From a virus, in IMG/VR virus record IMGVR_UViG_3300045988_118480, positions 1 to 40,965 of that record: 40,965 nucleotides of DNA. The stretch is one strand, 5' to 3'. Of this stretch, positions 1 to 40,965 are shown one piece after another. The notes under the pieces are model-generated. The model had not been told where the DNA came from. It was given only the letters and a program-made list of their open reading frames with translations, and made no database searches. How positions within the stretch are numbered: position 1 is the first letter of the stretch; every line of letters begins with the position of its first letter. The translations under genes and the position numbers were made by a program.

Positions 1-77
1 TAGCTCCTTTGGCGTCATACAAGCCTTTTCGAGGATTCCCGGTGTGGCGGCCTCTGCCTGTGCCCTTGTCTCACCAT
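1..77. repeat. Terminal overlap, copy 1 (identical to 40889..40965)
   Basis: tagctcctttggcgtcatacaagcc...cttgtctcaccat occurs at both window ends. The 77-nt length fits a de Bruijn k-mer overlap of a circular contig. Confidence 0.9.
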
Positions 78-339
78 AATGCGGCCATTTCTTGTTGCCG
101 TTAAATGGGACAAAGCCATTACAGACAAACTCGCCGATAACCTTTCCGCAGCACTTTTCCGCAAAAGATTTTGTAATATCGGGCTCCCGAAAGCCATAGG
201 TGCAATAGATATAGCATTTAAAGGGTTGTCTCTGCTGTGGCCTGTTTTTTCTAAACTCAATGGTCTTTTCTCCGTTTGCAATTTTTTTGCACCATCGAGG
301 GCGGATACTAATAAGGACTGCCTTACGCACATTAATCAT
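1..339 (-). CDS. ASCH-domain protein, N-terminal 107 codons plus overlap (the gene continues at 40700..40888 across the circular junction; total 175 aa)
   Basis: My manual translation from ATG 339..337 gives MINVRKAVLISIRPRWCKKIANGEKTIEFRKN..., which matches the ASCH signature. It is in frame with the 40700..40906 ORF through the 77-bp overlap. Its start overlaps the upstream stop as ATGA (336..339). Confidence 0.8.
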   Translation of the reverse strand, partial: MINVRKAVLISIRPRWCKKIANGEKTIEFRKNRPQQRQPFKCYIYCTYGFREPDITKSFAEKCCGKVIGEFVCNGFVPFNGNKKWPHYGETRAQAEAATPGILEKACMTPKEL

Positions 340-944
340 GGCATCTCCACCTGATCTTCGTCGTCATCAAGCTCGGCCGCGGCCTGCCGGGCGTCTGCCT
401 CGGCGACCATTGTGCCGTTGGCGATGTCCATCAGCTGTCGGCCGAGGCTGCTTTTGTCGGCGCTCATACGCAGCGGCAGTATAATGCTCATCAGCACAAG
501 GCCGCTTTTGACAGCAATAACACGGCCGCCGCCCGTTGTCGGTCTTGCGCAATACCTGACAATATCGATATCATCGGTCGGGGCAAGATATCGCTGCTGG
601 ATCCACAGCGTACCCCGTGCCCCGCCATCAAAAGGCATCAGCGTCCGGCCGGTATTGACCGTCAAATCATAGGGCAGTATGTCGACCTCATCCGGGTCGA
701 TATCATCCAGGCTTACGAGAGAGCCGAGGCCTACATCCCGCACTGTCCAACTGTCCCGCTTATCGGGCGGGACGTCGAAGAGAGCCAGCAACGCCTCATC
801 ATCCATGTACGGCAGACCGTCGAGGGGATACATGGCGACGCCATCGCCTACCCATTGACGCACCAGGTCGCCCTTGCACTCCTGGTTGTGGACATAGATA
901 GTTTTCTGTCCGGCGCATATCTGCGCGATTTTTTTAATTTTCAT
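336..944 (-). CDS. Hypothetical protein (202 aa, acidic C-terminus)
   Basis: A long ORF whose coding strand matches its neighbours. It is ATGA-coupled to the ASCH gene. I recognised no domain. Confidence 0.65.
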   Translation of the reverse strand: MKIKKIAQICAGQKTIYVHNQECKGDLVRQWVGDGVAMYPLDGLPYMDDEALLALFDVPPDKRDSWTVRDVGLGSLVSLDDIDPDEVDILPYDLTVNTGRTLMPFDGGARGTLWIQQRYLAPTDDIDIVRYCARPTTGGGRVIAVKSGLVLMSIILPLRMSADKSSLGRQLMDIANGTMVAEADARQAAAELDDDEDQVEMP

Positions 945-992
945 TCCATTCCCTTTCCATAAAATATTTTTGTGTATTTTTGCGCAACGTTC

Positions 993-1021
993 TTGACTTT
1001 ATACACATTATTGTGTATAAT
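993..1021 (+). promoter_or_regulatory. Sigma70-type promoter of hicAB (TTGACT, 17-nt spacer, TATAAT)
   Basis: -35 ttgact at 993..998, a 17-nt spacer, and -10 tataat at 1016..1021, about 22 nt upstream of hicA. Confidence 0.75.
999..1020. promoter_or_regulatory. Perfect 9-4-9 palindrome in the hicAB promoter spacer (candidate HicB operator)
   Basis: ttatacaca-ttat-tgtgtataa lies between the -35 and -10 and overlaps the -10. Confidence 0.6.
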
Positions 1022-1043
1022 AAGAACGTAAGGAGGACAGACA

Positions 1044-1238
1044 ATGAAAGCCCACGCAAAAGCAATCGCGGCGCTCGAAGAAAGCGGATACAGTTTCGCC
1101 CGGCATGGAGCAAACCACGACATCTATTACAACAAAGCGCTTGGAGTGCTCATTCCGTTGAAGCGTCACGACTTCGACGAATCGGATTTAAGATACATAA
1201 AATCCGAAATTGAAAAGAACAGGCGGAGACGGGGCTAA
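1044..1238 (+). CDS. hicA: HicA-family mRNA interferase toxin (64 aa)
   Basis: Small basic protein with a YcfA/HicA-like pattern (..ARHGANHDIYY..IPLKRH..). It sits immediately upstream of a HicB-like gene, which is the usual toxin-first hicAB order. Confidence 0.75.
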   Translation: MKAHAKAIAALEESGYSFARHGANHDIYYNKALGVLIPLKRHDFDESDLRYIKSEIEKNRRRRG

Positions 1239-1277
1239 CGCCCCGCCCCCTCTTCCATATAAAAAGGAGGCTATAAA

Positions 1278-1673
1278 ATGAGATATTTATATTCCGCGGT
1301 CTTTACGCCGTCGGAGGATGAGGGCAAGGTCTATGCCCGCGTGCCCGATCTGCCCGGCTGCATAACCACCGGAAGCTCTTTGCAGGACGCTATCATCCAG
1401 ATCACTGACGCCGCTTCCGGCTGGCTGGTCGTCGCCGAGGATAATTCAATACCCATCCCGCCCGCGACCCCGCAGGCCGATATCGAGCGCGCACCCTCCG
1501 ACATCCTTTCGGTCATCTGTGTCGACACCCTTGCCTATCGCGCCAGAACCGATACGCGGTCGGTGCGCAAAAACGTATCGCTGCCCGCATGGCTGGCCAG
1601 GCTGGCCGACGCCCGCGGCGTCAACTGTTCGCAGGTCCTTCAGGAGGCTCTGATCTCCCGCTTCGACGTCTGA
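1278..1673 (+). CDS. hicB: HicB-family antitoxin with a C-terminal RHH-like DNA-binding tail (131 aa)
   Basis: The N-terminus (YSAVFTPSEDEGKVYARVPDLPGCITTGSSLQDA) is typical of HicB. The C-terminus (VSLPAWLARLADARGVNCSQVLQEALI) is RHH-like. SD aaaaggagg at 1261..1269. Confidence 0.85.
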   Translation: MRYLYSAVFTPSEDEGKVYARVPDLPGCITTGSSLQDAIIQITDAASGWLVVAEDNSIPIPPATPQADIERAPSDILSVICVDTLAYRARTDTRSVRKNVSLPAWLARLADARGVNCSQVLQEALISRFDV

Positions 1674-1699
1674 TAATGTATACCGCTGCTTTTGCGTTT

Positions 1700-1727
1700 G
1701 CCCCGGCTCTTTGCCGGGGCTTTTTTT
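1700..1727 (+). terminator. Rho-independent terminator of hicAB
   Basis: gccccggc-tcttt-gccggggc followed by a T7 run. Confidence 0.8.
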
Positions 1728-1747
1728 ATGCTCGGCGTACATCTTTT

Positions 1748-1843
1748 ATAGTAGGGCGGGGAGGTGACGCAGGTATGGACGCTTTCGGGCGGTAAATGCC
1801 GCAGTTGCTCCAGCGCGTCGCCCGTCAGGATTATTTCAGCCAT
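1748..1843 (-). pseudogene. 5' remnant (about 32 codons) of an N6/N4 DNA methyltransferase gene, truncated at the hicAB cassette
   Basis: MAEIILTGDALEQLRHLPPESVHTCVTSPPYY reads as a leader plus the (S/D)PPY motif IV of beta-class MTases. The frame then runs into the hicAB terminator and antisense hicB with no further similarity. Its ATG overlaps the C5-MTase stop by 8 nt. Confidence 0.6.
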
Positions 1844-3650
1844 TGGCGGGCGCCTCCATTCCCACAGGTTCCGGCAGGCGCCAGTCCTCTGCGCGAACTT
1901 GGAAAGCGTCGCCCAGCTGCACGGTGTCCGGGAAATTGTGCTGTGTGGTCTGTACGGCGTATTTGTCAATCTCGGTTGCATAGTAGGCGGTGATCTCCGC
2001 GCCCAGCTTGTCCAGCGCGATATGGCCGCAGCTCATACCGTCGTACATGGAAAGCACTTCCACCGGCTCCTCCGTCAGTCCGGTAAAATGGCTCATAATG
2101 TGGGCAATCACGTCCACGGTCCAGCCGTTGCCCAGCATTTTATACGCCTGGGTGTCGCTGACGGGAAAGGCGTATGTGTCCGGCACGGTCTGGAGGCGTT
2201 TACATTCCGGCACGGTCAGCTTGCGAATGATGTAAAATCCGTCTGCCAGTTTAATGGGGTATGTCTTTCCTTTGATGGTGATCTGTCCGCCGCGAACCTC
2301 GTAAACCGGCATTTGCTTTCCGTCCGCCGTTACAATTAGAACGTTATTGTGTTGCCAATCTCCGTTTGCGGTCAGTGTTGGTGCTTTTTTATATTTCACT
2401 CCACCTAAATTGAAGCCCCGTGGGCGCTGAAAAATCGCGGATTCTACAACCAACCTGCTCTGGTGCCCGGTAGCGGCCACGGCGTTACTTTTCTGGTCGT
2501 CCCGCATTTCAAAAGCGGAACCATTTTCGCGTCCACGCCACGCCATACCAGCAGGCACAGCATAAAGGCCGGTGGCCGCGCCGTCGGCCCCGCCGCCGTT
2601 CGGCCTTGCCTTCAGAGAAACGCTCTTGCCGTCGGTGCTGTAAATGCGGCGGCTTTGGCTGGTGCCCAGTTCTCCGTCCTTGTTCGGCATGGCGCCGACG
2701 CGGACGGGGACGGCAATCATATTGTCTTTCTGAACGGTTGTCAGGCAGTTGGTTTTCTGCGGTTCTTCGTTTACCTCGAAATACTGGAAATGCGGGATCG
2801 CTTCGTTGTAATCGTCGCGGTGGCCTTGCTCGTTGATCCTGCGTCCCACGACGCGCCCAGCCACAGGCACGGCATAAAGCCCGGTTTTTGCGCCCAGGCC
2901 GCCGCCATTCCCACAGAGGGTTACGCTTTTGGCGTCCAGGCTGTAAACACGGTATTGCTGGCTGTCAAAAGTCTGGTTCTTTGCGTCGTTCTCAATGGTT
3001 CCGATCCTCACCGGCTCCACCAGAACGTTATATGGGACGCCCTTGTGGGTGTTCGCCGTCACGCAGGCACTTTTTCCCTGCGTTGCGTCGTGGAAATAAT
3101 CGAAATCAAAATGGTTCCGCCCGTCCTTGGTTTCGCGCACCATATAATCCATTTCTTTTTCGGTCAGCGGCTTAATGGCAACAGGTTCCGCCGCACCATT
3201 CCGCTGGTGTCTGGAAACCATGTCGTCCGCCGTGGTCCCGCCAGTTGTGGACAGCAGGGCATACCCTTTTTCTTTCCAGCAGACACCGCTTTCCAGAATG
3301 TCGCGCAGGAGGATCCCGCGGTCCACCGGCTGCTCCACCGCCACCTGACTGTATGTGCCGTCCGGGTTCCGCCTGCCCACCCAATACAGGCGCTGGCGGT
3401 TTTGTGCGCTTACCAAGGCGCTGTTAATCAGGACAGGCTCCACGCCTAACTCCGCCGTGATCTGCGCCCGGATAGCAGGCGACATACTTTTATTGTTTTC
3501 GTACAGGAAAAAATCCGGCTGGTACTTATCCCGCGCAATACGGTAATTCAAAAACAGTTCCCAGCCTATGCCGCTGGCTTCGGTTTCGCGGTTCTTTGTC
3601 TGTGCGATACTCCAGCGTGTGCAGGGGCTTCCGCCTATAAGTATTTTCAT
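1836..3650 (-). CDS. DNA (cytosine-5) methyltransferase with an apparently circularly permuted motif order and a long multi-module target-recognition region (604 aa)
   Basis: Motif order along the protein: IV (GGSPCTRWS), VI (LYENN), VIII (SAQNRQRLYW), a variable region of about 330 aa, IX/X (RLQTVPDTY...GNGWTVDVI), then I/II (LSMYDGMSCGHIAL...YATEIDKYA..QLGDA) at the C-terminus. SD aaggag precedes ATG 3650. Confidence 0.85.
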   Translation of the reverse strand: MKILIGGSPCTRWSIAQTKNRETEASGIGWELFLNYRIARDKYQPDFFLYENNKSMSPAIRAQITAELGVEPVLINSALVSAQNRQRLYWVGRRNPDGTYSQVAVEQPVDRGILLRDILESGVCWKEKGYALLSTTGGTTADDMVSRHQRNGAAEPVAIKPLTEKEMDYMVRETKDGRNHFDFDYFHDATQGKSACVTANTHKGVPYNVLVEPVRIGTIENDAKNQTFDSQQYRVYSLDAKSVTLCGNGGGLGAKTGLYAVPVAGRVVGRRINEQGHRDDYNEAIPHFQYFEVNEEPQKTNCLTTVQKDNMIAVPVRVGAMPNKDGELGTSQSRRIYSTDGKSVSLKARPNGGGADGAATGLYAVPAGMAWRGRENGSAFEMRDDQKSNAVAATGHQSRLVVESAIFQRPRGFNLGGVKYKKAPTLTANGDWQHNNVLIVTADGKQMPVYEVRGGQITIKGKTYPIKLADGFYIIRKLTVPECKRLQTVPDTYAFPVSDTQAYKMLGNGWTVDVIAHIMSHFTGLTEEPVEVLSMYDGMSCGHIALDKLGAEITAYYATEIDKYAVQTTQHNFPDTVQLGDAFQVRAEDWRLPEPVGMEAPANG

Positions 3651-3664
3651 GTTTCTCCTTTTTT

Positions 3665-3760
3665 CCGGCGCTCTGCCGGGAGGGCGCATGCCCACGCCCC
3701 CCGGCGGTTTAAGGTAATGGAGGAAAAAAGCTGGGCGTCATCCGCCCGGCAGAGCGCCGG
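3665..3760. repeat. 16-bp perfect inverted repeat (3665..3680 and 3745..3760) bracketing the 64-bp spacer upstream of the C5-MTase gene
   Basis: ccggcgctctgccggg and cccggcagagcgccgg. The inner arm ends 4 nt before the MTase SD. Confidence 0.5.
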
Positions 3761-3905
3761 TTATAGATCAAAACGGCAGGTCGCCGTCCTCAAAATCGGT
3801 CTCGGCAAAGCCGGACAAGGGGTCGGTTATGTCGTCCAGCTTCGGCCACGATCTCGACCGCCTTACGTTTATTGTCATTACGGTCGGTCCTCTGGCGGAT
3901 CGTCA
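3759..3905 (-). pseudogene. Duplicated, internally deleted 3' fragment of the ssb gene
   Basis: Near-identical to 4626..4837, with two mismatches in the first ~80 bp. A ~70-80-bp linker segment is missing, so the acidic DLPF tail is out of frame. The remnant frame reads TDRNDNKRKAVEIVAE. Confidence 0.75.
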
Positions 3906-3910
3906 CATGG

Positions 3911-4507
3911 TCATTCATGTCCTTCCACCGCTTCGCCGCCGTCGGATTCCAGAATGATTCCAGATTCCGTGAAGAAAGCCGGCCGGACGCCGAGGTTGCC
4001 GTCGCACGCGTAGGCGTTGTACAGACTGCCGACCGTGCTGACAAGGCGCGCGTGGCGCGCGTGGCCGGCGTACGGGGTGACAAGCCACCACCAGTCGTCC
4101 AGGGACAGAAGGGCCTTGTGCTTCAGGAACAGGGCTTCGGGAAGAAGGCTGATCTTCGCCTTCATGTTGCCATAGCCGAAGCCGCCGCGATGGTCAGCCA
4201 GGGACCAGTCCGCGGTCACGATGTTCGCGGAACGGATCGGACCGCCGGCGGCGTCGAAGGCCGCCAGGAAGGGGCCGTTCAGTTCGTCCTTCAGGTAGGA
4301 CAGACTGAAGTCGTTCGGGTAAGGGGTAGGGGCTTCCTCCGGACGGGTCTTCATGGGTTCCAGGGAGAAGGGGCGCCACGCGACCGCCTGGTCGGCGATC
4401 AGAAGGGTCGTTCCGTTGGTCATGTGATCCAGGACGCGGACGTCGATCGGGCCGGCGTCAAAGACGGCCCCAGGGGTCAGGTCCTTCAAAGTCTTAATAT
4501 TTGCCAT
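3911..4507 (-). CDS. Hypothetical protein, DUF6273-like (WWWLVTP...GVRPAFF motifs), 198 aa
   Basis: SD aaggagga precedes ATG 4507. The motif resemblance is from memory only. Confidence 0.7.
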   Translation of the reverse strand: MANIKTLKDLTPGAVFDAGPIDVRVLDHMTNGTTLLIADQAVAWRPFSLEPMKTRPEEAPTPYPNDFSLSYLKDELNGPFLAAFDAAGGPIRSANIVTADWSLADHRGGFGYGNMKAKISLLPEALFLKHKALLSLDDWWWLVTPYAGHARHARLVSTVGSLYNAYACDGNLGVRPAFFTESGIILESDGGEAVEGHE

Positions 4508-4634
4508 GTCGTTTTCCTCCTTCGATTATTTCGATAGACACTTCCACACGGGGTTTCTTCGGGTCCACAGCGACGTCGTCCGCGAAGCCCTCAATCTGGT
4601 TCCAGCCGTCGTTCAGCTTGATGTTGGTTATAGA

Positions 4635-5081
4635 TCAAAACGGCAGGTCGCCGTCCTCAAAATCGGTCTCGGCAAAGTCGGACAAGGGGTCGGTTATATC
4701 GTCCAGCTCAGCGGCGATATCTCGCCCGGCGGGTCTCCCGCTTCCGGCGCTGCCTCTATCACGCTTTGGCTCGGCGAAAAATACCTCTTCGGCCACGACC
4801 TCGACCGCCTTACGCTTATTGTCATTGCGGTCGGTCCACATGCGGGTCTGTATCCGCCCCGAGAGGGCGACCAGCTGACCCTTATTAAAATACTTGCAGA
4901 CAAACTCGGCCGTCTTGCCCCATGCGACGATGTCGATAAAATCGGTCTCGGGCTGTTCGCCGGCCCGCGCGTAGGATCGGGCGACGGCCAGCGCGAAGCT
5001 GCATACCGACGTGCCGCCCTGGGTCTGCTTCAGCTCGGGCGCCGCCGTCAGGCGACCCATGAGCACGGTCTTATTGAGCAT
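4635..5081 (-). CDS. ssb: Single-stranded DNA-binding protein (148 aa)
   Basis: MLNKTVLMGRLTAAPELK... is an OB-fold pattern, and the protein ends in an acidic tail FEDGDLPF. SD gagggagga. Confidence 0.95.
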   Translation of the reverse strand: MLNKTVLMGRLTAAPELKQTQGGTSVCSFALAVARSYARAGEQPETDFIDIVAWGKTAEFVCKYFNKGQLVALSGRIQTRMWTDRNDNKRKAVEVVAEEVFFAEPKRDRGSAGSGRPAGRDIAAELDDITDPLSDFAETDFEDGDLPF

Positions 5082-5083
5082 CC

Positions 5084-5635
5084 TTACATCCTCCCTCTGT
5101 TTTCCGGCGCTGCCGGCATCGGCATCCAATGGGTGACGATCCACTCGGAGGGATCGCGCTTGCCGGTCAGCTGCCATCCGGCGTATGACGTCCACCATCC
5201 AGTGGACACTACCCCGGCGTCGCGCCGGTTGCTGTATGCGTATATCAGGACATCCTCATCCTCCGGCGGGGAGGTATGTACGCTTGTCCACTCGGCCGTC
5301 CCCGCGGACTGTAGCCGGGCGATCTGCTTGTGGGCGTCAATGAGATCCTCGTTGATGGATATGAGCATATCCCGGGCGTCATATTTGAGGTCTTTAGCGC
5401 AATTCCGGCTTTTGCCAAAATATGCACATTTTTGACAATCGCCCTCATCGCCGCTATGCGTGCATCGCCACAGGCTGTCGACGATCCTATCAAACACGCT
5501 GCCGCCTATCGGCTCAAGCCCGAAGAGGCTGCGATCCTTAAAATGCTCGCATACGCCGTCCATAGCGGCGTCGGTATCGACCTTATGGGCGCACACCTCG
5601 TAATGTACGCAGTCCCTGCACATCTTCGTCAGCAT
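5084..5635 (-). CDS. Cys-rich protein with a C-terminal DUF551-like domain (183 aa)
   Basis: The C-terminus (EWTSV..PPEDEDVLIY....WIVTHWMPMPAAPE) resembles DUF551. ATG 5635 follows SD ggagga. The track start at 5641 is TTG. Confidence 0.7.
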   Translation of the reverse strand: MLTKMCRDCVHYEVCAHKVDTDAAMDGVCEHFKDRSLFGLEPIGGSVFDRIVDSLWRCTHSGDEGDCQKCAYFGKSRNCAKDLKYDARDMLISINEDLIDAHKQIARLQSAGTAEWTSVHTSPPEDEDVLIYAYSNRRDAGVVSTGWWTSYAGWQLTGKRDPSEWIVTHWMPMPAAPENRGRM

Positions 5636-5991
5636 ACCCAATCCTCCGATGTCGTGTCGAAGAAAGCGACCTGGAGCTCGGGCGGGAGATCCTCGACCGG
5701 CATAAGGCTTATGGGCTCCCTGTCGGCGTCAAGCCGGGTAAGCACGACCGTGCCGTACAGTTCCGCGTCAGCTATAGTTAATGTGCTGTCAGATTTGTCA
5801 ATGCGGCGCTGGTCTGCCTCGCTATACATAATGGCAAAATTGCCGTCCATCTCAATGCTGCTTCTTGCCCCGCCGACAAGGCCGTCGAGTATCTCGGCGT
5901 GGCTTTTAGCCCATATATCCTCATCTACCGTCGTCAGCTCGGGCGAGCATCCCGGACGCTTAACAAGCAGTCGTATCGTGTTTTTCATCAT
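5629..5991 (-). CDS. DUF3846-like protein (120 aa)
   Basis: MMKNTIRLLVKRPGCSPELTTV....LVGGARSSIEMDGNFAIMYSE... resembles DUF3846. SD aaggaag precedes ATG 5991. The upstream extension in the track is Arg/Lys-rich and looks like junk. Confidence 0.65.
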   Translation of the reverse strand: MMKNTIRLLVKRPGCSPELTTVDEDIWAKSHAEILDGLVGGARSSIEMDGNFAIMYSEADQRRIDKSDSTLTIADAELYGTVVLTRLDADREPISLMPVEDLPPELQVAFFDTTSEDWVC

Positions 5992-6493
5992 CCATCTTCC
6001 TTTCTTCTTCCATTGCGGCCATGTATTTTTTGATCTTCGATTTTTTGTTCTGGGCGAGGATCCGGTCACGATTAGCGGCATAGTATTCTCGGCGCTTACG
6101 ATTTTTCTCTTCGCGTGTTTGACGCTTCCGGGGTTCTTTTCCGGCCTTGCGTTGAGCAAGGATCTTTTCCCGATTTGCCGCATACTTTTCTCGCGCTTTT
6201 TTGTTTATTGCCTCCCGATTTGCTTCATTCCACTGTCGTTGTTTTTCCTTTATTTCGGCTTTGTGATCGGCGTAATATGCGGCATACCGGCGTTTTATCC
6301 GCTCTTTGTTTGCCTCATAGTACGCCTTGCGCTTTTCCCGTTCCCTGTCTATATTCTGGGCTCGGCGCTCTCGCTCCCGCTGGACCATTTGGTCCCTGTG
6401 GGCGGCATAATATGCCCGGTGGTATGCGTTATATCTCTCCCGGCGCTCATCATCGGTCAGCTCCCGCGGCCTGCCCTTACCCATGCATTTCAT
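5960..6493 (-). CDS. Basic protein built of tandem YYxxN(R/K)ExI-type repeats (about 177 aa; start uncertain)
   Basis: About six degenerate repeats: AYYAAHRDQM, AYYEANKERI, AYYADHKAEI, NEANREAI, YAANREKI, YYAANRDRI. Probably coiled and basic. Confidence 0.6.
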   Translation of the reverse strand: MKCMGKGRPRELTDDERRERYNAYHRAYYAAHRDQMVQRERERRAQNIDREREKRKAYYEANKERIKRRYAAYYADHKAEIKEKQRQWNEANREAINKKAREKYAANREKILAQRKAGKEPRKRQTREEKNRKRREYYAANRDRILAQNKKSKIKKYMAAMEEERKMDDEKHDTTAC

Positions 6494-6710
6494 CTCGGAT
6501 ATCCTGCGCCCAATCGCGCAGTGTGGGCAGCACACTATGTATGTACATCGGCAAGCCGAGTATCAGCAGCTCGCCGCCGACCGCTTCATATCCCCGCCAT
6601 GCATTGGCATGACTGCGGGCGGCAAGATAGAGCACGACGGCCACGGCCGTCCACCTGACCCACCAAAGCGCCGATTTAATCCATGGCGTCCGTCTCTTAC
6701 ACCTTCTCAT
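6477..6710 (-). CDS. Small membrane protein (77 aa)
   Basis: SD aaggagga precedes ATG 6710. Hydrophobic segments WWVRWTAVAVVLYLAA and LLILGLPMYI. Confidence 0.6.
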   Translation of the reverse strand: MRRCKRRTPWIKSALWWVRWTAVAVVLYLAARSHANAWRGYEAVGGELLILGLPMYIHSVLPTLRDWAQDIRDEMHG

Positions 6711-6957
6711 TTCCGGTCCTCCTTGCCTTCCGCTCCTTCTCGGCACGGGCTGATGTCTTGACCTTAAGCGCCATACCTCGGGTCCTGGGCTTACCGGGCG
6801 CATACCCGCGGCATCGCTCGCCGGGCTGCAAGCCCTCATTAAGCAGCATCTGCGATATGCCGGTATCTCCTATGTGGTTGCATCCGAGCATTGCGCCCAT
6901 GTTGCCCCAGCCGAGATACATGCTGTGGATGCATGTCCGACATAGCTCTTTATCCAT
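6697..6957 (-). CDS. Small cysteine-rich protein (86 aa; Cys_rich_VLP-like)
   Basis: MDKELCRTCIHS...LGCNHIGDTG...GERCRGYAPG. SD ggaggga. Confidence 0.6.
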   Translation of the reverse strand: MDKELCRTCIHSMYLGWGNMGAMLGCNHIGDTGISQMLLNEGLQPGERCRGYAPGKPRTRGMALKVKTSARAEKERKARRTGNEKV

Positions 6958-6973
6958 TCTCCATCCCTCCGGT

Positions 6974-7153
6974 CTATAGTTTCCACTTCTCCATGCCGAT
7001 CTGCTCATGCGGCATGACGGCCTTGCACCACGGACACCACATATGCTTGATATGTCCGGGAGGTGTCATGTGCCGCTGTTTGGCGGCATACTGCACCGCC
7101 CCGCAGCCCGAGCATCTGAATATCCGCATATTGACTATTCGCGGCCGCTTCAT
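6974..7153 (-). CDS. Zinc-ribbon protein (59 aa)
   Basis: CSGC...CPWC. ATG 7153 overlaps the upstream stop as ATGA. Confidence 0.55.
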   Translation of the reverse strand: MKRPRIVNMRIFRCSGCGAVQYAAKQRHMTPPGHIKHMWCPWCKAVMPHEQIGMEKWKL

Positions 7154-7383
7154 TTTGTTTTGTTCATCCTGTTTCGCGCGCTGTCCACAGATGACGTCAT
7201 GCCCCATATCGTGCGGGTTATATTGGTTGTGTTATGACTTTTTTGCCCCCAAAGCATTTGCAGCGTCACTTGCGTTTTTGCAATTTGTTCCATTGCTACT
7301 CCGAGTTTGCTCCGTGTGTCAGCAAGCAGCCATGCTGTGCATGTCAACCACAGCGTCAGCGCCGTACACCATGCGTATATCAT
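7150..7383 (-). CDS. Small protein with an N-terminal hydrophobic helix (77 aa)
   Basis: SD gaggagga precedes ATG 7383, which is ATGA-coupled to the upstream gene. Confidence 0.55.
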   Translation of the reverse strand: MIYAWCTALTLWLTCTAWLLADTRSKLGVAMEQIAKTQVTLQMLWGQKSHNTTNITRTIWGMTSSVDSARNRMNKTK

Positions 7384-7592
7384 CGGCTCATATCCTCCTC
7401 TATCCCTAATATCTCATTTATGGCCTGGACAAAGCGGGGATTATGTATCTCTCCCATCCGCAGACGGTACAAATACGACCCGTCAAAATACAGGCCGGTC
7501 TTATCCTTGACCTGCTCTATGAGCCACCCCTGCGTCTTTTCAAGGTCTATTAGCCTCTTGACTATCTCTTTGCCATACGCAGTCGCGCCCAT
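7380..7592 (-). CDS. Small putative DNA-binding protein (70 aa)
   Basis: SD ggaggga precedes ATG 7592. Helical pattern EIVKRLIDLEKTQGWLIEQV.... Confidence 0.55.
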   Translation of the reverse strand: MGATAYGKEIVKRLIDLEKTQGWLIEQVKDKTGLYFDGSYLYRLRMGEIHNPRFVQAINEILGIEEDMSR

Positions 7593-7593
7593 A

Positions 7594-7806
7594 TCACTGT
7601 CCCTCCATCCACCGGATAAAGGCCAGCCGGGGGAACCGTACCTGGTGGCCATAGACCATGTAGGGGAAGGGAAGCAGCTCCGGCCGTTCCCGCGCCATAA
7701 GGCGCAGCGCGTGCGGGTCGATCTCCACGACCTGTGACACGACGTCGGCGGTCAGCATCTCCCTGTCCATCGCGCGGACGTCATCAAGACTGAGTTTCTT
7801 TTTCAT
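7594..7806 (-). CDS. Excisionase/MerR-type HTH protein (70 aa)
   Basis: MKKKLSLDDVRAMDREMLTADVVSQVV..D...LRLMARE..LPFP....G..VRFPRLAFIRWM. SD aaggaggga. Confidence 0.6.
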   Translation of the reverse strand: MKKKLSLDDVRAMDREMLTADVVSQVVEIDPHALRLMARERPELLPFPYMVYGHQVRFPRLAFIRWMEGQ

Positions 7807-8257
7807 CTTTCGCTCCCTCCTTTTTGGCATTGTAGATTACAAGCATAGATGGAAATGGTGCCCCGTCGGCGCTATTTCCATTTTCATCTTCAAAATGTAT
7901 TCGCCCTCGTAGAAACCGGATGTCCGCTTTGCCATAAATATAGTCGTGGAAATATGCCGTATCGGTTCGGGCCGGAATTAACAAAACTATAGGGAATCCC
8001 CCCCTTGCCTCATCAAAGGCCTTTTTTACCCATTTCCCAATTTCGCGGCCGTAAGGGGGATTGCAAAATACGGCGCCGCCTTTATCCCAGCTTTGAGCCA
8101 GACCGTCCGTTTCTGGGGTGTAGTACAAAGGACATTTTGCTGTCTCTTCTGTTGCTGCCGGGTCTAAGGCGAAATTAAACTCGGCATTGAGTTTGTCAAA
8201 AAAGTCCTGTGGCGTACACCAACACATATTTTTAGAGGATAACAGCGTCTTGTTCAT
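7784..8257 (-). CDS. Phage Dam-type N6-adenine DNA methyltransferase (157 aa)
   Basis: WCTPQDFFDKLNAEFNFALDPAA...FCNPPYGREIGKWVKK...LIPARTDTAYF...FLRGRIHF matches the T1/phage Dam family (PF05869-like). Confidence 0.85.
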   Translation of the reverse strand: MNKTLLSSKNMCWCTPQDFFDKLNAEFNFALDPAATEETAKCPLYYTPETDGLAQSWDKGGAVFCNPPYGREIGKWVKKAFDEARGGFPIVLLIPARTDTAYFHDYIYGKADIRFLRGRIHFEDENGNSADGAPFPSMLVIYNAKKEGAKDEKETQS

Positions 8258-8450
8258 CTTCCGCCCCTTCCTCCGAAAGTGTCCGCACGATTGCCGCGAC
8301 CTGTTCAAAGTCCAAATAGATGGGCTTGTTCTCTGTGATCCCCTTGATGTCATATCCGACGACATTCCCGAGGCCGTCCCGTTTTAGCGTGAATTCTGTG
8401 CATTTGACATCAAATACGACGCCGCTTTTAAGGACTATCCTTATCGTCAT
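8232..8450 (-). CDS. Hypothetical protein (72 aa)
   Basis: SD aaaggag sits 7 nt before ATG 8450. Confidence 0.55.
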   Translation of the reverse strand: MTIRIVLKSGVVFDVKCTEFTLKRDGLGNVVGYDIKGITENKPIYLDFEQVAAIVRTLSEEGAEDEQDAVIL

Positions 8451-8482
8451 TTGTCTCACTCCTTTCCGCCCGCTTCAGCGGG

Positions 8483-8671
8483 CTATTCTTCGGCGTAGAA
8501 CATCGTCCAGTCGAAGTCCAGTACCGCCGCAATACGTTTTGCCACGGCGACTGACGGGCGTCGATGGCCGGTCTCTATCATGTTGTAATACTGTTGGGAC
8601 ACTTCAACTTTTCTTGCGATGGCCTCCTGTGTCTGACGTGTCGCCACACGCAATTTTTTTAAATCAATAAT
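8483..8671 (-). CDS. Cro-like XRE-family HTH protein (about 62 aa; no canonical start codon, ATT proposed)
   Basis: HTH segment LKKLRVATRQTQEAIARKVEVSQQYYNMIETGHRRPS. A strong SD (aaaggagg, 8680..8687) is followed in frame by gca act ATT ATT. The track start (TTG 8758) lies upstream of the mapped promoter. Confidence 0.65.
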   Translation of the reverse strand: MIDLKKLRVATRQTQEAIARKVEVSQQYYNMIETGHRRPSVAVAKRIAAVLDFDWTMFYAEE

Positions 8672-8688
8672 AGTTGCTTCCTCCTTTA

Positions 8689-8739
8689 CACCATTTTGTT
8701 GTTCGTCTATGTTTGCAATATTATCACCATTTTGTTGTT
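8689..8739. promoter_or_regulatory. Two 15-bp direct repeats caccattttgttgtt (8689..8703 and 8725..8739), candidate operators
   Basis: Exact repeats 36 bp apart. One fills the spacer of the leftward promoter and the other lies in the cro-like leader. Confidence 0.55.
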
Positions 8740-8746
8740 TTGTCAA
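8718..8746 (-). promoter_or_regulatory. Leftward (lytic/cro-like) promoter: TTGACA, 17-nt spacer, TAATAT
   Basis: On the minus strand, -35 at 8746..8741 and -10 at 8723..8718. Confidence 0.65.
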
Positions 8747-8774
8747 TAGAGATATCAACGTTTTGGCGTTGTAC

Positions 8775-8803
8775 TTGCATACAACTTTTCGTTGTTATAT
8801 TAT
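8775..8803 (+). promoter_or_regulatory. Rightward (repressor) promoter: TTGCAT, 17-nt spacer, TATTAT
   Basis: -35 at 8775..8780 and -10 at 8798..8803, just upstream of the SD and ATG 8822. Confidence 0.55.
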
Positions 8804-8821
8804 TGCAACGAGGTGATACTC

Positions 8822-9130
8822 ATGGATACATGCCGTCTTAAAGCTCTTATAACCGCTTCTGGCCACTCTCAAAAAGACATAGCCACGTCTCTCAATTTGG
8901 GCCAGCAGCGCTTTAATTACTATGTAACGGGCAAACGTGAGCCGGACAATAGCACCCTTGTTGCCATAGCTTCGTTTTTTAATGTCTCGACCGATTATTT
9001 GCTCGGCCACTCTGACAGCCCCACGCCGGCACGTGACAATTTGCTTAAAATGGCTGCCGAGACTGATGATCCGGAAGAGCTGCTTGCTTTGCTGGACATT
9101 GTCAATAAAAAACTACAAGAGAGAAAATAG
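8822..9130 (+). CDS. CI-like XRE-family repressor (102 aa; no peptidase domain)
   Basis: MDTCRLKALITASGHSQKDIATSLNLGQQRFNYYVTGKREP is an HTH_3 pattern. The gene is divergent from the cro-like gene. Confidence 0.8.
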   Translation: MDTCRLKALITASGHSQKDIATSLNLGQQRFNYYVTGKREPDNSTLVAIASFFNVSTDYLLGHSDSPTPARDNLLKMAAETDDPEELLALLDIVNKKLQERK

Positions 9131-9141
9131 GAGGATCTATT

Positions 9142-10134
9142 ATGAGCACATCCGGCCTTGATGCTTTGCAAAAGGGGATCACAGCAAAGGAACCGGTCTA
9201 TAAGATAGCTAAACCGATCCGAAAGATGACAAAGCCATTGACTTTTATCGGGGTATTTCTGCTTGTCAGTTTCTTTTTTATAGCCACGGATTCGGCTCCG
9301 GAGATCTTACAACGATTGTGGACCTATTCTTTTGCCCTTTGGTTTTATTTTTCCATTGGTTTCTCGATCAGTCGATCTATCGGTGTGAGATACATTAACA
9401 AAAACGCCTGGCAGTTACCTTCGCTTTTGTCAGATATGGAAAAGTCCTATGACCTCGAAGAATATTTCCAAAGCCGAGATGAACTTATTAAGTATCTCTG
9501 TAAAATGGCAAGATGGGAAAACTATAAAAGTGCGCTCAACTCAAAGCCGACCGTCTTGCTTGCCGAACTGGAAACAACAAAGACAGAAAGTATAAATAAC
9601 GCAATCCGTCGCTCTGCCGCTCATTGCCGGGACCTTACCCGCAAACATAATTCATCCTTCGCCGAAATCCTAAAAGATGATATTTATAGTCATCGTGGCC
9701 GCCTGAACGATGAGAATATGGCTGTATATGAGGAATGTTATAAGAGCGTTGAATCTTTGGCCCAGGTCGTCGGAACAATAGATGAGGTCGATATTATGTC
9801 CGGCAATGACTTTGAGCATTGGTGCGCCGATCTACTGGCTCACAACGGATTTACCAACGTCATTGTCACTCAGGCCAGCGGCGACCAGGGCGTTGACGTC
9901 ACAGCCACAAAGGGCGGCGTCAAATATGCTGTGCAGTGCAAATGTTATTCTTCAGACCTCGGCAATACTCCGGTGCAGGAGGTCTATGCCGGTAAAGCAA
10001 TGTATGAGTGTCAGGTAGGTATTGTTATGACCAACCGGTACTTTACGGCGGGCGCAAAGACTCTTGCCGCCAAAACCGGCGTGCTTCTTTGGGACAGGGA
10101 CAAATTAATCGAGCTTATGGCAAACAAGATATAA
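9142..10134 (+). CDS. Membrane-anchored protein with a C-terminal Mrr-type (PD-(D/E)xK) restriction endonuclease domain (330 aa)
   Basis: Two hydrophobic helices (FIGVFLLVSFFFIA and YSFALWFYFSIGFSI). C-terminus: GNDFEHWCADLLAHNGFTNVIVTQASGDQGVDVTA...YAVQCKCY...VQEVYAG. It starts 9 nt after cI, and SD aggagg is present. Confidence 0.8.
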   Translation: MSTSGLDALQKGITAKEPVYKIAKPIRKMTKPLTFIGVFLLVSFFFIATDSAPEILQRLWTYSFALWFYFSIGFSISRSIGVRYINKNAWQLPSLLSDMEKSYDLEEYFQSRDELIKYLCKMARWENYKSALNSKPTVLLAELETTKTESINNAIRRSAAHCRDLTRKHNSSFAEILKDDIYSHRGRLNDENMAVYEECYKSVESLAQVVGTIDEVDIMSGNDFEHWCADLLAHNGFTNVIVTQASGDQGVDVTATKGGVKYAVQCKCYSSDLGNTPVQEVYAGKAMYECQVGIVMTNRYFTAGAKTLAAKTGVLLWDRDKLIELMANKI

Positions 10135-10163
10135 AAAAAGAGCGCCCCGCGGGGCGCTCTTTT
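10133..10163. terminator. Bidirectional rho-independent terminator
   Basis: An A7 run, the agagcgcccc/ggggcgctct palindrome, then TTTT. It sits between convergent genes. Confidence 0.8.
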
Positions 10164-10173
10164 GAGGAAGGTT

Positions 10174-10335
10174 TTAGGTTTTCCGTTTGCTTATCCTTGA
10201 TTTATTTAGTTTTTCGATAAAATTATTAATATCCTTTTGTACTTCGACACATTCCGCTTCGGTCAGCGTCTGTATCTTTGCTGTTAATTCTGCCCGGTAT
10301 TGTTCGAGCACCACCGGAGCCGTCTTGTTAGCCAT
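10174..10335 (-). CDS. Hypothetical small protein (53 aa)
   Basis: ATG 10335 follows SD ggagaaagag and overlaps the upstream ORF by 8 nt. Confidence 0.45.
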   Translation of the reverse strand: MANKTAPVVLEQYRAELTAKIQTLTEAECVEVQKDINNFIEKLNKSRISKRKT

Positions 10336-10531
10336 GACTGCACTCTTTCTCCAGCGCCGGGATGACCGCGGCCGCGAAGGTCTCAAGCGACGCCGCGTCT
10401 ATCTTGTCGATGTCCCGTGTGCCGTATAGCATCTCGAGAGCCGCTTCCAGCTCTGGCCGTCGAGGGCTGCTGCGTATCTGTTCCACGATCTTTACTTTGT
10501 CCATTTTTACACATCCCGTTTTTTCTTCCAT
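10328..10531 (-). CDS. Hypothetical small protein (67 aa)
   Basis: An ORF with a weak SD. It lies between the integrase and repressor modules. Confidence 0.45.
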   Translation of the reverse strand: MEEKTGCVKMDKVKIVEQIRSSPRRPELEAALEMLYGTRDIDKIDAASLETFAAAVIPALEKECSHG

Positions 10532-10679
10532 TGTAGGCCTTTATCTCTTGGAAAACAATGGTAATGATGGACAAATAAAGGTAAATATTTTCTACCTGCT
10601 AAAATACCGCAAAAAGCCGTTTTTTCGGCATTTTATATGTTATGATGGGGGTGTGTTCTTTATTTTTTGACACACAGCT

Positions 10680-10711
10680 AAAATAAAAGACCCGCCGATA
10701 TGCGCGGCGGG
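10680..10711 (-). terminator. Rho-independent terminator (minus strand)
   Basis: cccgccg-N7-cggcggg followed on the minus strand by TCTTTTATTTT. Confidence 0.55.
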
Positions 10712-10816
10712 CCTCACAGGATGTGGACAAAGCAATTAGCCCACGGATAGGACTATTTAAGTATACCACTTTTTGGGTGCTTTGTCTACCTCCAAATACA
10801 TAAGGAGGCAAAAAAT

Positions 10817-11983
10817 ATGCAATGCAAGAGCTGTAAGGGCCAAATCCCCGAGGGCGGGCGCTTTTGTCCATTTTGTGGCCGAAAAGTGGCCGGATTAAAA
10901 AAGCCGAAGCAGCGCGGCAACGGGCAGGGGACCGTATACCAGCTGCCCAATAAGACATGGATCGCGGCCCGTGTACAATATGACGTCGACCGCAACGGCA
11001 AAATGCGCAAGCGGTCAATATCCAAATCCGGCTTTAAAACCAAAAAAGAGGCCCTCGAGCATCTGCCGTCGCTGTCGCTGGCCGCGGTCGATCTGCCCGG
11101 CAAGCCGGCGCGCAGGAATACGGCCGTTACGTTTGGACGGTTGTATGATCTGTGGCTGCCGACCCACAAGGCGTCAAAATCGACGATTGACTGCTATCGT
11201 GCCGCTTCCCGATACTTTGCCGCCGTGTGGGATATGCAGATCGCAGACATAACGGTCGACGACCTGCAAGGCTGCCTGGATGATTGCCCCAAGGGCAAGC
11301 GCACCATGCAAAATATGAGGGCGCTGTGCGGGCTTATGTATAAGTACGCCATCCCGCGCAATCTCAACCCCACCGGGCTTAATATGGCCGAGTATCTGAC
11401 CATCAATGCCGACAATACATTTGACCCAAAGGATGCGCTGCCGCTTGACGCCCTGGCTAAGATAGAGCGTGCCGTCGGCGTCGTGCCGGGCGCGGACTAT
11501 GTTGTCTGTCAATGCTATCTCGGCTTCCGGCCGTCGGAGCTGCTTGCCCTCGACGCCATCAATTATAATCGCAAGGAGCAGGCCCTTGTCGGCGGCGCAA
11601 AGACCGACGCCGGGCGCGACCGCGTCGTCACCATATCCCCAAAGATCCAGCCGATAATTTCCCGGCTGACAAAAGACCGGGTATCCGGGCCTATATTCTG
11701 CACACCTTCAGGCGGCCGGATGACCACAAAGGCCTACCGTGCGCTGTTTTATTCGGTGTTGGACGCCTGCGGCATAGACAATCCCGTCATAGCGGCTAAC
11801 GGCGTAGAGCGTCGCCGGTACACGCCGCACAGCTGCCGCCATACCTTTGCGACCCTGCTTAAAAACATCAATGCGGCCGACAAGGACAAGCTGGAGCTTA
11901 TGGGACATACCAGCGATGCAATGCTCCGACACTATCAGGATGTATCATTCGCCGACCTGCGCAAGATAACCGACGCAATTTAG
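10817..11983 (+). CDS. int: Tyrosine recombinase / phage integrase with an N-terminal zinc ribbon (388 aa)
   Basis: CKSC-x10-CPFC at the N-terminus. C-terminus HSCRHTFATLL...LMGHTSDAMLRHYQD (the R..HxxR..Y pattern). SD aaggagg. Confidence 0.92.
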   Translation: MQCKSCKGQIPEGGRFCPFCGRKVAGLKKPKQRGNGQGTVYQLPNKTWIAARVQYDVDRNGKMRKRSISKSGFKTKKEALEHLPSLSLAAVDLPGKPARRNTAVTFGRLYDLWLPTHKASKSTIDCYRAASRYFAAVWDMQIADITVDDLQGCLDDCPKGKRTMQNMRALCGLMYKYAIPRNLNPTGLNMAEYLTINADNTFDPKDALPLDALAKIERAVGVVPGADYVVCQCYLGFRPSELLALDAINYNRKEQALVGGAKTDAGRDRVVTISPKIQPIISRLTKDRVSGPIFCTPSGGRMTTKAYRALFYSVLDACGIDNPVIAANGVERRRYTPHSCRHTFATLLKNINAADKDKLELMGHTSDAMLRHYQDVSFADLRKITDAI

Positions 11984-12022
11984 CCGCTTCCAGCATTTAG
12001 GCGCTGTGGGCATGGGCAATAG

Positions 12023-12042
12023 ATTGGTAATAGCAGACACCA
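12023..12042 (+). repeat. 20-bp direct repeat attggtaatagcagacacca, copy 1 (candidate integrase arm site)
   Basis: Identical to 12261..12280. The two copies flank the tRNA-like core. Confidence 0.6.
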
Positions 12043-12083
12043 ATTCCCGATTATTCACGACTTTTATTTTTATGCGCATGCAA

Positions 12084-12127
12084 AAAGCCCTGTATTTTTG
12101 TCATAATCGACTAAAATACAGGGCTTT
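12084..12127 (+). other. Long hairpin (15-bp stem) downstream of int, possibly a terminator or structural element of attP
   Basis: aaagccctgtatttt...aaaatacagggcttt. No immediate T run follows. Confidence 0.4.
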
Positions 12128-12150
12128 CCCAACACTTTTTGTTGGTTATA

Positions 12151-12203
12151 TGGTCCGAGTGACAGGAGTCGAACCTGCGGCCTCTTGAACCCCATTCAAG
12201 GGC
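12151..12203 (-). other. attP core candidate: the 3' half (anticodon arm to CCA) of a tRNA-Pro(GGG)-like sequence
   Basis: The minus strand reads CTTGA-ATGGGGT-TCAAG (anticodon GGG with U33 and G37), AGGCC, GCAGG-TTCGACT-CCTGT, CACTCGG-A-CCA. There is no D-arm or 5' acceptor strand upstream. Confidence 0.6.
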
Positions 12204-12205
12204 TG

Positions 12206-12247
12206 AAAACCCGCAAACCCGCTCGTAGAGCGGGTTTGCGGGTTTTT
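12206..12247. terminator. Strong bidirectional hairpin terminator (18-bp perfect stem)
   Basis: aaaacccgcaaacccgct-cgtag-agcgggtttgcgggtttt followed by T. It lies downstream of the minus-strand moron pair. Confidence 0.75.
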
Positions 12248-12260
12248 GAATGGGTTATAC

Positions 12261-12280
12261 ATTGGTAATAGCAGACACCA
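12261..12280 (+). repeat. 20-bp direct repeat, copy 2
   Basis: Identical to 12023..12042. Confidence 0.6.
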
Positions 12281-12307
12281 TTTCGCGCTTGTCATCCACT
12301 TTTCTCA

Positions 12308-12739
12308 TCATTCATCTTTAGCAATCAGCATCTCTATATATCCAGAAAGAGATACCCCATTTTTCGCAGCGTTGCGCCGAGCCTTCTCAGCGGCCGCACG
12401 ACTAACGGAAATTGAAAGTGTGGTCCGGATATTATCCTGTGTAATTGCGCCGAAAAGCTCTTTATTCTCATTTTCTCCGAGGTTTTCTTCTGCCCATCGT
12501 CGAGCTGCTGCCACAGTAAGCGGTATGATTTTCTCGGCGGGAACGCGCGTCCCATCCTGTTGGGTCTTGTTGTACGGGGATGTTGCATTGCCTTTCCCGT
12601 ACAAAAAAAACTCCCCTGTCCGTTTTCGGTATAGTTCTTCTTCGTACCAGTGCCCCTCATCTGGGGTGCCGTGGCTACAGATCCCGCAATTTCTTGCTGT
12701 ATCTGTGCAGTACAGCTTGTTGTTGATTATCTTTTTCAT
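12308..12739 (-). CDS. Hypothetical protein with an RHH-like C-terminal tail (143 aa)
   Basis: The N-terminus MKKIINNKLYCTDTA...GEFFLYGKG belongs to a Firmicutes family I cannot name. The C-terminus TTLSISVSRAAAEKARRNAAKNGVSLSGYIEMLI resembles CopG/RHH. Confidence 0.65.
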   Translation of the reverse strand: MKKIINNKLYCTDTARNCGICSHGTPDEGHWYEEELYRKRTGEFFLYGKGNATSPYNKTQQDGTRVPAEKIIPLTVAAARRWAEENLGENENKELFGAITQDNIRTTLSISVSRAAAEKARRNAAKNGVSLSGYIEMLIAKDE

Positions 12740-12748
12740 TTTTTTCGA

Positions 12749-13351
12749 TTACTCAGTGATCTTTGCGAGTTCCGATTCGATTTCTTCCAGGCGGGCAAGC
12801 AGTTTTGCTTTTTCCTCGAGCAGTTTTTCCTTTCCCGTCTTTGCGGGCTTTGTATCAGGCAACAGGCTGACACCCTCACGGTCTTTTACCTTGTTGTACA
12901 AATTACGGGACACATTGTACACTTCAAATACCAGCGCATCTGGATCTTCCGGAGCAACGAGCGGGCTTTTACTTGATCCGCCGGAGGCCTTAAACTTACC
13001 AGCAATGCAAGTTACCTCGTTGCCAAAGTATACAGCCGCATCGCGCATCCTGCGAGCCGCTATCAAACGATTGCCCAGGCGCATTTCGTTTACGGCTTCT
13101 GCGTCATCCCATGCGCATCCAGTCAGTTTAAGGTCGACCATATCCTCGTCCTCGCTGGATGTAGCTGTGCCATCTTCTCCATATACATCGCGCAGGATTT
13201 CTTTAACCCTTTCTTCCTGACGGATGTCCACTACCCAATAAGGGGCGTTCCATTTGCCTCCGAGACGCTTAATCTCGGAGATAAAAGTCTTATCATACGG
13301 GGATTTGACCATGATGCTGTTGCCCTCAATTTTGACATTCACTGTTGCCAT
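12749..13351 (-). CDS. Hypothetical protein (200 aa) with a C-terminal coiled coil
   Basis: SD gaaggagaa precedes ATG 13351. It is the first gene behind a consensus promoter. Confidence 0.65.
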   Translation of the reverse strand: MATVNVKIEGNSIMVKSPYDKTFISEIKRLGGKWNAPYWVVDIRQEERVKEILRDVYGEDGTATSSEDEDMVDLKLTGCAWDDAEAVNEMRLGNRLIAARRMRDAAVYFGNEVTCIAGKFKASGGSSKSPLVAPEDPDALVFEVYNVSRNLYNKVKDREGVSLLPDTKPAKTGKEKLLEEKAKLLARLEEIESELAKITE

Positions 13352-13402
13352 TTTTATTTCTCCTTCTTGTTATTTTAATTTTCTTTCCCTTACCGTAGCT
13401 TT

Positions 13403-13431
13403 ATTATATACCAGACTTTATATAAAGTCAA
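13403..13431 (-). promoter_or_regulatory. Consensus sigma70 promoter (TTGACT, 17-nt spacer, TATAAT) on the minus strand
   Basis: On the minus strand, -35 at 13431..13426 and -10 at 13408..13403. The region is AT-rich. Confidence 0.75.
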
Positions 13432-13521
13432 TATGTAATGTGCTTTTATATAAAATAATTTTGTGCGAATGTCCTCCTTTTTCCGTGCATAATGCCAAGT
13501 CTGATAAATCCATGCAAAGCA

Positions 13522-13554
13522 AAAGGCCTTGAGCTGACATCGCTCAAGGCCTTT
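13522..13554 (-). terminator. Rho-independent terminator (minus strand)
   Basis: aaaggccttgagc-N7-gctcaaggccttt followed on the minus strand by a T-rich tail ttgctttgc. Confidence 0.65.
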
Positions 13555-13569
13555 GCAAGCTATATCTGA

Positions 13570-13875
13570 TTATATTTTGCGGATTTTTTCGAGGGTCGCG
13601 TCATACACCTTGCGGTTAGCAAGCATCATCATGTCCATAAGCTCATCCATGACCGCCCACGCCTTGACGCTGTCCTTACCGCTGACGGCAAGGAGAAAAT
13701 CACTGTCCCCCAGCTTGGCCACAGGCTGGGCCTCATATACCTCGCTGTTGGCTGTGAGCCGCCTATATATCAGCGCCGTGTATAACGGAGCGAGTGTTTC
13801 CAGTGCTGCAAAGGACGTGTCGCGCTCCGATTCCATTTTTATAACGGTTTTCTCGACATCGGTGTAGTCGATCAT
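13570..13875 (-). CDS. Hypothetical protein (101 aa)
   Basis: SD taggagg precedes ATG 13875. Confidence 0.6.
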   Translation of the reverse strand: MIDYTDVEKTVIKMESERDTSFAALETLAPLYTALIYRRLTANSEVYEAQPVAKLGDSDFLLAVSGKDSVKAWAVMDELMDMMMLANRKVYDATLEKIRKI

Positions 13876-13887
13876 GGCGGCCTCCTA

Positions 13888-14199
13888 TCACATATCCCTA
13901 TACAGGGACTGATAATGCTTTGCTTTCTGGGCGTTTTCTATCTGCCGCTCATGCAGATAGTCATAGACGGCCTGCATAGCTTCGGGCGGCTCTCCCTTTG
14001 CCTTGCGGTATTTCTCGATCTCTCCAGCGACCTCGTCATGCAGGAGGCTCATATGCCTCATCTCATCGGTCGAGAGGTCAAAAAATGTTTTTGCAAGGGT
14101 CGGGTCATCGTCCTTGTACTTGAGTGCGCATTTAGCGTACTTCTCGGCGTCCTCGATCTCATCGTCGATCATGGCCGACAGCTTTTTTATCAGCTCCAT
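13888..14199 (-). CDS. Helical-bundle protein with a ferritin-like E...ExxH pattern (103 aa)
   Basis: MELIKKLSAMIDDEIEDAEKY...LSTDEMRHMSLLHDE. SD aaggag. Confidence 0.6.
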   Translation of the reverse strand: MELIKKLSAMIDDEIEDAEKYAKCALKYKDDDPTLAKTFFDLSTDEMRHMSLLHDEVAGEIEKYRKAKGEPPEAMQAVYDYLHERQIENAQKAKHYQSLYRDM

Positions 14200-14209
14200 A
14201 ATGCGCTCC

Positions 14210-14611
14210 TTACAGTTTCTCGACCGTGACGGCGAGGTTGTTGACCGTCGCGGCGACGCCATCGAGGGCGAGGGACAGGATCGAGTTGCCGCAGCCGCAG
14301 ATATTGCGGACAATAGCGGTTATCGACAGATTTGTTGTCGTTGCTGCGGCGGCGACCGTTGCCGACGCTGTGGCGCCGATAATCGCCACGCCGTCCTTTT
14401 GCGCAGATAGGGCGACCGTACCGGCGGCCGAAGGTGTGACCGTGGCCGAGATATTAATCAGGTAATAGCCCTGGCCGCAAAGGGTGATCGTGTTGCCGTC
14501 CTGCTTGATGCAGTTTCCGTAGCGTCTTGTCGTTACGCCTACCGGGACAACAGAGCCCGCGGGGACTACAGGGGTAGATGTGTTTGTGGTATATATAGCG
14601 GATCTTGCCAT
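14210..14611 (-). CDS. Beta-rich protein, possibly a C1q/TNF-like (BclA-C-like) jelly roll (133 aa)
   Basis: Alternating Thr/Val/Ala strands, GYYLINISATVTPSAAGTV, ending in VTVEKL. SD aaaggagaa. Confidence 0.55.
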   Translation of the reverse strand: MARSAIYTTNTSTPVVPAGSVVPVGVTTRRYGNCIKQDGNTITLCGQGYYLINISATVTPSAAGTVALSAQKDGVAIIGATASATVAAAATTTNLSITAIVRNICGCGNSILSLALDGVAATVNNLAVTVEKL

Positions 14612-14632
14612 GTGTTTTCTCCTTTCTTTTTT

Positions 14633-14667
14633 TCAAAAAGGCAGGGCGGATATTCCCGCCCTGCCTT
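14633..14667 (-). terminator. Rho-independent terminator (minus strand)
   Basis: aaggcagggcgg-N6-ccgccctgcctt followed on the minus strand by TTTTG. Confidence 0.6.
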
Positions 14668-14699
14668 GCCTCGCCGATAGGGCGTTACTGCCTATTGGG

Positions 14700-15350
14700 T
14701 TAGATATTGCCGTTGCATCCGCAGCCGCTATTGCAGCCGCAAAACGGCGACGCGCCGGCGTTATATGTGTATCCCATCGGATACCTTACGACGCCGCAAA
14801 AACGGGAATCCATCTCAAGGCTGTTGATCTTGTCCCTAAGGGCCTGGATCTCGTTAGTCTGGATGAGCGCGCGGGTTGCCTCGCCCTCTGCGTGGATAGC
14901 AGATGTGATATCACATGTCTGTCTATCCATCTGGGCAGACAGGTTGGCGGTCGCCAGCCTCTGCTCGCAGCAGCAGTTAGCGAGCTGCTGCTGTATAGCG
15001 TTGCCTGTCGACATAATGGTCTGGCCGAGGTTGGACTGTCCAAGGGCTACCTCCTTGCCGAGCTGGCCGATATTGCCCTGCATCTCATAGCCGAGGTTGC
15101 AGATGCCGTTGCCGATGTTGGTCAGGCGGTCGTTGATCTGGCCAAACTGCTGACCAAAGAGTATCTCCTGCTGCGAGGCGGCCGTTGCGTACTGGCCGAA
15201 TTCGCCCTGGCGGTTAAAGCCGTTGCCGCCGTTAAATCCCCAAAAGAGGAACAGCAGCACCAGCCATATGGCGCCGTTTCCGCCCCAACCGTCATTCTCT
15301 TTTGTGATAGCAGCGAGGTCGGACAGACTATAGTTATCCGTAAAAATCAT
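14700..15350 (-). CDS. Membrane protein with a Q/N/G-rich coiled region and a Cys-rich C-terminus (216 aa)
   Basis: TM segment AIWLVLLFLFWGF, repeated GQ/NIG segments, and the end FCGCNSGCGCNGNI. Confidence 0.6.
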   Translation of the reverse strand: MIFTDNYSLSDLAAITKENDGWGGNGAIWLVLLFLFWGFNGGNGFNRQGEFGQYATAASQQEILFGQQFGQINDRLTNIGNGICNLGYEMQGNIGQLGKEVALGQSNLGQTIMSTGNAIQQQLANCCCEQRLATANLSAQMDRQTCDITSAIHAEGEATRALIQTNEIQALRDKINSLEMDSRFCGVVRYPMGYTYNAGASPFCGCNSGCGCNGNI

Positions 15351-15390
15351 CCTTTCTTAATCTATTCTCAAGCCGTTGCGCACCGGCCTG

Positions 15391-15418
15391 TTGACAAAGC
15401 AAATAGTAATATTATAAT
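15391..15418 (+). promoter_or_regulatory. Near-consensus promoter (TTGACA, 16-nt spacer, TATAAT) for the HNH gene
   Basis: -35 at 15391..15396 and -10 at 15413..15418. Confidence 0.7.
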
Positions 15419-15440
15419 TAAAACCACAAGGAGGGATCTG

Positions 15441-16034
15441 ATGGAAAATTGGAAACCCGTTGTCGGTTTTGAAAGTGTATATGAGGTAAGCGATGCGGGA
15501 GATGTACGGTGCATTAACCAGCCTGATAAGTATCGCAAAGTGTCAACGTCAAGGACCGGTTATCAATTTGTCCGCTTATACACTCCCGAAGGGGAACGAA
15601 AGAATAAGTTTGTCCATCGTTTGGTCGCTGATGCATTTATTCCTAACCCCAACCAGAAAACACAAGTAAATCACAAGGACGGAAACAAATCAAACAATCG
15701 CGTCGACAATCTTGAGTGGGTTACCCCGGCCGAAAATATCAAACATGCTTTCGCGTGTTTGGGACGTACCAGCCCGCAAAAAGGTGTCACTGGTAAGCAA
15801 AACAAAAACTCTATCCCGGTCTATCAATATTCTCTCGATGGAAACTTTGTTAAAGCCTATGATGGGGTTTCCGATGCTGCGAGAGCTATTGGGTGCAATG
15901 CTTGCTCGATAATCAGCGTCATTGTCGGTCGAAATGTCACCTGTCATGGTTATTTATGGTCATACACGCGGGCAGACCGTATTGACAATACCCGGGTCGA
16001 GCAACGCAAAACCCATAAAAAATGGGGCTTATAA
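15441..16034 (+). CDS. Free-standing HNH homing endonuclease (NUMOD4 plus HNH_3 type; 197 aa)
   Basis: WKPVVGFESVYEVSDAGDVR; FVHRLVADAFIPNP...VNHKDGNKSNNRVDNLEWVTPAENIKHA. SD aaggaggg. Confidence 0.9.
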   Translation: MENWKPVVGFESVYEVSDAGDVRCINQPDKYRKVSTSRTGYQFVRLYTPEGERKNKFVHRLVADAFIPNPNQKTQVNHKDGNKSNNRVDNLEWVTPAENIKHAFACLGRTSPQKGVTGKQNKNSIPVYQYSLDGNFVKAYDGVSDAARAIGCNACSIISVIVGRNVTCHGYLWSYTRADRIDNTRVEQRKTHKKWGL

Positions 16035-16039
16035 CTCTC

Positions 16040-16255
16040 TTACTTGAAAATCTCCATAAAGGATTTTGCCTGTTGTTTGAGTTGCTCAAACTGATCCTTT
16101 GACATCTGCCCGGATTGCAGCAGACGGTTGACCTCTTGTTCGGCCTGCTGGGGCGTTATACCGGACGCAAAACGCTTAAACTCGGCTATCATCTGCAAGG
16201 GGTTGCTGGGTCTGCTGGGCGGCGTCTGCGGCGCCCCGAATATGCTGCTGGCCAT
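16040..16255 (-). CDS. Hypothetical protein (71 aa; start uncertain)
   Basis: An ORF with a weak SD that overlaps the upstream ORF by 80 nt. Confidence 0.45.
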   Translation of the reverse strand: MASSIFGAPQTPPSRPSNPLQMIAEFKRFASGITPQQAEQEVNRLLQSGQMSKDQFEQLKQQAKSFMEIFK

Positions 16256-16610
16256 TTAGCACCAATCCTTTCAGTTCCTCAAACTCACTCCGGGTGACAT
16301 ATTCGCCGGCCGGGGCCAGTGTCTGATCGTCGCAGGGCGAAAACCTAAATCGCCGGATACTGGCAAAGCCCGCGCCGTCGGTCGTCTTAATGTAAAAATA
16401 ATCCTCATTGGCATCAAAGAGCGCCACGGCCGCATTTGCGCCCATCTGGTAAGCCTGCGCGCCGGGGATCCCGTTGACCCGGATGATCTGGCCGCTTGCG
16501 GCCTGCTGCCCCATGCCGGGCGGCTGTGCGCCCATTGTCATAGCGTTGAGCCTGTCCATATATGGGTTGTTATATGGCATGCCCTGATACGGTGAGTTAT
16601 AATACGCCAT
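16176..16610 (-). CDS. Hypothetical protein with a Y/P/N/Q-rich N-terminus (144 aa)
   Basis: SD aaggag sits 8 nt before ATG 16610. The track start at 16616 is GTG. Confidence 0.6.
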   Translation of the reverse strand: MAYYNSPYQGMPYNNPYMDRLNAMTMGAQPPGMGQQAASGQIIRVNGIPGAQAYQMGANAAVALFDANEDYFYIKTTDGAGFASIRRFRFSPCDDQTLAPAGEYVTRSEFEELKGLVLNGQQHIRGAADAAQQTQQPLADDSRV

Positions 16611-16707
16611 AGTCACAGCTCCTTTTATCTGTCTATATCCATTGTAATCAACTCACGGTAATATTTTCGGCCGACCATCTGCCCGATTGCGTCCAGTTTT
16701 CGGGCAG

Positions 16708-16737
16708 AAAAAAAGCGCCCCGCACACGCGGGGCGCT
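16708..16737 (-). terminator. Rho-independent terminator (minus strand)
   Basis: A 10-bp GC stem (agcgccccgc/gcggggcgct) with an acac loop, followed on the minus strand by a T7 run. Confidence 0.85.
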
Positions 16738-16741
16738 TGTC

Positions 16742-17050
16742 TTATATTTGGCTTTGGATTTTTGCGAGAGCGCTCTTATAACGCCGTCGCGCCGTTCGCT
16801 CGGATATGCGCAGGTCGTCACCGATCTCGCAAAAGGTCTTGCGGGACGACATTTTTGCTTTGACGACCTGGATCTCTTCGGCGTCAAGCAATGTGCCGTC
16901 GAGGATATCTTGCAGGTCGGCGGCGCCGGTCACTTTGGCCAGTTGGTGTTTTGTCGCTATGTGCTGGGATCGCGGATGATTGCGTTGGTACTCTTGATGC
17001 AGCAGCTCCATAAGCAGCCTGCATAGGGTTGTGCTATCCATCCCACCCAT
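16742..17050 (-). CDS. Small sigma70-region-4 / LuxR-type HTH protein (102 aa)
   Basis: LDAEEIQVVKAKMSSRKTFCEIGDDLRISERTARRRYKSALAKI. Confidence 0.65.
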   Translation of the reverse strand: MGGMDSTTLCRLLMELLHQEYQRNHPRSQHIATKHQLAKVTGAADLQDILDGTLLDAEEIQVVKAKMSSRKTFCEIGDDLRISERTARRRYKSALAKIQSQI

Positions 17051-17053
17051 AGA

Positions 17054-17815
17054 CTACTCCAACTTTTCCAGCGCGCGGACTATCATGGCCATTACCTCTT
17101 CGCGCGTTGTCAGCGCGCGTGGGCTGCTGCCGTCGGTGACGCCGTAGGCCTGTGCCTTGCCGATGACATCCTGATGCTCGGCCCACGCGCTGGCCGGCAG
17201 TTTGGCCCGCCGGGCAAGGTAATTATCCATCAGCTTATCAAACTGATCCTGTGTCATGTCTGCCTCCTCAAAAATGTGATATCTGGGGCTGCGCGACCGG
17301 CAGTCGTTGTCAAGCCACTCGGGCAACACATAGATATTCTCACCTATGACCGTGACCCGGCCCTTGCGGCCGGGCTTATCGTATTTGCCGTCATAATAGC
17401 CGGGGTCATGGACCCTCAGCTTGCCCGCCGTTATGCCGCGGACGACGACATAATGTCCGCCGGTCGAAAAGAGGCCGGTATACCCGGCGCGGTCGCCGCC
17501 GACGTTGGCTATCACCCACGCGCCATCCCTGAGGGCCGATACCATATCATCGAGGCTTGATGTCGTGCGGTATTTAATGCCGTAATCCCGAGAGACGACG
17601 CGGCCAAGGACGGCCATATCGGTGCCGGTCGACACCCTCGCGCCCCGATCTATGGCATATGCCGCCATGGCCTTCGGCCCATGCCGCCCGCCGGTCAGTC
17701 CCTCGACGACCATCGACATGCAGCAGACCCCGCAGCCGGAGGTCTTGACGGTCGCGTTGGGGTGGGCGGCATGAGGATAGGGGACGGCGGCGTATCTGTT
17801 CTGGTTATAATACAT
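17054..17815 (-). CDS. Endolysin: papain-fold (C39-like) cysteine peptidase domain plus an SLH-like C-terminal repeat (253 aa)
   Basis: TSGCGVCCMSMVV...GGHYVVVRGI...VHDP. C-terminus ASAWAEHQDVIGKAQAYGVTDGSSPRALTTREEVMAMIVRAL. It is adjacent to the holin. Confidence 0.8.
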   Translation of the reverse strand: MYYNQNRYAAVPYPHAAHPNATVKTSGCGVCCMSMVVEGLTGGRHGPKAMAAYAIDRGARVSTGTDMAVLGRVVSRDYGIKYRTTSSLDDMVSALRDGAWVIANVGGDRAGYTGLFSTGGHYVVVRGITAGKLRVHDPGYYDGKYDKPGRKGRVTVIGENIYVLPEWLDNDCRSRSPRYHIFEEADMTQDQFDKLMDNYLARRAKLPASAWAEHQDVIGKAQAYGVTDGSSPRALTTREEVMAMIVRALEKLE

Positions 17816-18108
17816 TATTCCGTTTTATTGGACTGTTTGATGAGCTGGTCGACATAGACGCTGGCCCCGGCGCAGAGCGCGCCCTGGGTGACGGCGGTGA
17901 AGCACACCATAAGGCCGTCCTGCCACGATGTCAGCTGCGCCCCGGCAAGCACATACACGACGGCCAGCAGCACGCCGCAGGCCCCCAGCAGCAGCGGGAT
18001 ATACTTGTCACTTACCGTCTGGGACTTTTTGAGGGCGCAGCCCAGCAGATAGAGCACCGGCACAAGCACAAGCAGCTCGGGCCGGACGAAATCCATAATA
18101 TAATCCAT
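17815..18108 (-). CDS. Holin (Clostridia phage holin family, Hol44-like; 97 aa)
   Basis: MDFVRPELLVLVPVLYLLGCALKKS...DKYIPLLLGACGVLLAVVYVL...GASVYVDQLIKQ. Three hydrophobic segments. Confidence 0.8.
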   Translation of the reverse strand: MDYIMDFVRPELLVLVPVLYLLGCALKKSQTVSDKYIPLLLGACGVLLAVVYVLAGAQLTSWQDGLMVCFTAVTQGALCAGASVYVDQLIKQSNKTE

Positions 18109-18118
18109 GTTGTCCTCC

Positions 18119-18346
18119 TTAGTGGTTCCGGGCCTCGTCCTCGAGGTCGGCTATACGATGGTTGATGACCTTGATCTGTTCTTCGACGACCGGCATGCGG
18201 CGGGCAAAGTTATTGTGTTCGCGCACCTCGCGGGTCAGCTCGTCAAGGCGGGTCTCTGTGACGGCGGCATGCTTGCTATTGGCGATAATGACGCCGACAA
18301 GGGTTATCCCGCTCGATATGACAGCCGTGATGATGCTCTCCATCAT
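18119..18346 (-). CDS. Small membrane protein with a coiled coil (BhlA/UviB-like architecture; 75 aa)
   Basis: N-terminal TM segment IITAVISSGITLVGVIIA followed by a heptad-like helix. Located in the lysis cassette. Confidence 0.6.
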   Translation of the reverse strand: MMESIITAVISSGITLVGVIIANSKHAAVTETRLDELTREVREHNNFARRMPVVEEQIKVINHRIADLEDEARNH

Positions 18347-19320
18347 TTTGCCTCCTTGAGGCTGTCATACAGCCGGACCATGATGCTTGCGGCCTGCTGC
18401 CTCGTCAGCGGGGCGGTCGGGTCAAAAAGATCGTCGTGCCCCGACATGAGCCCCAGCTCGCGGGCGCGGTATACGTCGGCCTTATGTGCCGGGTTGATGC
18501 TGCTGTCGTCCTTATACTTGTATGTCTCCATACGCACATACCTTTCTATCTCTATTTCTTCGGGCGGCGGGAGGATAGGCAGCCCCCAGCCCATGCGGGC
18601 GTCCTTGACACCCGGCTCATTGATCGGCCGGGCGCAGTCGCGCAGCAGCCTATACATCATATCATGGTCGAGGGGACGGCCGGTCCGGGCTATGGCAAGG
18701 TCATTGACCAGGGCGGCCATACCGCAGATGACCGGGCATGCACAGGACGTGCCGTTAAATATCCGGCCAGGCTCGCCGACATATATGTCGGTCACTCCGG
18801 CAAAGTCGACGTGATCGCTTGCCGAGGTATAACCCGCTTCGACTGGGGTTATTTCCGCTCCGGGGACGGGCACGCCGCCCCGGCTCTCGCTTGCAATCAG
18901 CCGGACAGCGCCGACGCCATAGACCCGCTCGGCCGCCATCATGGGATTATTCCGGTCGGCGCTGTGGTTCCCGGCCGAGACAAAGAGGGTGCAATAAGCC
19001 GGGAGCTTGCCGTCGATCTCTTTGCGCCATGCGCCGTTGCCACCATACCATGATATGGAGGCGTACATGCTGTCGGCATCAAGGCTCTCGATCAGACCAA
19101 CAAGACCGTCGACGTCGCCGCCTGTCAGGTCGCCGTATACGACCCGGCGGCCGGGCGCGATCTCATGCAGCACGGCAAGGGTTTTCCGGGCGTGAGATTC
19201 CTTCCCCGCGCCCTCGATCTCTTCGGCTGTCAGTGTGCAGCCCCGGGCGCCGGTATACCCGGCGTCGTGCCATGCCGTCACGCCGAGGTAATCGCGTATC
19301 CAGTCATTTTTACTGTCCAT
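18343..19320 (-). CDS. Subtilisin-like (S8) peptidase-family protein with a C-terminal SLH-like repeat (325 aa)
   Basis: GTSCACPVICGMAALV (Ser motif) and SAGNHS (Asn motif). The expected Asp-box region is atypical. C-terminus NPAHKADVYRARELGLMSGHDDLFDPTAPLTRQQAASIMVRL. Confidence 0.7.
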   Translation of the reverse strand: MDSKNDWIRDYLGVTAWHDAGYTGARGCTLTAEEIEGAGKESHARKTLAVLHEIAPGRRVVYGDLTGGDVDGLVGLIESLDADSMYASISWYGGNGAWRKEIDGKLPAYCTLFVSAGNHSADRNNPMMAAERVYGVGAVRLIASESRGGVPVPGAEITPVEAGYTSASDHVDFAGVTDIYVGEPGRIFNGTSCACPVICGMAALVNDLAIARTGRPLDHDMMYRLLRDCARPINEPGVKDARMGWGLPILPPPEEIEIERYVRMETYKYKDDSSINPAHKADVYRARELGLMSGHDDLFDPTAPLTRQQAASIMVRLYDSLKEAK

Positions 19321-19465
19321 CTGTCCCCTCCAGCATTGCCGTCAGGCTGTTGTACTCTTCGACCGTCAGGCGGTCGTTGGCAAGATAGGCGTCCATCTTG
19401 TCGATCAGGCCATCCGTGCGGCCGCGGGCTATAAGCAGCTTACAGAGATCATATACACTCTTCAT
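19310..19465 (-). CDS. XkdX-like small protein (51 aa; not in the ORF track)
   Basis: My manual translation gives MKSVYDLCKLLIARGRTDGLIDKMDAYLANDRLTVEEYNSLTAMLEGTDGQ. It is ATGA-coupled to the upstream gene and overlaps the next start by 11 nt. Confidence 0.5.
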   Translation of the reverse strand: MKSVYDLCKLLIARGRTDGLIDKMDAYLANDRLTVEEYNSLTAMLEGTDGQ

Positions 19466-19680
19466 TTCGTCGTTTCACCCCCGTTCAGTTCGGACATGCA
19501 GAGCCGGTATTCGTGGTCGGCCAGCAGGTCGAGGATAACGTCGGTCTCGGAGGGTGGCAAATATTTGTCTCCTATCTTGGCCCCGTCGTACCACTCTTTT
19601 GCGCTTATCTTTTCGGCGATGTCTGGCTCTGCCTCGATTATATTGGTTATCACCTTGTCTGTGACTATAAGATATCTCAT
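19462..19680 (-). CDS. Hypothetical protein (72 aa), tail-fibre-adjacent
   Basis: SD aaggggg precedes ATG 19680. Confidence 0.6.
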   Translation of the reverse strand: MRYLIVTDKVITNIIEAEPDIAEKISAKEWYDGAKIGDKYLPPSETDVILDLLADHEYRLCMSELNGGETTK

Positions 19681-19696
19681 GATGTAGCCCCCTTGC

Positions 19697-20794
19697 TTAG
19701 TGGTATATCCTCATCCCGATGTAGCCGCTTTTACCCGCAGGACCATACCCAGAGGCTTGCTCGTCCTCGCCCATGTACGGTATTGAGCCTCCTCCACCGC
19801 TGCCGCCACCCGGTTTTGTTGCGCTCTCTCCATTCTCCGCTCCACCTCCACCGGCACCTCCACCGCCAGCTCCGCCAGCTCCGCCGCTCTTCCTGTTCCC
19901 ATATGCACCACCGCCGCCTGCTCCGCCAAAAAGTTCTGTTTCTGTAAATGATATAAACGCCGGGAATCCATCTTCGCCTGCGATACCGTTAGCGGTTGAT
20001 GTCCTATATCCGCCCCCCTTTGCTTGCTGGCCGCTCGCCGATGTTTTCCCAAAAGCTTCTGTATCGCCGCCAACTCCACCATTTCTGGTGCCACCCGCTC
20101 CAATTTGGGCGGTGTACTCTACATTTGCGCTAAAGTCCACATTTTCAAACGTTGCGACTTTTCCGCCGTCGCCGCCTGCACCGGAATGGCCTGTTGCGCT
20201 ACCGGAATATACCGTTCCCGGGTTTCCTCCATTCCCTCCGCCGACAAGCGATACGTCAACCCTTGTAGCAAGTGGTGACATAAGGACTGTTGCGGTCGTC
20301 TCAAAAGCCACAAAATCAATCAGCGTGCCGATAAGAGTAACAGCGGTGAATTTGCCTGCCGGTGTCGTGATGGTCTGCGATGGTATATTTATGTCTGTGT
20401 ACGGTTTTGCGGCAGCGATGGTCGTTTGTTCGGCGGCCGCAACACCAAACGCCGTACCGGTTGCGTCGGTTTTTGCTATGCCGCCGCTTACGGTTGTGAT
20501 ACCGGTTATTTCCACATCGGGTATCGGCGCTCCACCCTCTGTTTTAACTGTTACGGTTACGTACCGATTAGCCCCAATAAGCAGCTTGTTTATCAGCCGG
20601 AGCGTATCATTGACTGTGGCGTCGCCGGTCAGGCCATAGAGGGCGGCTGTGTCGTCGTTCAGCAGGGTGGCCTTGCTTAATGGCGTACCCTGTTCGGTCG
20701 CTTCGTCGGCGCGGACCATGTCGTATACGCTGGGCTGACCATCGACGGCAGTCAGCTTAACTCTGCCCGGATAGAGCGGTATTCTGTCTTTCAT
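19697..20794 (-). CDS. Tail fibre / receptor-binding protein with a glycine-rich C-terminal domain (365 aa)
   Basis: The N-terminus MKDRIPLYPGRVKLT...GTPLSKATLLNDDTAA is typical of Firmicutes phage fibres. The C-terminus carries GGGNGG/GAGGGG tracts. Confidence 0.75.
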   Translation of the reverse strand: MKDRIPLYPGRVKLTAVDGQPSVYDMVRADEATEQGTPLSKATLLNDDTAALYGLTGDATVNDTLRLINKLLIGANRYVTVTVKTEGGAPIPDVEITGITTVSGGIAKTDATGTAFGVAAAEQTTIAAAKPYTDINIPSQTITTPAGKFTAVTLIGTLIDFVAFETTATVLMSPLATRVDVSLVGGGNGGNPGTVYSGSATGHSGAGGDGGKVATFENVDFSANVEYTAQIGAGGTRNGGVGGDTEAFGKTSASGQQAKGGGYRTSTANGIAGEDGFPAFISFTETELFGGAGGGGAYGNRKSGGAGGAGGGGAGGGGAENGESATKPGGGSGGGGSIPYMGEDEQASGYGPAGKSGYIGMRIYH

Positions 20795-20797
20795 GTT

Positions 20798-21301
20798 TTA
20801 TCCTCCTATTTCCCCGGAATATATCTCGCCGCTGTAATACAATCCCTGTGATATGAGGGTCAGCAGGGCGTCGACATCAAGCAATATCTGCTCTATGTTG
20901 TTGGCCTCGACATAGGTCAAGCCGTCCATGCTGCCGGGCGCGGGCGGGGTCGAGGGCTTCACGGCCAGCGCCGCCCGAATGGCGGCTATATCTTGGCGAT
21001 AGCTCTCCATCTGCCCGGCCGTCGGGTCGTCGTCCTCGAGCCAGTCGTCCTTGGGCGCGACGGCGACCTTATAGCCGTGCTCATACAGCCGCCCGGTGAC
21101 ATACCGGACGGCCGCGCCGACCCGGTTGAGGTCGCTTGCGTTATATGCCCCCTTGAGGTCGAGTGCCCATTCGGTCTTTTCGGCGTCGGTCATCGTGCCA
21201 GATTGCCACTTGCGCAGCAGCACCCGGACGCGGTCGACATCGGCCCGTGTGCGGTCGGTTATGAGGTGCAGCTCAATGCTCCCGCGGCTGTTATTTGACA
21301 T
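20798..21301 (-). CDS. Tail-associated protein (167 aa)
   Basis: TDRTRADVDRV...KGAYNASDLNRV pattern. ATG 21301 overlaps the upstream stop as TGATG. The track start is TTG. Confidence 0.65.
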   Translation of the reverse strand: MSNNSRGSIELHLITDRTRADVDRVRVLLRKWQSGTMTDAEKTEWALDLKGAYNASDLNRVGAAVRYVTGRLYEHGYKVAVAPKDDWLEDDDPTAGQMESYRQDIAAIRAALAVKPSTPPAPGSMDGLTYVEANNIEQILLDVDALLTLISQGLYYSGEIYSGEIGG

Positions 21302-22758
21302 CAAATCCCCCTGCTTTTAATTTCTGCTGCCAATGTGTTAGACAGTTTGATGGACAACTGCTCAACATGCCCGACGGTCTGTGTGCCCCATCCGTCGGGG
21401 ACGGAAAGATACGCGCCCGGCTGCTCGCCCTGCCATACGATCTTACTGCTCGCCGTCTTGCGCCGGGCGTAATAGTCATATACGCGCTGCGCCACGGCCT
21501 GGCCGACAGCAGGGGAGACAAGGGTCGCGTCGGTGATCTGCACCACATTGGCTTTGGTGTTGGCCGTCACATTGGGATTGGTGACGGTGTAGACCGTCGT
21601 CGTGTCCTTATACTTTTGGCCGCCGACCTCGATGTCGCCCGATGCATCGGCTGTGTACTGATGTGCCGTAACCTGCACCGATGTCGTTATCGCCGCCGTC
21701 TCGACGGTCGGTCCGGTATATGTCCGGCCTGTGCCGACGTCGGTCAGCTCTGTTCCCGGGGAGTATATATGCACCCCGGTCACGCCGGTTGTCGACGCAC
21801 ACACGCCCCAGACAAACAACAGCTGCTGCAAGGCGTCGCGCCGCGTACCCTCGGGGATATATCCCGTGACCTGTGTGTCGGCGGCGTCGATGGTGAGGTC
21901 AAATGCCCCGCCGATGATCTCGGCCGCGAGTGCCTTTGCCGACTTATCGGTATACATGCCTCCGGCAAACACATCATCGTCGAGCACGCCTATCGCGTCC
22001 TGGCACTCGATCTGATATGTGTTAGCGCCCTGGCGTTTGGCCTTGTCGATGTAGTACACACCTATCAGCTTTCCGGCGCTAATCGCTTCTACCGGCTGTT
22101 TGAGCTGGAACATATAATCTATGTCTTTGCGGCTCTCTAACGTCCACTTGAGCGCCCCTGCGGGCAACTCTGTGCCTATAAGGCTTGTCTCTGCCGTTAT
22201 CTCTGCGTCGCGCAGCTCATCCATGCCAAACTCTCGGACTATGCCGATCAGTATGCTGTTGATCCTTGCGCGGCGCCCGGGGACGCTGGTCTTATTGAGG
22301 GTCAGCACGATTTTATCAAATGCCTCGACTGCCTGCTGACAAAAAAATGTCGCGTCGTTTGGCTCAAAGACGGCCTCGGCCTTGAGTGTCTCGCCTTGAT
22401 ACCACTGCACGGTCACGCTACTGCACCGCTCGTCCGTCGCCGCGTCCGACGTCAGAGTTATCCCGACGGACGAAAACTGTCGGCTGAAGGTAAGGGTAAT
22501 GACCGGCGGGGTCGCAAATACTCCGGTGCTCTTGTCGCTGACGACCGTCGACCAAAAGGCTATCTCTTGCTCATCGTGGACCTCAAAGGATCCATCCAAC
22601 ACCCAGCGGTTATGTTCCAGCGTTGCGACCGCCGGAGTTCCCGCCCCGAAGGGCAGGAGGGCGAGGTCGGAAAACTCTTCGGCCGACGTCGCCTCCGGGG
22701 TGGCGGCTTCCGCCGCCCCGGGTGCTATGTCCTTGTATATGATTTTGGTCTTACTCAT
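21301..22758 (-). CDS. Tail tip / baseplate protein (Dit/Tal-position; 485 aa)
   Basis: Assigned by its position two genes after the tape measure and by size. No catalytic motif recognised. Confidence 0.7.
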   Translation of the reverse strand: MSKTKIIYKDIAPGAAEAATPEATSAEEFSDLALLPFGAGTPAVATLEHNRWVLDGSFEVHDEQEIAFWSTVVSDKSTGVFATPPVITLTFSRQFSSVGITLTSDAATDERCSSVTVQWYQGETLKAEAVFEPNDATFFCQQAVEAFDKIVLTLNKTSVPGRRARINSILIGIVREFGMDELRDAEITAETSLIGTELPAGALKWTLESRKDIDYMFQLKQPVEAISAGKLIGVYYIDKAKRQGANTYQIECQDAIGVLDDDVFAGGMYTDKSAKALAAEIIGGAFDLTIDAADTQVTGYIPEGTRRDALQQLLFVWGVCASTTGVTGVHIYSPGTELTDVGTGRTYTGPTVETAAITTSVQVTAHQYTADASGDIEVGGQKYKDTTTVYTVTNPNVTANTKANVVQITDATLVSPAVGQAVAQRVYDYYARRKTASSKIVWQGEQPGAYLSVPDGWGTQTVGHVEQLSIKLSNTLAAEIKSRGI

Positions 22759-23153
22759 GGCCGTACCTGCGCGTCCATCGGGATAAAGTTGACCGATATC
22801 TCATCCCATCGGTTGACGCCGTCGGCGGCCATGCCCTCTTTAAGCTTGCGGCTGCCGGATGTGTAGTAAGCCTCGTATGATAAGGTGCTCTGCCCATCGG
22901 CCGCCTCGAGTTGTACGCTGTCGTCGACCGAATGGGCTATGAGATAGTCCCACAGAGCGTCAAAATCGCTCTGGCTTTTGCCGTTAAAAAATGTGACCTT
23001 ATGGCCGATGTATGTGCCGATGATATCGCGCACCATCCGGCCGGAGAGCACGCGCCCGACGTTATCGCCGTCGAGCACGGAAAAGCTCTCTTCGATGTTG
23101 CTTATAGCGACGTCGACGTCAAAGGATCTTCCGTTGATTTTTATGTAATTCAC
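22755..23153 (-). CDS. Tail component (132 aa; GTG start)
   Basis: SD aaggagg sits 6 nt before GTG 23153. The gene is directly downstream of the tape measure. Confidence 0.65.
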   Translation of the reverse strand: MNYIKINGRSFDVDVAISNIEESFSVLDGDNVGRVLSGRMVRDIIGTYIGHKVTFFNGKSQSDFDALWDYLIAHSVDDSVQLEAADGQSTLSYEAYYTSGSRKLKEGMAADGVNRWDEISVNFIPMDAQVRP

Positions 23154-23165
23154 CGGCCGCCTCCT

Positions 23166-25139
23166 TTACGCCTTTACAAGGGATTTGCCATGCCGCTTCG
23201 ACACCTTTTTCTGGTTGCGGTATATGACCTCTCCGTCGAGTTCCAGTACGTTGTTTATGACCATCTCGCCGCTTCCGCCGCCGTCCATCTCCTCGCGGAT
23301 GAGCTGCCGGAGCTTTGCGTCGGGTACCTCATAGTTTGTGCCCTGCTTTTGGTCGCCGAGCACGGCCAGAAACTCGCGGTTAGGCGGGATGACCGCGCCC
23401 TGAGCAAGGCGGGGGAGGCTTGCCTCGGCCATATGGCTTATTTTTGGTCCCCACGATTTACCGCCGATACCCGGGACCCACTCGGGGACCTCAATTTTGA
23501 TTTTGTTGATCTGGTCTATGACCCAGTTGACCCCGCGGATAATAAGGTTCAAAAAGCTCTCTATTATGATGAGGTCCATGTTAATCCATGATTTAATCAT
23601 CTTTTTTAAGCCGGCACCGGCTCGGTCCATGTCGCCCGTAAACACTCCTTCGACAAAATCCACAAGCCCACTCAAAAAGTTTTTTATCTGGTCGATAAAC
23701 TCTTTGAGGTTGCCAGTCCATGCCAGGACTGCCACAACGATAGAGGCAAATGCTGCTATAAGCAACGGGACCCAGCTTTTTGTAAGCAGGCTTATCCCCA
23801 GACCACCGGTCAGCAATCCGGCGATCAATGTCAGTACATTTTTGAGATTAACTCCATTTTTGGATATATCCTCAAAAGCCGCTACCAACAGCGCCGCAGA
23901 GGATATGATAAGGCCTATTCCGGCGCCGATTTTGCCAAAGGCAAGAGCCAAACCACCTGTGACAGCCGCCGCCCCTGCGATAAGCTCGGTCATGTTGCCC
24001 CAATTAAGGCCGTTTTCCATTACGTCGGAAAGAGCATCCCACATTAGTTTCAGGCCGCCCACGGCAATTAAAAGACCCGCGATCTTTGTCGCAATGCCCT
24101 GGAGCTGTGACGGGAGTTTGTCCGACAGTTTCCACAAGGCAAGGCCCGCACCGATAAACAGTATTGCGTCTGCGATATCGTTAAGCCGGTCTGATACACC
24201 GTCCAAAAAGCTAAAATCCGGGGTGATGTCCGTAGCCGCTCCACCGCTTCCGCCGCTGCTGTCATCGCCCTTGTTGCTTGAGAGCTGATTGATCTCGTCA
24301 AAAGCCGCCAGCGACTTTCCGGCCTCTTTTGCGGCTTTTCCGGTCCCTTTGAGCGCTGCCTTTTGCTTGTTTAGTGCTTTGGCGGCGTCTGTAGTGGATT
24401 TAAGGGATTTGCCGGATATTGCCGCTATGAGCTGCGCTATCCTGCTTATTACCGCCGTCAATACATTAACCAGCACGATAAATGCGGGTATGATGACATT
24501 AACCAATGGCTGGGCCAGCGTAAGGAGCGCGCCCTGCAACTGCGCCATAGCGGCTCGGGCTCCGTCGTTTGTTTTTATGGTCTCCATCATCCACGACCGG
24601 AGTGACCGCAGTCCCGCGCTTATGATGTTAAAGATAAAGGCTCTTACGGCCAGCTTTTTTATCCGGTCCCCGAGCTTGTCGGCAAACCTTTCCGCCTGAT
24701 CCATTGCCGCCGCCATTTTCCCGGCCGCGGTCTGGCTATATGCGATTCTCGCAGCGTAGGCGCCTGCCTGTTCTTCCGCCTCGCCAATGTTTTTTGTTAT
24801 GCTCGCAATGTCGACATCTATATTTTTTGCTCGCGTTTCGAGGTTTTCCCATCTCTGGGCAAGCGTCTCACTCTGTTTTTCAAGTCGCTCATAGTCTTTA
24901 CTGTTGACAAAGTCAGGGCCTCTTTGTGCGGACATCTCGCGTATTTTGGCATTTACTTCGTCGAGCTTTCTTGCGGCGTCGTCCATTTGCGCCTCGATGT
25001 TTGACTTTGTGTTTTGCTTTTTTTCGAGCGCCTCATTTAGCTTTTTGATCTGCTTTTCCAGCTTATCAAGCTCTTTTTGCGCATCTTTCTCGTCGATATC
25101 CACGCCAATAACAACGGCGCCATCGGCTTCATCGGCCAT
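23166..25139 (-). CDS. Tape measure protein (657 aa)
   Basis: An N-terminal coiled coil, a long hydrophobic Gly/Ala/Leu-rich centre, and a position after the chaperone genes. Confidence 0.9.
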   Translation of the reverse strand: MADEADGAVVIGVDIDEKDAQKELDKLEKQIKKLNEALEKKQNTKSNIEAQMDDAARKLDEVNAKIREMSAQRGPDFVNSKDYERLEKQSETLAQRWENLETRAKNIDVDIASITKNIGEAEEQAGAYAARIAYSQTAAGKMAAAMDQAERFADKLGDRIKKLAVRAFIFNIISAGLRSLRSWMMETIKTNDGARAAMAQLQGALLTLAQPLVNVIIPAFIVLVNVLTAVISRIAQLIAAISGKSLKSTTDAAKALNKQKAALKGTGKAAKEAGKSLAAFDEINQLSSNKGDDSSGGSGGAATDITPDFSFLDGVSDRLNDIADAILFIGAGLALWKLSDKLPSQLQGIATKIAGLLIAVGGLKLMWDALSDVMENGLNWGNMTELIAGAAAVTGGLALAFGKIGAGIGLIISSAALLVAAFEDISKNGVNLKNVLTLIAGLLTGGLGISLLTKSWVPLLIAAFASIVVAVLAWTGNLKEFIDQIKNFLSGLVDFVEGVFTGDMDRAGAGLKKMIKSWINMDLIIIESFLNLIIRGVNWVIDQINKIKIEVPEWVPGIGGKSWGPKISHMAEASLPRLAQGAVIPPNREFLAVLGDQKQGTNYEVPDAKLRQLIREEMDGGGSGEMVINNVLELDGEVIYRNQKKVSKRHGKSLVKA

Positions 25140-25155
25140 CTGTTATTTCACCACC

Positions 25156-25707
25156 TTATATCCACTTGCTTATAATCTCTTCTTCGGCGGCGCTATACTT
25201 GTTTTTGATATCTATCGCCGCTTTATTCTGACGATAAAAAGTCTTATCGTCTTTTTGTGTGAGCTTGCCGTTGGCTTTGAGTTTGCGGATACGCACTATC
25301 TGGGCAAAATAGCAATCGCCTATTTCTTGGAAATAGGACAAGAATGTCCACCAATGCACATAATCCACGGCGCGGATATCCTGTCCCGCGATCCTGTTGA
25401 CCGGCGCGATGATATATCTATAATCCTGCTCCCAGTCCATAAGCTGCGGCTTGCGTTTTTCGGGCTCCGTATACTCTTCTTCTCCATTGATAAACGCAAA
25501 ACACTTTTTAAGTGCCGCTTCGAGGTGTGCCTCTGGTATTTGATCAAAGGTCGGATAAAAGATATACAGGATAACAAGTGCCTTTTTCTGACCCGTAAGG
25601 TCCTTGTCATTCATGGCCTCGAAGATATCAAGGATCACCCGATAATCGGTCTCTATAGGGTACTCGACCCCTTCGATGGTCACCGTTTTCGGCAGGCCGT
25701 ATCTCAT
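25156..25707 (-). CDS. Phage Gp15-family protein (tail assembly; 183 aa)
   Basis: LPKTVTIEGVEYPIETDYRVILDIFEA.. pattern. Located immediately upstream of the tape measure. Confidence 0.7.
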   Translation of the reverse strand: MRYGLPKTVTIEGVEYPIETDYRVILDIFEAMNDKDLTGQKKALVILYIFYPTFDQIPEAHLEAALKKCFAFINGEEEYTEPEKRKPQLMDWEQDYRYIIAPVNRIAGQDIRAVDYVHWWTFLSYFQEIGDCYFAQIVRIRKLKANGKLTQKDDKTFYRQNKAAIDIKNKYSAAEEEIISKWI

Positions 25708-26126
25708 CTCTTGTACTTGTTGATATATTTTGCGATCTGCTCATCCTGCAATGCATGCTGACGTTTGACGCCCTCGTCAAGCTCGTCGATGATCGCCAAT
25801 ATCAGATTGAGCCACAACGGCAGGCCGCCCGCATAGGCGTATACGCTGACGTTTCCAAACAGCTGCTTGCATGTGTCCTCGCCCAAGAGCTCATCTAATG
25901 TTGCACGGGTTTCCTGGTCCAACTTTTTAAGGTAAGCAAAGACCTCTCGGCCCTTACCTTTGAGTGTGGCAAGATCTTTGTTTTTGGTATCCTCGGATAC
26001 CTTGAGCTTTTCGAGTGCGTCATATACTCGGCCCACAAAGACCGGGTCAGCGGGGTTAAAAAAGACTGAGCATTTATCATTGAGCCTATATTCGGCAACA
26101 TCGGTTTCAAGTTTTATCTCTTTCAC
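25704..26126 (-). CDS. Tail assembly chaperone-position protein (about 140 aa; GTG start proposed)
   Basis: SD aaaggag sits 7 nt before GTG 26126. The track's TTG 26147 lies inside a hairpin. Confidence 0.6.
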   Translation of the reverse strand: MKEIKLETDVAEYRLNDKCSVFFNPADPVFVGRVYDALEKLKVSEDTKNKDLATLKGKGREVFAYLKKLDQETRATLDELLGEDTCKQLFGNVSVYAYAGGLPLWLNLILAIIDELDEGVKRQHALQDEQIAKYINKYKR

Positions 26127-26145
26127 GGTTTGCTCTCCTTTCGTC

Positions 26146-26171
26146 AAAGGGCGGGTTTTTGCCCGCCCTTT
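26146..26171 (-). terminator. Hairpin after the major tail gene (possible attenuating terminator)
   Basis: aaagggcggg-N6-cccgcccttt. Confidence 0.45.
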
Positions 26172-26172
26172 G

Positions 26173-26703
26173 CTATGCCTCGGCGTCGGCCGTAAAGGTC
26201 ATTGCGCCGTTGGAGCCCTTTTTGATCGTGCCCAGCGTGCGCGTGCCGCCGTATGTTATGTCGGTGGCGATATTGATCGTACCGCCGCCCTCGCCGCCGA
26301 TGCTGGTTATAGCAATCGCGCAGCTGTCATAGCTCTCGGCAAACTTTGCCTCGCCGCTTGTTGCGTACAGGTGGGCGATGACCATTTTCTGGTTTGCGAG
26401 CGCCTGTACATCCTGATCTTTGATGCCGAGATTCCACAACTTGACAGCGGCCGGATCTCCGGCGTCAAGGGGTATCGGGTCAAAGCTCTGTGTTACCGTG
26501 GGCTTTTTCATCGTTGTGAAGGTGTTGCCCATGATGTCTTTTTTGCTCTCCTGCGACCAGTCGTACTCTTCGCTCGAATCCTCGACCCTCTTTCCTATGG
26601 CCGACAGCACAGGGCTGCCGTCCGTGCCGGTGTCAAGGTACGCGATCAGCAGTTCGCGGTCAATCGTCTGACCCGCGGGGGTCGCAAATGTCAAATCTGC
26701 CAT
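26173..26703 (-). CDS. Major tail protein (176 aa)
   Basis: Assigned by position, size and beta-rich sequence. A hairpin follows the gene. Confidence 0.75.
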   Translation of the reverse strand: MADLTFATPAGQTIDRELLIAYLDTGTDGSPVLSAIGKRVEDSSEEYDWSQESKKDIMGNTFTTMKKPTVTQSFDPIPLDAGDPAAVKLWNLGIKDQDVQALANQKMVIAHLYATSGEAKFAESYDSCAIAITSIGGEGGGTINIATDITYGGTRTLGTIKKGSNGAMTFTADAEA

Positions 26704-26706
26704 TTT

Positions 26707-27159
26707 TTATACATTCACCTCGTATTCCATCTTTGCGAGGATCTGATGATCCTCTACACCATCCTCATATCTGCCAAAGAGAGACGCTAACGTCGTCGCC
26801 TTTGCCGATATTACCCGTTTCCCGTCGCCGAGATCGGGCTTGTTTTTGTCCATCCACGCGCCCATGGCATTAAGCATTTCGTCGGCCTTGAGGCGCTTGT
26901 CGTTGCTCTTGCCGGGCTTAAAGCGATAGATGATCTTAAACTGGTACTCGGCGGCATATCCGCCGAGTATGTACTTTTTTGTGATATATGCGCTCTGTAT
27001 GGCCGAGAGAGCCATTGCCGGAAGGTCGGTATCAAGATACTCATACTGGATGACGCCGACGTCTGCCGGTATCTCCGGGCATGTGTTGATCCATGTCATC
27101 AGCTTACGGGATATCTGATCCTGTTCTGCGGCCGATACTGCGCGTTTGGTCTTTTCCAT
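26707..27159 (-). CDS. Head-tail joining / tail completion protein ('minor capsid protein 3' position; 150 aa)
   Basis: Gene order conserved with A118/SPP1-like connector modules. Confidence 0.6.
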   Translation of the reverse strand: MEKTKRAVSAAEQDQISRKLMTWINTCPEIPADVGVIQYEYLDTDLPAMALSAIQSAYITKKYILGGYAAEYQFKIIYRFKPGKSNDKRLKADEMLNAMGAWMDKNKPDLGDGKRVISAKATTLASLFGRYEDGVEDHQILAKMEYEVNV

Positions 27160-27171
27160 GGGCTTTATCCT

Positions 27172-27621
27172 TTACTTTTTGTACACGTTTTCCGCGGCCA
27201 CCCGCCGCCACTTGTCGAGGTTCTGGGCCTTTGACGCCTCAAACCAATGTGCCTGTGCATCGCCGTGGACAGTTTTGTTAAATACAAGATCGCGGTCGGT
27301 TGCGTGGAGCTTCGATCCAACCGGGAAGGTGATATATTCATTCCCATCGCTGCCGATATAGTGCCGCGGTCCGCGACCGTTTTCGTCGACCATGACCTTG
27401 CCATAGTACAGATACCGTGCATATGGTCCGGGATATACGACGCTGTTGCCCACGACCCGGGTGCGCTGGTTGAGAGATCCCGTCAGCGCCGGCGTATAGG
27501 GATTGGTATCGCTCTCCACCTGGATCGCCACTATGTGCTCGGCTTTGGTGCATCGCCGGGCGAGCGCCTCTTTGACCTTGTCCCAGCCGTCGACATCGAT
27601 ATCAAACTTTAACCCGGCCAT
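27172..27621 (-). CDS. Head-tail joining protein (Minor_capsid_2-like; 149 aa)
   Basis: MAGLKFDIDVDGWDKV.... ATG 27621 overlaps the upstream stop as TAATG. Confidence 0.65.
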   Translation of the reverse strand: MAGLKFDIDVDGWDKVKEALARRCTKAEHIVAIQVESDTNPYTPALTGSLNQRTRVVGNSVVYPGPYARYLYYGKVMVDENGRGPRHYIGSDGNEYITFPVGSKLHATDRDLVFNKTVHGDAQAHWFEASKAQNLDKWRRVAAENVYKK

Positions 27622-28079
27622 TACACGCCTCCCACCATCCAATGACGCATATCGGCGCTGCCAAAATCCTTTTCGTCGACTTTAGTTACGTCGTACACGT
27701 CGTCATGGGTCATTTCCAGCAGCTGCTCGCTGCTGTTGGGCTCAACGACCTCGCCCTTGACAAATATCGTGCTGCCGCCCTTGCCGCTGACAGACAGCGT
27801 CCAAATCCCCGTCTTATCCTTTGCCGACCAAAACTCCTTAGGCCCGACATAGCGCTTTACGGCGCCTGTCTCGCCGTCGACCGCTTCCGCGTCAAATGGG
27901 ATATACAGGTTTACGGCGTCGGCGTTTTCCAGCCCGCTTTTGTCGACATTGACGGCCTTCGCAGCCTCCAAAAATACGCCCCGTATGACCGTGATGTAAT
28001 TGTGCTGGACATCCTCAAAGGTCGTCGGGTCGATCTCCTGTACGATATTGTATATCGTTACTGTATGGGGCGCGTACAT
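27621..28079 (-). CDS. Head closure protein (Minor_capsid_1-like; 152 aa)
   Basis: MYAPHTVTIYN... pattern. SD ggggagg. Confidence 0.65.
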   Translation of the reverse strand: MYAPHTVTIYNIVQEIDPTTFEDVQHNYITVIRGVFLEAAKAVNVDKSGLENADAVNLYIPFDAEAVDGETGAVKRYVGPKEFWSAKDKTGIWTLSVSGKGGSTIFVKGEVVEPNSSEQLLEMTHDDVYDVTKVDEKDFGSADMRHWMVGGV

Positions 28080-28495
28080 GGACAGCCTCCCCTATACAGC
28101 AGGCCGGTATAGGCCAGATATTCCGATGCCGTTGCGGCAAGCAGCCGCTTCGCGCCGTCGGTCGTCTGCAAGGCGGCCAGGGCGGTATCCACGCCGGACC
28201 TAAATGTCCGTGAGTATCCGCCTACCGTCTCGCTCTGCAACTCGCTGCCCGACGCCGCTATGGACGCCGAGAGGTTTTTTGCCGACAGCGCCTGCGCCTG
28301 CTCTATGAGCTGGTACTGATCGACCAATGCGCAACAGGCCATTTTAAGGGCTTCAAGGTCGGCGTTTTTGGCCGCGCGGCCCTGGGTGTAGTAATCCAAA
28401 AAGGAGCTGGCACGGACGGCCAGGCGCGGAAAATCCTCCTCTTTGACATTGCCCATATAGGTGTCCGAGTAGTATGTATAATCTGCGTATACCAT
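28058..28495 (-). CDS. Head-tail connector (gp6-like adaptor; 145 aa)
   Basis: YADYTYYSDTYMGN...EEDFPRLAVRAS.FLD pattern. Located directly after the capsid gene. Confidence 0.7.
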   Translation of the reverse strand: MVYADYTYYSDTYMGNVKEEDFPRLAVRASSFLDYYTQGRAAKNADLEALKMACCALVDQYQLIEQAQALSAKNLSASIAASGSELQSETVGGYSRTFRSGVDTALAALQTTDGAKRLLAATASEYLAYTGLLYRGGCPCTRPIQ

Positions 28496-28513
28496 CGTGT
28501 CAGCTCCTTTGCC

Positions 28514-29509
28514 TTATGCGGTTTTGGGCTTAAGGACGATACCGTTAAGCGCTGCCGCCTTGAGCGTGTTTTTAAGCACGACGCCCGCGACAAGCTCGAC
28601 TTCGCCCTTTTTGACGGCGCCGGGGGCGGTCAGGTCGGGCATGTAAGAGCTTATAACGCTTGTGCCGGTGGGAGAAATGCCGTGGAAGCCATCAAGGCCA
28701 ATGGACACAGCGTAGATGCTGGATGTCCCCGCAGCAGCTGCCGACGGAGTCGATGTGCCGATGACATCGACCGACGCTGTGCCGTTGTAGTATTTGCCGA
28801 CGTCCAGCAGGGGGATGCCGGCAAAGGTCTCGACGACGCGGCCGAAGTCGTCCTTTGTGCGCTCATAGTAACCGGCGCGGCGGGCGGCGGCTCTGACTTT
28901 GAGCAGCATGTCCCCATTCATGAGCAGCATCGATGTCTCGCCGTCGATGCTGTGTACCAGCTGGTCGAGCTGGTCGATAAAGGCGTTGCTATTGCTGTCG
29001 AGCTTAGTGCTGTCCGACAGATCTATCGTGGTGTCAAACACGTTAGATGTGCCGTTAAGCAACTTGCGCAGGCCGTCAAAGGTGTTGACGACAAAGCCGT
29101 CGCCGGTTGCGGCCGATGTACCGTTGATGACCAGGTTGTGGAAATAGTTGCTTGTGGCCTTGATCTTCTGGGCCGCCTGGAAAGCCAGCTCATCGACGGC
29201 GCCCGATGTGCTCTGAAGCACACGGTCGACCTCAAAGGATCCGCCCATGATAACGGCCTTTGCCGTCTTTTCCTGCCTTTTTGCCTCGCCCGCGGTATAC
29301 TCGCTGTTGATTGCGCGTACCGCCGCTGTGGAGGGGGTCTTGAGCTGGATATATCCGTATGTGAGAGTAGAGCCGCCCGTGCCGGGGGAGATGGCATTGT
29401 CAAATACCAGTCTGTCCAGCAGCAGGGAGCTGCGGCGGAACTCATCAACGATCATCTGATCGACATGATCCGCCATGCCGACTTTTGCTTCGGCCAATGT
29501 GATAGGCAT
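28514..29509 (-). CDS. Major capsid protein (331 aa)
   Basis: Assigned by its position after the scaffold gene, its size and a strong SD. Confidence 0.85.
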   Translation of the reverse strand: MPITLAEAKVGMADHVDQMIVDEFRRSSLLLDRLVFDNAISPGTGGSTLTYGYIQLKTPSTAAVRAINSEYTAGEAKRQEKTAKAVIMGGSFEVDRVLQSTSGAVDELAFQAAQKIKATSNYFHNLVINGTSAATGDGFVVNTFDGLRKLLNGTSNVFDTTIDLSDSTKLDSNSNAFIDQLDQLVHSIDGETSMLLMNGDMLLKVRAAARRAGYYERTKDDFGRVVETFAGIPLLDVGKYYNGTASVDVIGTSTPSAAAAGTSSIYAVSIGLDGFHGISPTGTSVISSYMPDLTAPGAVKKGEVELVAGVVLKNTLKAAALNGIVLKPKTA

Positions 29510-29526
29510 TGTCTACCTTCCTTTCA

Positions 29527-30102
29527 TTATTTAGCGTCAAACTTTTCGTGCAGCGCCTGTGACAGCGTCTTAGGCTTGCCGTCATCACCGCCGCCGCTTC
29601 CGTCGATACCGCCCTGGGTGTCGACGCGGGCGCCGGATTTTACAAAGGCGCTTGGGTCATCGGCCTTTGCCTTTTCGAGGTATTTTTCAAATCCTGTCAA
29701 AGCTCCATCCTTGACCTCGAGCTTGCTGTCACCGATCCCAGCCCGGAAAGCCTTTTCGGCCGATTTGCTGGAAAACTTGACCCCGCTATCGGCTATCGCC
29801 TTGTCAACGGCTGCCTGATAGTCGCGCTGGGCGAGCTGGGACTTATACGCCTCGGTCTCCTTATCGTACTTGCCCTGCAACTCATCCAGCTGCTTCTGGA
29901 TCGCGGCGGCGTCGCCGGTGCTCTTTTTGAGCTCCTCGATATCCTTGTCACGGTCGGACAGCTGCTTCTCGACCGCTTCTTTGTCCGCTTTGGCTTCCTC
30001 GGCCGCTTTTTTGTGCTTCTCGATGTCCTTACCATTAAGGGCAAAAACCTTGTCCGCCTGCTCTTCGGTCAGACCGATGCTCAACAGCTCTTCTTTTTTC
30101 AT
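29527..30102 (-). CDS. Scaffolding protein (GP20-like; 191 aa)
   Basis: MKKEELLSIGLTEEQADKVFALNGKDIEK.... Lys/Glu-rich coiled coil. Confidence 0.85.
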   Translation of the reverse strand: MKKEELLSIGLTEEQADKVFALNGKDIEKHKKAAEEAKADKEAVEKQLSDRDKDIEELKKSTGDAAAIQKQLDELQGKYDKETEAYKSQLAQRDYQAAVDKAIADSGVKFSSKSAEKAFRAGIGDSKLEVKDGALTGFEKYLEKAKADDPSAFVKSGARVDTQGGIDGSGGGDDGKPKTLSQALHEKFDAK

Positions 30103-30220
30103 ATTTTTTGTCTCCTTCGGGTAGGCTTTTTAGGTCGTCGCCATGACCTCCCGCCCACTCTTTTAGGCTTGTGGATAGCCAATTTTTGATGTATATAGAC
30201 CGCTTCCGCGGAATCTACCA

Positions 30221-30265
30221 AAACAAAAAAGAGCCAACCGGCCGCACGATGCAGCCGATCAGCTC
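30221..30265 (-). terminator. Imperfect long hairpin plus U-run inside the structural region (minus strand)
   Basis: The minus strand reads gagcugaucggcugc-aucgu-gcggccgguuggcuc followed by UUUUUUGUUUU. Confidence 0.5.
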
Positions 30266-30288
30266 CTATTGCTCTTCCCCGACCCCGA

Positions 30289-30423
30289 TTAGTCGGAGGC
30301 TCTATGTTTGATTGTCTTTTTGACCTCGAGGACGATTATCCTGTCGCCCTTACGCCGGACCTCGGCGTCATTGCCGCGCTTTAAGATGGCCTCTATGGCC
30401 TGCATAATTTCGTTACGATCCAT
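30289..30423 (-). CDS. Small hypothetical protein (44 aa; not in the ORF track)
   Basis: My manual translation gives MDRNEIMQAIEAILKRGNDAEVRRKGDRIIVLEVKKTIKHRASD. SD gaggtg sits 4-5 nt upstream, and the gene starts 3 nt after the previous stop. Confidence 0.45.
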   Translation of the reverse strand: MDRNEIMQAIEAILKRGNDAEVRRKGDRIIVLEVKKTIKHRASD

Positions 30424-30426
30424 GCG

Positions 30427-30699
30427 TCACCTCATGGCGTTCTCCTGGAGGTATTCCAGGCCCCTAAGCGTGATCCGTATTTCGTCGGGATTTTCAAGGC
30501 AGAGCCCGCCCTCTCTGTTGGTATACAACTCGACGTTTTTGATGAGCCCCGCGTCCTGGAGCATCTCCAGATAACGGTATTGACGCTCTGTGGACACTCC
30601 CATTGCATCAAGCGCAAGATCCGAGATGTCAAACGCGGGCAGGTCCATCGAGCGCTCCAACGCCTGTAATATCTTATAGATCGCCTTAAGGTTATCCAT
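30427..30699 (-). CDS. YjcQ-like winged-helix protein (90 aa)
   Basis: Similar in size and pattern to phage YjcQ-family proteins (..YKILQALE....GLIKNV....LT.RGLEYLQEN). Confidence 0.55.
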   Translation of the reverse strand: MDNLKAIYKILQALERSMDLPAFDISDLALDAMGVSTERQYRYLEMLQDAGLIKNVELYTNREGGLCLENPDEIRITLRGLEYLQENAMR

Positions 30700-30737
30700 C
30701 AGTCAATTACCTCGATGCTCTCAGCTCCCAGGCGTAA

Positions 30738-31040
30738 TCACTTTACGCCCTGTTCCTTCAGATAGGCTTCGTATTCCGGCGGTATGCCGATGTCGTAGTT
30801 TTTGTAATAATGCAGGAACTCAAGAGGAAATCTAAACTCTCCGTCGATATACTGCCCGGCCGTAAGATCTTCCCCCGTGAAAATATCAAGTGATTCTAAG
30901 CACGCCAAAGCCGGGGACAAGGATTCGATGTGTCTGATGATTGCCTCTCGACTTAGGGTGTTTTTGAATTTTCTGTAGTCCTCAAAATCTTCTTTACTGC
31001 TTCCATACGGCATTCCCTTAAAATATCCAAAAAGCATCAT
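30738..31040 (-). CDS. Small protein ATGA-coupled to the MuF-fusion gene: candidate immunity/partner protein (100 aa)
   Basis: Its start overlaps the stop of 31037..32797. It shares the same low-GC patch as the upstream C-terminal domain. No domain recognised. Confidence 0.65.
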   Translation of the reverse strand: MMLFGYFKGMPYGSSKEDFEDYRKFKNTLSREAIIRHIESLSPALACLESLDIFTGEDLTAGQYIDGEFRFPLEFLHYYKNYDIGIPPEYEAYLKEQGVK

Positions 31041-32797
31041 TTAACTCTTCTCCTTTCGTTAGGCTTATAGGTGATAAACATACCTTCGCCAAACTCCCCA
31101 ACATACATTTTGCCTTGTTCGGTCACAAATAATGTGTCGTTTGGTGCCTGCACCGTGACGCCCAATGCATTAGCCAACTCTTCTGCAAAACAGTAATCGT
31201 CTCCGATACGTTTGCCCGTGCTGCAAGATATCAGCCGTATATTTTGCCCGTTCCACTCCTTACTATGGCGGATGATCGAGGCGAGCAACCTCGGCGACAT
31301 ATTGGCTTTTTTTGATCCAAACGCAACCGCAGTAGGTGAGCCGTGCATTGCCACATCGTAGTACGATTCAAGCGGCTTGACCTTTTTGACGTTTTCTGTC
31401 AGCGGGTCGCCATCCGGAAAGCAGGAAAAACCATTTTCTAACTTTATTGTACGTCTTTTTACGATGTCCGTCAAGTTGTCGCGGGTATCCGCGCCGAAAT
31501 AGCTCAGCGTATCCTCGTCGGCTTTGACTTCGAGGGCGACGCGCTCTTCCCTCTGACTTTTGATTTTTTCCGCTTCGGCGAGGCTCTTGTCATCGACATA
31601 ACTTACCTTGACGCGCTCCCGCTGTTCCGGCAGGCCTGCGGCCTTGCTGAATTCACGGTATTTTTTGTTGAGCCGTATCAGCCGGGCGTTTGCGGCCTTT
31701 TTGTCATCGGACAGACCGTAGGCCTCCAATGCCTTTTTGCGCCGCTTCTGTTTTCGGATTTCCCTTTCCAGGCGGCGCTGCATCTGCGTCGCCTCATAGG
31801 CCGAGTATGTGCGGCCGTCGTATGTGCAGCCGAGCTTGTCGTCTATATGGGCGAGCTGCTCATCGGTCCATGTCCGCTCCGAGACGCCCTCGACAAAGGG
31901 AAACCATGTGTGCCGGCAGTTGGCGCCCTCGATGCCCTGGACGTCGCCGATGCCGCAGCGCTCGGCAAAATCCGGGTAATCCCCTTTTGATGTCCCGGGG
32001 TATTTGAGGGTATACTCATGCCACCGGTACACCTTGCCTTGCCATGCCTTGTGATTTTCCCAGCCCTTGGGGCCGTCGATGTCTCGCGCGCCGGCATGGG
32101 CCTCGGTCTCCACCAGGTCGGTCTCGACATACTCCATTGATTGCTCGGCGTACCTCGAGTTGAGCTGTGCAACCCCCGTCATAACGGCACGGCGGGCAGC
32201 GACGTCGATCTGGTCGACATGCCCCGTCTCATAGCTGACCGTCTTTAGGCCGCTGTCGGCAAGCTGCTTGATGCTGTTGGTTATAGCCTGGTTATAGCTG
32301 ATGACCCCGCTGTCTACCTGCATCAGGGCATTGTCCAGCGCCCATTGATATGCTTCAGCCGGCGGCAACATCCTCCGGCCGTTGTCAACCAAAAAGCCCA
32401 TTGATGCTGTTATATTCCGGCAGGCATCGAGGGTCTGCCGCTTGATCGCGTTTATGGTCATCGCGTCGACAAGGATATCCGGCTGGGTGATCTGCGTGAG
32501 GTCGATCATGCCGGTATAGTATGTCTGATTGCGCTGGACCACATCGTCCAACAGCTGATCCAGCTTTTGCTCGCTGATCTTTGACGTCTGCCGGATAGCC
32601 TTTTTGATCTCGTCGAGGGGGATACCCTGGGCACGCAGCGCCCGGATGGCCTGCACCGTGACCTCGTTGAGCTGGTCCTTGATGGCAAGGCGGCTGCATA
32701 TCTCGACAAGCAGCTGATCCTCGAGCGCACGGTACAGATCCGCAAGTTCCTCCGGCATGGCGTCGAGGATGGCGGGGGAAAAGGGGTATCTTGCCAA
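31037..32797 (-). CDS. Head morphogenesis protein (minor capsid protein 2 / SPP1 gp7 / MuF group) fused to an unrelated C-terminal domain of about 156 aa (586 aa; TTG start)
   Basis: ETEAHAGARDIDGPKGWENHKAWQGKVYRW and its position after the portal identify the N-terminal part. The C-terminal extension reads YYDVAMHGSP...NIRLISCSTGKR...VTVQAPND. Confidence 0.85.
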   Translation of the reverse strand: MARYPFSPAILDAMPEELADLYRALEDQLLVEICSRLAIKDQLNEVTVQAIRALRAQGIPLDEIKKAIRQTSKISEQKLDQLLDDVVQRNQTYYTGMIDLTQITQPDILVDAMTINAIKRQTLDACRNITASMGFLVDNGRRMLPPAEAYQWALDNALMQVDSGVISYNQAITNSIKQLADSGLKTVSYETGHVDQIDVAARRAVMTGVAQLNSRYAEQSMEYVETDLVETEAHAGARDIDGPKGWENHKAWQGKVYRWHEYTLKYPGTSKGDYPDFAERCGIGDVQGIEGANCRHTWFPFVEGVSERTWTDEQLAHIDDKLGCTYDGRTYSAYEATQMQRRLEREIRKQKRRKKALEAYGLSDDKKAANARLIRLNKKYREFSKAAGLPEQRERVKVSYVDDKSLAEAEKIKSQREERVALEVKADEDTLSYFGADTRDNLTDIVKRRTIKLENGFSCFPDGDPLTENVKKVKPLESYYDVAMHGSPTAVAFGSKKANMSPRLLASIIRHSKEWNGQNIRLISCSTGKRIGDDYCFAEELANALGVTVQAPNDTLFVTEQGKMYVGEFGEGMFITYKPNERRRVK

Positions 32798-32812
32798 CCT
32801 TGCACCCTCCCG

Positions 32813-34243
32813 TTACTCTAACTCGTTTTGATCCTCTGTCGTCATGTCCTGCATCTTCGGCAGGGCCGCTTTGGCCGTCTCCTCATCCTCATTTAGCCAT
32901 TTTGCCCTAAACTCCCAATCGTTGAGGATGCCTGCGGACAGCAGCTGCATGTCGCGGCTAAAGTCCTGGCTCTTATCCTCAATGATGCTATCGTCAAAAT
33001 CTATAGATATCTCGACATCCTCGTCGAGGCCCAGCCCCATTGCTGTATTGCCGAGACGGAGGATGATGCGGCACAGCTCATCAAGTGCCTGTTCCAGGAC
33101 GATCTCATGCTTTTTGATCGTCCTAAACATCGTACTGTTTTCCGACACGATCTGTGTCGCGGTCGCCACGCTGCCGCCGTCAAAGCGATAGTATGTCTCG
33201 CCGAGCCCGCACTTGCTCGACAGGATGTTGAGCTGATCCTGTATGCCGCGGTTATGCTCGGCTGTCCTTAGGGTCATGTCTATCGGCGTGATGGCGGCGC
33301 CGTCGCTCACATCCTCCGGGAGCACGTAAAATACAACGTCGGCCGGGTCAAATGCCGGCTCTCCGTCGAGGTATGTGCTGGCTGCCGGCTTGACCATTAT
33401 GCGCTTTTTGCCGAGCACAAACTCGTTGACATAACTGTCATAGGCGATATCGACGCCTTGCAGCACATCTATGGCATTGGCGTATACCGATATTCCCACC
33501 GGCAACAGGTAATTGTAGTTGTTGGCCAGATTTGGCCGATCAATGACAAATTGCCGCTTCGTGCTGCCGGTATGCACTACCGGCGGGATCCTCTCAAATC
33601 CCTCGACATTGGTCAGCAGCTCATCGGCCAACAGCTCATTATCGTACCGGTATATCCGGTTATCTATGGCATAATTGCCGTTGTCCTCCTTGTGATGTAT
33701 CTGGAGGTACATGTATGTATGCCCGCCGCGGACAAAGACGCTGGCAAAGGCGCACTCGGATATGTATCCGTTTTGCCACGACAGGGGATAGATGTTGTCA
33801 ATGGTCACATAGTCCAGCACGATGCCCTCGGCATTGCCGGGGACGATGCTGCCGTCCTCGCTGATCTCCTGGCCAACGACGCGGGGGATATATGCCACCG
33901 TGCCCAGCGCGGATTTGAGCTCCTGCATCTCGTTGGCCTTGACCTCAAAGTTATTTTCCTTCAGGACGCGGTCGACAAACGCTTGTTCGCGCTCGCCCTC
34001 GAGGGTGATCTTGACCTTTTCGGTCAACAGCAAATTGGCCCAATCCTCGCACAGCTTTTTGGCCATGCCGAGGGAATATCTCTTGCAGTTGATGATATGC
34101 TCGCCGTTGCGGACGCGGTAGCGATGGAAACCCTTGACGTCCCCCTGATACCACATCCGCCACTCGTTGACCTTGCCATAAAAGGCCTCGGGGATGGTCG
34201 TATATCCCAGCTCATTAAGTTTGACAATTACTGCGTTGCTCAT
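32813..34243 (-). CDS. Portal protein (SPP1 gp6-like; 476 aa)
   Basis: Size, position after TerL, and a typical N-terminal pattern (WRMWYQGDVKGFHRY). Confidence 0.9.
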   Translation of the reverse strand: MSNAVIVKLNELGYTTIPEAFYGKVNEWRMWYQGDVKGFHRYRVRNGEHIINCKRYSLGMAKKLCEDWANLLLTEKVKITLEGEREQAFVDRVLKENNFEVKANEMQELKSALGTVAYIPRVVGQEISEDGSIVPGNAEGIVLDYVTIDNIYPLSWQNGYISECAFASVFVRGGHTYMYLQIHHKEDNGNYAIDNRIYRYDNELLADELLTNVEGFERIPPVVHTGSTKRQFVIDRPNLANNYNYLLPVGISVYANAIDVLQGVDIAYDSYVNEFVLGKKRIMVKPAASTYLDGEPAFDPADVVFYVLPEDVSDGAAITPIDMTLRTAEHNRGIQDQLNILSSKCGLGETYYRFDGGSVATATQIVSENSTMFRTIKKHEIVLEQALDELCRIILRLGNTAMGLGLDEDVEISIDFDDSIIEDKSQDFSRDMQLLSAGILNDWEFRAKWLNEDEETAKAALPKMQDMTTEDQNELE

Positions 34244-34251
34244 ATCTCTCC

Positions 34252-35490
34252 TTAGGCTGTGACGCCCATCCGGCGCATTACCGGCTCTAAGGCGTATCGT
34301 GTGGCGTCGATGGTGTGGTTTTTGGCGTCGGGATATCCGCTGATTATCTCGCCGTCCTTGTTGCGCTCGTACTCGTAGTGGACAAACTCATCATATGCGT
34401 GCGGCGTCCGGCGCCGGTCGATTACGATCTTGCGGCGTTGCAGCCACTTCATGCCGTAATCGACGCTGCCCGGGCCTTTGACCGCTTCGCGCGCCGGCAA
34501 TCCCGCGGCCCGGAAGTCAGCTGCACTCTTAGGCTCTGCGCTGTCGCAGATGATATATGCGTCGGTATATCCGCGATCCTTAATCATCTTGGCGCTGGCC
34601 TCGTTGGTTAGCTTATTGCGGCACAGCTCATCGATAAAATATATCGTCTCTCTTGCCCGGTCATAGTGCAGCCGGACAAAGGCAAAGGGGTCGGGATACC
34701 AGCCCCAGTCGACGCCCTGGTATATGCGGTCAAAGCCCGCGATCTCCTCATCGGTGATCTCGCGCAGCTCGAGGTTGTCAAAGACATTGCCGCCCGTGCC
34801 TACCGCCATGCCGAGATACTCATGCTGATATGCACGCTCGTTCTCGGCCTTAAGTTGGACCGCCTCGATCAAAAATCTTTCGCCCAGCCATGCGGCCGGG
34901 GCTTGAAGGTATGTTGTTTTGAGGCGCATGCGGTCGGGCCGCTCGACCTCGCTGTCTATATTTGCCCAGTTATCGCGGCTTATGGGCGGGTTATAGCTCT
35001 CAAAGTTCCAAAAACGCTCCCCGCCGCGCATGGTCGATTGCAATATGTTGCGGATCTCCGGCCGCCCGGAAAACTGATCCTTTTCCTCAAAATGGGTTAT
35101 TGCAATATATCCAAATGGTACTTTTATAGATTTTATTTTCATGGGGTCGTCCGCGCCCCGGAACATGATCTTTTGGCCTGTCGGCTTATATATCAGCTCC
35201 ATTGGCGAGACTTTGGCCGTCCAATAGGCGGCCATACCCAGTTGGTCTATTGCCCAGATATACTGTGCGTACACGCTGTCTCGGAGGGTATTGCCGACCT
35301 TACGGAGCACCAGTGCATGTGTGCCCGGGTTGCTGACGATAAGCAGCGCGACCATGATCGAGACATACGACGATTTGAGCGAGCCGCGGCCGCCGCTAAG
35401 GTCATAATGCGTATGGCCGTGCCGGAGCACGTCTCGGGTGATATCCATATACGCCGGTCCGATGATCTCAGACAGCCGGACCTCAGACAT
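34252..35490 (-). CDS. terL: Terminase large subunit (PBSX/Terminase_3-like; 412 aa)
   Basis: Walker A GGRGSLKS. ATG 35490 overlaps the end of terS by 8 nt. Confidence 0.92.
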   Translation of the reverse strand: MSEVRLSEIIGPAYMDITRDVLRHGHTHYDLSGGRGSLKSSYVSIMVALLIVSNPGTHALVLRKVGNTLRDSVYAQYIWAIDQLGMAAYWTAKVSPMELIYKPTGQKIMFRGADDPMKIKSIKVPFGYIAITHFEEKDQFSGRPEIRNILQSTMRGGERFWNFESYNPPISRDNWANIDSEVERPDRMRLKTTYLQAPAAWLGERFLIEAVQLKAENERAYQHEYLGMAVGTGGNVFDNLELREITDEEIAGFDRIYQGVDWGWYPDPFAFVRLHYDRARETIYFIDELCRNKLTNEASAKMIKDRGYTDAYIICDSAEPKSAADFRAAGLPAREAVKGPGSVDYGMKWLQRRKIVIDRRRTPHAYDEFVHYEYERNKDGEIISGYPDAKNHTIDATRYALEPVMRRMGVTA

Positions 35491-35815
35491 CAATTATCAC
35501 CTTGACGCTGTCGGATGTGTGATTGTCCTCTTCCGTATCCTTTTGCCCGAGATATTGTTTGCCCAGCCAAATAGCCATTGTTGCGCTCTTCTCGGCGAGC
35601 CGCCATTGCATTCTGCGCAGTGACACTTTGCCCCGGCCTCTTTTTGCGCGGAAAACCTCGGAGAAATGCTTGCCATATGTGCGCTTGCACCATGCGTTAA
35701 GCGTTTTGTCTGTTACATCGAGCGCATCGCATATCTCAAGCATTGTACATTGCAGGCCGCACAAGGTCTCAAACTGCTTTTGGTCTATCTCTTTGCGTGG
35801 TCTTGCCATGCGCAT
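35483..35815 (-). CDS. terS: Terminase small subunit (about 108-110 aa)
   Basis: MARPRKEIDQKQFETLCGLQCTMLEICDALDVTDKTLNAWCKR...SLRRMQWRLAEKSATMAIWLGKQYLGQ. Confidence 0.85.
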   Translation of the reverse strand: MRMARPRKEIDQKQFETLCGLQCTMLEICDALDVTDKTLNAWCKRTYGKHFSEVFRAKRGRGKVSLRRMQWRLAEKSATMAIWLGKQYLGQKDTEEDNHTSDSVKVIIDV

Positions 35816-35857
35816 CTTCCTTCCTTTGCGCTTCCTTCAGGGGTTAAAACGCCCTCG

Positions 35858-37016
35858 CTACTGTTTGATGATTACTGCCTTTTCTCCTGTTAGTTTTTCC
35901 CACCGGCGGACAATTACGTCGCAATACTTAGGGTCGAGCTCCATGACATACGCTTTCCGGCCGTTTTGCTCGCAGGCTATAACCGTGGTTCCGCTCCCGC
36001 CAAACAGATCGAGGACGACATCGCCGCCCTTTGTATTGTTTTTGATCTGATAGTCAATGAGCTTTACCGGCTTCATCGTCGGGTGCTCTTTATTTTTTGT
36101 CGGCCGGTCAAACTCAAGTACTGTTGTCTGCTTCCGGTCGGACGCCCATAGATGCCCGGCCCCGGCCTTCCATCCATACAGGCACAGCTCATGTCTCCAT
36201 TGGTAATCCTGCCGTCCAAGCACCATCGCATTTTTGACCCAGACAAGCACTTGCCTAACCTCCCATCCCACCTGCCGACACGCCTCCTCAAAGGCATATG
36301 CCTTTAAGGAGGCATGCCAAATATAATACACAGCGCCGGGCTTGAGCGCAGCGTCGGCAGCTGCAAAGGCGGCCCGGAGGAAACCTACAAACTCAGCGTC
36401 ATCTTTTGCGTCATTGGCGATTTTTAGCGCATCTTTGGTCTTGCCCGTGTAGTCGACCCCATATGGTGGGTCTGTAAGAAGGATATCTGCTTGTATCCCC
36501 CCCCATAAGCTCTTGTACGCACTCTATTGACGTACTATCTCCGCACATTAGGCGATGTCTCCCGAGTTGCCATATGTTGCCGACCTTGGTTATGGGAGGA
36601 TTTATCTCATCAACGTCTGGGGCTTCATCTTCTTCAACCTCTGGCTCTTCGGCCTCCGGCAGCCCCCAATCAAAGTCAAATCCCGTTAAGTCCAGATCGT
36701 CCAGTTCCAGGGCCAACAGGTCAATGTCCCATGGGCTCTCATTGGTCTTGTTATCTACCAGCCGCAGGGCTCTTACTTGCTCCGGCGTAAGGTCGTCCAC
36801 GCAAACGCAGGGGACCTCATCCATACCAAGCTGCTTTGCGGCCAGCGCGCGGCAATGGCCGATCACGATGACGCCGTCACAATCTATCACAATCGGCTGT
36901 ACAAAGCCGTATTGCTTGATACTCTCCGCGACATTGTCGATCTGCTTTTTGTCGTGTTTTTTTGCATTTTGCGTATATGGGATGATATCTTTTAACTTTT
37001 TTGTTGTGATCGTCAT
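35858..37016 (-). CDS. ParB-like domain / N6-N4 DNA methyltransferase fusion, interrupted by a frameshift at a G8 tract
   Basis: Upstream frame (36411..37016): a ParB-like N-terminus then LMCGDSTS. Reading the tract as G7 gives MGGIQADILLTDPPYGVDY..., continuous with the 35858..36331 frame (DLFGGSGTTVIACEQNGRKAYVMELD). Confidence 0.8.
36497..36504. repeat. C8/G8 homopolymer at the ParB-MTase frameshift point
   Basis: ttgtatCCCCCCCCataagc, counted directly. Confidence 0.9.
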
Positions 37017-37192
37017 GGATAGCCTCTCTTTTGCAGCCGCACCCACCCCTTGCTTACGCCGCAATCTCTCCCTGCATCTGCGGCCATATCCGTAGATGCA
37101 ATATGCCTATTACCATTCTGGCCGCTTCTGGCTGGAAAATCTATACAAAAATATTGTAAAAGTTATGTCGTGCTCTCCCTCAAAAATATTTT

Positions 37193-37236
37193 TGCCATTT
37201 TGGCATTTTGCTATTGAGTTTTGTGCCATTTTGGCA
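37193..37236. promoter_or_regulatory. Two copies of the 13-bp palindrome TGCCATTTTGGCA (37193..37205 and 37224..37236)
   Basis: Exact copies. The second fills the -35/-10 spacer and abuts the -10. The first lies just upstream of the -35. Confidence 0.7.
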
Positions 37237-37242
37237 TATAAT
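37214..37242 (+). promoter_or_regulatory. Promoter (TTGAGT, 17-nt spacer, TATAAT) of the plus-strand three-gene operon
   Basis: -35 at 37214..37219 and -10 at 37237..37242, about 50 nt upstream of ATG 37293. Confidence 0.7.
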
Positions 37243-37292
37243 ATAGTCACAGGATAAAACAAAGCAAAACAAACACACAGGAGGACAAAATC

Positions 37293-37640
37293 ATGTTAAT
37301 CAAATCTACAACCAACGGAAAGCTCTACAACATCAGGCTCGCAGAAATAGACGCCAAACTCGGCACTCGCGTCACTGACATTCTCGAAGAGTTAGATGAC
37401 AACTTTGTTGCCGATCACGCGGTCGACGGGGCCACTAATGCTTACCTTGCATCGCAAGAAGAAATCGATTCGATGATTTCTTTTTGGCGTAGCGAGGCTG
37501 CGGCTTGGGACCGTTGCGATTCAGAGTGCTACCTCGGCGATCCTGCGGACTTCTTTTCGGCCGATATTGTTGAGGATGCCCGCGAGAACGGCTCAACACT
37601 CCCCCTCTACTATGCTGTATTTGTGGACGAGATTGAGTAA
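37293..37640 (+). CDS. Small, strongly acidic hypothetical protein (115 aa)
   Basis: SD aggagg. By my count, about 25 Asp/Glu against about 8 Lys/Arg. Confidence 0.7.
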   Translation: MLIKSTTNGKLYNIRLAEIDAKLGTRVTDILEELDDNFVADHAVDGATNAYLASQEEIDSMISFWRSEAAAWDRCDSECYLGDPADFFSADIVEDARENGSTLPLYYAVFVDEIE

Positions 37641-37749
37641 CAGCAGTTTGCAAAAAGTGAAAGCCATACGACGGAGAAATCATCAAAGAGGATACGTGGT
37701 ACACCCTCCGCGATGGGCATGTCGTTGAGATTAATGAGGAGGATTATTA

Positions 37750-38148
37750 ATGCTTGTAAAAACATCTATACCCCAGGGTCCTATCACTCCATCACAATTT
37801 AGCTTTGCAGTCCGTGAGGCCGGTAATTATACCGATCGTGACGCCTATGTGTCTGACATTGCTCTGTCGGACATATGGGGCGCTGATGATCGCGACCAAA
37901 CTGCCGCTTCCCCCGACACTTCTGTTCTTCTTCCCCTTTTTTCCGATCTCTGGGACGTCATCCACATGCCTTTCCGCGACATTCGCCTGGCTCTCGGCAT
38001 GTCTTGCGCCGATTTTGCGGCGGCTTTTGCCATACCTCGCCGGACCCTATACCGGTGGGATCTCAATGAGACGCCATGCCCCCTCTACACCAAATTACTG
38101 CTTGCTCATGCTGCGGGGCTCTATGATTACCCCTGCATCAGGAGGTAA
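37750..38148 (+). CDS. Protein with a C-terminal XRE-type HTH (132 aa)
   Basis: FRDIRLALGMSCADFAAAFAIPRRTLYRWDLNETPCP. SD gaggagga. Confidence 0.7.
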   Translation: MLVKTSIPQGPITPSQFSFAVREAGNYTDRDAYVSDIALSDIWGADDRDQTAASPDTSVLLPLFSDLWDVIHMPFRDIRLALGMSCADFAAAFAIPRRTLYRWDLNETPCPLYTKLLLAHAAGLYDYPCIRR

Positions 38149-38153
38149 CGGCC

Positions 38154-39227
38154 ATGTCGCGTAAAAAACAGCCGGTCTATCCACCGATAGATTTTTTGAA
38201 AAAAATATCCGCGCGCTACCCTGGCATCTGGGATGAGATCGAGCAATTTCGAGCGCTCAACGGATCGTCGGCCAAACTCACCTGGGAGCCCTGGTGCTAT
38301 ATCCCGGCGATTGCCTCTTTGTCCATCCTTAGACAGCGTTTCCACCTCGACGGCGATTTGCATCAACTGCCCCGCGATCAGATAGAGGGCATCGCATCTG
38401 TGGCTTCCTATTTTTCCGCTTTGGCTCCGTGGCGTCAAAGCAAAGAGGTGTATGTCATGGATGAGGGCATGCAGGAGCTGCTTTTTGACCAGGCCGGGGA
38501 CTTGTCTCTTGACGCTGATATATTGCTGCGTTTGCCGTATCCCTGCTTTTACATCCAGTTTTCCCCGGCGGTAGTTTTTGCCGGTGAACAATATCATGGA
38601 GTATTTGTCCATCTCGATGACAATTTTGTCGAGCATCAGCAACAACTGACCTTGATATTTCTCCAGCCGGACGGCGAATCTACTATGATTGTCCCCGTCC
38701 ATCTCGAGGCTAAGACGATCTCCGAGAGTATGGCCATTACCGAGCGTCTCATCATGCGCACCCTGCCGGATAAGGCATCCGCCGTGGCACAACAGTTTGA
38801 GCTCCTTCGGCGCACGATGCAGCTTGTCTTGTATATATGCGCTCAAAACGCAGAGATAACCCCCAGTCCCGAGCAAGTCTCGCACACTAAGCGCTCTTCG
38901 GCCGGCGTGATCGTCGACCGATACGCCGAGATACGCAAGTGGGATGTGGGCATAAGGGTCGGCAACGCGGTACGCAATTACCGCAGACAGCAAGAGACCA
39001 CGCCCGTTGATGCTCTTGTCCGTACTCATGCTTCGCCCCGGCCGCACATGCGCCGCGGTCATTGGCATCATTTTTGGACCGGCCCTAAAAACAAGCCCGC
39101 CGAGCGTAAGCTGATCCTGCAATGGGTCGCACCTACCTTTGTGACTGCTTCCCACAAGGGCGACACTCCCGTCGTCCTGCACCGTGTGGACATGCCGGAC
39201 ACCGACGACCAGCCGCCCAAAGCGTGA
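38154..39227 (+). CDS. Hypothetical protein (357 aa) with a C-terminal basic His/Trp motif
   Basis: SD aggagg. C-terminus RPHMRRGHWHHFWTGPKNKPAERKLILQWVAPTFV. The family is not recognised. Confidence 0.7.
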   Translation: MSRKKQPVYPPIDFLKKISARYPGIWDEIEQFRALNGSSAKLTWEPWCYIPAIASLSILRQRFHLDGDLHQLPRDQIEGIASVASYFSALAPWRQSKEVYVMDEGMQELLFDQAGDLSLDADILLRLPYPCFYIQFSPAVVFAGEQYHGVFVHLDDNFVEHQQQLTLIFLQPDGESTMIVPVHLEAKTISESMAITERLIMRTLPDKASAVAQQFELLRRTMQLVLYICAQNAEITPSPEQVSHTKRSSAGVIVDRYAEIRKWDVGIRVGNAVRNYRRQQETTPVDALVRTHASPRPHMRRGHWHHFWTGPKNKPAERKLILQWVAPTFVTASHKGDTPVVLHRVDMPDTDDQPPKA

Positions 39228-39324
39228 GGCGTGCCGCTTCCGTTGTATGTGACAAAAGCCGGTATTTTTACCCCCAGAGAAAAAATTGAGTAGTGGAGTA
39301 CCCCTCAAAAAAAATCCATTTTTT

Positions 39325-39358
39325 AGCCCGGGCCGATTTGTTCAGCCCGGGCTTTTTT
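39325..39358 (+). terminator. Rho-independent terminator of the plus-strand operon
   Basis: agcccgggc-N11-gcccgggct followed by T6 A T8. Confidence 0.75.
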
Positions 39359-39746
39359 ATTTTTTTTCCAGATATGCCTTTATGACATGGGCCGCATCGT
39401 CCCAGCCCTTACATACGCATGCGCAATAGCCCTGATTTCTCAGGGCTGCTATCCACCATTGCTGTGCCGGGCTGACCCGGCCGCCTTTGACACGTTTGAG
39501 CTCTATGTACAGGCCATGATATCCGCCCCGCGCCACGGGGAGGCAGATATCAGGCACTCCCGCTTTGACCCCCTCGGCCCGGAAGCGCCCGGCCTCTGAC
39601 TTACTCCGGCTGCCGCCGTTGGGTATGTGATACATCAGGGCAAGCTCGGGCCATCGTCCGGCCGCCAGCGCCGCCCACTCAAACAGCAGCTGCTGCTCCT
39701 GGCTCTCGGTCAGATCTCCCACGGCCGCCCTTGTTATGCCGTCCAA
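39357..39746 (-). CDS. VRR-NUC domain nuclease (about 121-129 aa; TTG or GTG start)
   Basis: HIPNGGSRSKSEAGRFRAEGVKAGVPDICLPVARGGYHGLYIELK...SPAQQWWIAALRNQGY. The only upstream in-frame ATGs in the track ORF lie inside rep with no SD noted. SD aaggagg lies upstream of TTG 39746. Confidence 0.8.
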   Translation of the reverse strand: MDGITRAAVGDLTESQEQQLLFEWAALAAGRWPELALMYHIPNGGSRSKSEAGRFRAEGVKAGVPDICLPVARGGYHGLYIELKRVKGGRVSPAQQWWIAALRNQGYCACVCKGWDDAAHVIKAYLEKK

Positions 39747-40530
39747 CCTTACGCCGCACCTCCTTGTATGTGCCGTCTGTGTTGATGAGGGTATACTCCT
39801 GCCATGCGTACCCCGTGACATCGTGTATGCCCTGGCGGACAAACTCGCCGCTGTCCTCATCCTTCAGCAGCGCCCAGCCCTTCGGCGCGCGGGGCTCCTT
39901 TGCCCAGTTGCCGGCCATGACGATCTCATATTCGGGCGTCGGCCTGACCATGCCCTGGGCCGCCGTGTACCGCTTGTATCTCGGCTTACCCGCTTCGGCC
40001 CATCGCTTTGCCGTGCTCTCGCTCTCTTTGAGCAGATATTCAGCCAGCTTGCGATGATCGGCGCGGTCGTCGAGGGGCTTGACCGACACGTTGCCGCCGC
40101 GATCACCCAGCACCTCTCGCCATACCGACGTCAGCACGGCCAGCTCGACCGGCGGCAAAAGGATATGATGGTGCACATTGGTCATGCGCTTTGTCTCGGT
40201 AACGGCGACATACTTCCAGGTCACGCCTGTCTTTGTCAGCCTCTTTTTGAGCGCGGACAAAAATGCCTTACGGTCGGCCTCGGCCTGTTCCAGCGTCACC
40301 GACTTGTCGTAGTAATGCAGGGTGATATGTAGGTCGCCCTCTCCAAAGTTGGCATTGATAAGCCATCGGAGGGTATCAGCCCTGCGGCGGTCATTGCATC
40401 GGCGCTGCCTATCCGTAAGGCTGCCCGATACCGCTCCCCTTGACGCCCCGACGGTATGCACCCGGCCGGTATACATCTTTTTGACCTCTGTTATCCTGCC
40501 GCACCTGACGGTACGCTTGACATATGGCAT
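39679..40530 (-). CDS. Replication initiator-like protein with an HUH-type motif (283 aa)
   Basis: GDLHITLHYYD..., KYVAVTETKRMTNVHHHILLPP (H-hydrophobic-H). Basic C-terminus. Confidence 0.55.
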   Translation of the reverse strand: MPYVKRTVRCGRITEVKKMYTGRVHTVGASRGAVSGSLTDRQRRCNDRRRADTLRWLINANFGEGDLHITLHYYDKSVTLEQAEADRKAFLSALKKRLTKTGVTWKYVAVTETKRMTNVHHHILLPPVELAVLTSVWREVLGDRGGNVSVKPLDDRADHRKLAEYLLKESESTAKRWAEAGKPRYKRYTAAQGMVRPTPEYEIVMAGNWAKEPRAPKGWALLKDEDSGEFVRQGIHDVTGYAWQEYTLINTDGTYKEVRRKVGRHNKGGRGRSDREPGAAAAV

Positions 40531-40632
40531 ATCCTGTCTCCATCCGTGACCGCTCGGCGGTCGTTGTCCCTCTCCCCATACTCCGGCAGAGCCATATTTA
40601 ATTAATAGCTCTTACCGGCGCTTTTTACCGGG

Positions 40633-40673
40633 CACGCCCGGCGATTTTTTCGCCCCGGCTCTTCGCCGGGGCG
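40633..40673. other. GC-rich hairpins in the rep-upstream intergenic region
   Basis: ccgggc-ac-gcccgg followed by T6, then cgccccggc-tcttc-gccggggcg. The second hairpin closely resembles the hicAB terminator stem at 1700..1720. Confidence 0.45.
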
Positions 40674-40699
40674 GTGGTTATATATTGTGTGTGCCTGTG

Positions 40700-40965
40700 C
40701 TATTTGTTGTTGGATGCTCGTTCCTCCACATAACACCAGCTCTGCGGCGGTCTATCAAGCACCCTTAACTCAAAGCTGTCTTGCCCCGTCCGTATTCCAG
40801 CAAACTCGCTCAAATCTTTGGGACTGTCATATATCACCAAGTCAGATATGCACCAGCCGATGGGATTACCCTTTGGCTGGTATTCTCTTAGCTCCTTTGG
40901 CGTCATACAAGCCTTTTCGAGGATTCCCGGTGTGGCGGCCTCTGCCTGTGCCCTTGTCTCACCAT
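40700..40965 (-). CDS. ASCH-domain protein, C-terminal part (continues from 1..339 across the junction; 40889..40965 duplicates 1..77)
   Basis: The ORF ...MTPKELREYQPKGNPIGWCISDLVIYD... is in frame with the manual translation of 19..339. Confidence 0.8.
   Translation of the reverse strand, partial: GETRAQAEAATPGILEKACMTPKELREYQPKGNPIGWCISDLVIYDSPKDLSEFAGIRTGQDSFELRVLDRPPQSWCYVEERASNNK
40889..40965. repeat. Terminal overlap, copy 2
   Basis: Identical to 1..77. Confidence 0.9.

Follow-up and report, generated by a model that had tools for sequence, protein, structure and literature searches.

The C5-cytosine DNA methyltransferases are a textbook family with a fixed order of motifs. A gene in a phage sequence of 40,965 nucleotides (positions 1 to 40,965 of IMG/VR record IMGVR_UViG_3300045988_118480; this whole stretch is referred to here as the window) raises the question of whether that order can be broken inside the catalytic domain of a natural protein, and whether such a protein would still be an enzyme. 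The complete gene is located on the minus strand at 1836-3650 (ATG at 3650-3648, stop codon at 1838-1836) and encodes a 604-aa C5-cytosine DNA methyltransferase, as assigned from the ORF and its translation, the Pfam profile and alignments to PDB chains. The good Shine-Dalgarno sequence noted by the first-pass annotation is present, since AGGAG can be read directly at 3655-3659, four bases 5' of the ATG. A longer start at GTG 3695 was rejected because no homologue has that extension, the relatives opening with M-x-K/R-I/L-L-I/L-GGSPC.

The Pfam profile PF00145 matched the window protein in three separate stretches, scoring 104.2 bits (E=1.2e-29) where the cut-off is 22. In phmmer searches against PDB chains, residues 3-92 aligned with DNMT3A 86-180 (motifs IV-VIII), residues 498-520 with DNMT3A 264-286 (motif X), and residues 520-571 with DNMT3A 7-60 (motifs I-II). 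The motif residues are PC (9-10), ENN (51-53), QNRQR (83-87), RLQTVPD (485-491), GNGW (507-510), YDGMSCG (536-542), ATEID (558-562), and QLGDA (578-582). Therefore, the order along the chain is IV-V-VI-VII-VIII, TRD array, IX-X, and I-II-III, which agrees with the permutation proposed by the first-pass annotation and departs from the canonical linear order from I to X. In addition to a PF00145 score above threshold, the protein has the marks of a C5 methyltransferase, including the Pro-Cys of motif IV in GGSPC with the catalytic Cys (P9-C10), ENN of motif VI and QNRQR of motif VIII, as well as YDGMSCG (a DNMT3-like variant of FxGxG), E560, the GD pair at 580-581 and GNGW, all of them invariant or nearly so. 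The NCBIfam model TIGR00675 (dcm) scored below its cut-off (89.9 vs 100.65), the likely reason being that the match is split across the profile; annotation by motif-order rules thus mis-scores real enzymes.

The chain is broken exactly between motif III and motif IV, as had been read from the sequence alone. The nearest canonical relative, P0218, reads ...LGDAYGVDGWNIGPVDLLLGGSPC... across this boundary, while the window protein ends in ...LGDAFQVRAEDWRLPEPVGMEAPANG and starts with MKILIGGSPC. Residues 1-120 (3291-3650) form the catalytic subdomain, with GGSPC (PC at 3621-3626), ENN (3492-3500), and QNRQR (3390-3404), delimited by the DNMT3A 86-180 alignment, residue conservation, a pLDDT of 80-97 and a dN/dS of 0.03-0.09. 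After the TRD array, residues 442-521 (2088-2327) comprise a conserved pre-IX segment, motif IX (RLQTVPD, 2178-2198) and motif X (GNGW, 2121-2132), supported by alignments to M.HhaI 235-315 and DNMT3A 264-286, by the invariant G507, N508 and W510, and by a pLDDT of 74-95. The linker FTGLTEEPVE (residues 522-531, 2058-2087) connects the former C-terminus, after X, to the former N-terminus. It leads to the relocated AdoMet-binding subdomain (residues 532-590, 1881-2057), which carries motif I (YDGMSCG, 2025-2045), motif II (ATEID, 1965-1979) and motif III (QLGDA, 1905-1919), aligns with DNMT3A 7-60, is colinear with DRM2 together with X, and has D537, G538, E560 and D581 invariant, a pLDDT of 88-95 and a dN/dS of 0.04-0.17. 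A short C-terminal tail (residues 591-604, 1839-1880) stops where the canonical motif IV would come next, as judged from the P0218 comparison, and the termini are conserved across permuted representatives.

Canonical enzymes of the same subfamily, such as Bacteroides phage BK687P2 Dmt, the Vibrio phage 1.242.O methylase and P0218, share with the window protein PF00145, the ten motifs and key residues, the signatures LS(L/M)(F/Y)DG(M/I)SCG, ENN/ENV, SAQNRQRLYW and GNGWTV, as well as TRD module types and the phage or prophage setting; however, they run I-III, IV-VIII, TRD, IX-X, whereas the window protein runs IV-VIII, TRD, IX-X, I-III. DNMT3 and M.HhaI served as more distant canonical comparators. 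Plant DRM, which is among the best structural matches in Foldseek, also passes directly from X to I-II-III, and DRM2 is colinear with residues 494-582 of the query, this colinearity being limited to X-I-II-III. The break in DRM was reportedly placed by Cao et al. in 2000 between V and VI, giving VI-X then I-V, whereas the window protein keeps IV-V joined to VI, with IV-VIII contiguous at the N-terminus. DRM is, moreover, a eukaryotic protein with UBA domains and a single TRD.

Other natural permutants, M.BssHII, M.Alw26I, M2.Eco31I, M.Esp3I, and M2.BsaI, have their N-terminus in the variable region (PMC5944983) and correspond to Type H of Albert et al. 2018, to the zeta class and to topology F of Samokhina and Alexeevski. 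Like the window protein, these are C5 enzymes with X joined to I, presumably via duplication and truncation; however, their order is (TRD)-IX-X-I-VIII and their two structural domains are intact, whereas the window protein, with its N-terminus at motif IV and its TRD array internal, is interrupted between beta-3 and beta-4, within its large catalytic domain. This bears out the earlier statement that known natural permutants have different break points. The same break region has been used in laboratory permutants of M.HaeIII, M.MpeI, and M.SssI starting at II/III or III/IV (Types B and C), which were active (PMC5944983), and the topology is therefore compatible with catalysis; those constructs are artificial, whereas the permutation described here is natural and widespread.

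In a 2018 survey of REBASE, variable-region permutations were the sole natural exceptions among prokaryotic enzymes, and catalytic-domain-internal permutations, although active when engineered, were stated to be absent in nature (PMC5944983). A single alternative permutation of the 5mC motifs is noted in a 2020 review, and a 2025 topology classification of ~175,000 REBASE sequences has two m5C topologies only. The natural prokaryotic C5 permutants in these three surveys are of the variable-region type only, whereas the window gene has a break internal to the catalytic domain and fills a gap in the classification, with a large natural clade carrying this internal permutation in the prophages of Clostridia that are abundant in the human and animal gut.

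The same permuted order was found in >180 close homologues from independent assemblies, in ~54 of the 150 top-ranking clusters (clustered at 50% identity), and in 68 of 79 GTDB loci, which were mostly prophages of Oscillospiraceae and Lachnospiraceae. Cultured isolates with this order include Oscillibacter sp. 1-3, Flavonifractor sp. An92, Acutalibacter caecimuris, and Robinsoniella peoriensis. Among the proteins compared, 230 (236 with a looser filter) have IV-VIII, IX-X, and I-III with a start at motif IV and an end soon past motif III. All permuted units formed one clade in a neighbour-joining tree of the core (231 columns, 104 units, without bootstrap support). The relatives lie in prophages next to genes of the MT-A70, N6_N4 methyltransferase and Mom-like types. 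No gene for a restriction enzyme was recognised adjoining the methyltransferase, although several neighbouring ORFs are without an assigned function.

The origin of the permutation by tandem duplication and truncation, as previously suggested, is held to be plausible from sequence comparison. Natural I-X-I-X tandem fusions occur in the same subfamily (P0131 and P0259), and the inter-copy linker of P0131, HFFTGLS...VDVLSVFDGMSCG, resembles the X-to-I linker of the query, HFTGLTEEPVEVLSMYDGMSCG. Most probably, a head-to-tail fusion of two canonical genes would have been followed by the loss of the first I-III and of the last IV-X, and the topology would have arisen once and later diversified in temperate phages of gut Clostridia. 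Because the tandem-fusion forms belong to the same subfamily, the group provides a natural test case for permutation by duplication.

The variable region, between VIII and IX, contains internal repeats, with residues 180-322 against 287-410 scoring 121 in a Smith-Waterman self-alignment and 20 shuffles scoring at most 39; a blastp self-comparison of the region gave no match. Seven segments, T0 to T6, were delimited in residues 121-441, each closing with a joint of the (A/V/E)(E/V)P kind, intact or degenerate, and six of them have an element of the type K-x-x-x-(L/V)-(T/C/S). The tandem TRD-like modules of the first-pass annotation are therefore upheld by the repeats, while their number is six or seven and not the three to four it had counted. 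T0 (residues 121-156, 3183-3290, SGVCWKEKGYALLSTTGG...AAEP) is putatively TRD-like, given its AEP joint and its likeness to DKALTVTTRIGG of the Vibrio phage 1.242.O enzyme. T1 (residues 157-213, 3012-3182, ...GRNHFDFDYF...GKSACVTANTHKG...LVEP) is part of the internal repeat; its residues 182-205 are missing in 48 of 187 close relatives, and its module type is also found in P0140, a canonical, intein-bearing enzyme that contains the types of T1, T2 and T3. T2 (residues 214-262, 2865-3011, VRIGT...YRVYSLDAKSVTLCGNGGGLGAKTGLYAVP) is a TRD of the M.HhaI type, with a BLASTP match to M.HhaI 225-267 (E=5e-6), and is a paralogue of T4 (residues 316-366, 2553-2705, VRVGAM...RRIYSTDGKSVSLKARPNGGGADGAATGLYAVP), of the same type and with a partial BLASTP match to the M.HhaI TRD (E=0.02). 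Between them, the TRD-like T3 (residues 263-315, 2706-2864, VAGRVVGRRINEQGHRDDYN...QKTNCLTTVQKDNMIAVP) has its module type in the canonical Vibrio phage 1.242.O enzyme and in P0140, and T3 and T4 are duplicated together in P0003 and P0004. In P0084, P0003, and P0004, other sequence stands in place of the TRD-like T5 (residues 367-403, 2442-2552, AGMAWRGRENGSAFEMRDDQKSNAVAATGHQSRLVVE), whose type is also present in canonical P0218. The last, T6 (residues 404-441, 2328-2441, SAIFQRPRGFNLGGVKYKKAPTLTANGDWQHNNVLIVT), is a rare extra TRD-like cassette: of 187 close relatives, 166 lack it as a clean block, and it is present in P0002 and, differently placed, in P0234. A phmmer search with the TRD region alone matched no methyltransferase in the PDB; the likeness to HhaI was found by searching the TRD of a relative jointly with motifs IX-X, and then by direct BLASTP.

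The orphan enzymes of the Bacillus temperate phages SPR, phi3T, rho11s, H2, and SPbeta also have several TRDs between VIII and IX and protect against many restriction systems (PMC12707154). The likeness to this group, previously pointed out, holds for the architecture, with several contiguous TRDs in the same position that behave as independent cassettes to be added or removed, as indicated by comparative evidence. It does not extend to TRD sequence homology, since a tblastn search of the TRDs against 50,697 phage records (with the low-complexity filter on) matched four, none from Bacillus. The Bacillus-phage enzymes have the canonical order and three to five known specificities, whereas the window protein has six or seven modules and is associated with gut Clostridia hosts. 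Canonical sister enzymes have TRD arrays equally long or longer; a link between the permutation and long arrays was therefore rejected.

Here it is proposed, with good confidence, that the gene encodes a functional orphan phage C5 methyltransferase, with a single permuted catalytic domain of one origin and exchangeable TRD cassettes on a shared core, which would recognise several targets and act in anti-restriction. The chain would start at strand beta-4 and the catalytic Cys of motif IV, continue through V-VIII, the six or seven TRD modules and IX-X, and enter by the ten-residue linker into I-III, the AdoMet-binding half of the Rossmann-like fold. By packing beside beta-4, I-III would rebuild the usual seven-stranded sheet and allow the normal chemistry, in which Cys10 would attack C6 of a flipped-out cytosine and AdoMet would donate the methyl group. 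With the TRD modules as exchangeable cassettes on one catalytic core, the phage DNA would be methylated at several different targets and shielded from several host restriction systems, by analogy with the multispecific Bacillus-phage enzymes. Long, fast-reshuffled arrays of this kind suggest broad-spectrum anti-restriction methyltransferases in phages, and they matter for gut phage host range and for the reading of metagenomic methylomes with respect to 5mC motifs. For engineering, the modules could also serve as exchangeable DNA-recognition units.

The number of specificities is where the proposal meets its strongest competitor, namely that most modules are pseudo-TRDs or structural spacers and that the protein, though permuted and active, has in effect one or a few specificities. 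Pseudo-TRDs were reportedly documented for Bacillus-phage enzymes by Lange et al. in 1991, and the end joints of T5 and T6 are degenerate. The array also evolves under a higher dN/dS (0.14-0.48) than the core and was modelled with a pLDDT <50; the models are therefore silent on the way in which an array of six or seven modules would be presented to the active site. However, whole modules are inserted, deleted and duplicated among relatives, most of them 66-92% identical, including a 44-aa extra module in 58 relatives, and such clean gain and loss between close enzymes is expected if each cassette adds a selectable specificity. T2 and T4 also keep the HhaI-type recognition-loop pattern, and module types recur in distant enzymes, as with T3 in the Vibrio phage and T1, T2, and T3 in P0140. 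A reading with few specificities is thus considered somewhat unlikely, and several active TRDs are favoured.

The linear order of the window protein (IV, TRD, I) is that of the beta-class N6A/N4C amino-methyltransferases such as M.PvuII, M.RsrI, and CcrM (PMC7544214). The order is common to both, but not the membership, as the beta class has a different chemistry, the (D/S)PPY motif IV and PF01555, whereas the window protein has the PC motif and PF00145 as its sole match, without family-level homology. It is conceivable, although rather doubtful, that the clade represents an unrecognised 'beta-ordered' class of C5 methyltransferases, hyper-multispecific, with at least six active TRDs on one permuted core, and perhaps with a functional consequence of the permutation. 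By analogy with the beta class, this consequence may be obligate dimerisation or completion of the cofactor half in trans; alternatively, the conserved stretch 3' of the TRD array, lengthened from ~170 to ~450 bp, may ease the recombination of cassettes between phages. If such a class were real, every step of permutation by duplication would be found in one living lineage, together with the I-X-I-X fusions and the motif IV inteins.

A rival reading, in which the protein is active only as a domain-swapped or obligate dimer, with I-III of one chain completing IV-X of another, appears improbable. Dimerisation has been proposed to be needed by the beta-class enzymes with this same order (PMC7544214), the nearest solved relatives, DNMT3 and DRM, act as oligomers according to their structure descriptions, and complementation is possible between split fragments of C5 methyltransferases (PMC5944983). 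However, P0127, a minimal permuted homologue of 321 aa and 77% identical to the window protein, is confidently predicted by AlphaFold as one compact single domain from a monomer (mean pLDDT 84.9, pTM 0.84), in which each fold element appears once (beta4...beta7, TRD, IX/X helices, beta1-beta3) and I-III has a pLDDT >90. These pTM and pLDDT values lead one to expect that I-III lies against the N-terminal beta-4 of its own chain. Active engineered permutants have directly fused termini, to which the ten-residue X-to-I linker is comparable, and no sequence feature demands swapping. Foldseek matched C5 methyltransferases only, with a TM of ~0.5 even for P0127; because its alignment is sequential, coverage of the whole HhaI or DNMT3 fold by a permuted chain is not demonstrable that way.

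The single permuted domain that is preferred here could instead be a non-functional chimeric relic, in which a deletion joined IV-X of one gene to I-III of the next and left an inactive product. Tandem methyltransferase genes are also found in the subfamily along with the fusions; in the phage itself, two further methyltransferase genes are damaged, the N6_N4 gene being truncated and the ParB-methyltransferase gene split, and the permuted clade includes P0233 (188 aa), which has an internal deletion and is probably dead. Despite these precedents, a relic is very improbable for the window gene, since the permuted topology and its fixed termini are kept down to ~40% identity and across dozens of 50%-identity clusters. 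Over 25 and 64 diverse permuted sequences, the catalytic and cofactor residues E51, N52, R85, R87, G507, N508, D537, G538, E560, and D581 are invariant, and conservation of P9 and C10 is 90% or more; Q83 and W510 are invariant as well. Both halves of the core are under purifying selection (dN/dS 0.03-0.17), both core parts of the query were modelled with a pLDDT of 80-97, and the P0127 model argues in the same direction. Some members also hold an intein in motif IV whose 10-residue N-extein must be spliced to the rest, which makes sense for a working protein only.

An assembly or gene-calling artefact has next to no likelihood and conflicts with the available data. The contig was assembled from a metagenome, its ends are identical (a 77-bp terminal repeat) and the gene is <4 kb from one of them, but the gene is internal, with unrelated genes on either side, its exact protein is recorded for the same contig (P0001), its order recurs in the independently assembled relatives and isolate genomes, and nucleotide identity with contig L005 is unbroken over the X-to-I junction (L005 6451-7034 vs window 2329-1746). 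A tblastn search of the whole genome found no second I-III module, that of the window protein being the sole copy. A relic of such a module 5' of the gene was considered and rejected, as the upstream spacer carries instead a relic of an SSB gene. The structural gene region (17000-35500) gave no match by megablast against phage records, so that collection contains no closely related sequenced phage. The same contig contains SSB, portal and terminase genes.

The C5-cytosine methyltransferase gene is a single ORF of 604 codons on the minus strand, running from an ATG at 3650-3648 to a stop codon at 1838-1836. A Shine-Dalgarno-like AGGAG (3655-3659, minus strand) lies four bases upstream of the ATG, in agreement with the first-pass annotation, which had described a good Shine-Dalgarno sequence before a protein starting directly at motif IV. 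The relatives likewise begin with M-x-(K/R)-(I/L)-L-(I/L)-GGSPC, and an alternative in-frame GTG start at 3695 was rejected because the 15-residue extension that it would add is present in no homologue. The Pfam family PF00145 (DNA_methylase) matched the protein with 104 bits (cut-off 22) in three separate stretches, and NCBIfam dcm scored 89.9, under its cut-off of 100.65, as expected from a chain that is split across the profile. In phmmer comparisons with PDB sequences, residues 3-92 corresponded to DNMT3A 86-180 (motifs IV-VIII), 498-520 to DNMT3A 264-286 (motif X) and 520-571 to DNMT3A 7-60 (motifs I-II); residues 443-519 corresponded to M.HhaI 235-315, and plant DRM2 was colinear with residues 494-582 (motif X, then I-III). 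The motif residues are PC (9-10), ENN (51-53), QNRQR (83-87), RLQTVPD (485-491), GNGW (507-510), YDGMSCG (536-542), ATEID (558-562) and QLGDA (578-582). Both the profile stretches and the order of the phmmer segments bear out the permuted motif order proposed earlier.

The position of the break was read from P0218, the nearest canonical relative, which has ...LGDAYGVDGWNIGPVDLLLGGSPCTHWS... across the III/IV region. The window protein ends with ...LGDAFQVRAEDWRLPEPVGMEAPANG and starts with MKILIGGSPCTRWS, which places the cut in the loop that leads from the helix following motif III to strand beta-4, that is, at the III/IV boundary as had been suggested. No part was lost or duplicated, and the former C-terminus continues into the former N-terminus through a ten-residue linker, FTGLTEEPVE. 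The product is a single-domain C5 methyltransferase that has all catalytic and cofactor motifs in permuted order. All residue-level criteria place it in the C5 methyltransferase superfamily, but its motifs do not run in the canonical order; the earlier observation is confirmed and its interpretation supported.

The permuted order is not an artefact. The gene is internal to the contig, and tblastn with three core segments found no other methyltransferase pieces in the window, so that cofactor binding can rely on no module but the C-terminal I-III one. Among 5.8 billion proteins searched, more than 100 clusters had 75-92% identity and were colinear over 98-100% of the query, and further ones were added by profile search. 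Order classes were assigned from segments A (residues 1-100 or 1-125, motifs IV-VIII), B (466-521, motifs IX-X) and C (527-585, motifs I-III); the A-B-C order was found in 230 fetched proteins, with A beginning no later than residue ten and C near the chain end. In a survey of 50%-identity clusters, the best 150 representatives of 8,857 hits comprised 54 full-length permuted enzymes starting at motif IV, 34 canonical enzymes and two tandem fusions, the remainder being mostly fragments. Relatives were also encoded in 486 stretches of GTDB (one genome per species), where the best 79 loci included 68 with the permuted order, two with the canonical order and two with two tandem permuted genes. Among the hosts of these 79 loci, Oscillospiraceae (Oscillibacter, Dysosmobacter, Flavonifractor, Pseudoflavonifractor and Colidextribacter) predominate, joined by Lachnospiraceae, Acutalibacter, Ruminococcus and Robinsoniella, and cultured isolates are included. 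Isolates with a family member are Oscillibacter sp. 1-3, Flavonifractor sp. An92, Acutalibacter caecimuris M00118, Robinsoniella peoriensis CCUG 48729 and Colidextribacter sp. OB.20. Among phages, nd4 (OR777945) has a permuted member (46% identity) annotated as 'hypothetical protein', and Dmt of Bacteroides phage BK687P2 and the methylase of Vibrio phage 1.242.O belong to the same subfamily with canonical order.

The permuted enzymes look functional, as suggested by their conservation, structure models and engineered counterparts. Two alignments, of 25 and 64 diverse permuted sequences, show E51, N52, S81-Q83, R85, R87, G507, N508, W510, D537, G538, E560 and D581 as invariant, and P9 and C10 as conserved in at least 90%. 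Against seven relatives, the IV-VIII module had a dN/dS of 0.03-0.09, and the linker together with the I-III module one of 0.04-0.17. The AlphaFold2 model of the window protein, built from the 25-sequence alignment, had pLDDT values of 80-97 for residues 1-120 and 74-95 for residues 481-590, with the TRD array (122-455) below 50 and a pTM of 0.49. For the minimal family member P0127, which has 321 aa and one TRD and shares 77% identity with the window protein, the model had a mean pLDDT of 84.9 and a pTM of 0.84, and contains each element of the class I methyltransferase fold once, in the order beta-4 to beta-7, TRD, IX/X helices and beta-1 to beta-3. Foldseek matches of both models were all C5 methyltransferases (DNMT3A/B/C, DRM, M.HhaI), with a TM of only ~0.5 since the Foldseek alignment is sequential. 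M.HaeIII, M.MpeI and M.SssI have been engineered into permutants with starts between motifs II/III or III/IV, and these are active (PMC5944983); Albert et al. suspected that permutants of this kind suffer in their Km for AdoMet.

Following the established mechanism of the family, the I-III module would pack beside beta-4 and rebuild the seven-stranded sheet, Cys10 would attack C6 of the flipped cytosine while Glu51 protonates N3, and the methyl group would be donated by AdoMet bound by motifs I-III and X. From the comparative data, the TRD cassettes may alternate in bringing different targets to the one active site, and replicating or induced phage DNA methylated at several motifs could thus escape several host restriction systems.

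The variable region had been described as three to four tandem TRD-like modules. Its internal repeats are clear, the best self-alignment (residues 180-322 against 287-410) scoring 121 compared with at most 39 in twenty shuffles; the count was revised, as cutting residues 121-441 at recurrent (A/V/E)(E/V)P(V/I) joints delimits seven segments, T0 to T6. T2 (VRIGT...YRVYSLDAKSVTLCGNGGGLGAKTGLYAVP) and T4 (VRVGAM...RRIYSTDGKSVSLKARPNGGGADGAATGLYAVP) are M.HhaI-type TRDs, T2 matching M.HhaI 225-267 (E=5e-6) and T4 aligning in part (E=0.02), and the TRD of one relative matches M.HhaI 216-314 (E=2e-12). Close relatives differ by whole modules: among the 187 compared, T6 is missing as a clean block in 166, 58 have an additional module of 44 residues following residue 263, and at that same site about 16 have a different one of 53 residues. 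Furthermore, T3 and T4 are duplicated in P0003 and P0004, P0081 lacks the GKSACVTANTHKG-containing segment (query residues 188-221, the end of T1 and start of T2), and T5 is replaced in P0084. Most of the permuted representatives have 52-339 residues between the conserved N-terminal block (query residues 1-125) and the block of motifs IX-X, and P0267 has only 5. Module types are shared with canonical enzymes (T3 in Vibrio phage 1.242.O, T1-T3 in P0140, T5 in P0218), and the TRD arrays of the canonical sisters are equally long or longer; having several TRDs thus characterises the subfamily as a whole and does not result from the permutation. The likeness to multispecific Bacillus-phage enzymes noted in the first-pass annotation extends to the presence of several tandem TRD-like modules, with no detectable homology between the modules themselves.

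In a tree built by neighbour joining from 231 columns of the concatenated core of 104 units (no bootstrap), all permuted units fall in one clade with canonical P0218 at its base, and the canonical enzymes, including the intein-bearing ones, form its sister group. This topology fits one permutation event followed by diversification down to ~40% identity. Head-to-tail fusions of two complete canonical enzymes were found in P0131 (962 aa) and P0259 (618 aa), and the linker between the copies of P0131 (HFFTGLSNVK...VDVLSVFDGMSCG) is similar to the X-to-I junction of the query (HFTGLTEEPVEVLSMYDGMSCG). Their different position in the tree rejects them as direct ancestors; they do show that the intermediate needed for permutation by duplication arises naturally in the subfamily. 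Some prophages have two tandem permuted genes with near-identical cores and different TRD arrays (locus L067, 2293-5064, with locus L017 listed alongside).

Inteins with Hint and intein-splicing domains, and in some a LAGLIDADG endonuclease, are present in canonical P0140, P0152, P0160, P0176 and P0187 and in permuted P0151, P0153 and P0234. They are inserted inside motif IV between the Pro and the catalytic Cys (GGSP/CFVAGT...VHN/CTYWS), leaving the permuted enzymes an N-extein of only 10 residues (MKRILIGGSP). P0100 (686 aa) is an in-frame fusion of a permuted C5 enzyme with the AdoMet-binding C-terminal half of the N6_N4 methyltransferase next to it; this half has no SPPY motif of its own, and an 816-aa ORF in locus L025 is possibly a second such fusion.

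Plant DRM is reportedly broken between motifs V and VI, and differs in this from the window protein with its III/IV break. The same is true of the 27 enzymes found by Albert et al. (2018) in a REBASE search for motif X before motif I, all of which carry their permutation within the variable region (M.BssHII, M.Alw26I, M2.Eco31I, M.Esp3I, M2.BsaI and others; PMC5944983). The earlier statement that known permuted C5 enzymes break elsewhere was correct, and the window protein is outside both known rearranged groups. Its linear order matches that of the beta class (motif IV, TRD, motif I; Woodcock et al., PMC7544214), a review in which a single alternative permutation of the 5mC motifs is mentioned. 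The classification by Samokhina and Alexeevski has just two topologies for m5C enzymes, C (canonical) and F (M2.Eco31I type) (bioRxiv 10.1101/2023.12.13.571470, December 2025 version). A C5 enzyme with beta-class order is unlisted in these three sources, and full-text literature searches found no paper describing one, which may still be published elsewhere; sequences of members are already publicly available under general labels such as 'site-specific DNA-cytosine methylase'. A natural enzyme hence fills a topology among the engineered internal permutation types that were seemingly absent in nature (PMC5944983), and the natural duplication intermediates and unusually long, fast-changing TRD arrays beside the permutation are of specialist interest.

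Positions 1-77 of the window are identical to 40889-40965, indicating circular assembly, and the window is hence probably a complete phage genome of ~40.9 kb with 54% G+C; portal, terminase and tail genes are also present. Nucleotide homology with L005, a 43-kb phage contig, is restricted to 3659-1746 (L005 5003-7034, 90-94% identity), comprising the methyltransferase gene and 98 nt at the start of the gene after it, and the flanks are unrelated; the gene has thus travelled as a cassette between phage backbones that are otherwise unrelated. In relatives, the gene downstream of the permuted one overlaps it and encodes an intact 316-aa N6_N4 methyltransferase (PF01555), and neighbours include MT-A70, PAPS reductase and Mom-like DNA-modification genes; these settings include 43-kb phage contigs and a prophage integrated in a 420-kb bacterial contig. 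No restriction enzyme gene was recognised beside the permuted gene, where several ORFs have no assigned function.

In the window, 1745-1843 (minus strand) holds the remnant of a beta-class N4/N6 methyltransferase gene, its initial ~33 codons (MAEIILTGDALEQLRHLPPESVHTCVTSPPYY), which overlap the C5 stop codon (ATGGCTGA). The rest is absent: the homology ends at 1746, and a toxin-antitoxin pair on the plus strand, hicA (1044-1238) and hicB (1278-1673), replaces it. Upstream of the C5 gene, ~3750-3910 (minus strand) contains SSB sequence a second time, as a relic of the C-terminal end (...DDITDPLSGFAETDFEDGDLPF and stop) that is followed by a terminator-like hairpin and T-run at 3733-3747; the true SSB is at 4635-5198. 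The relic looks like the scar of a recombination that placed the ORF 3911-4507 between SSB and the methyltransferase. A ParB-domain N6/N4 methyltransferase gene (35858-37064, minus strand) is broken near the expected DPPY motif into the ORFs 36411-37064 and 35858-36331, the cause being either a frameshift that made it a pseudogene or an error in sequencing. With a separate, apparently intact Dam-like adenine methyltransferase (7784-8365, minus strand; phrog_111, E=4e-60), the phage has four methyltransferase genes, two of them damaged.

Follow-up and report, generated by a model that had tools for sequence, protein, structure and literature searches.

A gene for an Mrr-type nuclease with a predicted membrane anchor in the immunity region of a temperate phage of gut Clostridia: a candidate prophage-borne defence or exclusion protein

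Organization of the immunity region

The window, the whole stretch of DNA that was analysed, comprises 40,965 nucleotides (IMG/VR record IMGVR_UViG_3300045988_118480, positions 1 to 40,965) and belongs to a temperate phage of gut Clostridia. On its lysogeny strand, between the genes for a cI-like repressor and a tyrosine integrase, lies a gene for a 330-residue protein with an Mrr-type nuclease domain and a predicted membrane anchor. The features of this region are as follows.

8483..8758 (−): cro-like HTH_3 gene, divergent from cI (Pfam HTH_3, E = 2.8e-12)
8689..8796: operator-like repeats in the cI/cro switch region, CACCATTTTGTTGTT three times, at 8689, 8725 and 8782
8746..8718 (minus strand): sigma-70-like promoter, TTGACA-17-TAATAT, found in the region of the cro-like gene
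8822..9130 (+): cI-like repressor gene, 102 aa, HTH_3 (Pfam E = 3e-10)
9131..9135 (+): GGAGG ribosome-binding site, read from the sequence, directly after the cI stop and 6 nt before the nuclease ATG
9142..10134 (+): membrane-anchored Mrr-type nuclease gene, 330 aa
10136..10163 (no strand): hairpin terminator common to the nuclease gene (+) and the convergent 70-aa ORF (−)
10174..10386 (−): small convergent ORF encoding 70 aa, or 53 aa if an internal ATG is used
10817..11983 (+): tyrosine integrase with an N-terminal zinc ribbon (Pfam Phage_integrase, E = 6e-12, and Arm-DNA-bind_4)

The cI-like protein matches PHROG transcriptional regulator and repressor families and resembles the RstR-family repressor of NCBIfam, with a score below the cut-off. 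The third copy of the operator-like repeat (8782) is 80% identical, and the true start codon of the cro-like gene may lie inside ORF 8483..8758. The cI-like gene ends with a TAG codon at 9128-9130 and the 330-residue ORF begins with the ATG at 9142, which leaves a gap of 11 nt; the original prediction had described tight coupling of the two genes with a spacing of 9 nt, of which the coupling stands but the figure does not. The short gap, the GGAGG within it, and a scan of the gap that found no terminator are in agreement with the operon-like arrangement that had been proposed, and it is plausible that one promoter is common to cI and the nuclease gene. A weak promoter-like site is also present within the 3′ end of cI, and the regulation of the nuclease gene could therefore be independent of cI.

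A bidirectional terminator had been claimed at 10133..10163, and a real hairpin is present at 10136..10163 (ΔG −22.1 kcal/mol, z = −4.2), with an A-run on one side and a T-run on the other, so that it can act both ways. The T-tail serving the minus-strand ORF of 70 aa is the stronger, the one on the side of the nuclease gene having only 4 U. This small ORF is kept in a sister phage with 81% identity. The integrase gene constitutes the downstream end of the lysogeny module. Apart from cI, the nuclease gene and the integrase gene, no sizeable gene was identified on the plus strand of the window, those identified on the minus strand being replication, methylase and other phage genes. A search of the window for tRNA genes found none.

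Domain structure of the 330-residue protein

The AlphaFold2 model of the protein has a mean pLDDT of 85.4, and the following parts can be distinguished in the gene.

9235..9291 (+): TM helix 1 (TM1), residues 32-50 (Kyte-Doolittle 1.98; AlphaFold2 helix 31-47)
9316..9381 (+): TM helix 2 (TM2), residues ~59-80 (Kyte-Doolittle 1.25; AlphaFold2 helix 54-88)
9394..9777 (+): helical middle domain, residues 85-212, ~130 aa, family-specific
9778..10131 (+): Mrr_cat PD-(D/E)xK nuclease domain, residues 213-330
9814-9816, 9895-9897, 9934-9936 and 9940-9942 (+): catalytic codons of E225, D252, Q265 and K267, respectively

The C-terminal Mrr_cat-like core had been recognized from the motifs DFEHW, GDQGVDVTA and YAVQCKCY, all of which are present, and Pfam Mrr_cat (PF04471) matches residues 218-326 with E = 9.1e-30 and 103.6 bits against a cut-off of 21; the same family matches all 44 aligned homologues. 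When the catalytic residues were checked on the alignment, E225, D252, Q265 and K267, and also D248, were found to be invariant in the 44 homologues, and the D, Q and K align with the D..ECK active-site motif of AF1548 (PDB 1y88). A sequence search of the PDB gave a marginal match to AF1548; a designed coiled coil that it also returned was set aside as spurious. The nuclease domain is modelled with a pLDDT of ~90 over residues 213-329, and Foldseek matches it to 1y88, MspJI, AspBHI and Hjc with a probability of 1.00, corresponding to the restriction-endonuclease-like alpha/beta fold. Comparison with the sister phage gives a dN/dS of 0.05 for this domain, indicating strong purifying selection. 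Judged by its residues, the Mrr_cat core appears to be catalytically intact.

Two TM helices near the N terminus had been predicted, and both hold up: TM1 is clear, while TM2 is aromatic-rich and weaker in this allele but is modelled by AlphaFold2 and is clear in homologues. The TM2 helix runs on, as a predicted cytoplasmic helix, to residue 88. The 31 residues that precede TM1 form a Lys/Arg-rich tail with a net charge of +5 that is also predicted to be cytoplasmic. In homologues with two TM segments, the 15 residues after the last TM contain a mean of 3.74 Lys and Arg as compared with 0.66 in the 15 residues before it, and the content is higher after than before in 63 of these 65 proteins. 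These charge statistics, taken with the model, suggest that both ends of the protein are inside and that the nuclease domain faces the cytoplasm.

The helical character of the middle region is also borne out, residues 91-209 being all-helical in the AlphaFold2 model with high confidence (pLDDT ~90-97). No Pfam family was found for this domain in any of the 44 members, and no PHROG, NCBIfam or PADLOC family; a Foldseek comparison of its structure with the PDB and BFVD gave no match outside the family. A phmmer search with residues 80-215 against 1.84 billion representative proteins returned 9 matches, all from the same family and three of them truncated fragments, so that there is no sign of the module being joined to other effectors. 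The domain has a net charge of −2, is not basic overall, and contains no recognisable DNA-binding or tape-measure-binding feature. It is a candidate adaptor, DNA-binding or regulatory module.

Relatives, genomic neighbourhoods and mosaicism

The protein has 1804 homologues in all, including ten clusters at 92-99% identity. Relatives occur at no fewer than 563 loci, i.e. at least that number, in species-representative genomes, mostly metagenome-assembled genomes (MAGs) of Oscillospiraceae, Lachnospiraceae and other Clostridia, and in at least 248 viral contigs. Most are TM-anchored, and most of the best 120 homologues have 1-4 N-terminal TM segments. A megablast search with positions 7000-13000 against 50,697 annotated phages gave no match, and tblastn against annotated phages gave matches to the nuclease domain only, in 8 records.

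Neighbourhoods were surveyed at 131 dereplicated loci by means of home-made gene calls and neighbour HMMs. In this survey, a recombinase was present within 4 genes of 15 of the 46 viral and 17 of the 48 genomic TM-bearing relatives, and in the viral and genomic sets together it was downstream and co-oriented in 32 of 35 cases (binomial p ~1e-6 to 1e-9, uncorrected for phylogeny). The recombinase-adjacent relatives, about a third, are associated with tyrosine or serine enzymes and often lie right behind an HTH repressor; approximately two-thirds of the relatives have no adjacent recombinase. The lysogeny-module address recurs in unrelated prophages, the order HTH, TM-Mrr, recombinase being found with a tyrosine integrase at loci L001 and L005, with serine recombinases at L090 and L093, and also in the Roseburia phage Jekyll, an isolated, inducible temperate phage. 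In Jekyll, a prophage of the cultured strain Roseburia intestinalis L1-82, the nuclease gene is VUE37434. Linkage of the homologues to lytic replication genes was looked for and was not found. Other copies are reverse-oriented morons within structural operons. Such a placement is the classic layout of prophage-expressed accessory genes. Some copies are chromosomal singletons in ordinary neighbourhoods, e.g. with a NUDIX gene on one side and a dCTP deaminase gene on the other. Sister lineages have, in place of the middle domain, an FtsK-gamma winged-helix DNA-binding domain, and these variants fit a design of anchor, DNA or adaptor module, and nuclease.

The G+C content of the nuclease gene is 45.6% as compared with 54.1% for the window, and the earlier count of 26 out of 60 at 9181..9240 is correct. 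However, although the low value is real, it is not a trait of the nuclease gene alone: cI (46.6%) and cro (43.8%) are likewise low, and within the nuclease gene the N-terminal two-thirds have 43.0% whereas the nuclease domain has 50.6%. The low G+C is explained by a swapped immunity cassette made up of cro, cI and the 5′ two-thirds of the nuclease gene. A comparison of the window with L001 by blastn and tblastn places a boundary inside the gene.

9700 (no strand): mosaic junction, at approximately codon 187 of the nuclease gene

From 9700 onward, nucleotide homology to the sister phage resumes at ~94%, while cro, cI and the N-terminal two-thirds of the nuclease gene are swapped as one block. 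Identity by domain falls from 69% in the nuclease to 24% in the middle domain and 12% in the TM region, and hundreds of gut Clostridia phages that are otherwise unrelated share the nuclease-coding 3′ third at 60-75% protein identity. It is conceivable, although we advance it only tentatively, that the variable anchor and middle module is a specificity determinant inherited with cI and cro, each immunity type having its matched exclusion nuclease, and that the near-invariant 3′ third serves as a homology patch for exchange. Were this true, immunity-matched nucleases would amount to a second, nuclease-based layer of phage immunity. The junction inside the gene offers a concrete handle on the reshuffling of specificity modules and immunity regions.

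Proposed function and comparison with known systems

We put at about even (a probability of roughly 0.5) the reading that the 330-residue protein acts by itself as a prophage-borne nuclease for defence or superinfection exclusion, membrane-sequestered and expressed in lysogeny. Transcribed with, or right behind, the cI-like repressor, the nuclease would be made by the lysogen, and a two-helix hairpin in the cytoplasmic membrane would hold the middle domain and the PD-(D/E)xK DNase at the inner face. The tether would keep a dangerous, probably sequence-non-specific DNase off the nucleoid, and DNA crossing the membrane, above all the genome of a superinfecting siphophage, would be cut there, by analogy with SNIPE, Shield ShdA and Zorya ZorD. 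The near-invariant nuclease domain would be the effector, and recognition of particular invaders or host entry factors would be determined by the rapidly evolving TM and middle region.

A less probable alternative is that the protein is an abortive-infection toxin, a nuclease held inactive at the membrane and freed or activated by envelope perturbation or a protease, which degrades host and phage DNA and kills or arrests the lysogen. The authors of the Shield study propose release or activation from the membrane, and defence by ShdA is population-level (PMC10270631); most of the integron-cassette systems studied alongside Epona stop growth or lyse cells (bioRxiv 10.1101/2024.07.02.601686). Abi_2 and Fic genes are among the neighbours at related loci, as is an HslV-like protease in phage Jekyll, and the protein itself is without an evident target-recognition domain. 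However, at the loci examined the family is not accompanied by any conserved gene for a partner protease or sensor, and SNIPE, the closest architectural analogue, defends directly and non-abortively (PMC13190303). The sequence itself holds nothing that separates abortive action from direct exclusion.

A role other than anti-phage defence, such as a limit on the entry of plasmids or conjugative DNA, a membrane-associated DNA transaction, phage-directed or host-directed, or an aid to prophage induction, appears unlikely. The FtsK_gamma fusions of the sister lineages suggest chromosome- or septum-associated processing, some copies have the plain chromosomal contexts described above, and Shield lowers transformation efficiency (PMC10270631). 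Against these observations stand the strong, oriented association with repressors and recombinases together with the moron-type placement, the location of the gene on the lysogeny strand, opposite all replication and structural genes identified, and the fast diversification of the N-terminal parts, which is typical of conflict genes.

The original prediction had counted three DNA methyltransferase genes in the phage and asked how its own modified DNA escapes the nuclease. Two were verified.

1839-3695: C5 methyltransferase
7787-8365: Dam methyltransferase

A third was not found, the only further methyltransferase-like trace being a 113-aa ORF with an SPPY motif at 1640-1981. A 393-aa ORF at 38130-39308, considered as a third methyltransferase, has no Pfam or phage match. 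The question presupposes a modification-dependent Mrr enzyme, a premise that is unsupported because a Pfam search of the query and the 44 homologues revealed no domain that reads DNA modification, whether Mrr_N, SRA or another. The phage's own DNA would be spared in any case, being chromosomal in the lysogen and meeting no nuclease on first entry into a naive cell, so that methylation-based self-protection would be unnecessary. A conventional Type IV enzyme of the Mrr/MspJI kind, incidentally membrane-bound and cutting methylated or otherwise modified incoming DNA, is accordingly down-weighted for want of a reader domain and is to be considered improbable. In favour of this reading are the Mrr_cat identity of the catalytic domain, the presence of the modification-dependent MspJI and AspBHI among the best structural matches, and weak matches to PADLOC mREase_IV, but Mrr_cat is a widely reused effector domain that also occurs in Zorya, Lamassu and Avs, and a methyl-directed enzyme would be self-harmful during induction of a phage that encodes both Dam and a C5 methyltransferase. 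Least credible of all is a catalytically dead, DNA-binding membrane tether that excludes or anchors DNA uncut, for although Pfam NA-iREase1 (“inactive restriction endonuclease”) also matches (E = 1.3e-9), it does so with 38.4 bits against 103.6 for Mrr_cat, and this reading was rejected because the catalytic E, D and QxK, which align with the AF1548 motif, are invariant across the family.

If direct defence by a membrane-sequestered nuclease is the correct reading, spatial discrimination of self from non-self by an entry-site membrane nuclease would extend beyond SNIPE, the GIY-YIG protein of Proteobacteria, and Gram-positive gut anaerobes would have acquired membrane-parked defence independently, by way of an Mrr-type nuclease. 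Such nucleases would be very common and carried by temperate phages inside the immunity operon, and they would be a major factor, not annotated to date, in competition between phages and lysogen resistance in human-gut Oscillospiraceae and Lachnospiraceae, of consequence for phage therapy and microbiome engineering.

In the lysogeny modules of Gram-positive siphophages, the Sie-type genes, such as lactococcal Sie2009 and Ltp of S. thermophilus, are located between repressor and integrase, and their products are small, membrane-associated, prophage-expressed proteins with no enzymatic domain that block injection. The 330-residue protein has the same address and a predicted membrane association but differs in its apparently intact nuclease, and a PHROG search found no sequence similarity to the Sie-type proteins. 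With E. coli Mrr and the MspJI-type Type IV enzymes it has in common the catalytic family and the D...QxK variant of the active site, but those enzymes are soluble and have N-terminal modification readers, where the present protein has a predicted TM hairpin and an unrelated helical domain.

The comparison with PADLOC that had been suggested yields matches of the nuclease half to ZorD and PDC-S02 profiles. The ZorD nuclease is the best match of the nuclease domain (E = 1.2e-20) and is matched by all 44 members, but the match is limited to residues 929-1061 of the 1071-position profile. Zorya degrades phage DNA locally at the site of membrane entry (review PMC13434031); ZorD, however, combines an SNF2 helicase with a nuclease in a soluble protein that the ZorAB membrane motor recruits, whereas the 330-residue protein is itself membrane-anchored by prediction and has no helicase. 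Its gene has no zorABC neighbours, being surrounded by cI, the small ORF and the integrase. Four profiles of PDC-S02, itself an unvalidated PADLOC candidate, match the query (best E = 5e-12), the alignments being restricted to the C-terminal nuclease part of the profiles, roughly one-third to one-half of their length. One PDC-S02 representative, at most a distant relative, did not protect E. coli B from T4, T5 or T7.

The original prediction could name no system of this kind, but three comparable ones have been described: SNIPE (PMC13190303), Shield ShdA (PMC10270631) and Epona (bioRxiv 10.1101/2024.07.02.601686). ShdA, which consists of a TM segment and RmuC, defends alone, and anchor-less constructs could not be cloned (PLoS Genet 2023, PMC10270631). 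The likeness lies in sufficiency of the single protein, proposed in the present case, and in membrane anchoring that is thought to restrain toxicity (PMC10270631). However, the ShdA nuclease is RmuC (PF02646), for which there was no match in the query or in the Pfam search of the 44 homologues, and ShdA belongs to Pseudomonas defence islands, often with partners ShdB-E, and is not linked to prophage immunity.

Epona is a cassette of the V. cholerae chromosomal integron that combines Mrr_cat with a holin-like 2-TM domain, and its anti-phage activity was verified on expression in E. coli (bioRxiv 10.1101/2024.07.02.601686). Both Epona and the 330-residue protein are single proteins with two TM helices and Mrr_cat. 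In the description of Epona, on which the comparison beyond Mrr_cat is based, a holin-like domain and Mrr_cat are given and no separate middle domain is mentioned; the present protein, in contrast, has a helical domain of ~130 aa and is found in Clostridia phages, in a repressor operon. Epona is almost confined to V. cholerae integron cassettes. Phage_holin_3_6 gave a weak match in one of the 44 homologues (E = 0.0033) and none in the query.

SNIPE, or PD-lambda-1, cuts phage DNA at injection and becomes toxic when its TM segment is removed (Saxton et al., Nature 2026, PMC13190303); its interactions with ManYZ and the tape measure were demonstrated experimentally in E. coli (PMC13190303). It has a GIY-YIG nuclease and DUF4041, whereas the 330-residue protein has Mrr_cat and neither of those; DUF4041 had no match in the query (E ≤ 0.1), nor at E ≤ 0.05 among the best 25 of 33 families for the 44 homologues. 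SNIPE also has one TM with its N terminus outside, in contrast to the predicted hairpin with both ends inside. The two are alike in their layout, with a membrane anchor at the N terminus, a helical domain in the middle and, at the C terminus, a nuclease that faces the cytoplasm, as predicted for the present protein, and in a gradient of conservation that declines from nuclease to middle domain to N terminus (PMC13190303). Both are also single-gene systems whose N-terminal regions vary in length and TM number. The TM-Mrr proteins constitute a large family that resembles the membrane-bound defence nucleases, and the 330-residue protein, rather than being a member of SNIPE, Shield or Zorya, may best be regarded as an analogue of SNIPE, Shield ShdA and Epona.

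Organization of the immunity region

The nuclease gene is placed among the following features.

8483..8758, minus strand: cro-like HTH_3 gene, divergent from the cI-like gene
8689, 8725 and 8782: three copies of an operator-like 15-nt repeat, CACCATTTTGTTGTT, the third 80% identical
8822..9130, plus strand: cI-like HTH_3 gene, 102 aa (Pfam E=3e-10; matches to PHROG repressor/regulator families)
9128-9130, plus strand: TAG stop codon of the cI-like gene
9131-9135, plus strand: GGAGG, directly 3' of that stop and preceding the nuclease ATG at 9142
9142..10134, plus strand: nuclease gene, 330-aa ORF
10136..10163: G+C-rich hairpin of 12 bp (dG −22.1 kcal/mol, z=−4.2)
10817..11983, plus strand: tyrosine integrase (Pfam)

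The repeats (8689..8796), found in the gap separating the divergent HTH genes and in the initial segments of these genes, are probably operators; a promoter scan also places a good sigma-70-type promoter on the minus strand in this region, and the genes, repeats and promoter are arranged as in a cI/cro switch. For the cro-like ORF, the TTG annotated as its start (8758) is upstream of the ORF's own predicted promoter, and the real start is therefore probably internal. The nuclease gene had been thought to begin 9 nt after the repressor stop, but the gap is 11 nt, and a scan of it found no terminator. A bidirectional terminator had also been proposed 3' of the gene; the hairpin at 10136..10163 is bordered by an A-run and, opposite it, a T-run and can therefore act either way; it is the better terminator for a convergent 70-aa minus-strand ORF. 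In the 40,965-bp window, cI, the nuclease gene and the integrase account for all the sizeable plus-strand genes identified, and those identified on the minus strand include genes for a C5 methylase, SSB, Dam, VRR-NUC, a replication protein and ParB_N; this split places the nuclease gene on the lysogeny strand.

In the interval from the nuclease gene to the integrase is the convergent ORF (10174..10386, minus strand), whose product would have 70 aa, or 53 aa if translation begins at an internal ATG. It shares the hairpin with the nuclease gene and is kept in the sister phage (locus L001) at 81% identity; it matched no family, and an excisionase-like or regulatory role could be imagined from its position alone. 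The integrase carries a zinc-ribbon-like CxxC...CxxC element, with weak DZR/UPF0547 matches, N-terminal to its arm-binding domain, and neither a tRNA gene nor an obvious attachment site was found within the window. A highly basic 191-aa ORF (5960..6535, minus strand) contains repeated YYAANR(E/D)(K/R)IL-like units in a region of strong AT skew (−0.54 in 6001-6500). The original prediction counted three methyltransferases, of which the C5 enzyme (1839..3695, minus strand; unusually long at 619 aa, with two Pfam stretches) and Dam are identified, and the only candidate for the third is a 113-aa ORF (1640..1981, minus strand) that overlaps the 3' end of the C5 methylase ORF, carries the SPPY motif characteristic of N4/N6 methylases, and may be a remnant or frameshifted methylase.

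Anatomy of the nuclease protein

The protein begins with a hydrophilic stretch rich in Lys and Arg (residues 1-31, net charge +5). A clear TM helix (residues 32-50) follows, and then a second hydrophobic helix, rich in aromatic residues (∼59-80), whose Kyte-Doolittle signal is weak in the query allele and strong in homologues. An AlphaFold2 model built from a 44-sequence alignment (mean pLDDT 85.4) shows two helices (31-47 and 54-88) followed by a domain made up of helices alone (91-209) and one of alpha/beta type (213-329). In most of the best 120 homologues, the N terminus contains between one and four TM segments. In two-TM homologues, Lys plus Arg average 3.74 over the 15-residue stretch that follows the last TM segment, versus 0.66 over the 15 residues before it, with an excess after it in 63 of 65; the positive-inside rule thus predicts a cytoplasmic location for the nuclease and for the two termini.

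The Pfam Mrr_cat match (residues 218-326, E=9.1e-30) indicates membership of that domain family. Glu225, Asp248, Asp252, Gln265 and Lys267 are invariant in the 44-sequence alignment, and Asp252, Gln265 and Lys267 align with the D...ExK of AF1548 (PDB 1y88), which argues against the dead enzyme that a weaker match to NA-iREase1 ("inactive") might suggest. Foldseek matches to 1y88, MspJI, AspBHI and archaeal Hjc are confined to this domain. The architecture originally read from the DNA (two N-terminal TM helices, a helical middle region and an Mrr_cat-like C-terminal core) is thus borne out by hydropathy, homologues, the Pfam match, the invariant residues and the model.

The middle domain appears to be new by both sequence and predicted structure. 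No family was found for it in the query in Pfam, PHROG, NCBIfam or PADLOC, and Pfam and PADLOC scans of all 44 relatives likewise returned nothing for it. It is not DUF4041. No PDB or BFVD structure outside the nuclease family resembles it, and a phmmer search with residues 80-215 against 1.84 billion representative proteins gave nine matches, all from the same family. In sister lineages (P0054, P0065, P0119, P0057 and P0030), an FtsK_gamma winged-helix DNA-binding domain takes its place between the TM segments and Mrr_cat. Tandem Mrr_cat domains are present in P0030, P0038, P0047 and P0060, and in P0073 the nuclease is preceded by a fragment similar to phage minor capsid protein 2.

Recombination, distribution and gene neighborhoods

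Sequences on either side of the immunity region are 94-99% identical to their counterparts in the sister phage L001 (C5 methylase 99%, Dam 94%, integrase 97%), versus 35% for cro and 51% for cI. Nucleotide homology is lost at about 8452 and regained at 9700, inside the nuclease gene near codon 187; the swapped block (8452..9700 versus 5293..6559 of L001) comprises cro, cI and the first ∼186 nuclease codons. Residues 1-186 of the protein are 43-49% identical to the L001 allele, and residues 213-330 are 97.5% identical, with 15 synonymous and 3 non-synonymous changes in the nuclease domain; the dN/dS of 0.05 indicates that the gene is under purifying selection. The comparison indicates that the anchor and middle part move with the immunity cassette, which accounts for the low G+C content; this was originally attributed to the gene as such, but it is common to cro, cI and the first two-thirds of the gene. 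Identity between the query and distant homologues falls from 69% (nuclease domain) to 24% (middle domain) and 12% (TM region). The junction at 9700 is within the nuclease gene, where its highly conserved 3' portion begins, which suggests that the conserved nuclease-coding segment could be a homology patch for swapping immunity cassettes.

The protein database contains 1804 homologues, among them ten clusters at 92-99% identity; a "Siphoviridae sp. cthae16" cluster is 66% identical. Relatives are encoded on 248 IMG/VR viral contigs and at no fewer than 563 loci in species-representative genomes, mostly of Clostridia (Oscillospiraceae, Lachnospiraceae and others) that inhabit the guts of animals and humans.

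Gene order at loci of relatives (precomputed or deposited annotation)
L001 (P0011 phage): HTH, nuclease, small ORF, tyrosine integrase
L005 (P0020): HTH, 139-aa ORF, nuclease, tyrosine integrase
L090 (P0032): CI-type HTH, nuclease, serine recombinase
L093 (P0059): HTH, 8-nt gap, nuclease; serine recombinase two genes further
L175 (Roseburia phage Jekyll, LR596902.1 41216..45599): Xre, "toxin," "putative restriction endonuclease," HslV-like protease, integrase
L092 (P0048): reverse-oriented moron in the portal/terminase interval
L177 (P0119), 5001..5804: reverse-oriented moron in the Gp15 tail chaperone/tape measure gene interval
L007 (P0041): chromosomal, with NUDIX and dCTP deaminase genes on either side

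Jekyll, an isolated, cultured, temperate and mitomycin-inducible phage, carries a homologue that makes Roseburia intestinalis L1-82 a ready system for work on expression and function. In a survey of 131 dereplicated loci, in which genes were called by a home-made procedure and recombinases and HTH proteins were recognized with iterated HMMs, a recombinase was found within four genes of 15/46 viral and 17/48 genomic TM-bearing relatives (simple binomial p ∼1e-6 to 1e-9, ignoring relatedness of loci). It was downstream on the same strand in 32 of 35 nearby cases from both sets (p ∼1e-16, with the same simplification), and of the 124 viral and genomic loci, 25 had an HTH gene one or two genes upstream on the same strand. 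Pfam scans of the pooled neighbors concur, HTH_3, Resolvase and Phage_integrase being common, with Fic, Abi_2 and antirepressors also present. Linkage of homologues to lytic replication genes, which the original prediction had named as contrary to it, was looked for in the neighborhoods and not seen.

In two other lineages, the TM-Mrr_cat gene directly adjoins a tape measure protein gene (L177, and L071, where the gene at 4608..5783 is divergent from the gene for a 799-aa tape measure protein at 2227..4623). Tape measure proteins are bound by SNIPE, which makes this noteworthy, but proximity is not proof in itself.

Proposed function and comparison with known systems

The mechanism proposed is drawn from the precedents of SNIPE, Shield ShdA and Zorya, together with Epona. 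The lysogen would make the nuclease protein together with the repressor, the TM hairpin would tether to the inner face of the membrane a DNase that would otherwise be hazardous, DNA entering the cell would be cleaved there, and the variable anchor and middle part would set the target range. A probability of about 0.5 is assigned to this proposal as a whole. The analysis itself shows the identity of the domain, its intact catalytic residues, purifying selection, a predicted membrane anchor, and a position in the lysogeny module that recurs among relatives; production of the protein during lysogeny, its DNase activity, where it acts and any defensive effect are inferred. Its main rival, considerably less probable, is that the same protein acts by abortive infection. 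A classical modification-dependent enzyme is improbable, there being no reader domain, and the puzzle raised earlier of how the phage's own methylated DNA escapes cleavage therefore largely disappears.

The concept of a membrane-located defense nuclease is already published, and three systems show that a nuclease so located can protect the cell. SNIPE, which consists of TM, DUF4041 and GIY-YIG nuclease regions, cleaves phage DNA during injection and is toxic without its anchor; its order of conservation, nuclease > middle > N terminus, is that of the present family (PMC13190303), but the nuclease protein has neither DUF4041 nor GIY-YIG and is not a SNIPE member. Shield ShdA, with TM and RmuC domains, is sufficient alone for defense, and its anchor-less constructs could not be cloned (PMC10270631); RmuC is absent here, which excludes membership of Shield. 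Zorya brings ZorD to the site of phage entry (PMC13434031), and the Mrr-like nuclease of ZorD is the top PADLOC match of the nuclease domain, but the locus has neither the helicase nor ZorABC and is not a Zorya system. The profiles of the PADLOC candidate PDC-S02, a representative of which gave Escherichia coli B no protection from T4, T5 or T7, match only the nuclease half of the query protein. A literature search found no published account of this Clostridia-phage family or of its placement in an immunity operon; the family is very widespread, with a clean architecture and a testable specificity module linked to immunity. Epona, a Vibrio cholerae integron cassette with anti-phage activity in E. 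coli, is described as a fusion of Mrr_cat and a holin-like two-TM domain (bioRxiv 10.1101/2024.07.02.601686); the nuclease protein likewise joins Mrr_cat to two predicted TM helices. By analogy, the nuclease protein resembles SNIPE, Shield, Zorya and Epona in design.

Follow-up and report, generated by a model that had tools for sequence, protein, structure and literature searches.

A predicted clan CD cysteine protease domain and a linked small gene in the toxin slot of a phage MuF head protein

Arrangement of the locus

The window is the whole stretch of 40,965 nucleotides analysed here, positions 1 to 40,965 of IMG/VR virus record IMGVR_UViG_3300045988_118480. Its packaging and head module includes, between the portal and scaffold genes, a gene for a 586 aa MuF fusion protein and a gene for a 100 aa protein, referred to below as the partner. 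The relevant features are as follows.

32813..34243, minus strand: SPP1-type portal gene (Pfam SPP1_portal PF05133, E 7e-17)
31037..32797, minus strand: 586 aa MuF fusion ORF, TTG start
31613..32797, minus strand: MuF2/Phage_min_cap2 core of the fusion, residues 1-395 (PF06152; phrog_581 minor head protein, E 1.5e-92)
31475..31612, minus strand: charged linker, approximately residues 396-441, with low column conservation before residue 442
31040..31474, minus strand: C-terminal domain (CTD) of the fusion, residues 442-586, predicted to be a cysteine protease module of CPD-like (clan CD) type
31343..31345, minus strand: codon of His485, predicted to be catalytic; its motif, V-A-M-H-G, closes a beta-strand
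31223..31225, minus strand: codon of Cys525, predicted to be catalytic; its motif, R-L-I-S-C-S-T-G, closes the following core strand
31050..31054, minus strand: Shine-Dalgarno sequence AGGAG of the partner gene, within Arg codons of the CTD tail (…N-E-R-R-R-V-K)
31037..31039, minus strand: stop codon TGA of the fusion
30738..31040, minus strand: gene for the 100 aa partner, predicted to be the cognate immunity protein or inhibitor
30427..30699, minus strand: YjcQ-like winged-helix gene (PF09639, E 5.8e-16)
10817..11983, plus strand: integrase gene (phrog_1, E 2.9e-45)

An earlier note, made from the sequence alone, had assigned residues 1 to about 400 of the fusion to the phage minor capsid protein 2/MuF group and placed the gene after the portal. 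Pfam PF06152 covers residues 8-383 (E 3e-81) and the fusion starts at 32797, directly downstream of the portal gene, bearing out both points. The ORFs and motifs quoted there are likewise in place, with ETEAHAGARD at residue 230, HKAWQGKVY at 249, YYDVAMHGSPTAVAF at 479, NIRLISCSTGKR at 519 and LGVTVQAPND at 545, and the His and Cys of interest at residues 485 and 525. The last 156 aa had been described as an extension. They are unrelated to the MuF core, but the boundary is now drawn more narrowly: on sequence, the conserved domain spans residues 442-586 (145 aa), and the variable charged linker (about 396-441) lies ahead of it. From the terminase side to the capsid region, none of the genes examined was seen to be a separate prohead protease.

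The fusion and partner genes meet at an ATGA junction (reading TAAATGATGC), in which the partner ATG (31040..31038) overlaps the fusion TGA (31039..31037), as had been noted before. The overlap couples the partner gene translationally to the fusion, and an ATGA or short-gap junction with an embedded Shine-Dalgarno sequence is conserved among loci carrying both CTD and partner. Within the last 10 residues, 80% of Arg codons are AGG or AGA (29 distinct tails), compared with 23% elsewhere in the same ORFs. The basic tail, PNxRRRxK, was at one stage considered as an anionic-ligand site resembling an InsP6 pocket; this was dropped after the codon analysis because a good part of the conservation is that of the ribosome-binding site of the partner embedded in it. 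A scan for an internal promoter that would allow partner-only expression in lysogens found none that was significant, with 4 sigma-70-like sites against 2.4 ± 1.8 expected. One of these (31474..31446, 10/12 match) lies just upstream of the CTD-coding part, but an internal promoter is not claimed because the site count is not significant.

The cassette also differs in base composition. The CTD and partner together have a GC content of 0.455, and the mean of the window is 0.541 (z = -1.86); a value as low is seen in 5% of segments of equal size. At third codon positions (GC3) the CTD (0.53) and partner (0.52) stand well below the MuF core, portal, scaffold, capsid and yjcQ genes (0.70-0.75). Counts of 25/60 G+C at 31041..31100 and 40/60 at 32041..32100 had been given previously and are exact, and the low GC does continue through the partner gene; the drop that had been called sharp is strong at GC3 and only moderate in overall GC.

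The phage is considered to be temperate because an integrase gene is present, and this is the lifestyle expected of MuF toxins (PMC5576092).

An exchangeable slot after the MuF core

The 80 closest MuF2 backbones, which are 63-70% identical and have the same portal/MuF/scaffold layout, were compared. In 48 the protein is short and ends at approximately residue 400. This CTD is present on 17 others, 2 of which end at a contig edge, and the partner is the next gene wherever the contig goes on. The remaining 15 carry other tails, identified as Ntox50 (PF15542, 3e-18), CdiA_C (PF18451, 1.4e-17) and PBECR2 (PF18810, 1e-11), with one unrecognised. Most alternative tails are followed by a distinct small ORF of their own; among these 15 backbones, no small ORF was found after the CdiA_C tails. 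The differing C-terminal tails of the relatives join in the linker region. The extension is therefore not general to gp7/MuF homologues, and the position after the MuF core is a toxin slot at which modular exchange has occurred.

In a blastn comparison with a locus that has a short MuF gene (L109), homology breaks at window position 31617 and resumes at 30390, a clean replacement. By these breakpoints, the inserted DNA is 30391..31616 and includes the yjcQ-like gene. The yjcQ-like gene was considered as a third member of the cassette and rejected, being absent from most loci with CTD and partner and present after Ntox50 cassettes (L128, L131, L132). Among related phages the downstream gene tracks the CTD strictly, and yjcQ is a separate module.

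The arrangement closely resembles the MuF polymorphic toxins of temperate phages (Jamet et al. 2017, PMC5576092), for which MuF-based delivery has also been described (Zhang et al. 2012, PMC3482391). A MuF-superfamily N-terminus, here MuF2 (PF06152), directly follows the portal gene and is continued by a variable C-terminal extension and then a small ORF of <150 aa, in a temperate, gut-derived phage of Firmicutes; in sister phages the same junction leads into Ntox50, CdiA_C or PBECR2. The locus has five of the features used by Jamet et al. 2017: the MuF domain, portal adjacency, polymorphic extension, co-varying small ORF and temperate phage. A toxic C-terminal domain that the downstream protein neutralises, a further such feature, is predicted here, with indirect support from the orphan partner genes in immunity-like arrays described below. 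It differs from the known examples in that the CTD is outside the recognised Pfam toxin domains and that the family of the downstream gene is unannotated and its predicted fold is without a PDB relative. MuF toxins are abundant in gut phages, and around one third of C-terminal extensions have no recognised domain (PMC5576092); as the CTD is not a recognised Pfam toxin domain, it would fall in this class.

The exchange in this slot bears on whether the CTD and partner might be ordinary head-assembly parts, for example a maturation protease and its regulator, with no role in conflict. Both genes do lie in the portal-scaffold interval of the head morphogenesis module, where the examined genes showed no separate prohead protease, but the module is dispensable: among the 80 closest relatives, 48 are without the CTD and another 15 have a different tail in its place, of which three types are recognised toxin domains. 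The foreign codon composition of the cassette, and the presence of the same module on unrelated MuF backbones and outside prophage head modules, also argue against such a role, which we consider very improbable.

Sequence family of the C-terminal domain

The earlier note had recognised neither the CTD nor the partner. No match to the CTD was found in Pfam (E up to 1), PHROGs, NCBIfam or PADLOC, and the window CTD is not matched by the Peptidase_C80 (PF11713) or DUF4347 (PF14252) models at E up to 1. A tblastn search of INPHARED phages with the CTD gave no match. Sequence homology to solved CPDs was sought in the PDB using phmmer and the A1 and broad A4 profiles, and only chance matches were obtained, to ostreolysin and a gingipain adhesin fragment, which were discarded.

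A profile search recovered 2166 representative clusters (50% identity). In the broad alignment the only invariant columns are H485, L522 and C525, so that the His and Cys to which the earlier note drew attention are the only invariant polar residues; both are invariant in the A1 as well as the A4 alignment. Of the 125 instances of the domain in proteins of ≤1000 aa, 117 retain the dyad, as do 50 of 63 instances in giant toxins. In nearly all of the proteins of ≤1000 aa, the domain is at the extreme C-terminus. It is fused to PF06152, to PF04233 or to backbones with no Pfam match, and is also found as a stand-alone 145 aa ORF; it is seen on unrelated MuF backbones and also away from prophage head modules. 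A few MuF proteins bear a RelA_SpoT, PBECR3 or ATLF domain besides the CTD. Homologous loci were also found in bacterial genome assemblies, in keeping with carriage by temperate phages or prophages. Public records give the fusion as 'minor capsid protein' or 'MerR regulator'; the partner and CTDs standing alone are entered as 'hypothetical'.

Further relatives lie inside giant toxins that have an N-terminal WXG100 domain, adjoining PI3/4-kinase or TcdA/TcdB-type glycosyltransferase domains. The CTD-related copies occupy internal positions there, as two to eight repeats with effector domains in between. These repeats match both the CTD profile and Pfam DUF4347, the matches overlapping, whereas none of 111 CTD-family representatives of ≤1000 aa matches DUF4347 at 0.001. 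As only the giant-toxin relatives reach DUF4347, the link between the CTD and DUF4347 is at the superfamily level.

Predicted fold and chemistry

The AlphaFold (AF2) model of the CTD has a pLDDT of 90.9. In the model, H45-G46 come after a strand at domain residues 39-43 and C85 after a strand at 79-83 (motifs VAMHG and RLISC), giving His-Gly then Cys, each ending a hydrophobic strand, which is the order characteristic of clan CD and had been proposed from the sequence. The top six Foldseek matches in the PDB are all C80 CPDs, with probability 0.94-1.00; these include the MARTX CPD (3eeb, 3fzy, 3gcd) and the TcdB CPD (3pee). CHAT, gingipain, legumain, caspases and Tce1 come next (identifiers include 7y84 and 6i9a). 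The E-values in this search are weak throughout (0.015-0.03, none better than 0.015), with TM about 0.46. For Tce1 (9qpe_G), TM is 0.48/0.40 and rmsd 3.8 Å. The CTD is predicted from its model to be a CPD-like (clan CD) cysteine protease module with His485 and Cys525 as the candidate dyad.

The CPDs of MARTX and the large clostridial toxins (MEROPS C80, clan CD; 3eeb, 3fzy, 3pee) are thus the best structural matches. They share with the CTD the His-Gly…Cys arrangement, placed where successive core strands end, with a similar His-to-Cys spacing of 40 residues in the CTD and 45 in TcdB, and relatives of the CTD occur in giant multi-effector toxins, some with a TcdA/TcdB-type glycosyltransferase domain. 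However, the CTD has no sequence homology to them detectable in Pfam and PDB profile searches, is 145 aa long rather than about 200-250 aa, lies at the end of a phage structural protein instead of internally, and has a dedicated partner protein. To our knowledge, C80 domains have no such partner. Known CPDs are switched on by eukaryotic InsP6, and activation of the CTD in this way would be implausible in a bacterial cytosol.

Small CPD-like effector domains with a His/Cys dyad are also known in the DUF4347 protein Tce1 and its paralog Tce2 of the Pseudomonas aeruginosa T6SS, described as putative cysteine-protease effectors (PMC13323088), and in OspB of the Shigella T3SS. The giant-toxin repeats that match the CTD profile also match DUF4347, but the window CTD falls below that model. 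Tce1 and Tce2 further differ from the CTD in being thought to be anti-eukaryotic, non-toxic in E. coli and without immunity genes (PMC13323088), and these proteins and OspB are delivered through a T6SS or T3SS instead of a phage capsid. Caspase-like C-terminal toxin domains, including those in Caudovirales, have already been catalogued by comparative genomics (Zhang et al. 2012, PMC3482391). In the Tox-Caspase/Imm36 system from that study, a caspase-like peptidase is likewise the C-terminal-most toxin domain, with a spread that includes Caudovirales. The partner described here matches no Pfam Imm family, Imm36 included. The suggestion that the effector chemistry might be new therefore stands only in part: the predicted chemistry, clan CD cysteine proteolysis, was catalogued before, and it is the sequence family and the partner family that appear to be new.

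Most characterised relatives of the CPD-like fold are cis-processing domains, not toxins. The CTD might similarly be a purely cis-acting releasing peptidase of the MARTX and TcdA/B CPD kind, lacking a target in trans, that cuts the linker in the new host or inside the capsid and detaches MuF or the CTD, the partner being a timing inhibitor that acts before packaging. We think this unlikely. In its favour, the closest folds are autoprocessing CPDs, the internal, repeated and interleaved copies in giant WXG100 toxins have the layout of processing domains (Zhang et al. 2012, PMC3482391), and a few MuF proteins have an effector-type domain (RelA_SpoT, PBECR3 or ATLF) as well as the CTD. Against it, the window protein offers only MuF for release, and the CTD fills the slot occupied by nuclease toxins in sister phages. 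Moreover, C-terminal caspase-like domains probably act as toxins too (Zhang et al. 2012, PMC3482391), and partner genes without a CTD, described below, fit protection and poorly fit the timing of an absent protein.

The partner gene

In 103 of 106 loci the partner is the gene after the CTD, and the 3 exceptions are truncated contigs or a partial CTD match. It tracks the CTD across different MuF families and is in none of 63 related loci that lack the CTD (Fisher p = 2e-14). Co-variation, which the earlier note had set as a test, was thus seen in all untruncated loci. A mirror-tree/Mantel comparison gave r = 0.81 (p = 0.001) for CTD and partner, and this is not counted as co-evolution because the correlation between the CTD and the N-terminus is equally high (r = 0.87).

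The AF2 model of the partner has a pLDDT of 95.8, and a search with it found no fold relative in the PDB (best E 2.8, TM about 0.2). There was also no match to the partner in Pfam, PHROGs, NCBIfam or PADLOC. For the partner and 40 homologs, searches of Pfam/Imm families (Imm36 included) at E up to 0.1 returned nothing but one chance match.

Orphan partner genes, not accompanied by a CTD, adjoin other toxin/immunity units in arrays resembling immunity islands. One such locus (L201) also has a homolog of the ORF found after Ntox50 tails (2e-13), and the chromosome of Ruminococcus bovis (CP039381.1) includes two tandem partner-family paralogs with no CTD nearby. Both kinds of carrier are in culture: Ruminococcoides intestinihominis CLA-AA-H171 has the MuF-CTD fusion together with the partner (L213), and R. 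bovis has orphan partners only (L221). Scanned against Pfam, genes next to orphan partners showed a single weak match, to an ADP-ribosyltransferase, which is below the family cut-off.

We infer that the partner represents an undescribed cognate immunity family for the CTD. Strict linkage and translational coupling would be equally expected of an obligate helper, such as a chaperone, packaging adaptor, second subunit or co-effector needed for folding, capsid incorporation or activity of the CTD, and the partner resembles no known immunity family or fold. Orphan and tandem partner genes without a CTD, beside other small immunity-like genes, are difficult to reconcile with such a function, as is the position itself, since the gene directly after the toxin module is an immunity gene in 89% of MuF toxin genes (PMC5576092). 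A helper role is accordingly rated as improbable.

A proposed toxin-immunity cassette

We consider it probable, though by no means certain, that a temperate phage infecting gut Clostridia (Oscillospiraceae and relatives) carries here a polymorphic MuF toxin-immunity cassette, made up of a CPD/C80-DUF4347-type protease and its inhibitor. The reading as a MuF toxin and immunity pair had been put forward before, and slot exchange and the linkage of CTD and partner support it; virion delivery, protease activity, toxicity and direct inhibition by the partner are predicted. Several observations count against it: no link to C80 was found at the sequence level, the fold E-values are weak, most characterised relatives of the fold process in cis, Tce1 and Tce2 are non-toxic in E. 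coli and have no immunity genes, and the scan found no significant promoter for the partner alone.

From the known behaviour of SPP1 gp7 and MuF proteins, the MuF2 core would place a few copies of the protein at the capsid portal, from which they would enter the next host with the DNA. The 145 aa module would be a compact clan CD cysteine protease of the CPD/C80-DUF4347 type using His485 and Cys525, and probably cuts itself off the MuF anchor, cuts one or more host proteins, or both. With its overlapped start and a ribosome-binding site in the last CTD codons, the partner would be made in a fixed ratio with the fusion. As the cognate inhibitor it would keep the protease silent in the producer cell, and it may shield lysogens, and cells with orphan copies, from incoming protease. 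A protein inhibitor, and not InsP6, would then distinguish the producer from the target cell.

A more specific form of this proposal is offered tentatively. A CPD-type protease that works in the cytosol, and for which the switch is an inhibitor of a fold not seen before, may be injected from the capsid to cleave one particular host protein, for instance a factor in defence or in the lysogeny decision, with bacteria having captured the orphan inhibitors to guard against the injected effector.

The toxin-antidote layout is already known, and what appears to be new is the sequence family of the CTD and the family of its partner. A large unannotated family (2166 clusters) gains a testable predicted chemistry with named catalytic residues, and it connects phage head proteins, giant type VII multi-effector toxins and the recently described DUF4347/Tce effectors. 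The partner family is a candidate new class of clan CD protease inhibitor, with a confidently predicted fold that has no relative in the PDB. If the protease acts in trans, its target would reveal what a temperate phage gains from injecting a protease along with its genome.

The fusion gene and its partner

The fusion gene lies in the head module, and the genes around it are as follows.

30427..30699, minus strand, YjcQ-like winged-helix gene (PF09639, E 5.8e-16), between the partner gene and the scaffold gene
30738..31040, partner ORF, 100 aa, downstream of the fusion ORF
31037..32797, minus strand, MuF-CTD fusion ORF, 586 aa, TTG start
32813..34243, SPP1-type portal gene, directly followed by the fusion ORF

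The layout proposed in the earlier note, with a 586-aa ORF after the portal and a 100-aa ORF joined to it by a start/stop overlap, was borne out. The ATG of the partner overlaps the TGA of the fusion gene, and the junction reads TAAATGATGC. The quoted protein motifs were likewise all found in place, the His being residue 485 and the Cys residue 525. Residues 8-383 of the fusion protein belong to Pfam Phage_min_cap2 (PF06152, E 3e-81) and match the minor head protein family phrog_581 (E 1.5e-92). Neither the last 156 aa nor the 100-aa partner has a match in Pfam, PHROGs, NCBIfam or PADLOC. Public records name the fusion protein 'minor capsid protein', and stand-alone forms of its C-terminal domain (CTD) 'hypothetical protein'. 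The IMG label for a 573-aa version (31076..32797), 'DNA-binding transcriptional MerR regulator', misnames a MuF head protein, and probably derives from a sub-threshold match to MerR_1 (E 0.18, residues 47-70).

A sharp fall in G+C had also been claimed. The counts given, 25/60 and 40/60, are exact, but the overall contrast of the CTD and partner cassette is only moderate, with a GC of 0.455 against 0.541 (z = -1.86; 5% of equal-size windows are as low). It is sharp at third codon positions, where GC3 is 0.53 for the CTD and 0.52 for the partner against 0.70-0.75 for the MuF core, portal, scaffold, capsid and yjcQ genes. Low GC recurs in a second and larger stretch at about 8000..10150 (0.42-0.46; window mean 0.54), probably a further moron region gained by acquisition. 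The stretch overlaps a DNA methyltransferase gene (7784..8365) in the upstream part of that gene, and the integrase gene (10817..11983) is downstream of it. PHROGs of unknown function are the only matches to a 330-aa ORF (9142..10134) within it.

An exchangeable slot after the MuF core

Eighty viral contigs carrying the MuF cores closest to that of the window (63-70% identity) were compared. In 48, MuF is short and ends at about residue 400; 17 carry the CTD (2 of them cut by the contig end), and 15 carry other extensions of 120-190 aa. Polymorphic-toxin models recognised in the latter are Ntox50 (E 3e-18 and 3e-19), CdiA_C (1.4e-17) and PBECR2 (1e-11), and a fourth extension type of 120 aa was recognised by no toxin model. 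Most of these extensions are followed by a distinct small ORF, which was not found after the two CdiA_C tails. The C-terminal position of MuF is, as judged from these relatives, a polymorphic-toxin slot. The location in the head module would also suit an ordinary role in assembly, but this is very improbable for a module that is dispensable, exchangeable and compositionally foreign.

The limits of the inserted DNA were defined by blastn comparison with a short-MuF phage, L109, whose scaffold gene is 78% identical to that of the window. Homology stops at 31617 and restarts at 30390, leaving 1226 bp between the shared flanks in the window and 51 bp in L109, and the insert contains the linker, the CTD, the partner and the YjcQ-like gene. 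As yjcQ is absent from most CTD and partner loci, and copies 74-75% identical follow Ntox50 cassettes in three other relatives (L128, L131 and L132), it is a separate module that moves independently of the CTD cassette. A strong terminator-like hairpin (30229..30267, minus strand; 18-bp stem with 9 G-C pairs, T run) is found between yjcQ and the scaffold gene in backbone DNA common to L109, and would stop a portal-MuF-partner-yjcQ transcript ahead of the scaffold and capsid genes.

Linkage and translational coupling of CTD and partner

The CTD served to fetch 106 loci, some in viral contigs and others in genomes of Clostridia, Oscillospiraceae included. In 103 of these, the gene directly downstream of the CTD is a partner homolog, and the other three are contig-end cuts or a partial match. 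This adjacency is kept on PF06152 backbones, PF04233 backbones and backbones with no Pfam match, as well as where the 145-aa CTD is an ORF by itself. Of the 80 N-terminal relatives, 17 have the CTD, and 15 of these also have the partner, the other two ending at a contig edge; the partner is found in none of the 63 CTD-less loci (Fisher p = 2e-14). Distance matrices of CTD and partner are correlated (r = 0.81, Mantel p = 0.001), but this is not counted as independent evidence since the correlation is equally present between CTD and N-terminus (r = 0.87).

At the junction the two genes overlap by ATGA or are a few bases apart. In 29 distinct CTD tails, AGG and AGA make up 80% of the Arg codons over the final ten residues and 23% elsewhere in these ORFs; the conserved 'RRR' tail thus doubles as the AGGAG ribosome-binding site of the partner. 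Translational coupling is a conserved feature of the pair. The tail itself, PN-E/Q-R-R/G-R-x-K (31040..31060, minus strand, in the window; loci L001-L103), is highly conserved and basic with almost only AGG/AGA codons, and its conservation as protein is driven in part by a nucleotide-level signal. In one locus (L085) a TAA stands in place of the Gln codon, five residues short of the usual end, with the Shine-Dalgarno and the partner intact. A sigma-70-like promoter match (31446..31474, minus strand; TTGACG-17-TACAAT, 10/12) at the linker/CTD boundary coincides with the start point of the stand-alone ORFs found elsewhere, and may mean nothing, as such sites are not above chance number in the region.

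Predicted fold of the CTD

In a collection of 5.8 billion proteins, homologs align from about residue 442 to the protein end, and the linker preceding this point is charged and variable. The 145-aa module is strongly conserved, with D464, D481, H485-G486, H511, C525-x-T527-G528, C536, E539 and N543 invariant or nearly so. The AlphaFold2 model, a confident one (alignment of 35 sequences; pLDDT 90.9, pTM 0.86), is an alpha/beta domain in which a hydrophobic strand (domain residues 39-43) leads to the His-Gly and the next core strand (79-83) to the Cys. The best six Foldseek matches in the PDB are all C80 cysteine protease domains (CPDs), from Vibrio cholerae MARTX and Clostridium difficile TcdB (probability 0.94-1.00, weak E-values of 0.015-0.033, TM about 0.46), followed by CHAT proteases, gingipain, legumains and caspases, all of clan CD. 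Tce1, a Pseudomonas aeruginosa T6SS effector, is also among the matches (9qpe_G; TM 0.48/0.40, rmsd 3.8 Å). Because the fold E-values are weak and profile searches of PDB sequences gave chance matches only, the predicted assignment to clan CD rests on fold similarity, motif order and residue conservation.

Distribution and giant relatives

When 1.84 billion cluster representatives were searched with a CTD profile, 2166 clusters matched at E ≤ 1e-3. The N-terminal domains recognised in 111 representatives of ≤1000 aa are Phage_Mu_F (19), Phage_min_cap2 (13) and VG15 (5), with RelA_SpoT, PBECR3, ATLF and LPD3 as rarer additional domains. The module is at the extreme C-terminus of nearly all of these proteins (median of 1 residue after it). 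One Phage_Mu_F (PF04233) homolog of 783 aa (P0242) has an Intein_splicing match (residues 296-548) between MuF and CTD. The shorter proteins contribute 125 domain instances, of which 117 retain the His/Cys dyad and most of the others are truncated fragments, and H485, L522 and C525 are the only invariant columns in a broad alignment reaching about 25% identity.

Giant proteins of 1100-6800 aa are matched by the profile as well, each at two to eight internal copies; 50 of 63 copies retain the dyad, and some are plainly degenerate. WXG100 domains mark type VII secretion substrates, and a WXG100-like N-terminus is present in two of three giants scanned. One of the three has PI3/PI4-kinase domains and another a TcdA/TcdB-type glycosyltransferase domain; all three have weak Pfam DUF4347 matches overlapping the CTD-profile matches. 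Six giants of 2800-6800 aa (P0241, P0247, P0274, P0306, P0310 and P0311) carry three to six CPD-like copies, which in P0241 recur about every 450 aa beside four PI3/PI4-kinase stretches; the WXG100-like starts are those of P0247 and P0310, and the glycosyltransferase domain that of P0310. These six look like MARTX-style multi-effector toxins with type VII export.

Orphan partners

A partner-profile search of genomes returned mostly loci with a CTD upstream, and several without one. In one of the latter (L201), an array of small genes contains two partner genes, a homolog (45% identity, E 2e-13) of the ORF found downstream of Ntox50 tails, and a fragment 60% identical to part of a Pfam-unassigned 419-aa protein that precedes the small genes of L198. 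In L198 and L204 the partner gene is second, behind another small gene, which in L198 follows the 419-aa protein. In the chromosome of the cultured isolate Ruminococcus bovis (CP039381.1; L221, 5470..6318), two members of the partner family, one a close homolog and the other a distant paralog (E 2e-6), are in tandem. Genes for a recombinase and IS66 lie nearby, no CTD is present for 6 kb around, and the exact protein sequence of the close copy occurs on 98 contigs. This locus is a candidate orphan-immunity island. A further locus (L083), in which a stand-alone CTD and partner pair has a truncated scaffold-like ORF upstream and a 335-aa Fic/DOC-family protein downstream (4177..5184; PF02661, E 3.4e-6), looks like a decayed prophage head module with the cassette retained.

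The orphans look like immunity genes kept against an incoming toxin, and are harder to explain if the partner is a chaperone or timing device. Strict linkage and coupling would be expected of a helper as well as of an inhibitor, but the orphan arrays make a helper improbable. A peptidase that acts purely in cis to release itself, as the internal, repeated copies in giant toxins might suggest, is somewhat less improbable; the terminal position in the toxin slot and the orphan partners count against it. The model of the partner is confident (pLDDT 95.8), with no relative in a fold search of the PDB (best E 2.8).

Relation to known systems and proposed role

The type of system is already known. 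Polymorphic toxins of the MuF kind, with an immunity gene downstream, have been described (Jamet 2017, PMC5576092), as have C-terminal 'Tox-Caspase' toxin domains, with Caudovirales among those listed (Zhang 2012, PMC3482391). C80/CPD-like enzymes have the same fold and chemistry as predicted for the CTD. Tce1, a DUF4347 protein, and Tce2, a paralog of it, have also been described as CPD-like effectors; they lack immunity genes and were not toxic in E. coli (2026 paper, PMC13323088). The CTD sequence family has not been described before and is recognised by no curated model, and the partner family, 'hypothetical' in public records and without a fold relative, is also new. Protease activity, toxicity and packaging of the CTD, and its inhibition by the partner, are predictions.

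The MuF core would anchor the fusion protein in the capsid at the portal, and the protein would be ejected with the DNA, a route that is established for SPP1 gp7 and that MuF toxins are assumed to share (PMC5576092, PMC5512222). The CTD, a predicted compact CPD-like cysteine protease using H485 and C525, may then free itself from MuF, cleave host proteins, or both, a dual role also argued for C-terminal caspase-like domains (Zhang et al. 2012, PMC3482391). The partner, co-translated as a cognate inhibitor, would shield the cell that makes the toxin, lysogens, and cells with orphan copies. The CPDs of MARTX, TcdA/B and OspB are activated by eukaryotic InsP6. A phage toxin is made and used in the same type of cytosol, where this cue would be unusable, so a protein inhibitor may serve instead. 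MuF toxins are reportedly confined to temperate phages, and the integrase gene in the window agrees with this.

Follow-up and report, generated by a model that had tools for sequence, protein, structure and literature searches.

A putative autoregulated anti-defence operon carrying an AcrVA2/FinQ family gene in a temperate siphophage of the human gut

Near one end of the virus record IMGVR_UViG_3300045988_118480, three plus-strand genes are grouped behind a promoter of their own, and the question they raise is whether they form an operon that protects the phage from host defences. A preliminary description, made from the letters of the sequence, had proposed an anti-defence operon of the acr/aca type. 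The whole stretch of DNA that was analysed, 40,965 nucleotides long, is referred to here as the window. The carrier is a temperate siphophage of the human gut, with an integrase gene. Relatives of its portal protein were found mostly in genomes of Oscillospiraceae and other Clostridia, with a few on probably mis-binned contigs; these share the packaging module alone with the phage, and the cassette is absent from them. The host is probably a bacterium of the Oscillospiraceae or another group of Clostridia.

The three genes, the promoter, two exact palindromes and the terminator described at 37193-39358 were all confirmed. The features of the locus are the following.

37193-37205, no strand assigned: operator O1, an exact copy of the palindrome TGCCATTTTGGCA, 8 nt 5′ of the -35 element
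37214-37242, plus strand: sigma-70-type promoter, composed of TTGAGT (37214-37219), a 17-nt spacer and TATAAT (37237-37242)
37224-37236, no strand assigned: operator O2, palindrome TGCCATTTTGGCA, which fills the -35/-10 spacer and abuts the -10 element
37279-37284, plus strand: ribosome-binding site of gene 1, AGGAGG, read from the sequence, 8 nt before the ATG and closing an A/C-rich leader
37293-37640, plus strand: gene 1, open reading frame of 115 aa
37750-38148, plus strand: gene 2, open reading frame of 132 aa
37975-38058, plus strand: helix-turn-helix of gene 2, aa ~76-103, with the recognition helix ...AIPRRTLYRW...
38154-39227, plus strand: gene 3, open reading frame of 357 aa that starts 5 nt past the gene 2 stop codon
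39045-39068, plus strand: codons of the HxR...H motif (H298-M-R300-R-G-H303-W-H305), a conserved motif of the AcrVA2 C-terminal region
39325-39368, no strand assigned: intrinsic terminator with a 9-bp G+C-rich stem (39325-39333/39345-39353) and a T-run to 39368

The promoter was found as originally read and matches 10 of 12 consensus positions. The two copies of the palindrome are exact, as had been claimed, and their centres lie 31 bp apart. Two such copies at the operon promoter are not expected by chance, as none of 100 dinucleotide-preserving shuffles contained an exact copy. A third copy was not found in the window, even when 2 mismatches were allowed. In all the relatives O1 is retained as TGCCATTWTGGCR, and the -35 element is TTGACT or TTGACA. 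The spacing of the operators is 42 bp in one related locus (L105), compared with 31 bp here, a difference of 11 bp or about one helical turn, and the same two changes occur in both of its operators. An AGGAGG-type ribosome-binding site lies before each of the three genes, and the gap between genes 1 and 2 is 109 nt. The terminator, which had been placed at 39325-39358, was recovered as a hairpin of -23.5 kcal/mol (z = -4.2); it was missed in a simple scan because its loop is 11 nt long. An A-run on its other side suggests that it is probably bidirectional and serves the convergent VRR-NUC gene too. An Rfam scan of positions 36800-39600 produced sub-threshold matches only, on this hairpin. The base composition of the cassette has no clear mark of a recent foreign origin, with only a slight dip in G+C over gene 1 (0.47-0.49 versus 0.52-0.63). 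One element of the initial picture had to be corrected. The remainder of the genome is not uniformly minus-strand: further plus-strand islands are present, namely a HicB-like gene (1278-1673), a lysogeny module composed of an HTH_3 repressor, an Mrr-type endonuclease and the integrase (8792-11983), and an HNH gene (14580-16034).

The most direct information on function came from gene 3. The preliminary description had considered it unrecognised and had stated that no part of the operon matched a family that could be named; this did not hold. Sequence comparison places gene 3 in the AcrVA2/FinQ family (Pfam PF26125). It matched the chain of the AcrVA2 crystal structure, 7ci1_A, with E 7.8e-9 over ~250 residues (aa 80-331 versus 67-317), and phrog_6160 with E 3.3e-49. 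It also shares 28% identity over 97% of its length with annotated FinQ proteins of IncI-type plasmids (E 2e-19). The exact gene 3 sequence sits in a cluster whose representative (P0001) is 98% identical to it, and the precomputed annotation of this representative, and of all 120 homologues listed, is PF26125, "AcrVA2-like". A direct Pfam hmmscan gave no match; the copy of the library used apparently does not include PF26125, and this outcome is not counter-evidence. Scans of all three proteins against PADLOC and NCBIfam returned nothing usable. Residues W93, D103, H298, R300 and H303 of gene 3 align with AcrVA2 W79, D89, H286, R288 and H291, and they are invariant in an alignment of 13 diverse homologues (A1). 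In AcrVA2, mutations at these five positions leave the protein weakened or inactive, and H286, R288 and H291 are required for it to act (Marino et al., bioRxiv 10.1101/2022.11.29.518452). Membership in a family of replication or recombination proteins, which would have been at odds with an anti-defence role, was seen for none of the three genes. The proposal of a self-contained, operator-controlled anti-defence operon is supported by the homology of gene 3 and by the design of the promoter associated with gene 2. It was right in kind, but the gene that ties the operon to a known family is gene 3 and not the acidic gene 1 on which it had leaned.

Gene 3 and AcrVA2, an anti-CRISPR protein of a Moraxella bovoculi prophage that has been validated by experiment (PDB 7CI1/7CI2; PF26125), are homologous, share the five key residues, have similar lengths and are both borne by mobile elements. 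They differ in that identity is low, the HMMER alignment starts at residue 80, and the N-terminal and middle regions are dissimilar. Gene 3 also resides in an operon with a gene-2-type HTH protein and an acidic protein, not beside acrVA1, and its host is probably a gut Clostridia bacterium. Gene 3 also diverges unevenly along its length. When the window was compared with a sister phage (L005), aa 230-349 of gene 3 were 93-97% identical, while aa 31-90 and 151-229 were only 27-33% identical. Elsewhere, AcrVA2-like genes have small XRE, RHH or excisionase-type DNA-binding genes directly before them.

The kinship with FinQ opens an alternative, which we regard as rather unlikely: limited by gene 2 to a low level in the prophage, gene 3 could destroy not the mRNA of a host defence system but that of a gene on a rival mobile element, for example a superinfecting phage or a conjugative element. 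The operon would then serve mobile-element conflict or superinfection exclusion. FinQ, which is in the same family as AcrVA2, is an inhibitor of F-plasmid transfer, and it appeared to reduce the mRNA of transfer genes (Marino et al., bioRxiv 10.1101/2022.11.29.518452); gene 3 is its homologue over the full length. AcrVA2 homologues typically occur where Cas12a is absent, mostly in hosts that lack it (Marino et al., bioRxiv 10.1101/2022.11.29.518452); this too is consistent with such a target, and the label "anti-CRISPR" may be wrong for the target of gene 3. The phage is temperate, and in Lactobacillus phage JCL1032 a homologue forms a separate unit, flanked by terminators, that lies between attP and the lysis genes, a position typical of prophage-expressed genes. 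FinQ differs from gene 3 in being plasmid-borne in Enterobacteriaceae and acting on F-plasmid transfer genes; gene 3 is phage-borne and belongs to another phylum. Against a rival element as the target, a strong promoter that shuts itself off, together with many small acidic cargo genes, is the pattern of early anti-defence genes, and the presence of three DNA methyltransferase genes, one of them (ParB-MTase) frameshifted, indicates a heavy investment in evading host defence. The promoter design and the methyltransferases are both compatible with a rival-element target as well.

The second gene was examined for its relationship to known regulators. Its C-terminal XRE-type HTH, as it had been read at first, is supported by weak matches at aa 78-103 (Pfam HTH_28, E 8e-4, and HTH_23, both below the cut-off) and by the match of the family profile to an XRE protein in the PDB (2ppx, E 2.4e-4). 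The same profile matched HigA2 with E 0.017, and gene 2 itself matched phrog_25567 with E 1.9e-8. The structure model is confident for aa 57-121 only (pLDDT about 80); this part superimposes locally on XRE domains with an rmsd of 1.6-2.0 Å, and the fold search found no significant match to the whole model. A conserved N-terminal segment precedes the HTH. An identical protein is deposited in GenBank as "transcription repressor". By sequence, gene 2 represents an undescribed family of XRE-type HTH proteins. A function as the phage immunity repressor was discarded because a CI-like HTH_3 repressor gene and the integrase sit together elsewhere (8792-11983); the operator is present at this promoter only.

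The homologues of gene 2 have a stereotyped promoter. At 57 of the 60 loci with a full-length homologue, the operon starts with TTGNNN, 2-4 nt and a 13-15-nt palindrome that abuts TANNNT. The helix ...RTVEDW... is nearly always paired with the operator CCACGC..GCGTGG, with a single exception (L142), and the helix ...RTVENW... with CCACC or CCACT, never with CCACGC. The helix of the window lineage, ...RTLYRW..., is paired with TGCCATTWTGGCR. This covariation is to be read with the composition of the set in mind, as many of the 60 loci are from near-identical phages and they comprise ~15 distinct operators and a few clades. Because the palindrome and the recognition helix change together, gene 2 very probably represses its own operon in the manner of an Aca protein. 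In known Aca families the inverted repeats number one or two, and the core promoter always contains one of them (PMC9410906). The promoters of acr operons controlled by Aca1, Aca2 and others (PMC9410906, PMC6765145) resemble the one described here in their strong, consensus-like sequence, in the location of one inverted repeat inside the core promoter with a second nearby, and in the presence of a small HTH protein in one operon with an Acr, here an Acr homologue. There are also differences. The family profile of gene 2 retrieved no Aca chain from the PDB up to E = 10, a search that covers Acas with solved structures, and gene 2 motifs were not found in the AcaFinder supplementary files. Gene 2 therefore has no detectable similarity to the solved-structure Acas, and it has the additional conserved N-terminal segment. 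Furthermore, it is located in the middle of the operon, 5′ of the Acr homologue, and not in the usual acr-then-aca order. That order is matched in an independent lineage (L008), where the promoter is followed by two small genes, an AcrVA2-like gene and a gene 2 homologue.

Gene 1 is as acidic as had been counted, with 25 D/E and 8 K/R, a pI of 4.05 and a net charge of about -17. It belongs to a rare family of acidic phage proteins of ~95-120 aa. An exhaustive profile search produced 33 matches at E<=1e-3 (alignment A5), including one false positive, a low-complexity repeat protein of 627 aa (P0129) that was discarded as a relative. Gene 1 matched nothing in Pfam, PHROG, NCBIfam, PADLOC or the PDB, and its family profile found nothing in the PDB below E 0.3. 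The structure model, built from 4 sequences, is of moderate quality (pLDDT 71.7) and has a mixed alpha/beta fold; a fold search against the PDB gave nothing significant (best E = 1), and the matches among viral structures were all uncharacterised gut-phage proteins. The earlier suggestion that gene 1 could be a DNA mimic stands as far as the strong acidity is concerned, a property shared with the small anti-restriction proteins Ocr and ArdA. It finds no counterpart in sequence or fold in any mimic, and gene 1, unlike Ocr and ArdA, resembled no solved structure in the sequence, profile and fold comparisons. A protein is not a DNA mimic by virtue of its charge alone, and the idea of mimicry in gene 1 derives from charge.

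The genomic context of gene 1 was more instructive. It exists as two allele types that are about 40-50% identical, and its neighbourhood and the cassette show gene turnover, including two additional genes inserted in the cassette of L105; an invariant gene in a static neighbourhood would have spoken against accessory cargo. Relatives of gene 1 lie directly upstream of regulators of the gene 2, RHH or HTH_3 types. Across the loci of the gene 2 family, about 20 unrelated cargo families occupy the space between the promoter and gene 2, and many of these proteins have 60-120 aa and a pI of 4.1-4.7. In a close relative, genes 1 and 2 are fused into a single 230-aa protein (P0130).

The fusion suggests that the products of genes 1 and 2 act in one complex, and this would fit gene 1 as a regulatory partner. 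Genes 1 and 2 might then be a switch of the phage itself, devoid of an anti-defence role, in which gene 1 is the partner or antagonist of gene 2 and the pair times gene 3 or the neighbouring late genes. The co-occurrence of both genes in many phages that have no AcrVA2-like gene, and the GenBank name of gene 2, agree with this explanation. We nevertheless consider it improbable. The position of gene 1 is taken by the unrelated families mentioned above in other gene 2 operons, and relatives of gene 1 pair with the unrelated RHH and HTH_3 regulators; a slot and regulators as varied as these form the pattern of interchangeable cargo and not that of a dedicated partner. Since this promoter is the only place in the genome where the operator is found, it controls no further operon of the phage. 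Fusion is in addition known among anti-CRISPRs. AcrIIA1 is an Acr fused to an Aca-like domain (PMC9410906), and so are AcrIIA15 and AcrIF24 (PMC10901769, PMC9001735). P0130 similarly joins a cargo-like domain to an HTH domain, in the order cargo then HTH, whereas the HTH of AcrIIA1 is N-terminal. Genes 1 and 2 of the window are separate, and the inhibitory role of the gene 1 domain is putative.

The weak similarity of the gene 2 profile to HigA2 brings up a toxin-antitoxin pair, in which gene 1 would be the toxin, placed first as in HigBA, and gene 2 the HTH antitoxin and autorepressor. In HigA2 the neutralising part is N-terminal and the HTH C-terminal, and the higB gene lies before higA; the domain order and the toxin-first gene order resemble those of gene 2 and of the gene 1-gene 2 arrangement. 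RelE/HigB-type toxins are basic, in contrast to gene 1 with its pI of 4.05. Gene 1 matches no toxin family in Pfam, NCBIfam, PADLOC or the PDB, many unrelated families are found in the slot upstream of gene 2, and a natural fusion of the two proteins exists. A toxin-antitoxin pair is consequently a very remote prospect. It has been noted in the literature that acr-aca operons and toxin-antitoxin operons may share an origin (PMC9410906).

Taking the three genes together, we propose that this is an autoregulated anti-defence operon of the acr-aca type in a temperate gut siphophage, an assignment that is likely on comparative grounds and that would work as follows. After phage entry, the strong sigma-70 promoter would fire and the three genes would be translated from strong ribosome-binding sites. 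The gene 2 dimer would then bind the O2 palindrome in the -35/-10 spacer, as the comparative evidence suggests, and it would probably bind O1 cooperatively, three helical turns upstream. Binding would exclude RNA polymerase and throttle the operon, in the way that acr promoters are kept in check by Aca proteins. By homology with AcrVA2, gene 3 may recognise a short segment of one particular protein, its target, while this protein is emerging from the ribosome, and the recognition would cause the mRNA of the target to be destroyed. The effector would be the conserved C-terminal HxR...H region, and the variable N-terminal and middle segments would pick the target. Candidates are Cas12a, another host defence protein or, as with FinQ, a gene of a rival mobile element. 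Gene 1, judged by its context, may belong to a large pool of small acidic cargo proteins that replace one another in such cassettes, and its most likely role is to inhibit, at the protein level, some component of host defence. It could possibly cover target protein that already exists and is beyond the reach of an inhibitor of synthesis.

AcrVA2 was reported to be the first example from bacteria of a protein whose recognition of a nascent polypeptide leads to destruction of the mRNA for that polypeptide. The sister phages described here have a near-identical C-terminal region of gene 3 and replaced N-terminal and middle segments, and they are natural variants for mapping target specificity and finding targets. 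A broader and tentative proposal, possible but still doubtful, is that phages of gut Clostridia harbour a large, undescribed class of loci with anti-defence cargo, for which gene 2 homologues and their stereotyped promoter (TTGACA, 2 nt, palindrome, TATAAT) would be the marker. If this were true, ~20 small and mostly acidic cargo families, including gene 1, would be new inhibitors of host immunity. Genes 1 and 3 would form a two-pronged pair that combines inhibition at the protein level with co-translational mRNA destruction, and swaps of N-terminal and middle segments of gene 3 among near-identical phages would redirect mRNA destruction to different host proteins. In phages of gut Clostridia, where few Aca anchors are known and annotation is missing for most genes, the gene 2 family and its easily recognisable promoter would be a practical anchor for anti-defence genes.

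The cassette at about 37193-39368 reads as a single compact transcription unit on the plus strand, with the following parts:

37193-37205 and 37224-37236, operators O1 and O2, two exact copies of the 13-nt palindrome TGCCATTTTGGCA
37214-37242, plus strand, sigma-70-type promoter (TTGAGT-17 nt-TATAAT), 10 of 12 consensus positions matched
37293-37640, plus strand, gene 1, 115 aa, AGGAGG-type ribosome site
37750-38148, plus strand, gene 2, 132 aa, AGGAGG-type ribosome site
38154-39227, plus strand, gene 3, 357 aa, AGGAGG-type ribosome site, start 5 nt past the gene 2 stop
39325-39368, terminator, 9-bp G+C-rich hairpin with a T-run, -23.5 kcal/mol, z = -4.2

The promoter, the two exact palindromes, the three plus-strand genes and the dedicated terminator of the preliminary description are thus all present in the sequence. 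Its view of the genome as otherwise minus-strand was too simple, since there are other plus-strand islands (the HicB-like gene, the lysogeny module and an HNH gene). O1 lies upstream, and O2 occupies the whole -35/-10 spacer and touches the -10; their centers are 31 bp apart, about three helical turns. An exact copy of TGCCATTTTGGCA appeared in 0 of 100 shuffles, and no third copy was found in the 41-kb window with two mismatches allowed. With an A-run on its far side, the terminator hairpin probably serves the convergent VRR-NUC gene too. The other genes of the phage considered here are:

1278-1673, plus strand, HicB-like antitoxin gene
1836-3695, minus strand, 619-aa DNA methyltransferase gene
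7784-8365, minus strand, Dam-type DNA methyltransferase gene
8792-11983, plus strand, lysogeny module (CI-like HTH_3 repressor, Mrr-type endonuclease, integrase)
8792-9130, plus strand, CI-like HTH_3 repressor
9142-10134, plus strand, Mrr_cat restriction-endonuclease-domain protein, between repressor and integrase
10817-11983, plus strand, integrase
35858-37064, minus strand, ParB-N/N6-N4 DNA methyltransferase gene, in two ORFs (36411-37064 and 35858-36331)
39357-39860, minus strand, longest VRR-NUC ORF, 167 aa
39679-40530, minus strand, rolling-circle Rep ORF

The single PDB match of gene 3 in a sequence search was the anti-CRISPR AcrVA2 (7ci1, E 7.8e-9, residues 80-331). A translated search matched 551 plasmid records, mostly Escherichia, Salmonella and Shigella plasmids, and 12 of the 15 sampled across the ranking carry the annotation finQ; the match to plasmid FinQ, a fertility inhibition protein, covers 97% of gene 3 at 28% identity (E 2e-19). 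In a large protein collection the exact gene 3 protein falls in the cluster represented by P0001, and PF26125 ('AcrVA2-like') is found on all 120 gene 3 homologues among the matches listed. The Pfam scan of gene 3 gave no match, and the library copy scanned evidently did not contain this recent model. AcrVA2 activity is weakened by the substitutions W79A and D89A and lost altogether with H286A, R288A or H291A (Marino et al., bioRxiv 10.1101/2022.11.29.518452). In the alignment these residues correspond to W93, D103, H298, R300 and H303 of gene 3, none of which varies among 13 homologues with identities as low as 38%. Together, the 7ci1, FinQ and PF26125 matches and the five conserved residues make membership of gene 3 in the AcrVA2/FinQ family well supported at the sequence level. 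Many mobile elements carry AcrVA2 homologues, FinQ among them, and Cas12a is usually absent in such cases (Marino et al., bioRxiv 10.1101/2022.11.29.518452). A FinQ-like role against rival mobile elements, which would leave the machinery unchanged and alter the target, is a real possibility, which we rate below an anti-defense role.

More distant AcrVA2-like genes are preceded by small XRE, RHH or excisionase-type genes. Small ribbon-helix-helix proteins are encoded directly before the AcrVA2-like genes of loci L007, L009 and L090, in keeping with Aca14, an Aca of RHH type described recently (PMC13551039). Another group consists of large IMG/VR phage contigs (L032-L068, L079, L092 and L094; mostly 77-150 kb) whose AcrVA2-like genes are 42-45% identical to gene 3 and often lie within about 0.3-3 kb of a contig end. 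In this group a 65-71-aa ORF overlaps the AcrVA2-like stop codon by 4 nt, and several members have a coupled 144-149-aa acidic ORF upstream, which suggests a near-terminus genome position and different partner genes. The isolated, cultured and temperate Lactobacillus phage JCL1032 (L002) carries an AcrVA2-like gene, ORF32 (locus 3980-4891, 33% identity), which forms with one downstream ORF a terminator-flanked unit in the interval from the lysis genes to attP. This phage would offer an accessible experimental system for the family in Firmicutes.

The HTH matches of gene 2 in the Pfam scan were weak. Its family profile matches an XRE protein (E 2.4e-4) and HigA2 (E 0.017), and the structure model is confident for the C-terminal half only, which superposes locally on XRE domains. 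A search with the family alignment located 61 further gene 2 loci in viral contigs. Among the 60 loci with a full-length homologue, 57 have at the operon start a stereotyped promoter consisting of TTGNNN, 2-4 nt, a 13-15-nt palindrome abutting the -10, and TANNNT. The palindrome varies by gene 2 subfamily and tracks the recognition helix, a covariation limited to few clades because many of the 60 loci are close relatives. The helix ...RTVEDW... pairs with CCACGC-N3-GCGTGG (CCACGCATTGCGTGG) in nearly all cases, the sole exception being L142 (CCACGG...CCGTGG); ...RTVENW... pairs with either CCACC or CCACT, CCACGC being absent from this group; and ...RTLYRW..., that of the window lineage, pairs with TGCCATTWTGGCR. 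Both L105 operators have the same pair of substitutions and stand 42 bp apart, one helical turn further than the 31 bp of the window. The design is that of Aca-controlled acr promoters, in which the inverted repeats number one or two and the core promoter always contains one (PMC9410906). From these sequence patterns we infer that gene 2 is a DNA-binding, Aca-like autorepressor. A function as the immunity repressor was ruled out, since a separate CI-like gene lies beside the integrase and the operator is confined to the cassette promoter. The Mrr-type gene of that lysogeny module looks like a prophage-encoded defense gene.

Gene 1 contains 25 D/E and 8 K/R residues, the numbers counted in the preliminary description, and has a pI of 4.05. 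No match was found in Pfam, PHROGs, NCBIfam, PADLOC or the PDB. An exhaustive comparison of its profile with 1.84 billion representatives returned only 33 proteins at E<=1e-3, mostly very acidic and of 95-120 aa, with the motif LRxW..PDCFxDLE..F..H...A..AT..E...LIxWW..EV..AN.G. Of the features of gene 1, charge is the only one in favor of DNA mimicry. Since gene 1 is acidic and matches no toxin, it is unlikely that genes 1 and 2 form a toxin-antitoxin pair. Gene 1 relatives head small operons in which the last gene is a gene 2 homologue (L107, L111 and L202) or encodes an RHH (L201) or HTH_3 (L203) protein. One profile match, P0130 (230 aa), joins a gene 1 module to a gene 2 module in a single protein; its gene lies directly upstream of an AcrVA2-like gene, and two extra genes are inserted behind the promoter. 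In the independent lineage L008, the promoter is followed by two small genes, an AcrVA2-like gene and then a gene 2 homologue. Across gene-2-type loci, about 20 unrelated families occupy the slot from promoter to gene 2, many of 60-120 aa and pI 4.1-4.7; zinc-ribbon proteins also occur there. Variable small cargo beside a conserved regulator is the pattern by which Acr genes are found by association, and on this basis gene 1 is a reasonable anti-defense candidate. The P0130 fusion fits gene 1 equally well as a partner of gene 2. The interchangeable cargo makes a purely regulatory switch of genes 1 and 2 less likely.

The window is close to 'Siphoviridae sp. cthae16', a human-metagenome phage of about 40 kb in which gene 2 is annotated as 'transcription repressor' and gene 3 as 'hypothetical protein'. 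The same three genes occupy the same place in related contigs, which range from about 13 to 42 kb and mostly measure about 39-42 kb, with the small terminase gene on one side and the VRR-NUC and rolling-circle Rep genes on the other. Within the cassette the pattern of change is mosaic. The two allele types of gene 1 share just 40-50% identity, and the HTH half of gene 2 is almost invariant. Gene 3 alleles (98, 90, 86, 74 and 62% identity) follow another distribution than those of gene 1. Compared with the L005 allele, residues 230-349 of gene 3 are 93-97% identical, and residues 31-90 and 151-229 only 27-33%, a divergence by domain suggesting that target-recognition parts may be exchanged on a constant effector part. 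The gene 1-gene 2 spacer (37641-37749) is 109 nt. In L004 (4508-4597) it contains an ORF of 29 aa that has a ribosome site of its own; the window and L005 have there a different sequence, equal in length and lacking a start codon. In L003 and L101 the spacer is only 16 nt and gene 2 is 7 aa longer.

The slot between the small terminase gene and the cassette (35816-37192) varies among sister phages. L003, L005 and L103 have nothing there, the window and L004 have the ParB-methyltransferase, and L101 has ParB together with a Mom-like DNA-modification gene. Beside the acr-like cassette, the slot looks like a hotspot of genes for DNA modification (anti-restriction). The ParB-methyltransferase, one of three methylase genes in the phage, is split where a run of 8 G on its coding strand (C8, 36497-36504) carries a +1 frameshift; its L004 counterpart has 7 G and is a single intact 385-aa gene. 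Possible explanations are a sequencing error, a pseudogene and on/off switching of the methyltransferase by slippage. An 11-nt inverted repeat with one mismatch, TGCATCTGCGG / CCGTAGATGCA (37073-37083 and 37090-37100), lies in the divergent intergenic region, upstream of the ParB-methyltransferase and terminase genes of the minus strand; it is kept with small changes in all relatives and may be a regulatory or packaging-related site. On the other side of the cassette, the VRR-NUC ORF shares 182 nt with the end of the Rep ORF; the VRR-NUC gene is called at 124-132 aa in relatives, so its true start is probably internal to the 167-aa ORF.

In the mechanism that we propose, the cassette promoter would fire upon phage entry. 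As the gene 2 protein builds up, it would occupy O2, and probably O1 too, and bring the operon down to a low level that may persist in the lysogen. The AcrVA2-like gene 3 product would recognize the nascent polypeptide of its presumed target, and the mRNA of that target would be lost. Gene 1 may neutralize target protein already present, the same argument as made for the AcrVA1/AcrVA2 pair (Marino et al., bioRxiv 10.1101/2022.11.29.518452). Gene 3 adds a member to a family that is known and already curated, and the operon follows the logic of known acr-aca loci. New here are the gene 2 regulator family, with its recognizable promoter and many cargo families, the gene 1 family, and the domain-wise replacement in gene 3 between sister phages. 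These elements are useful leads rather than surprises.
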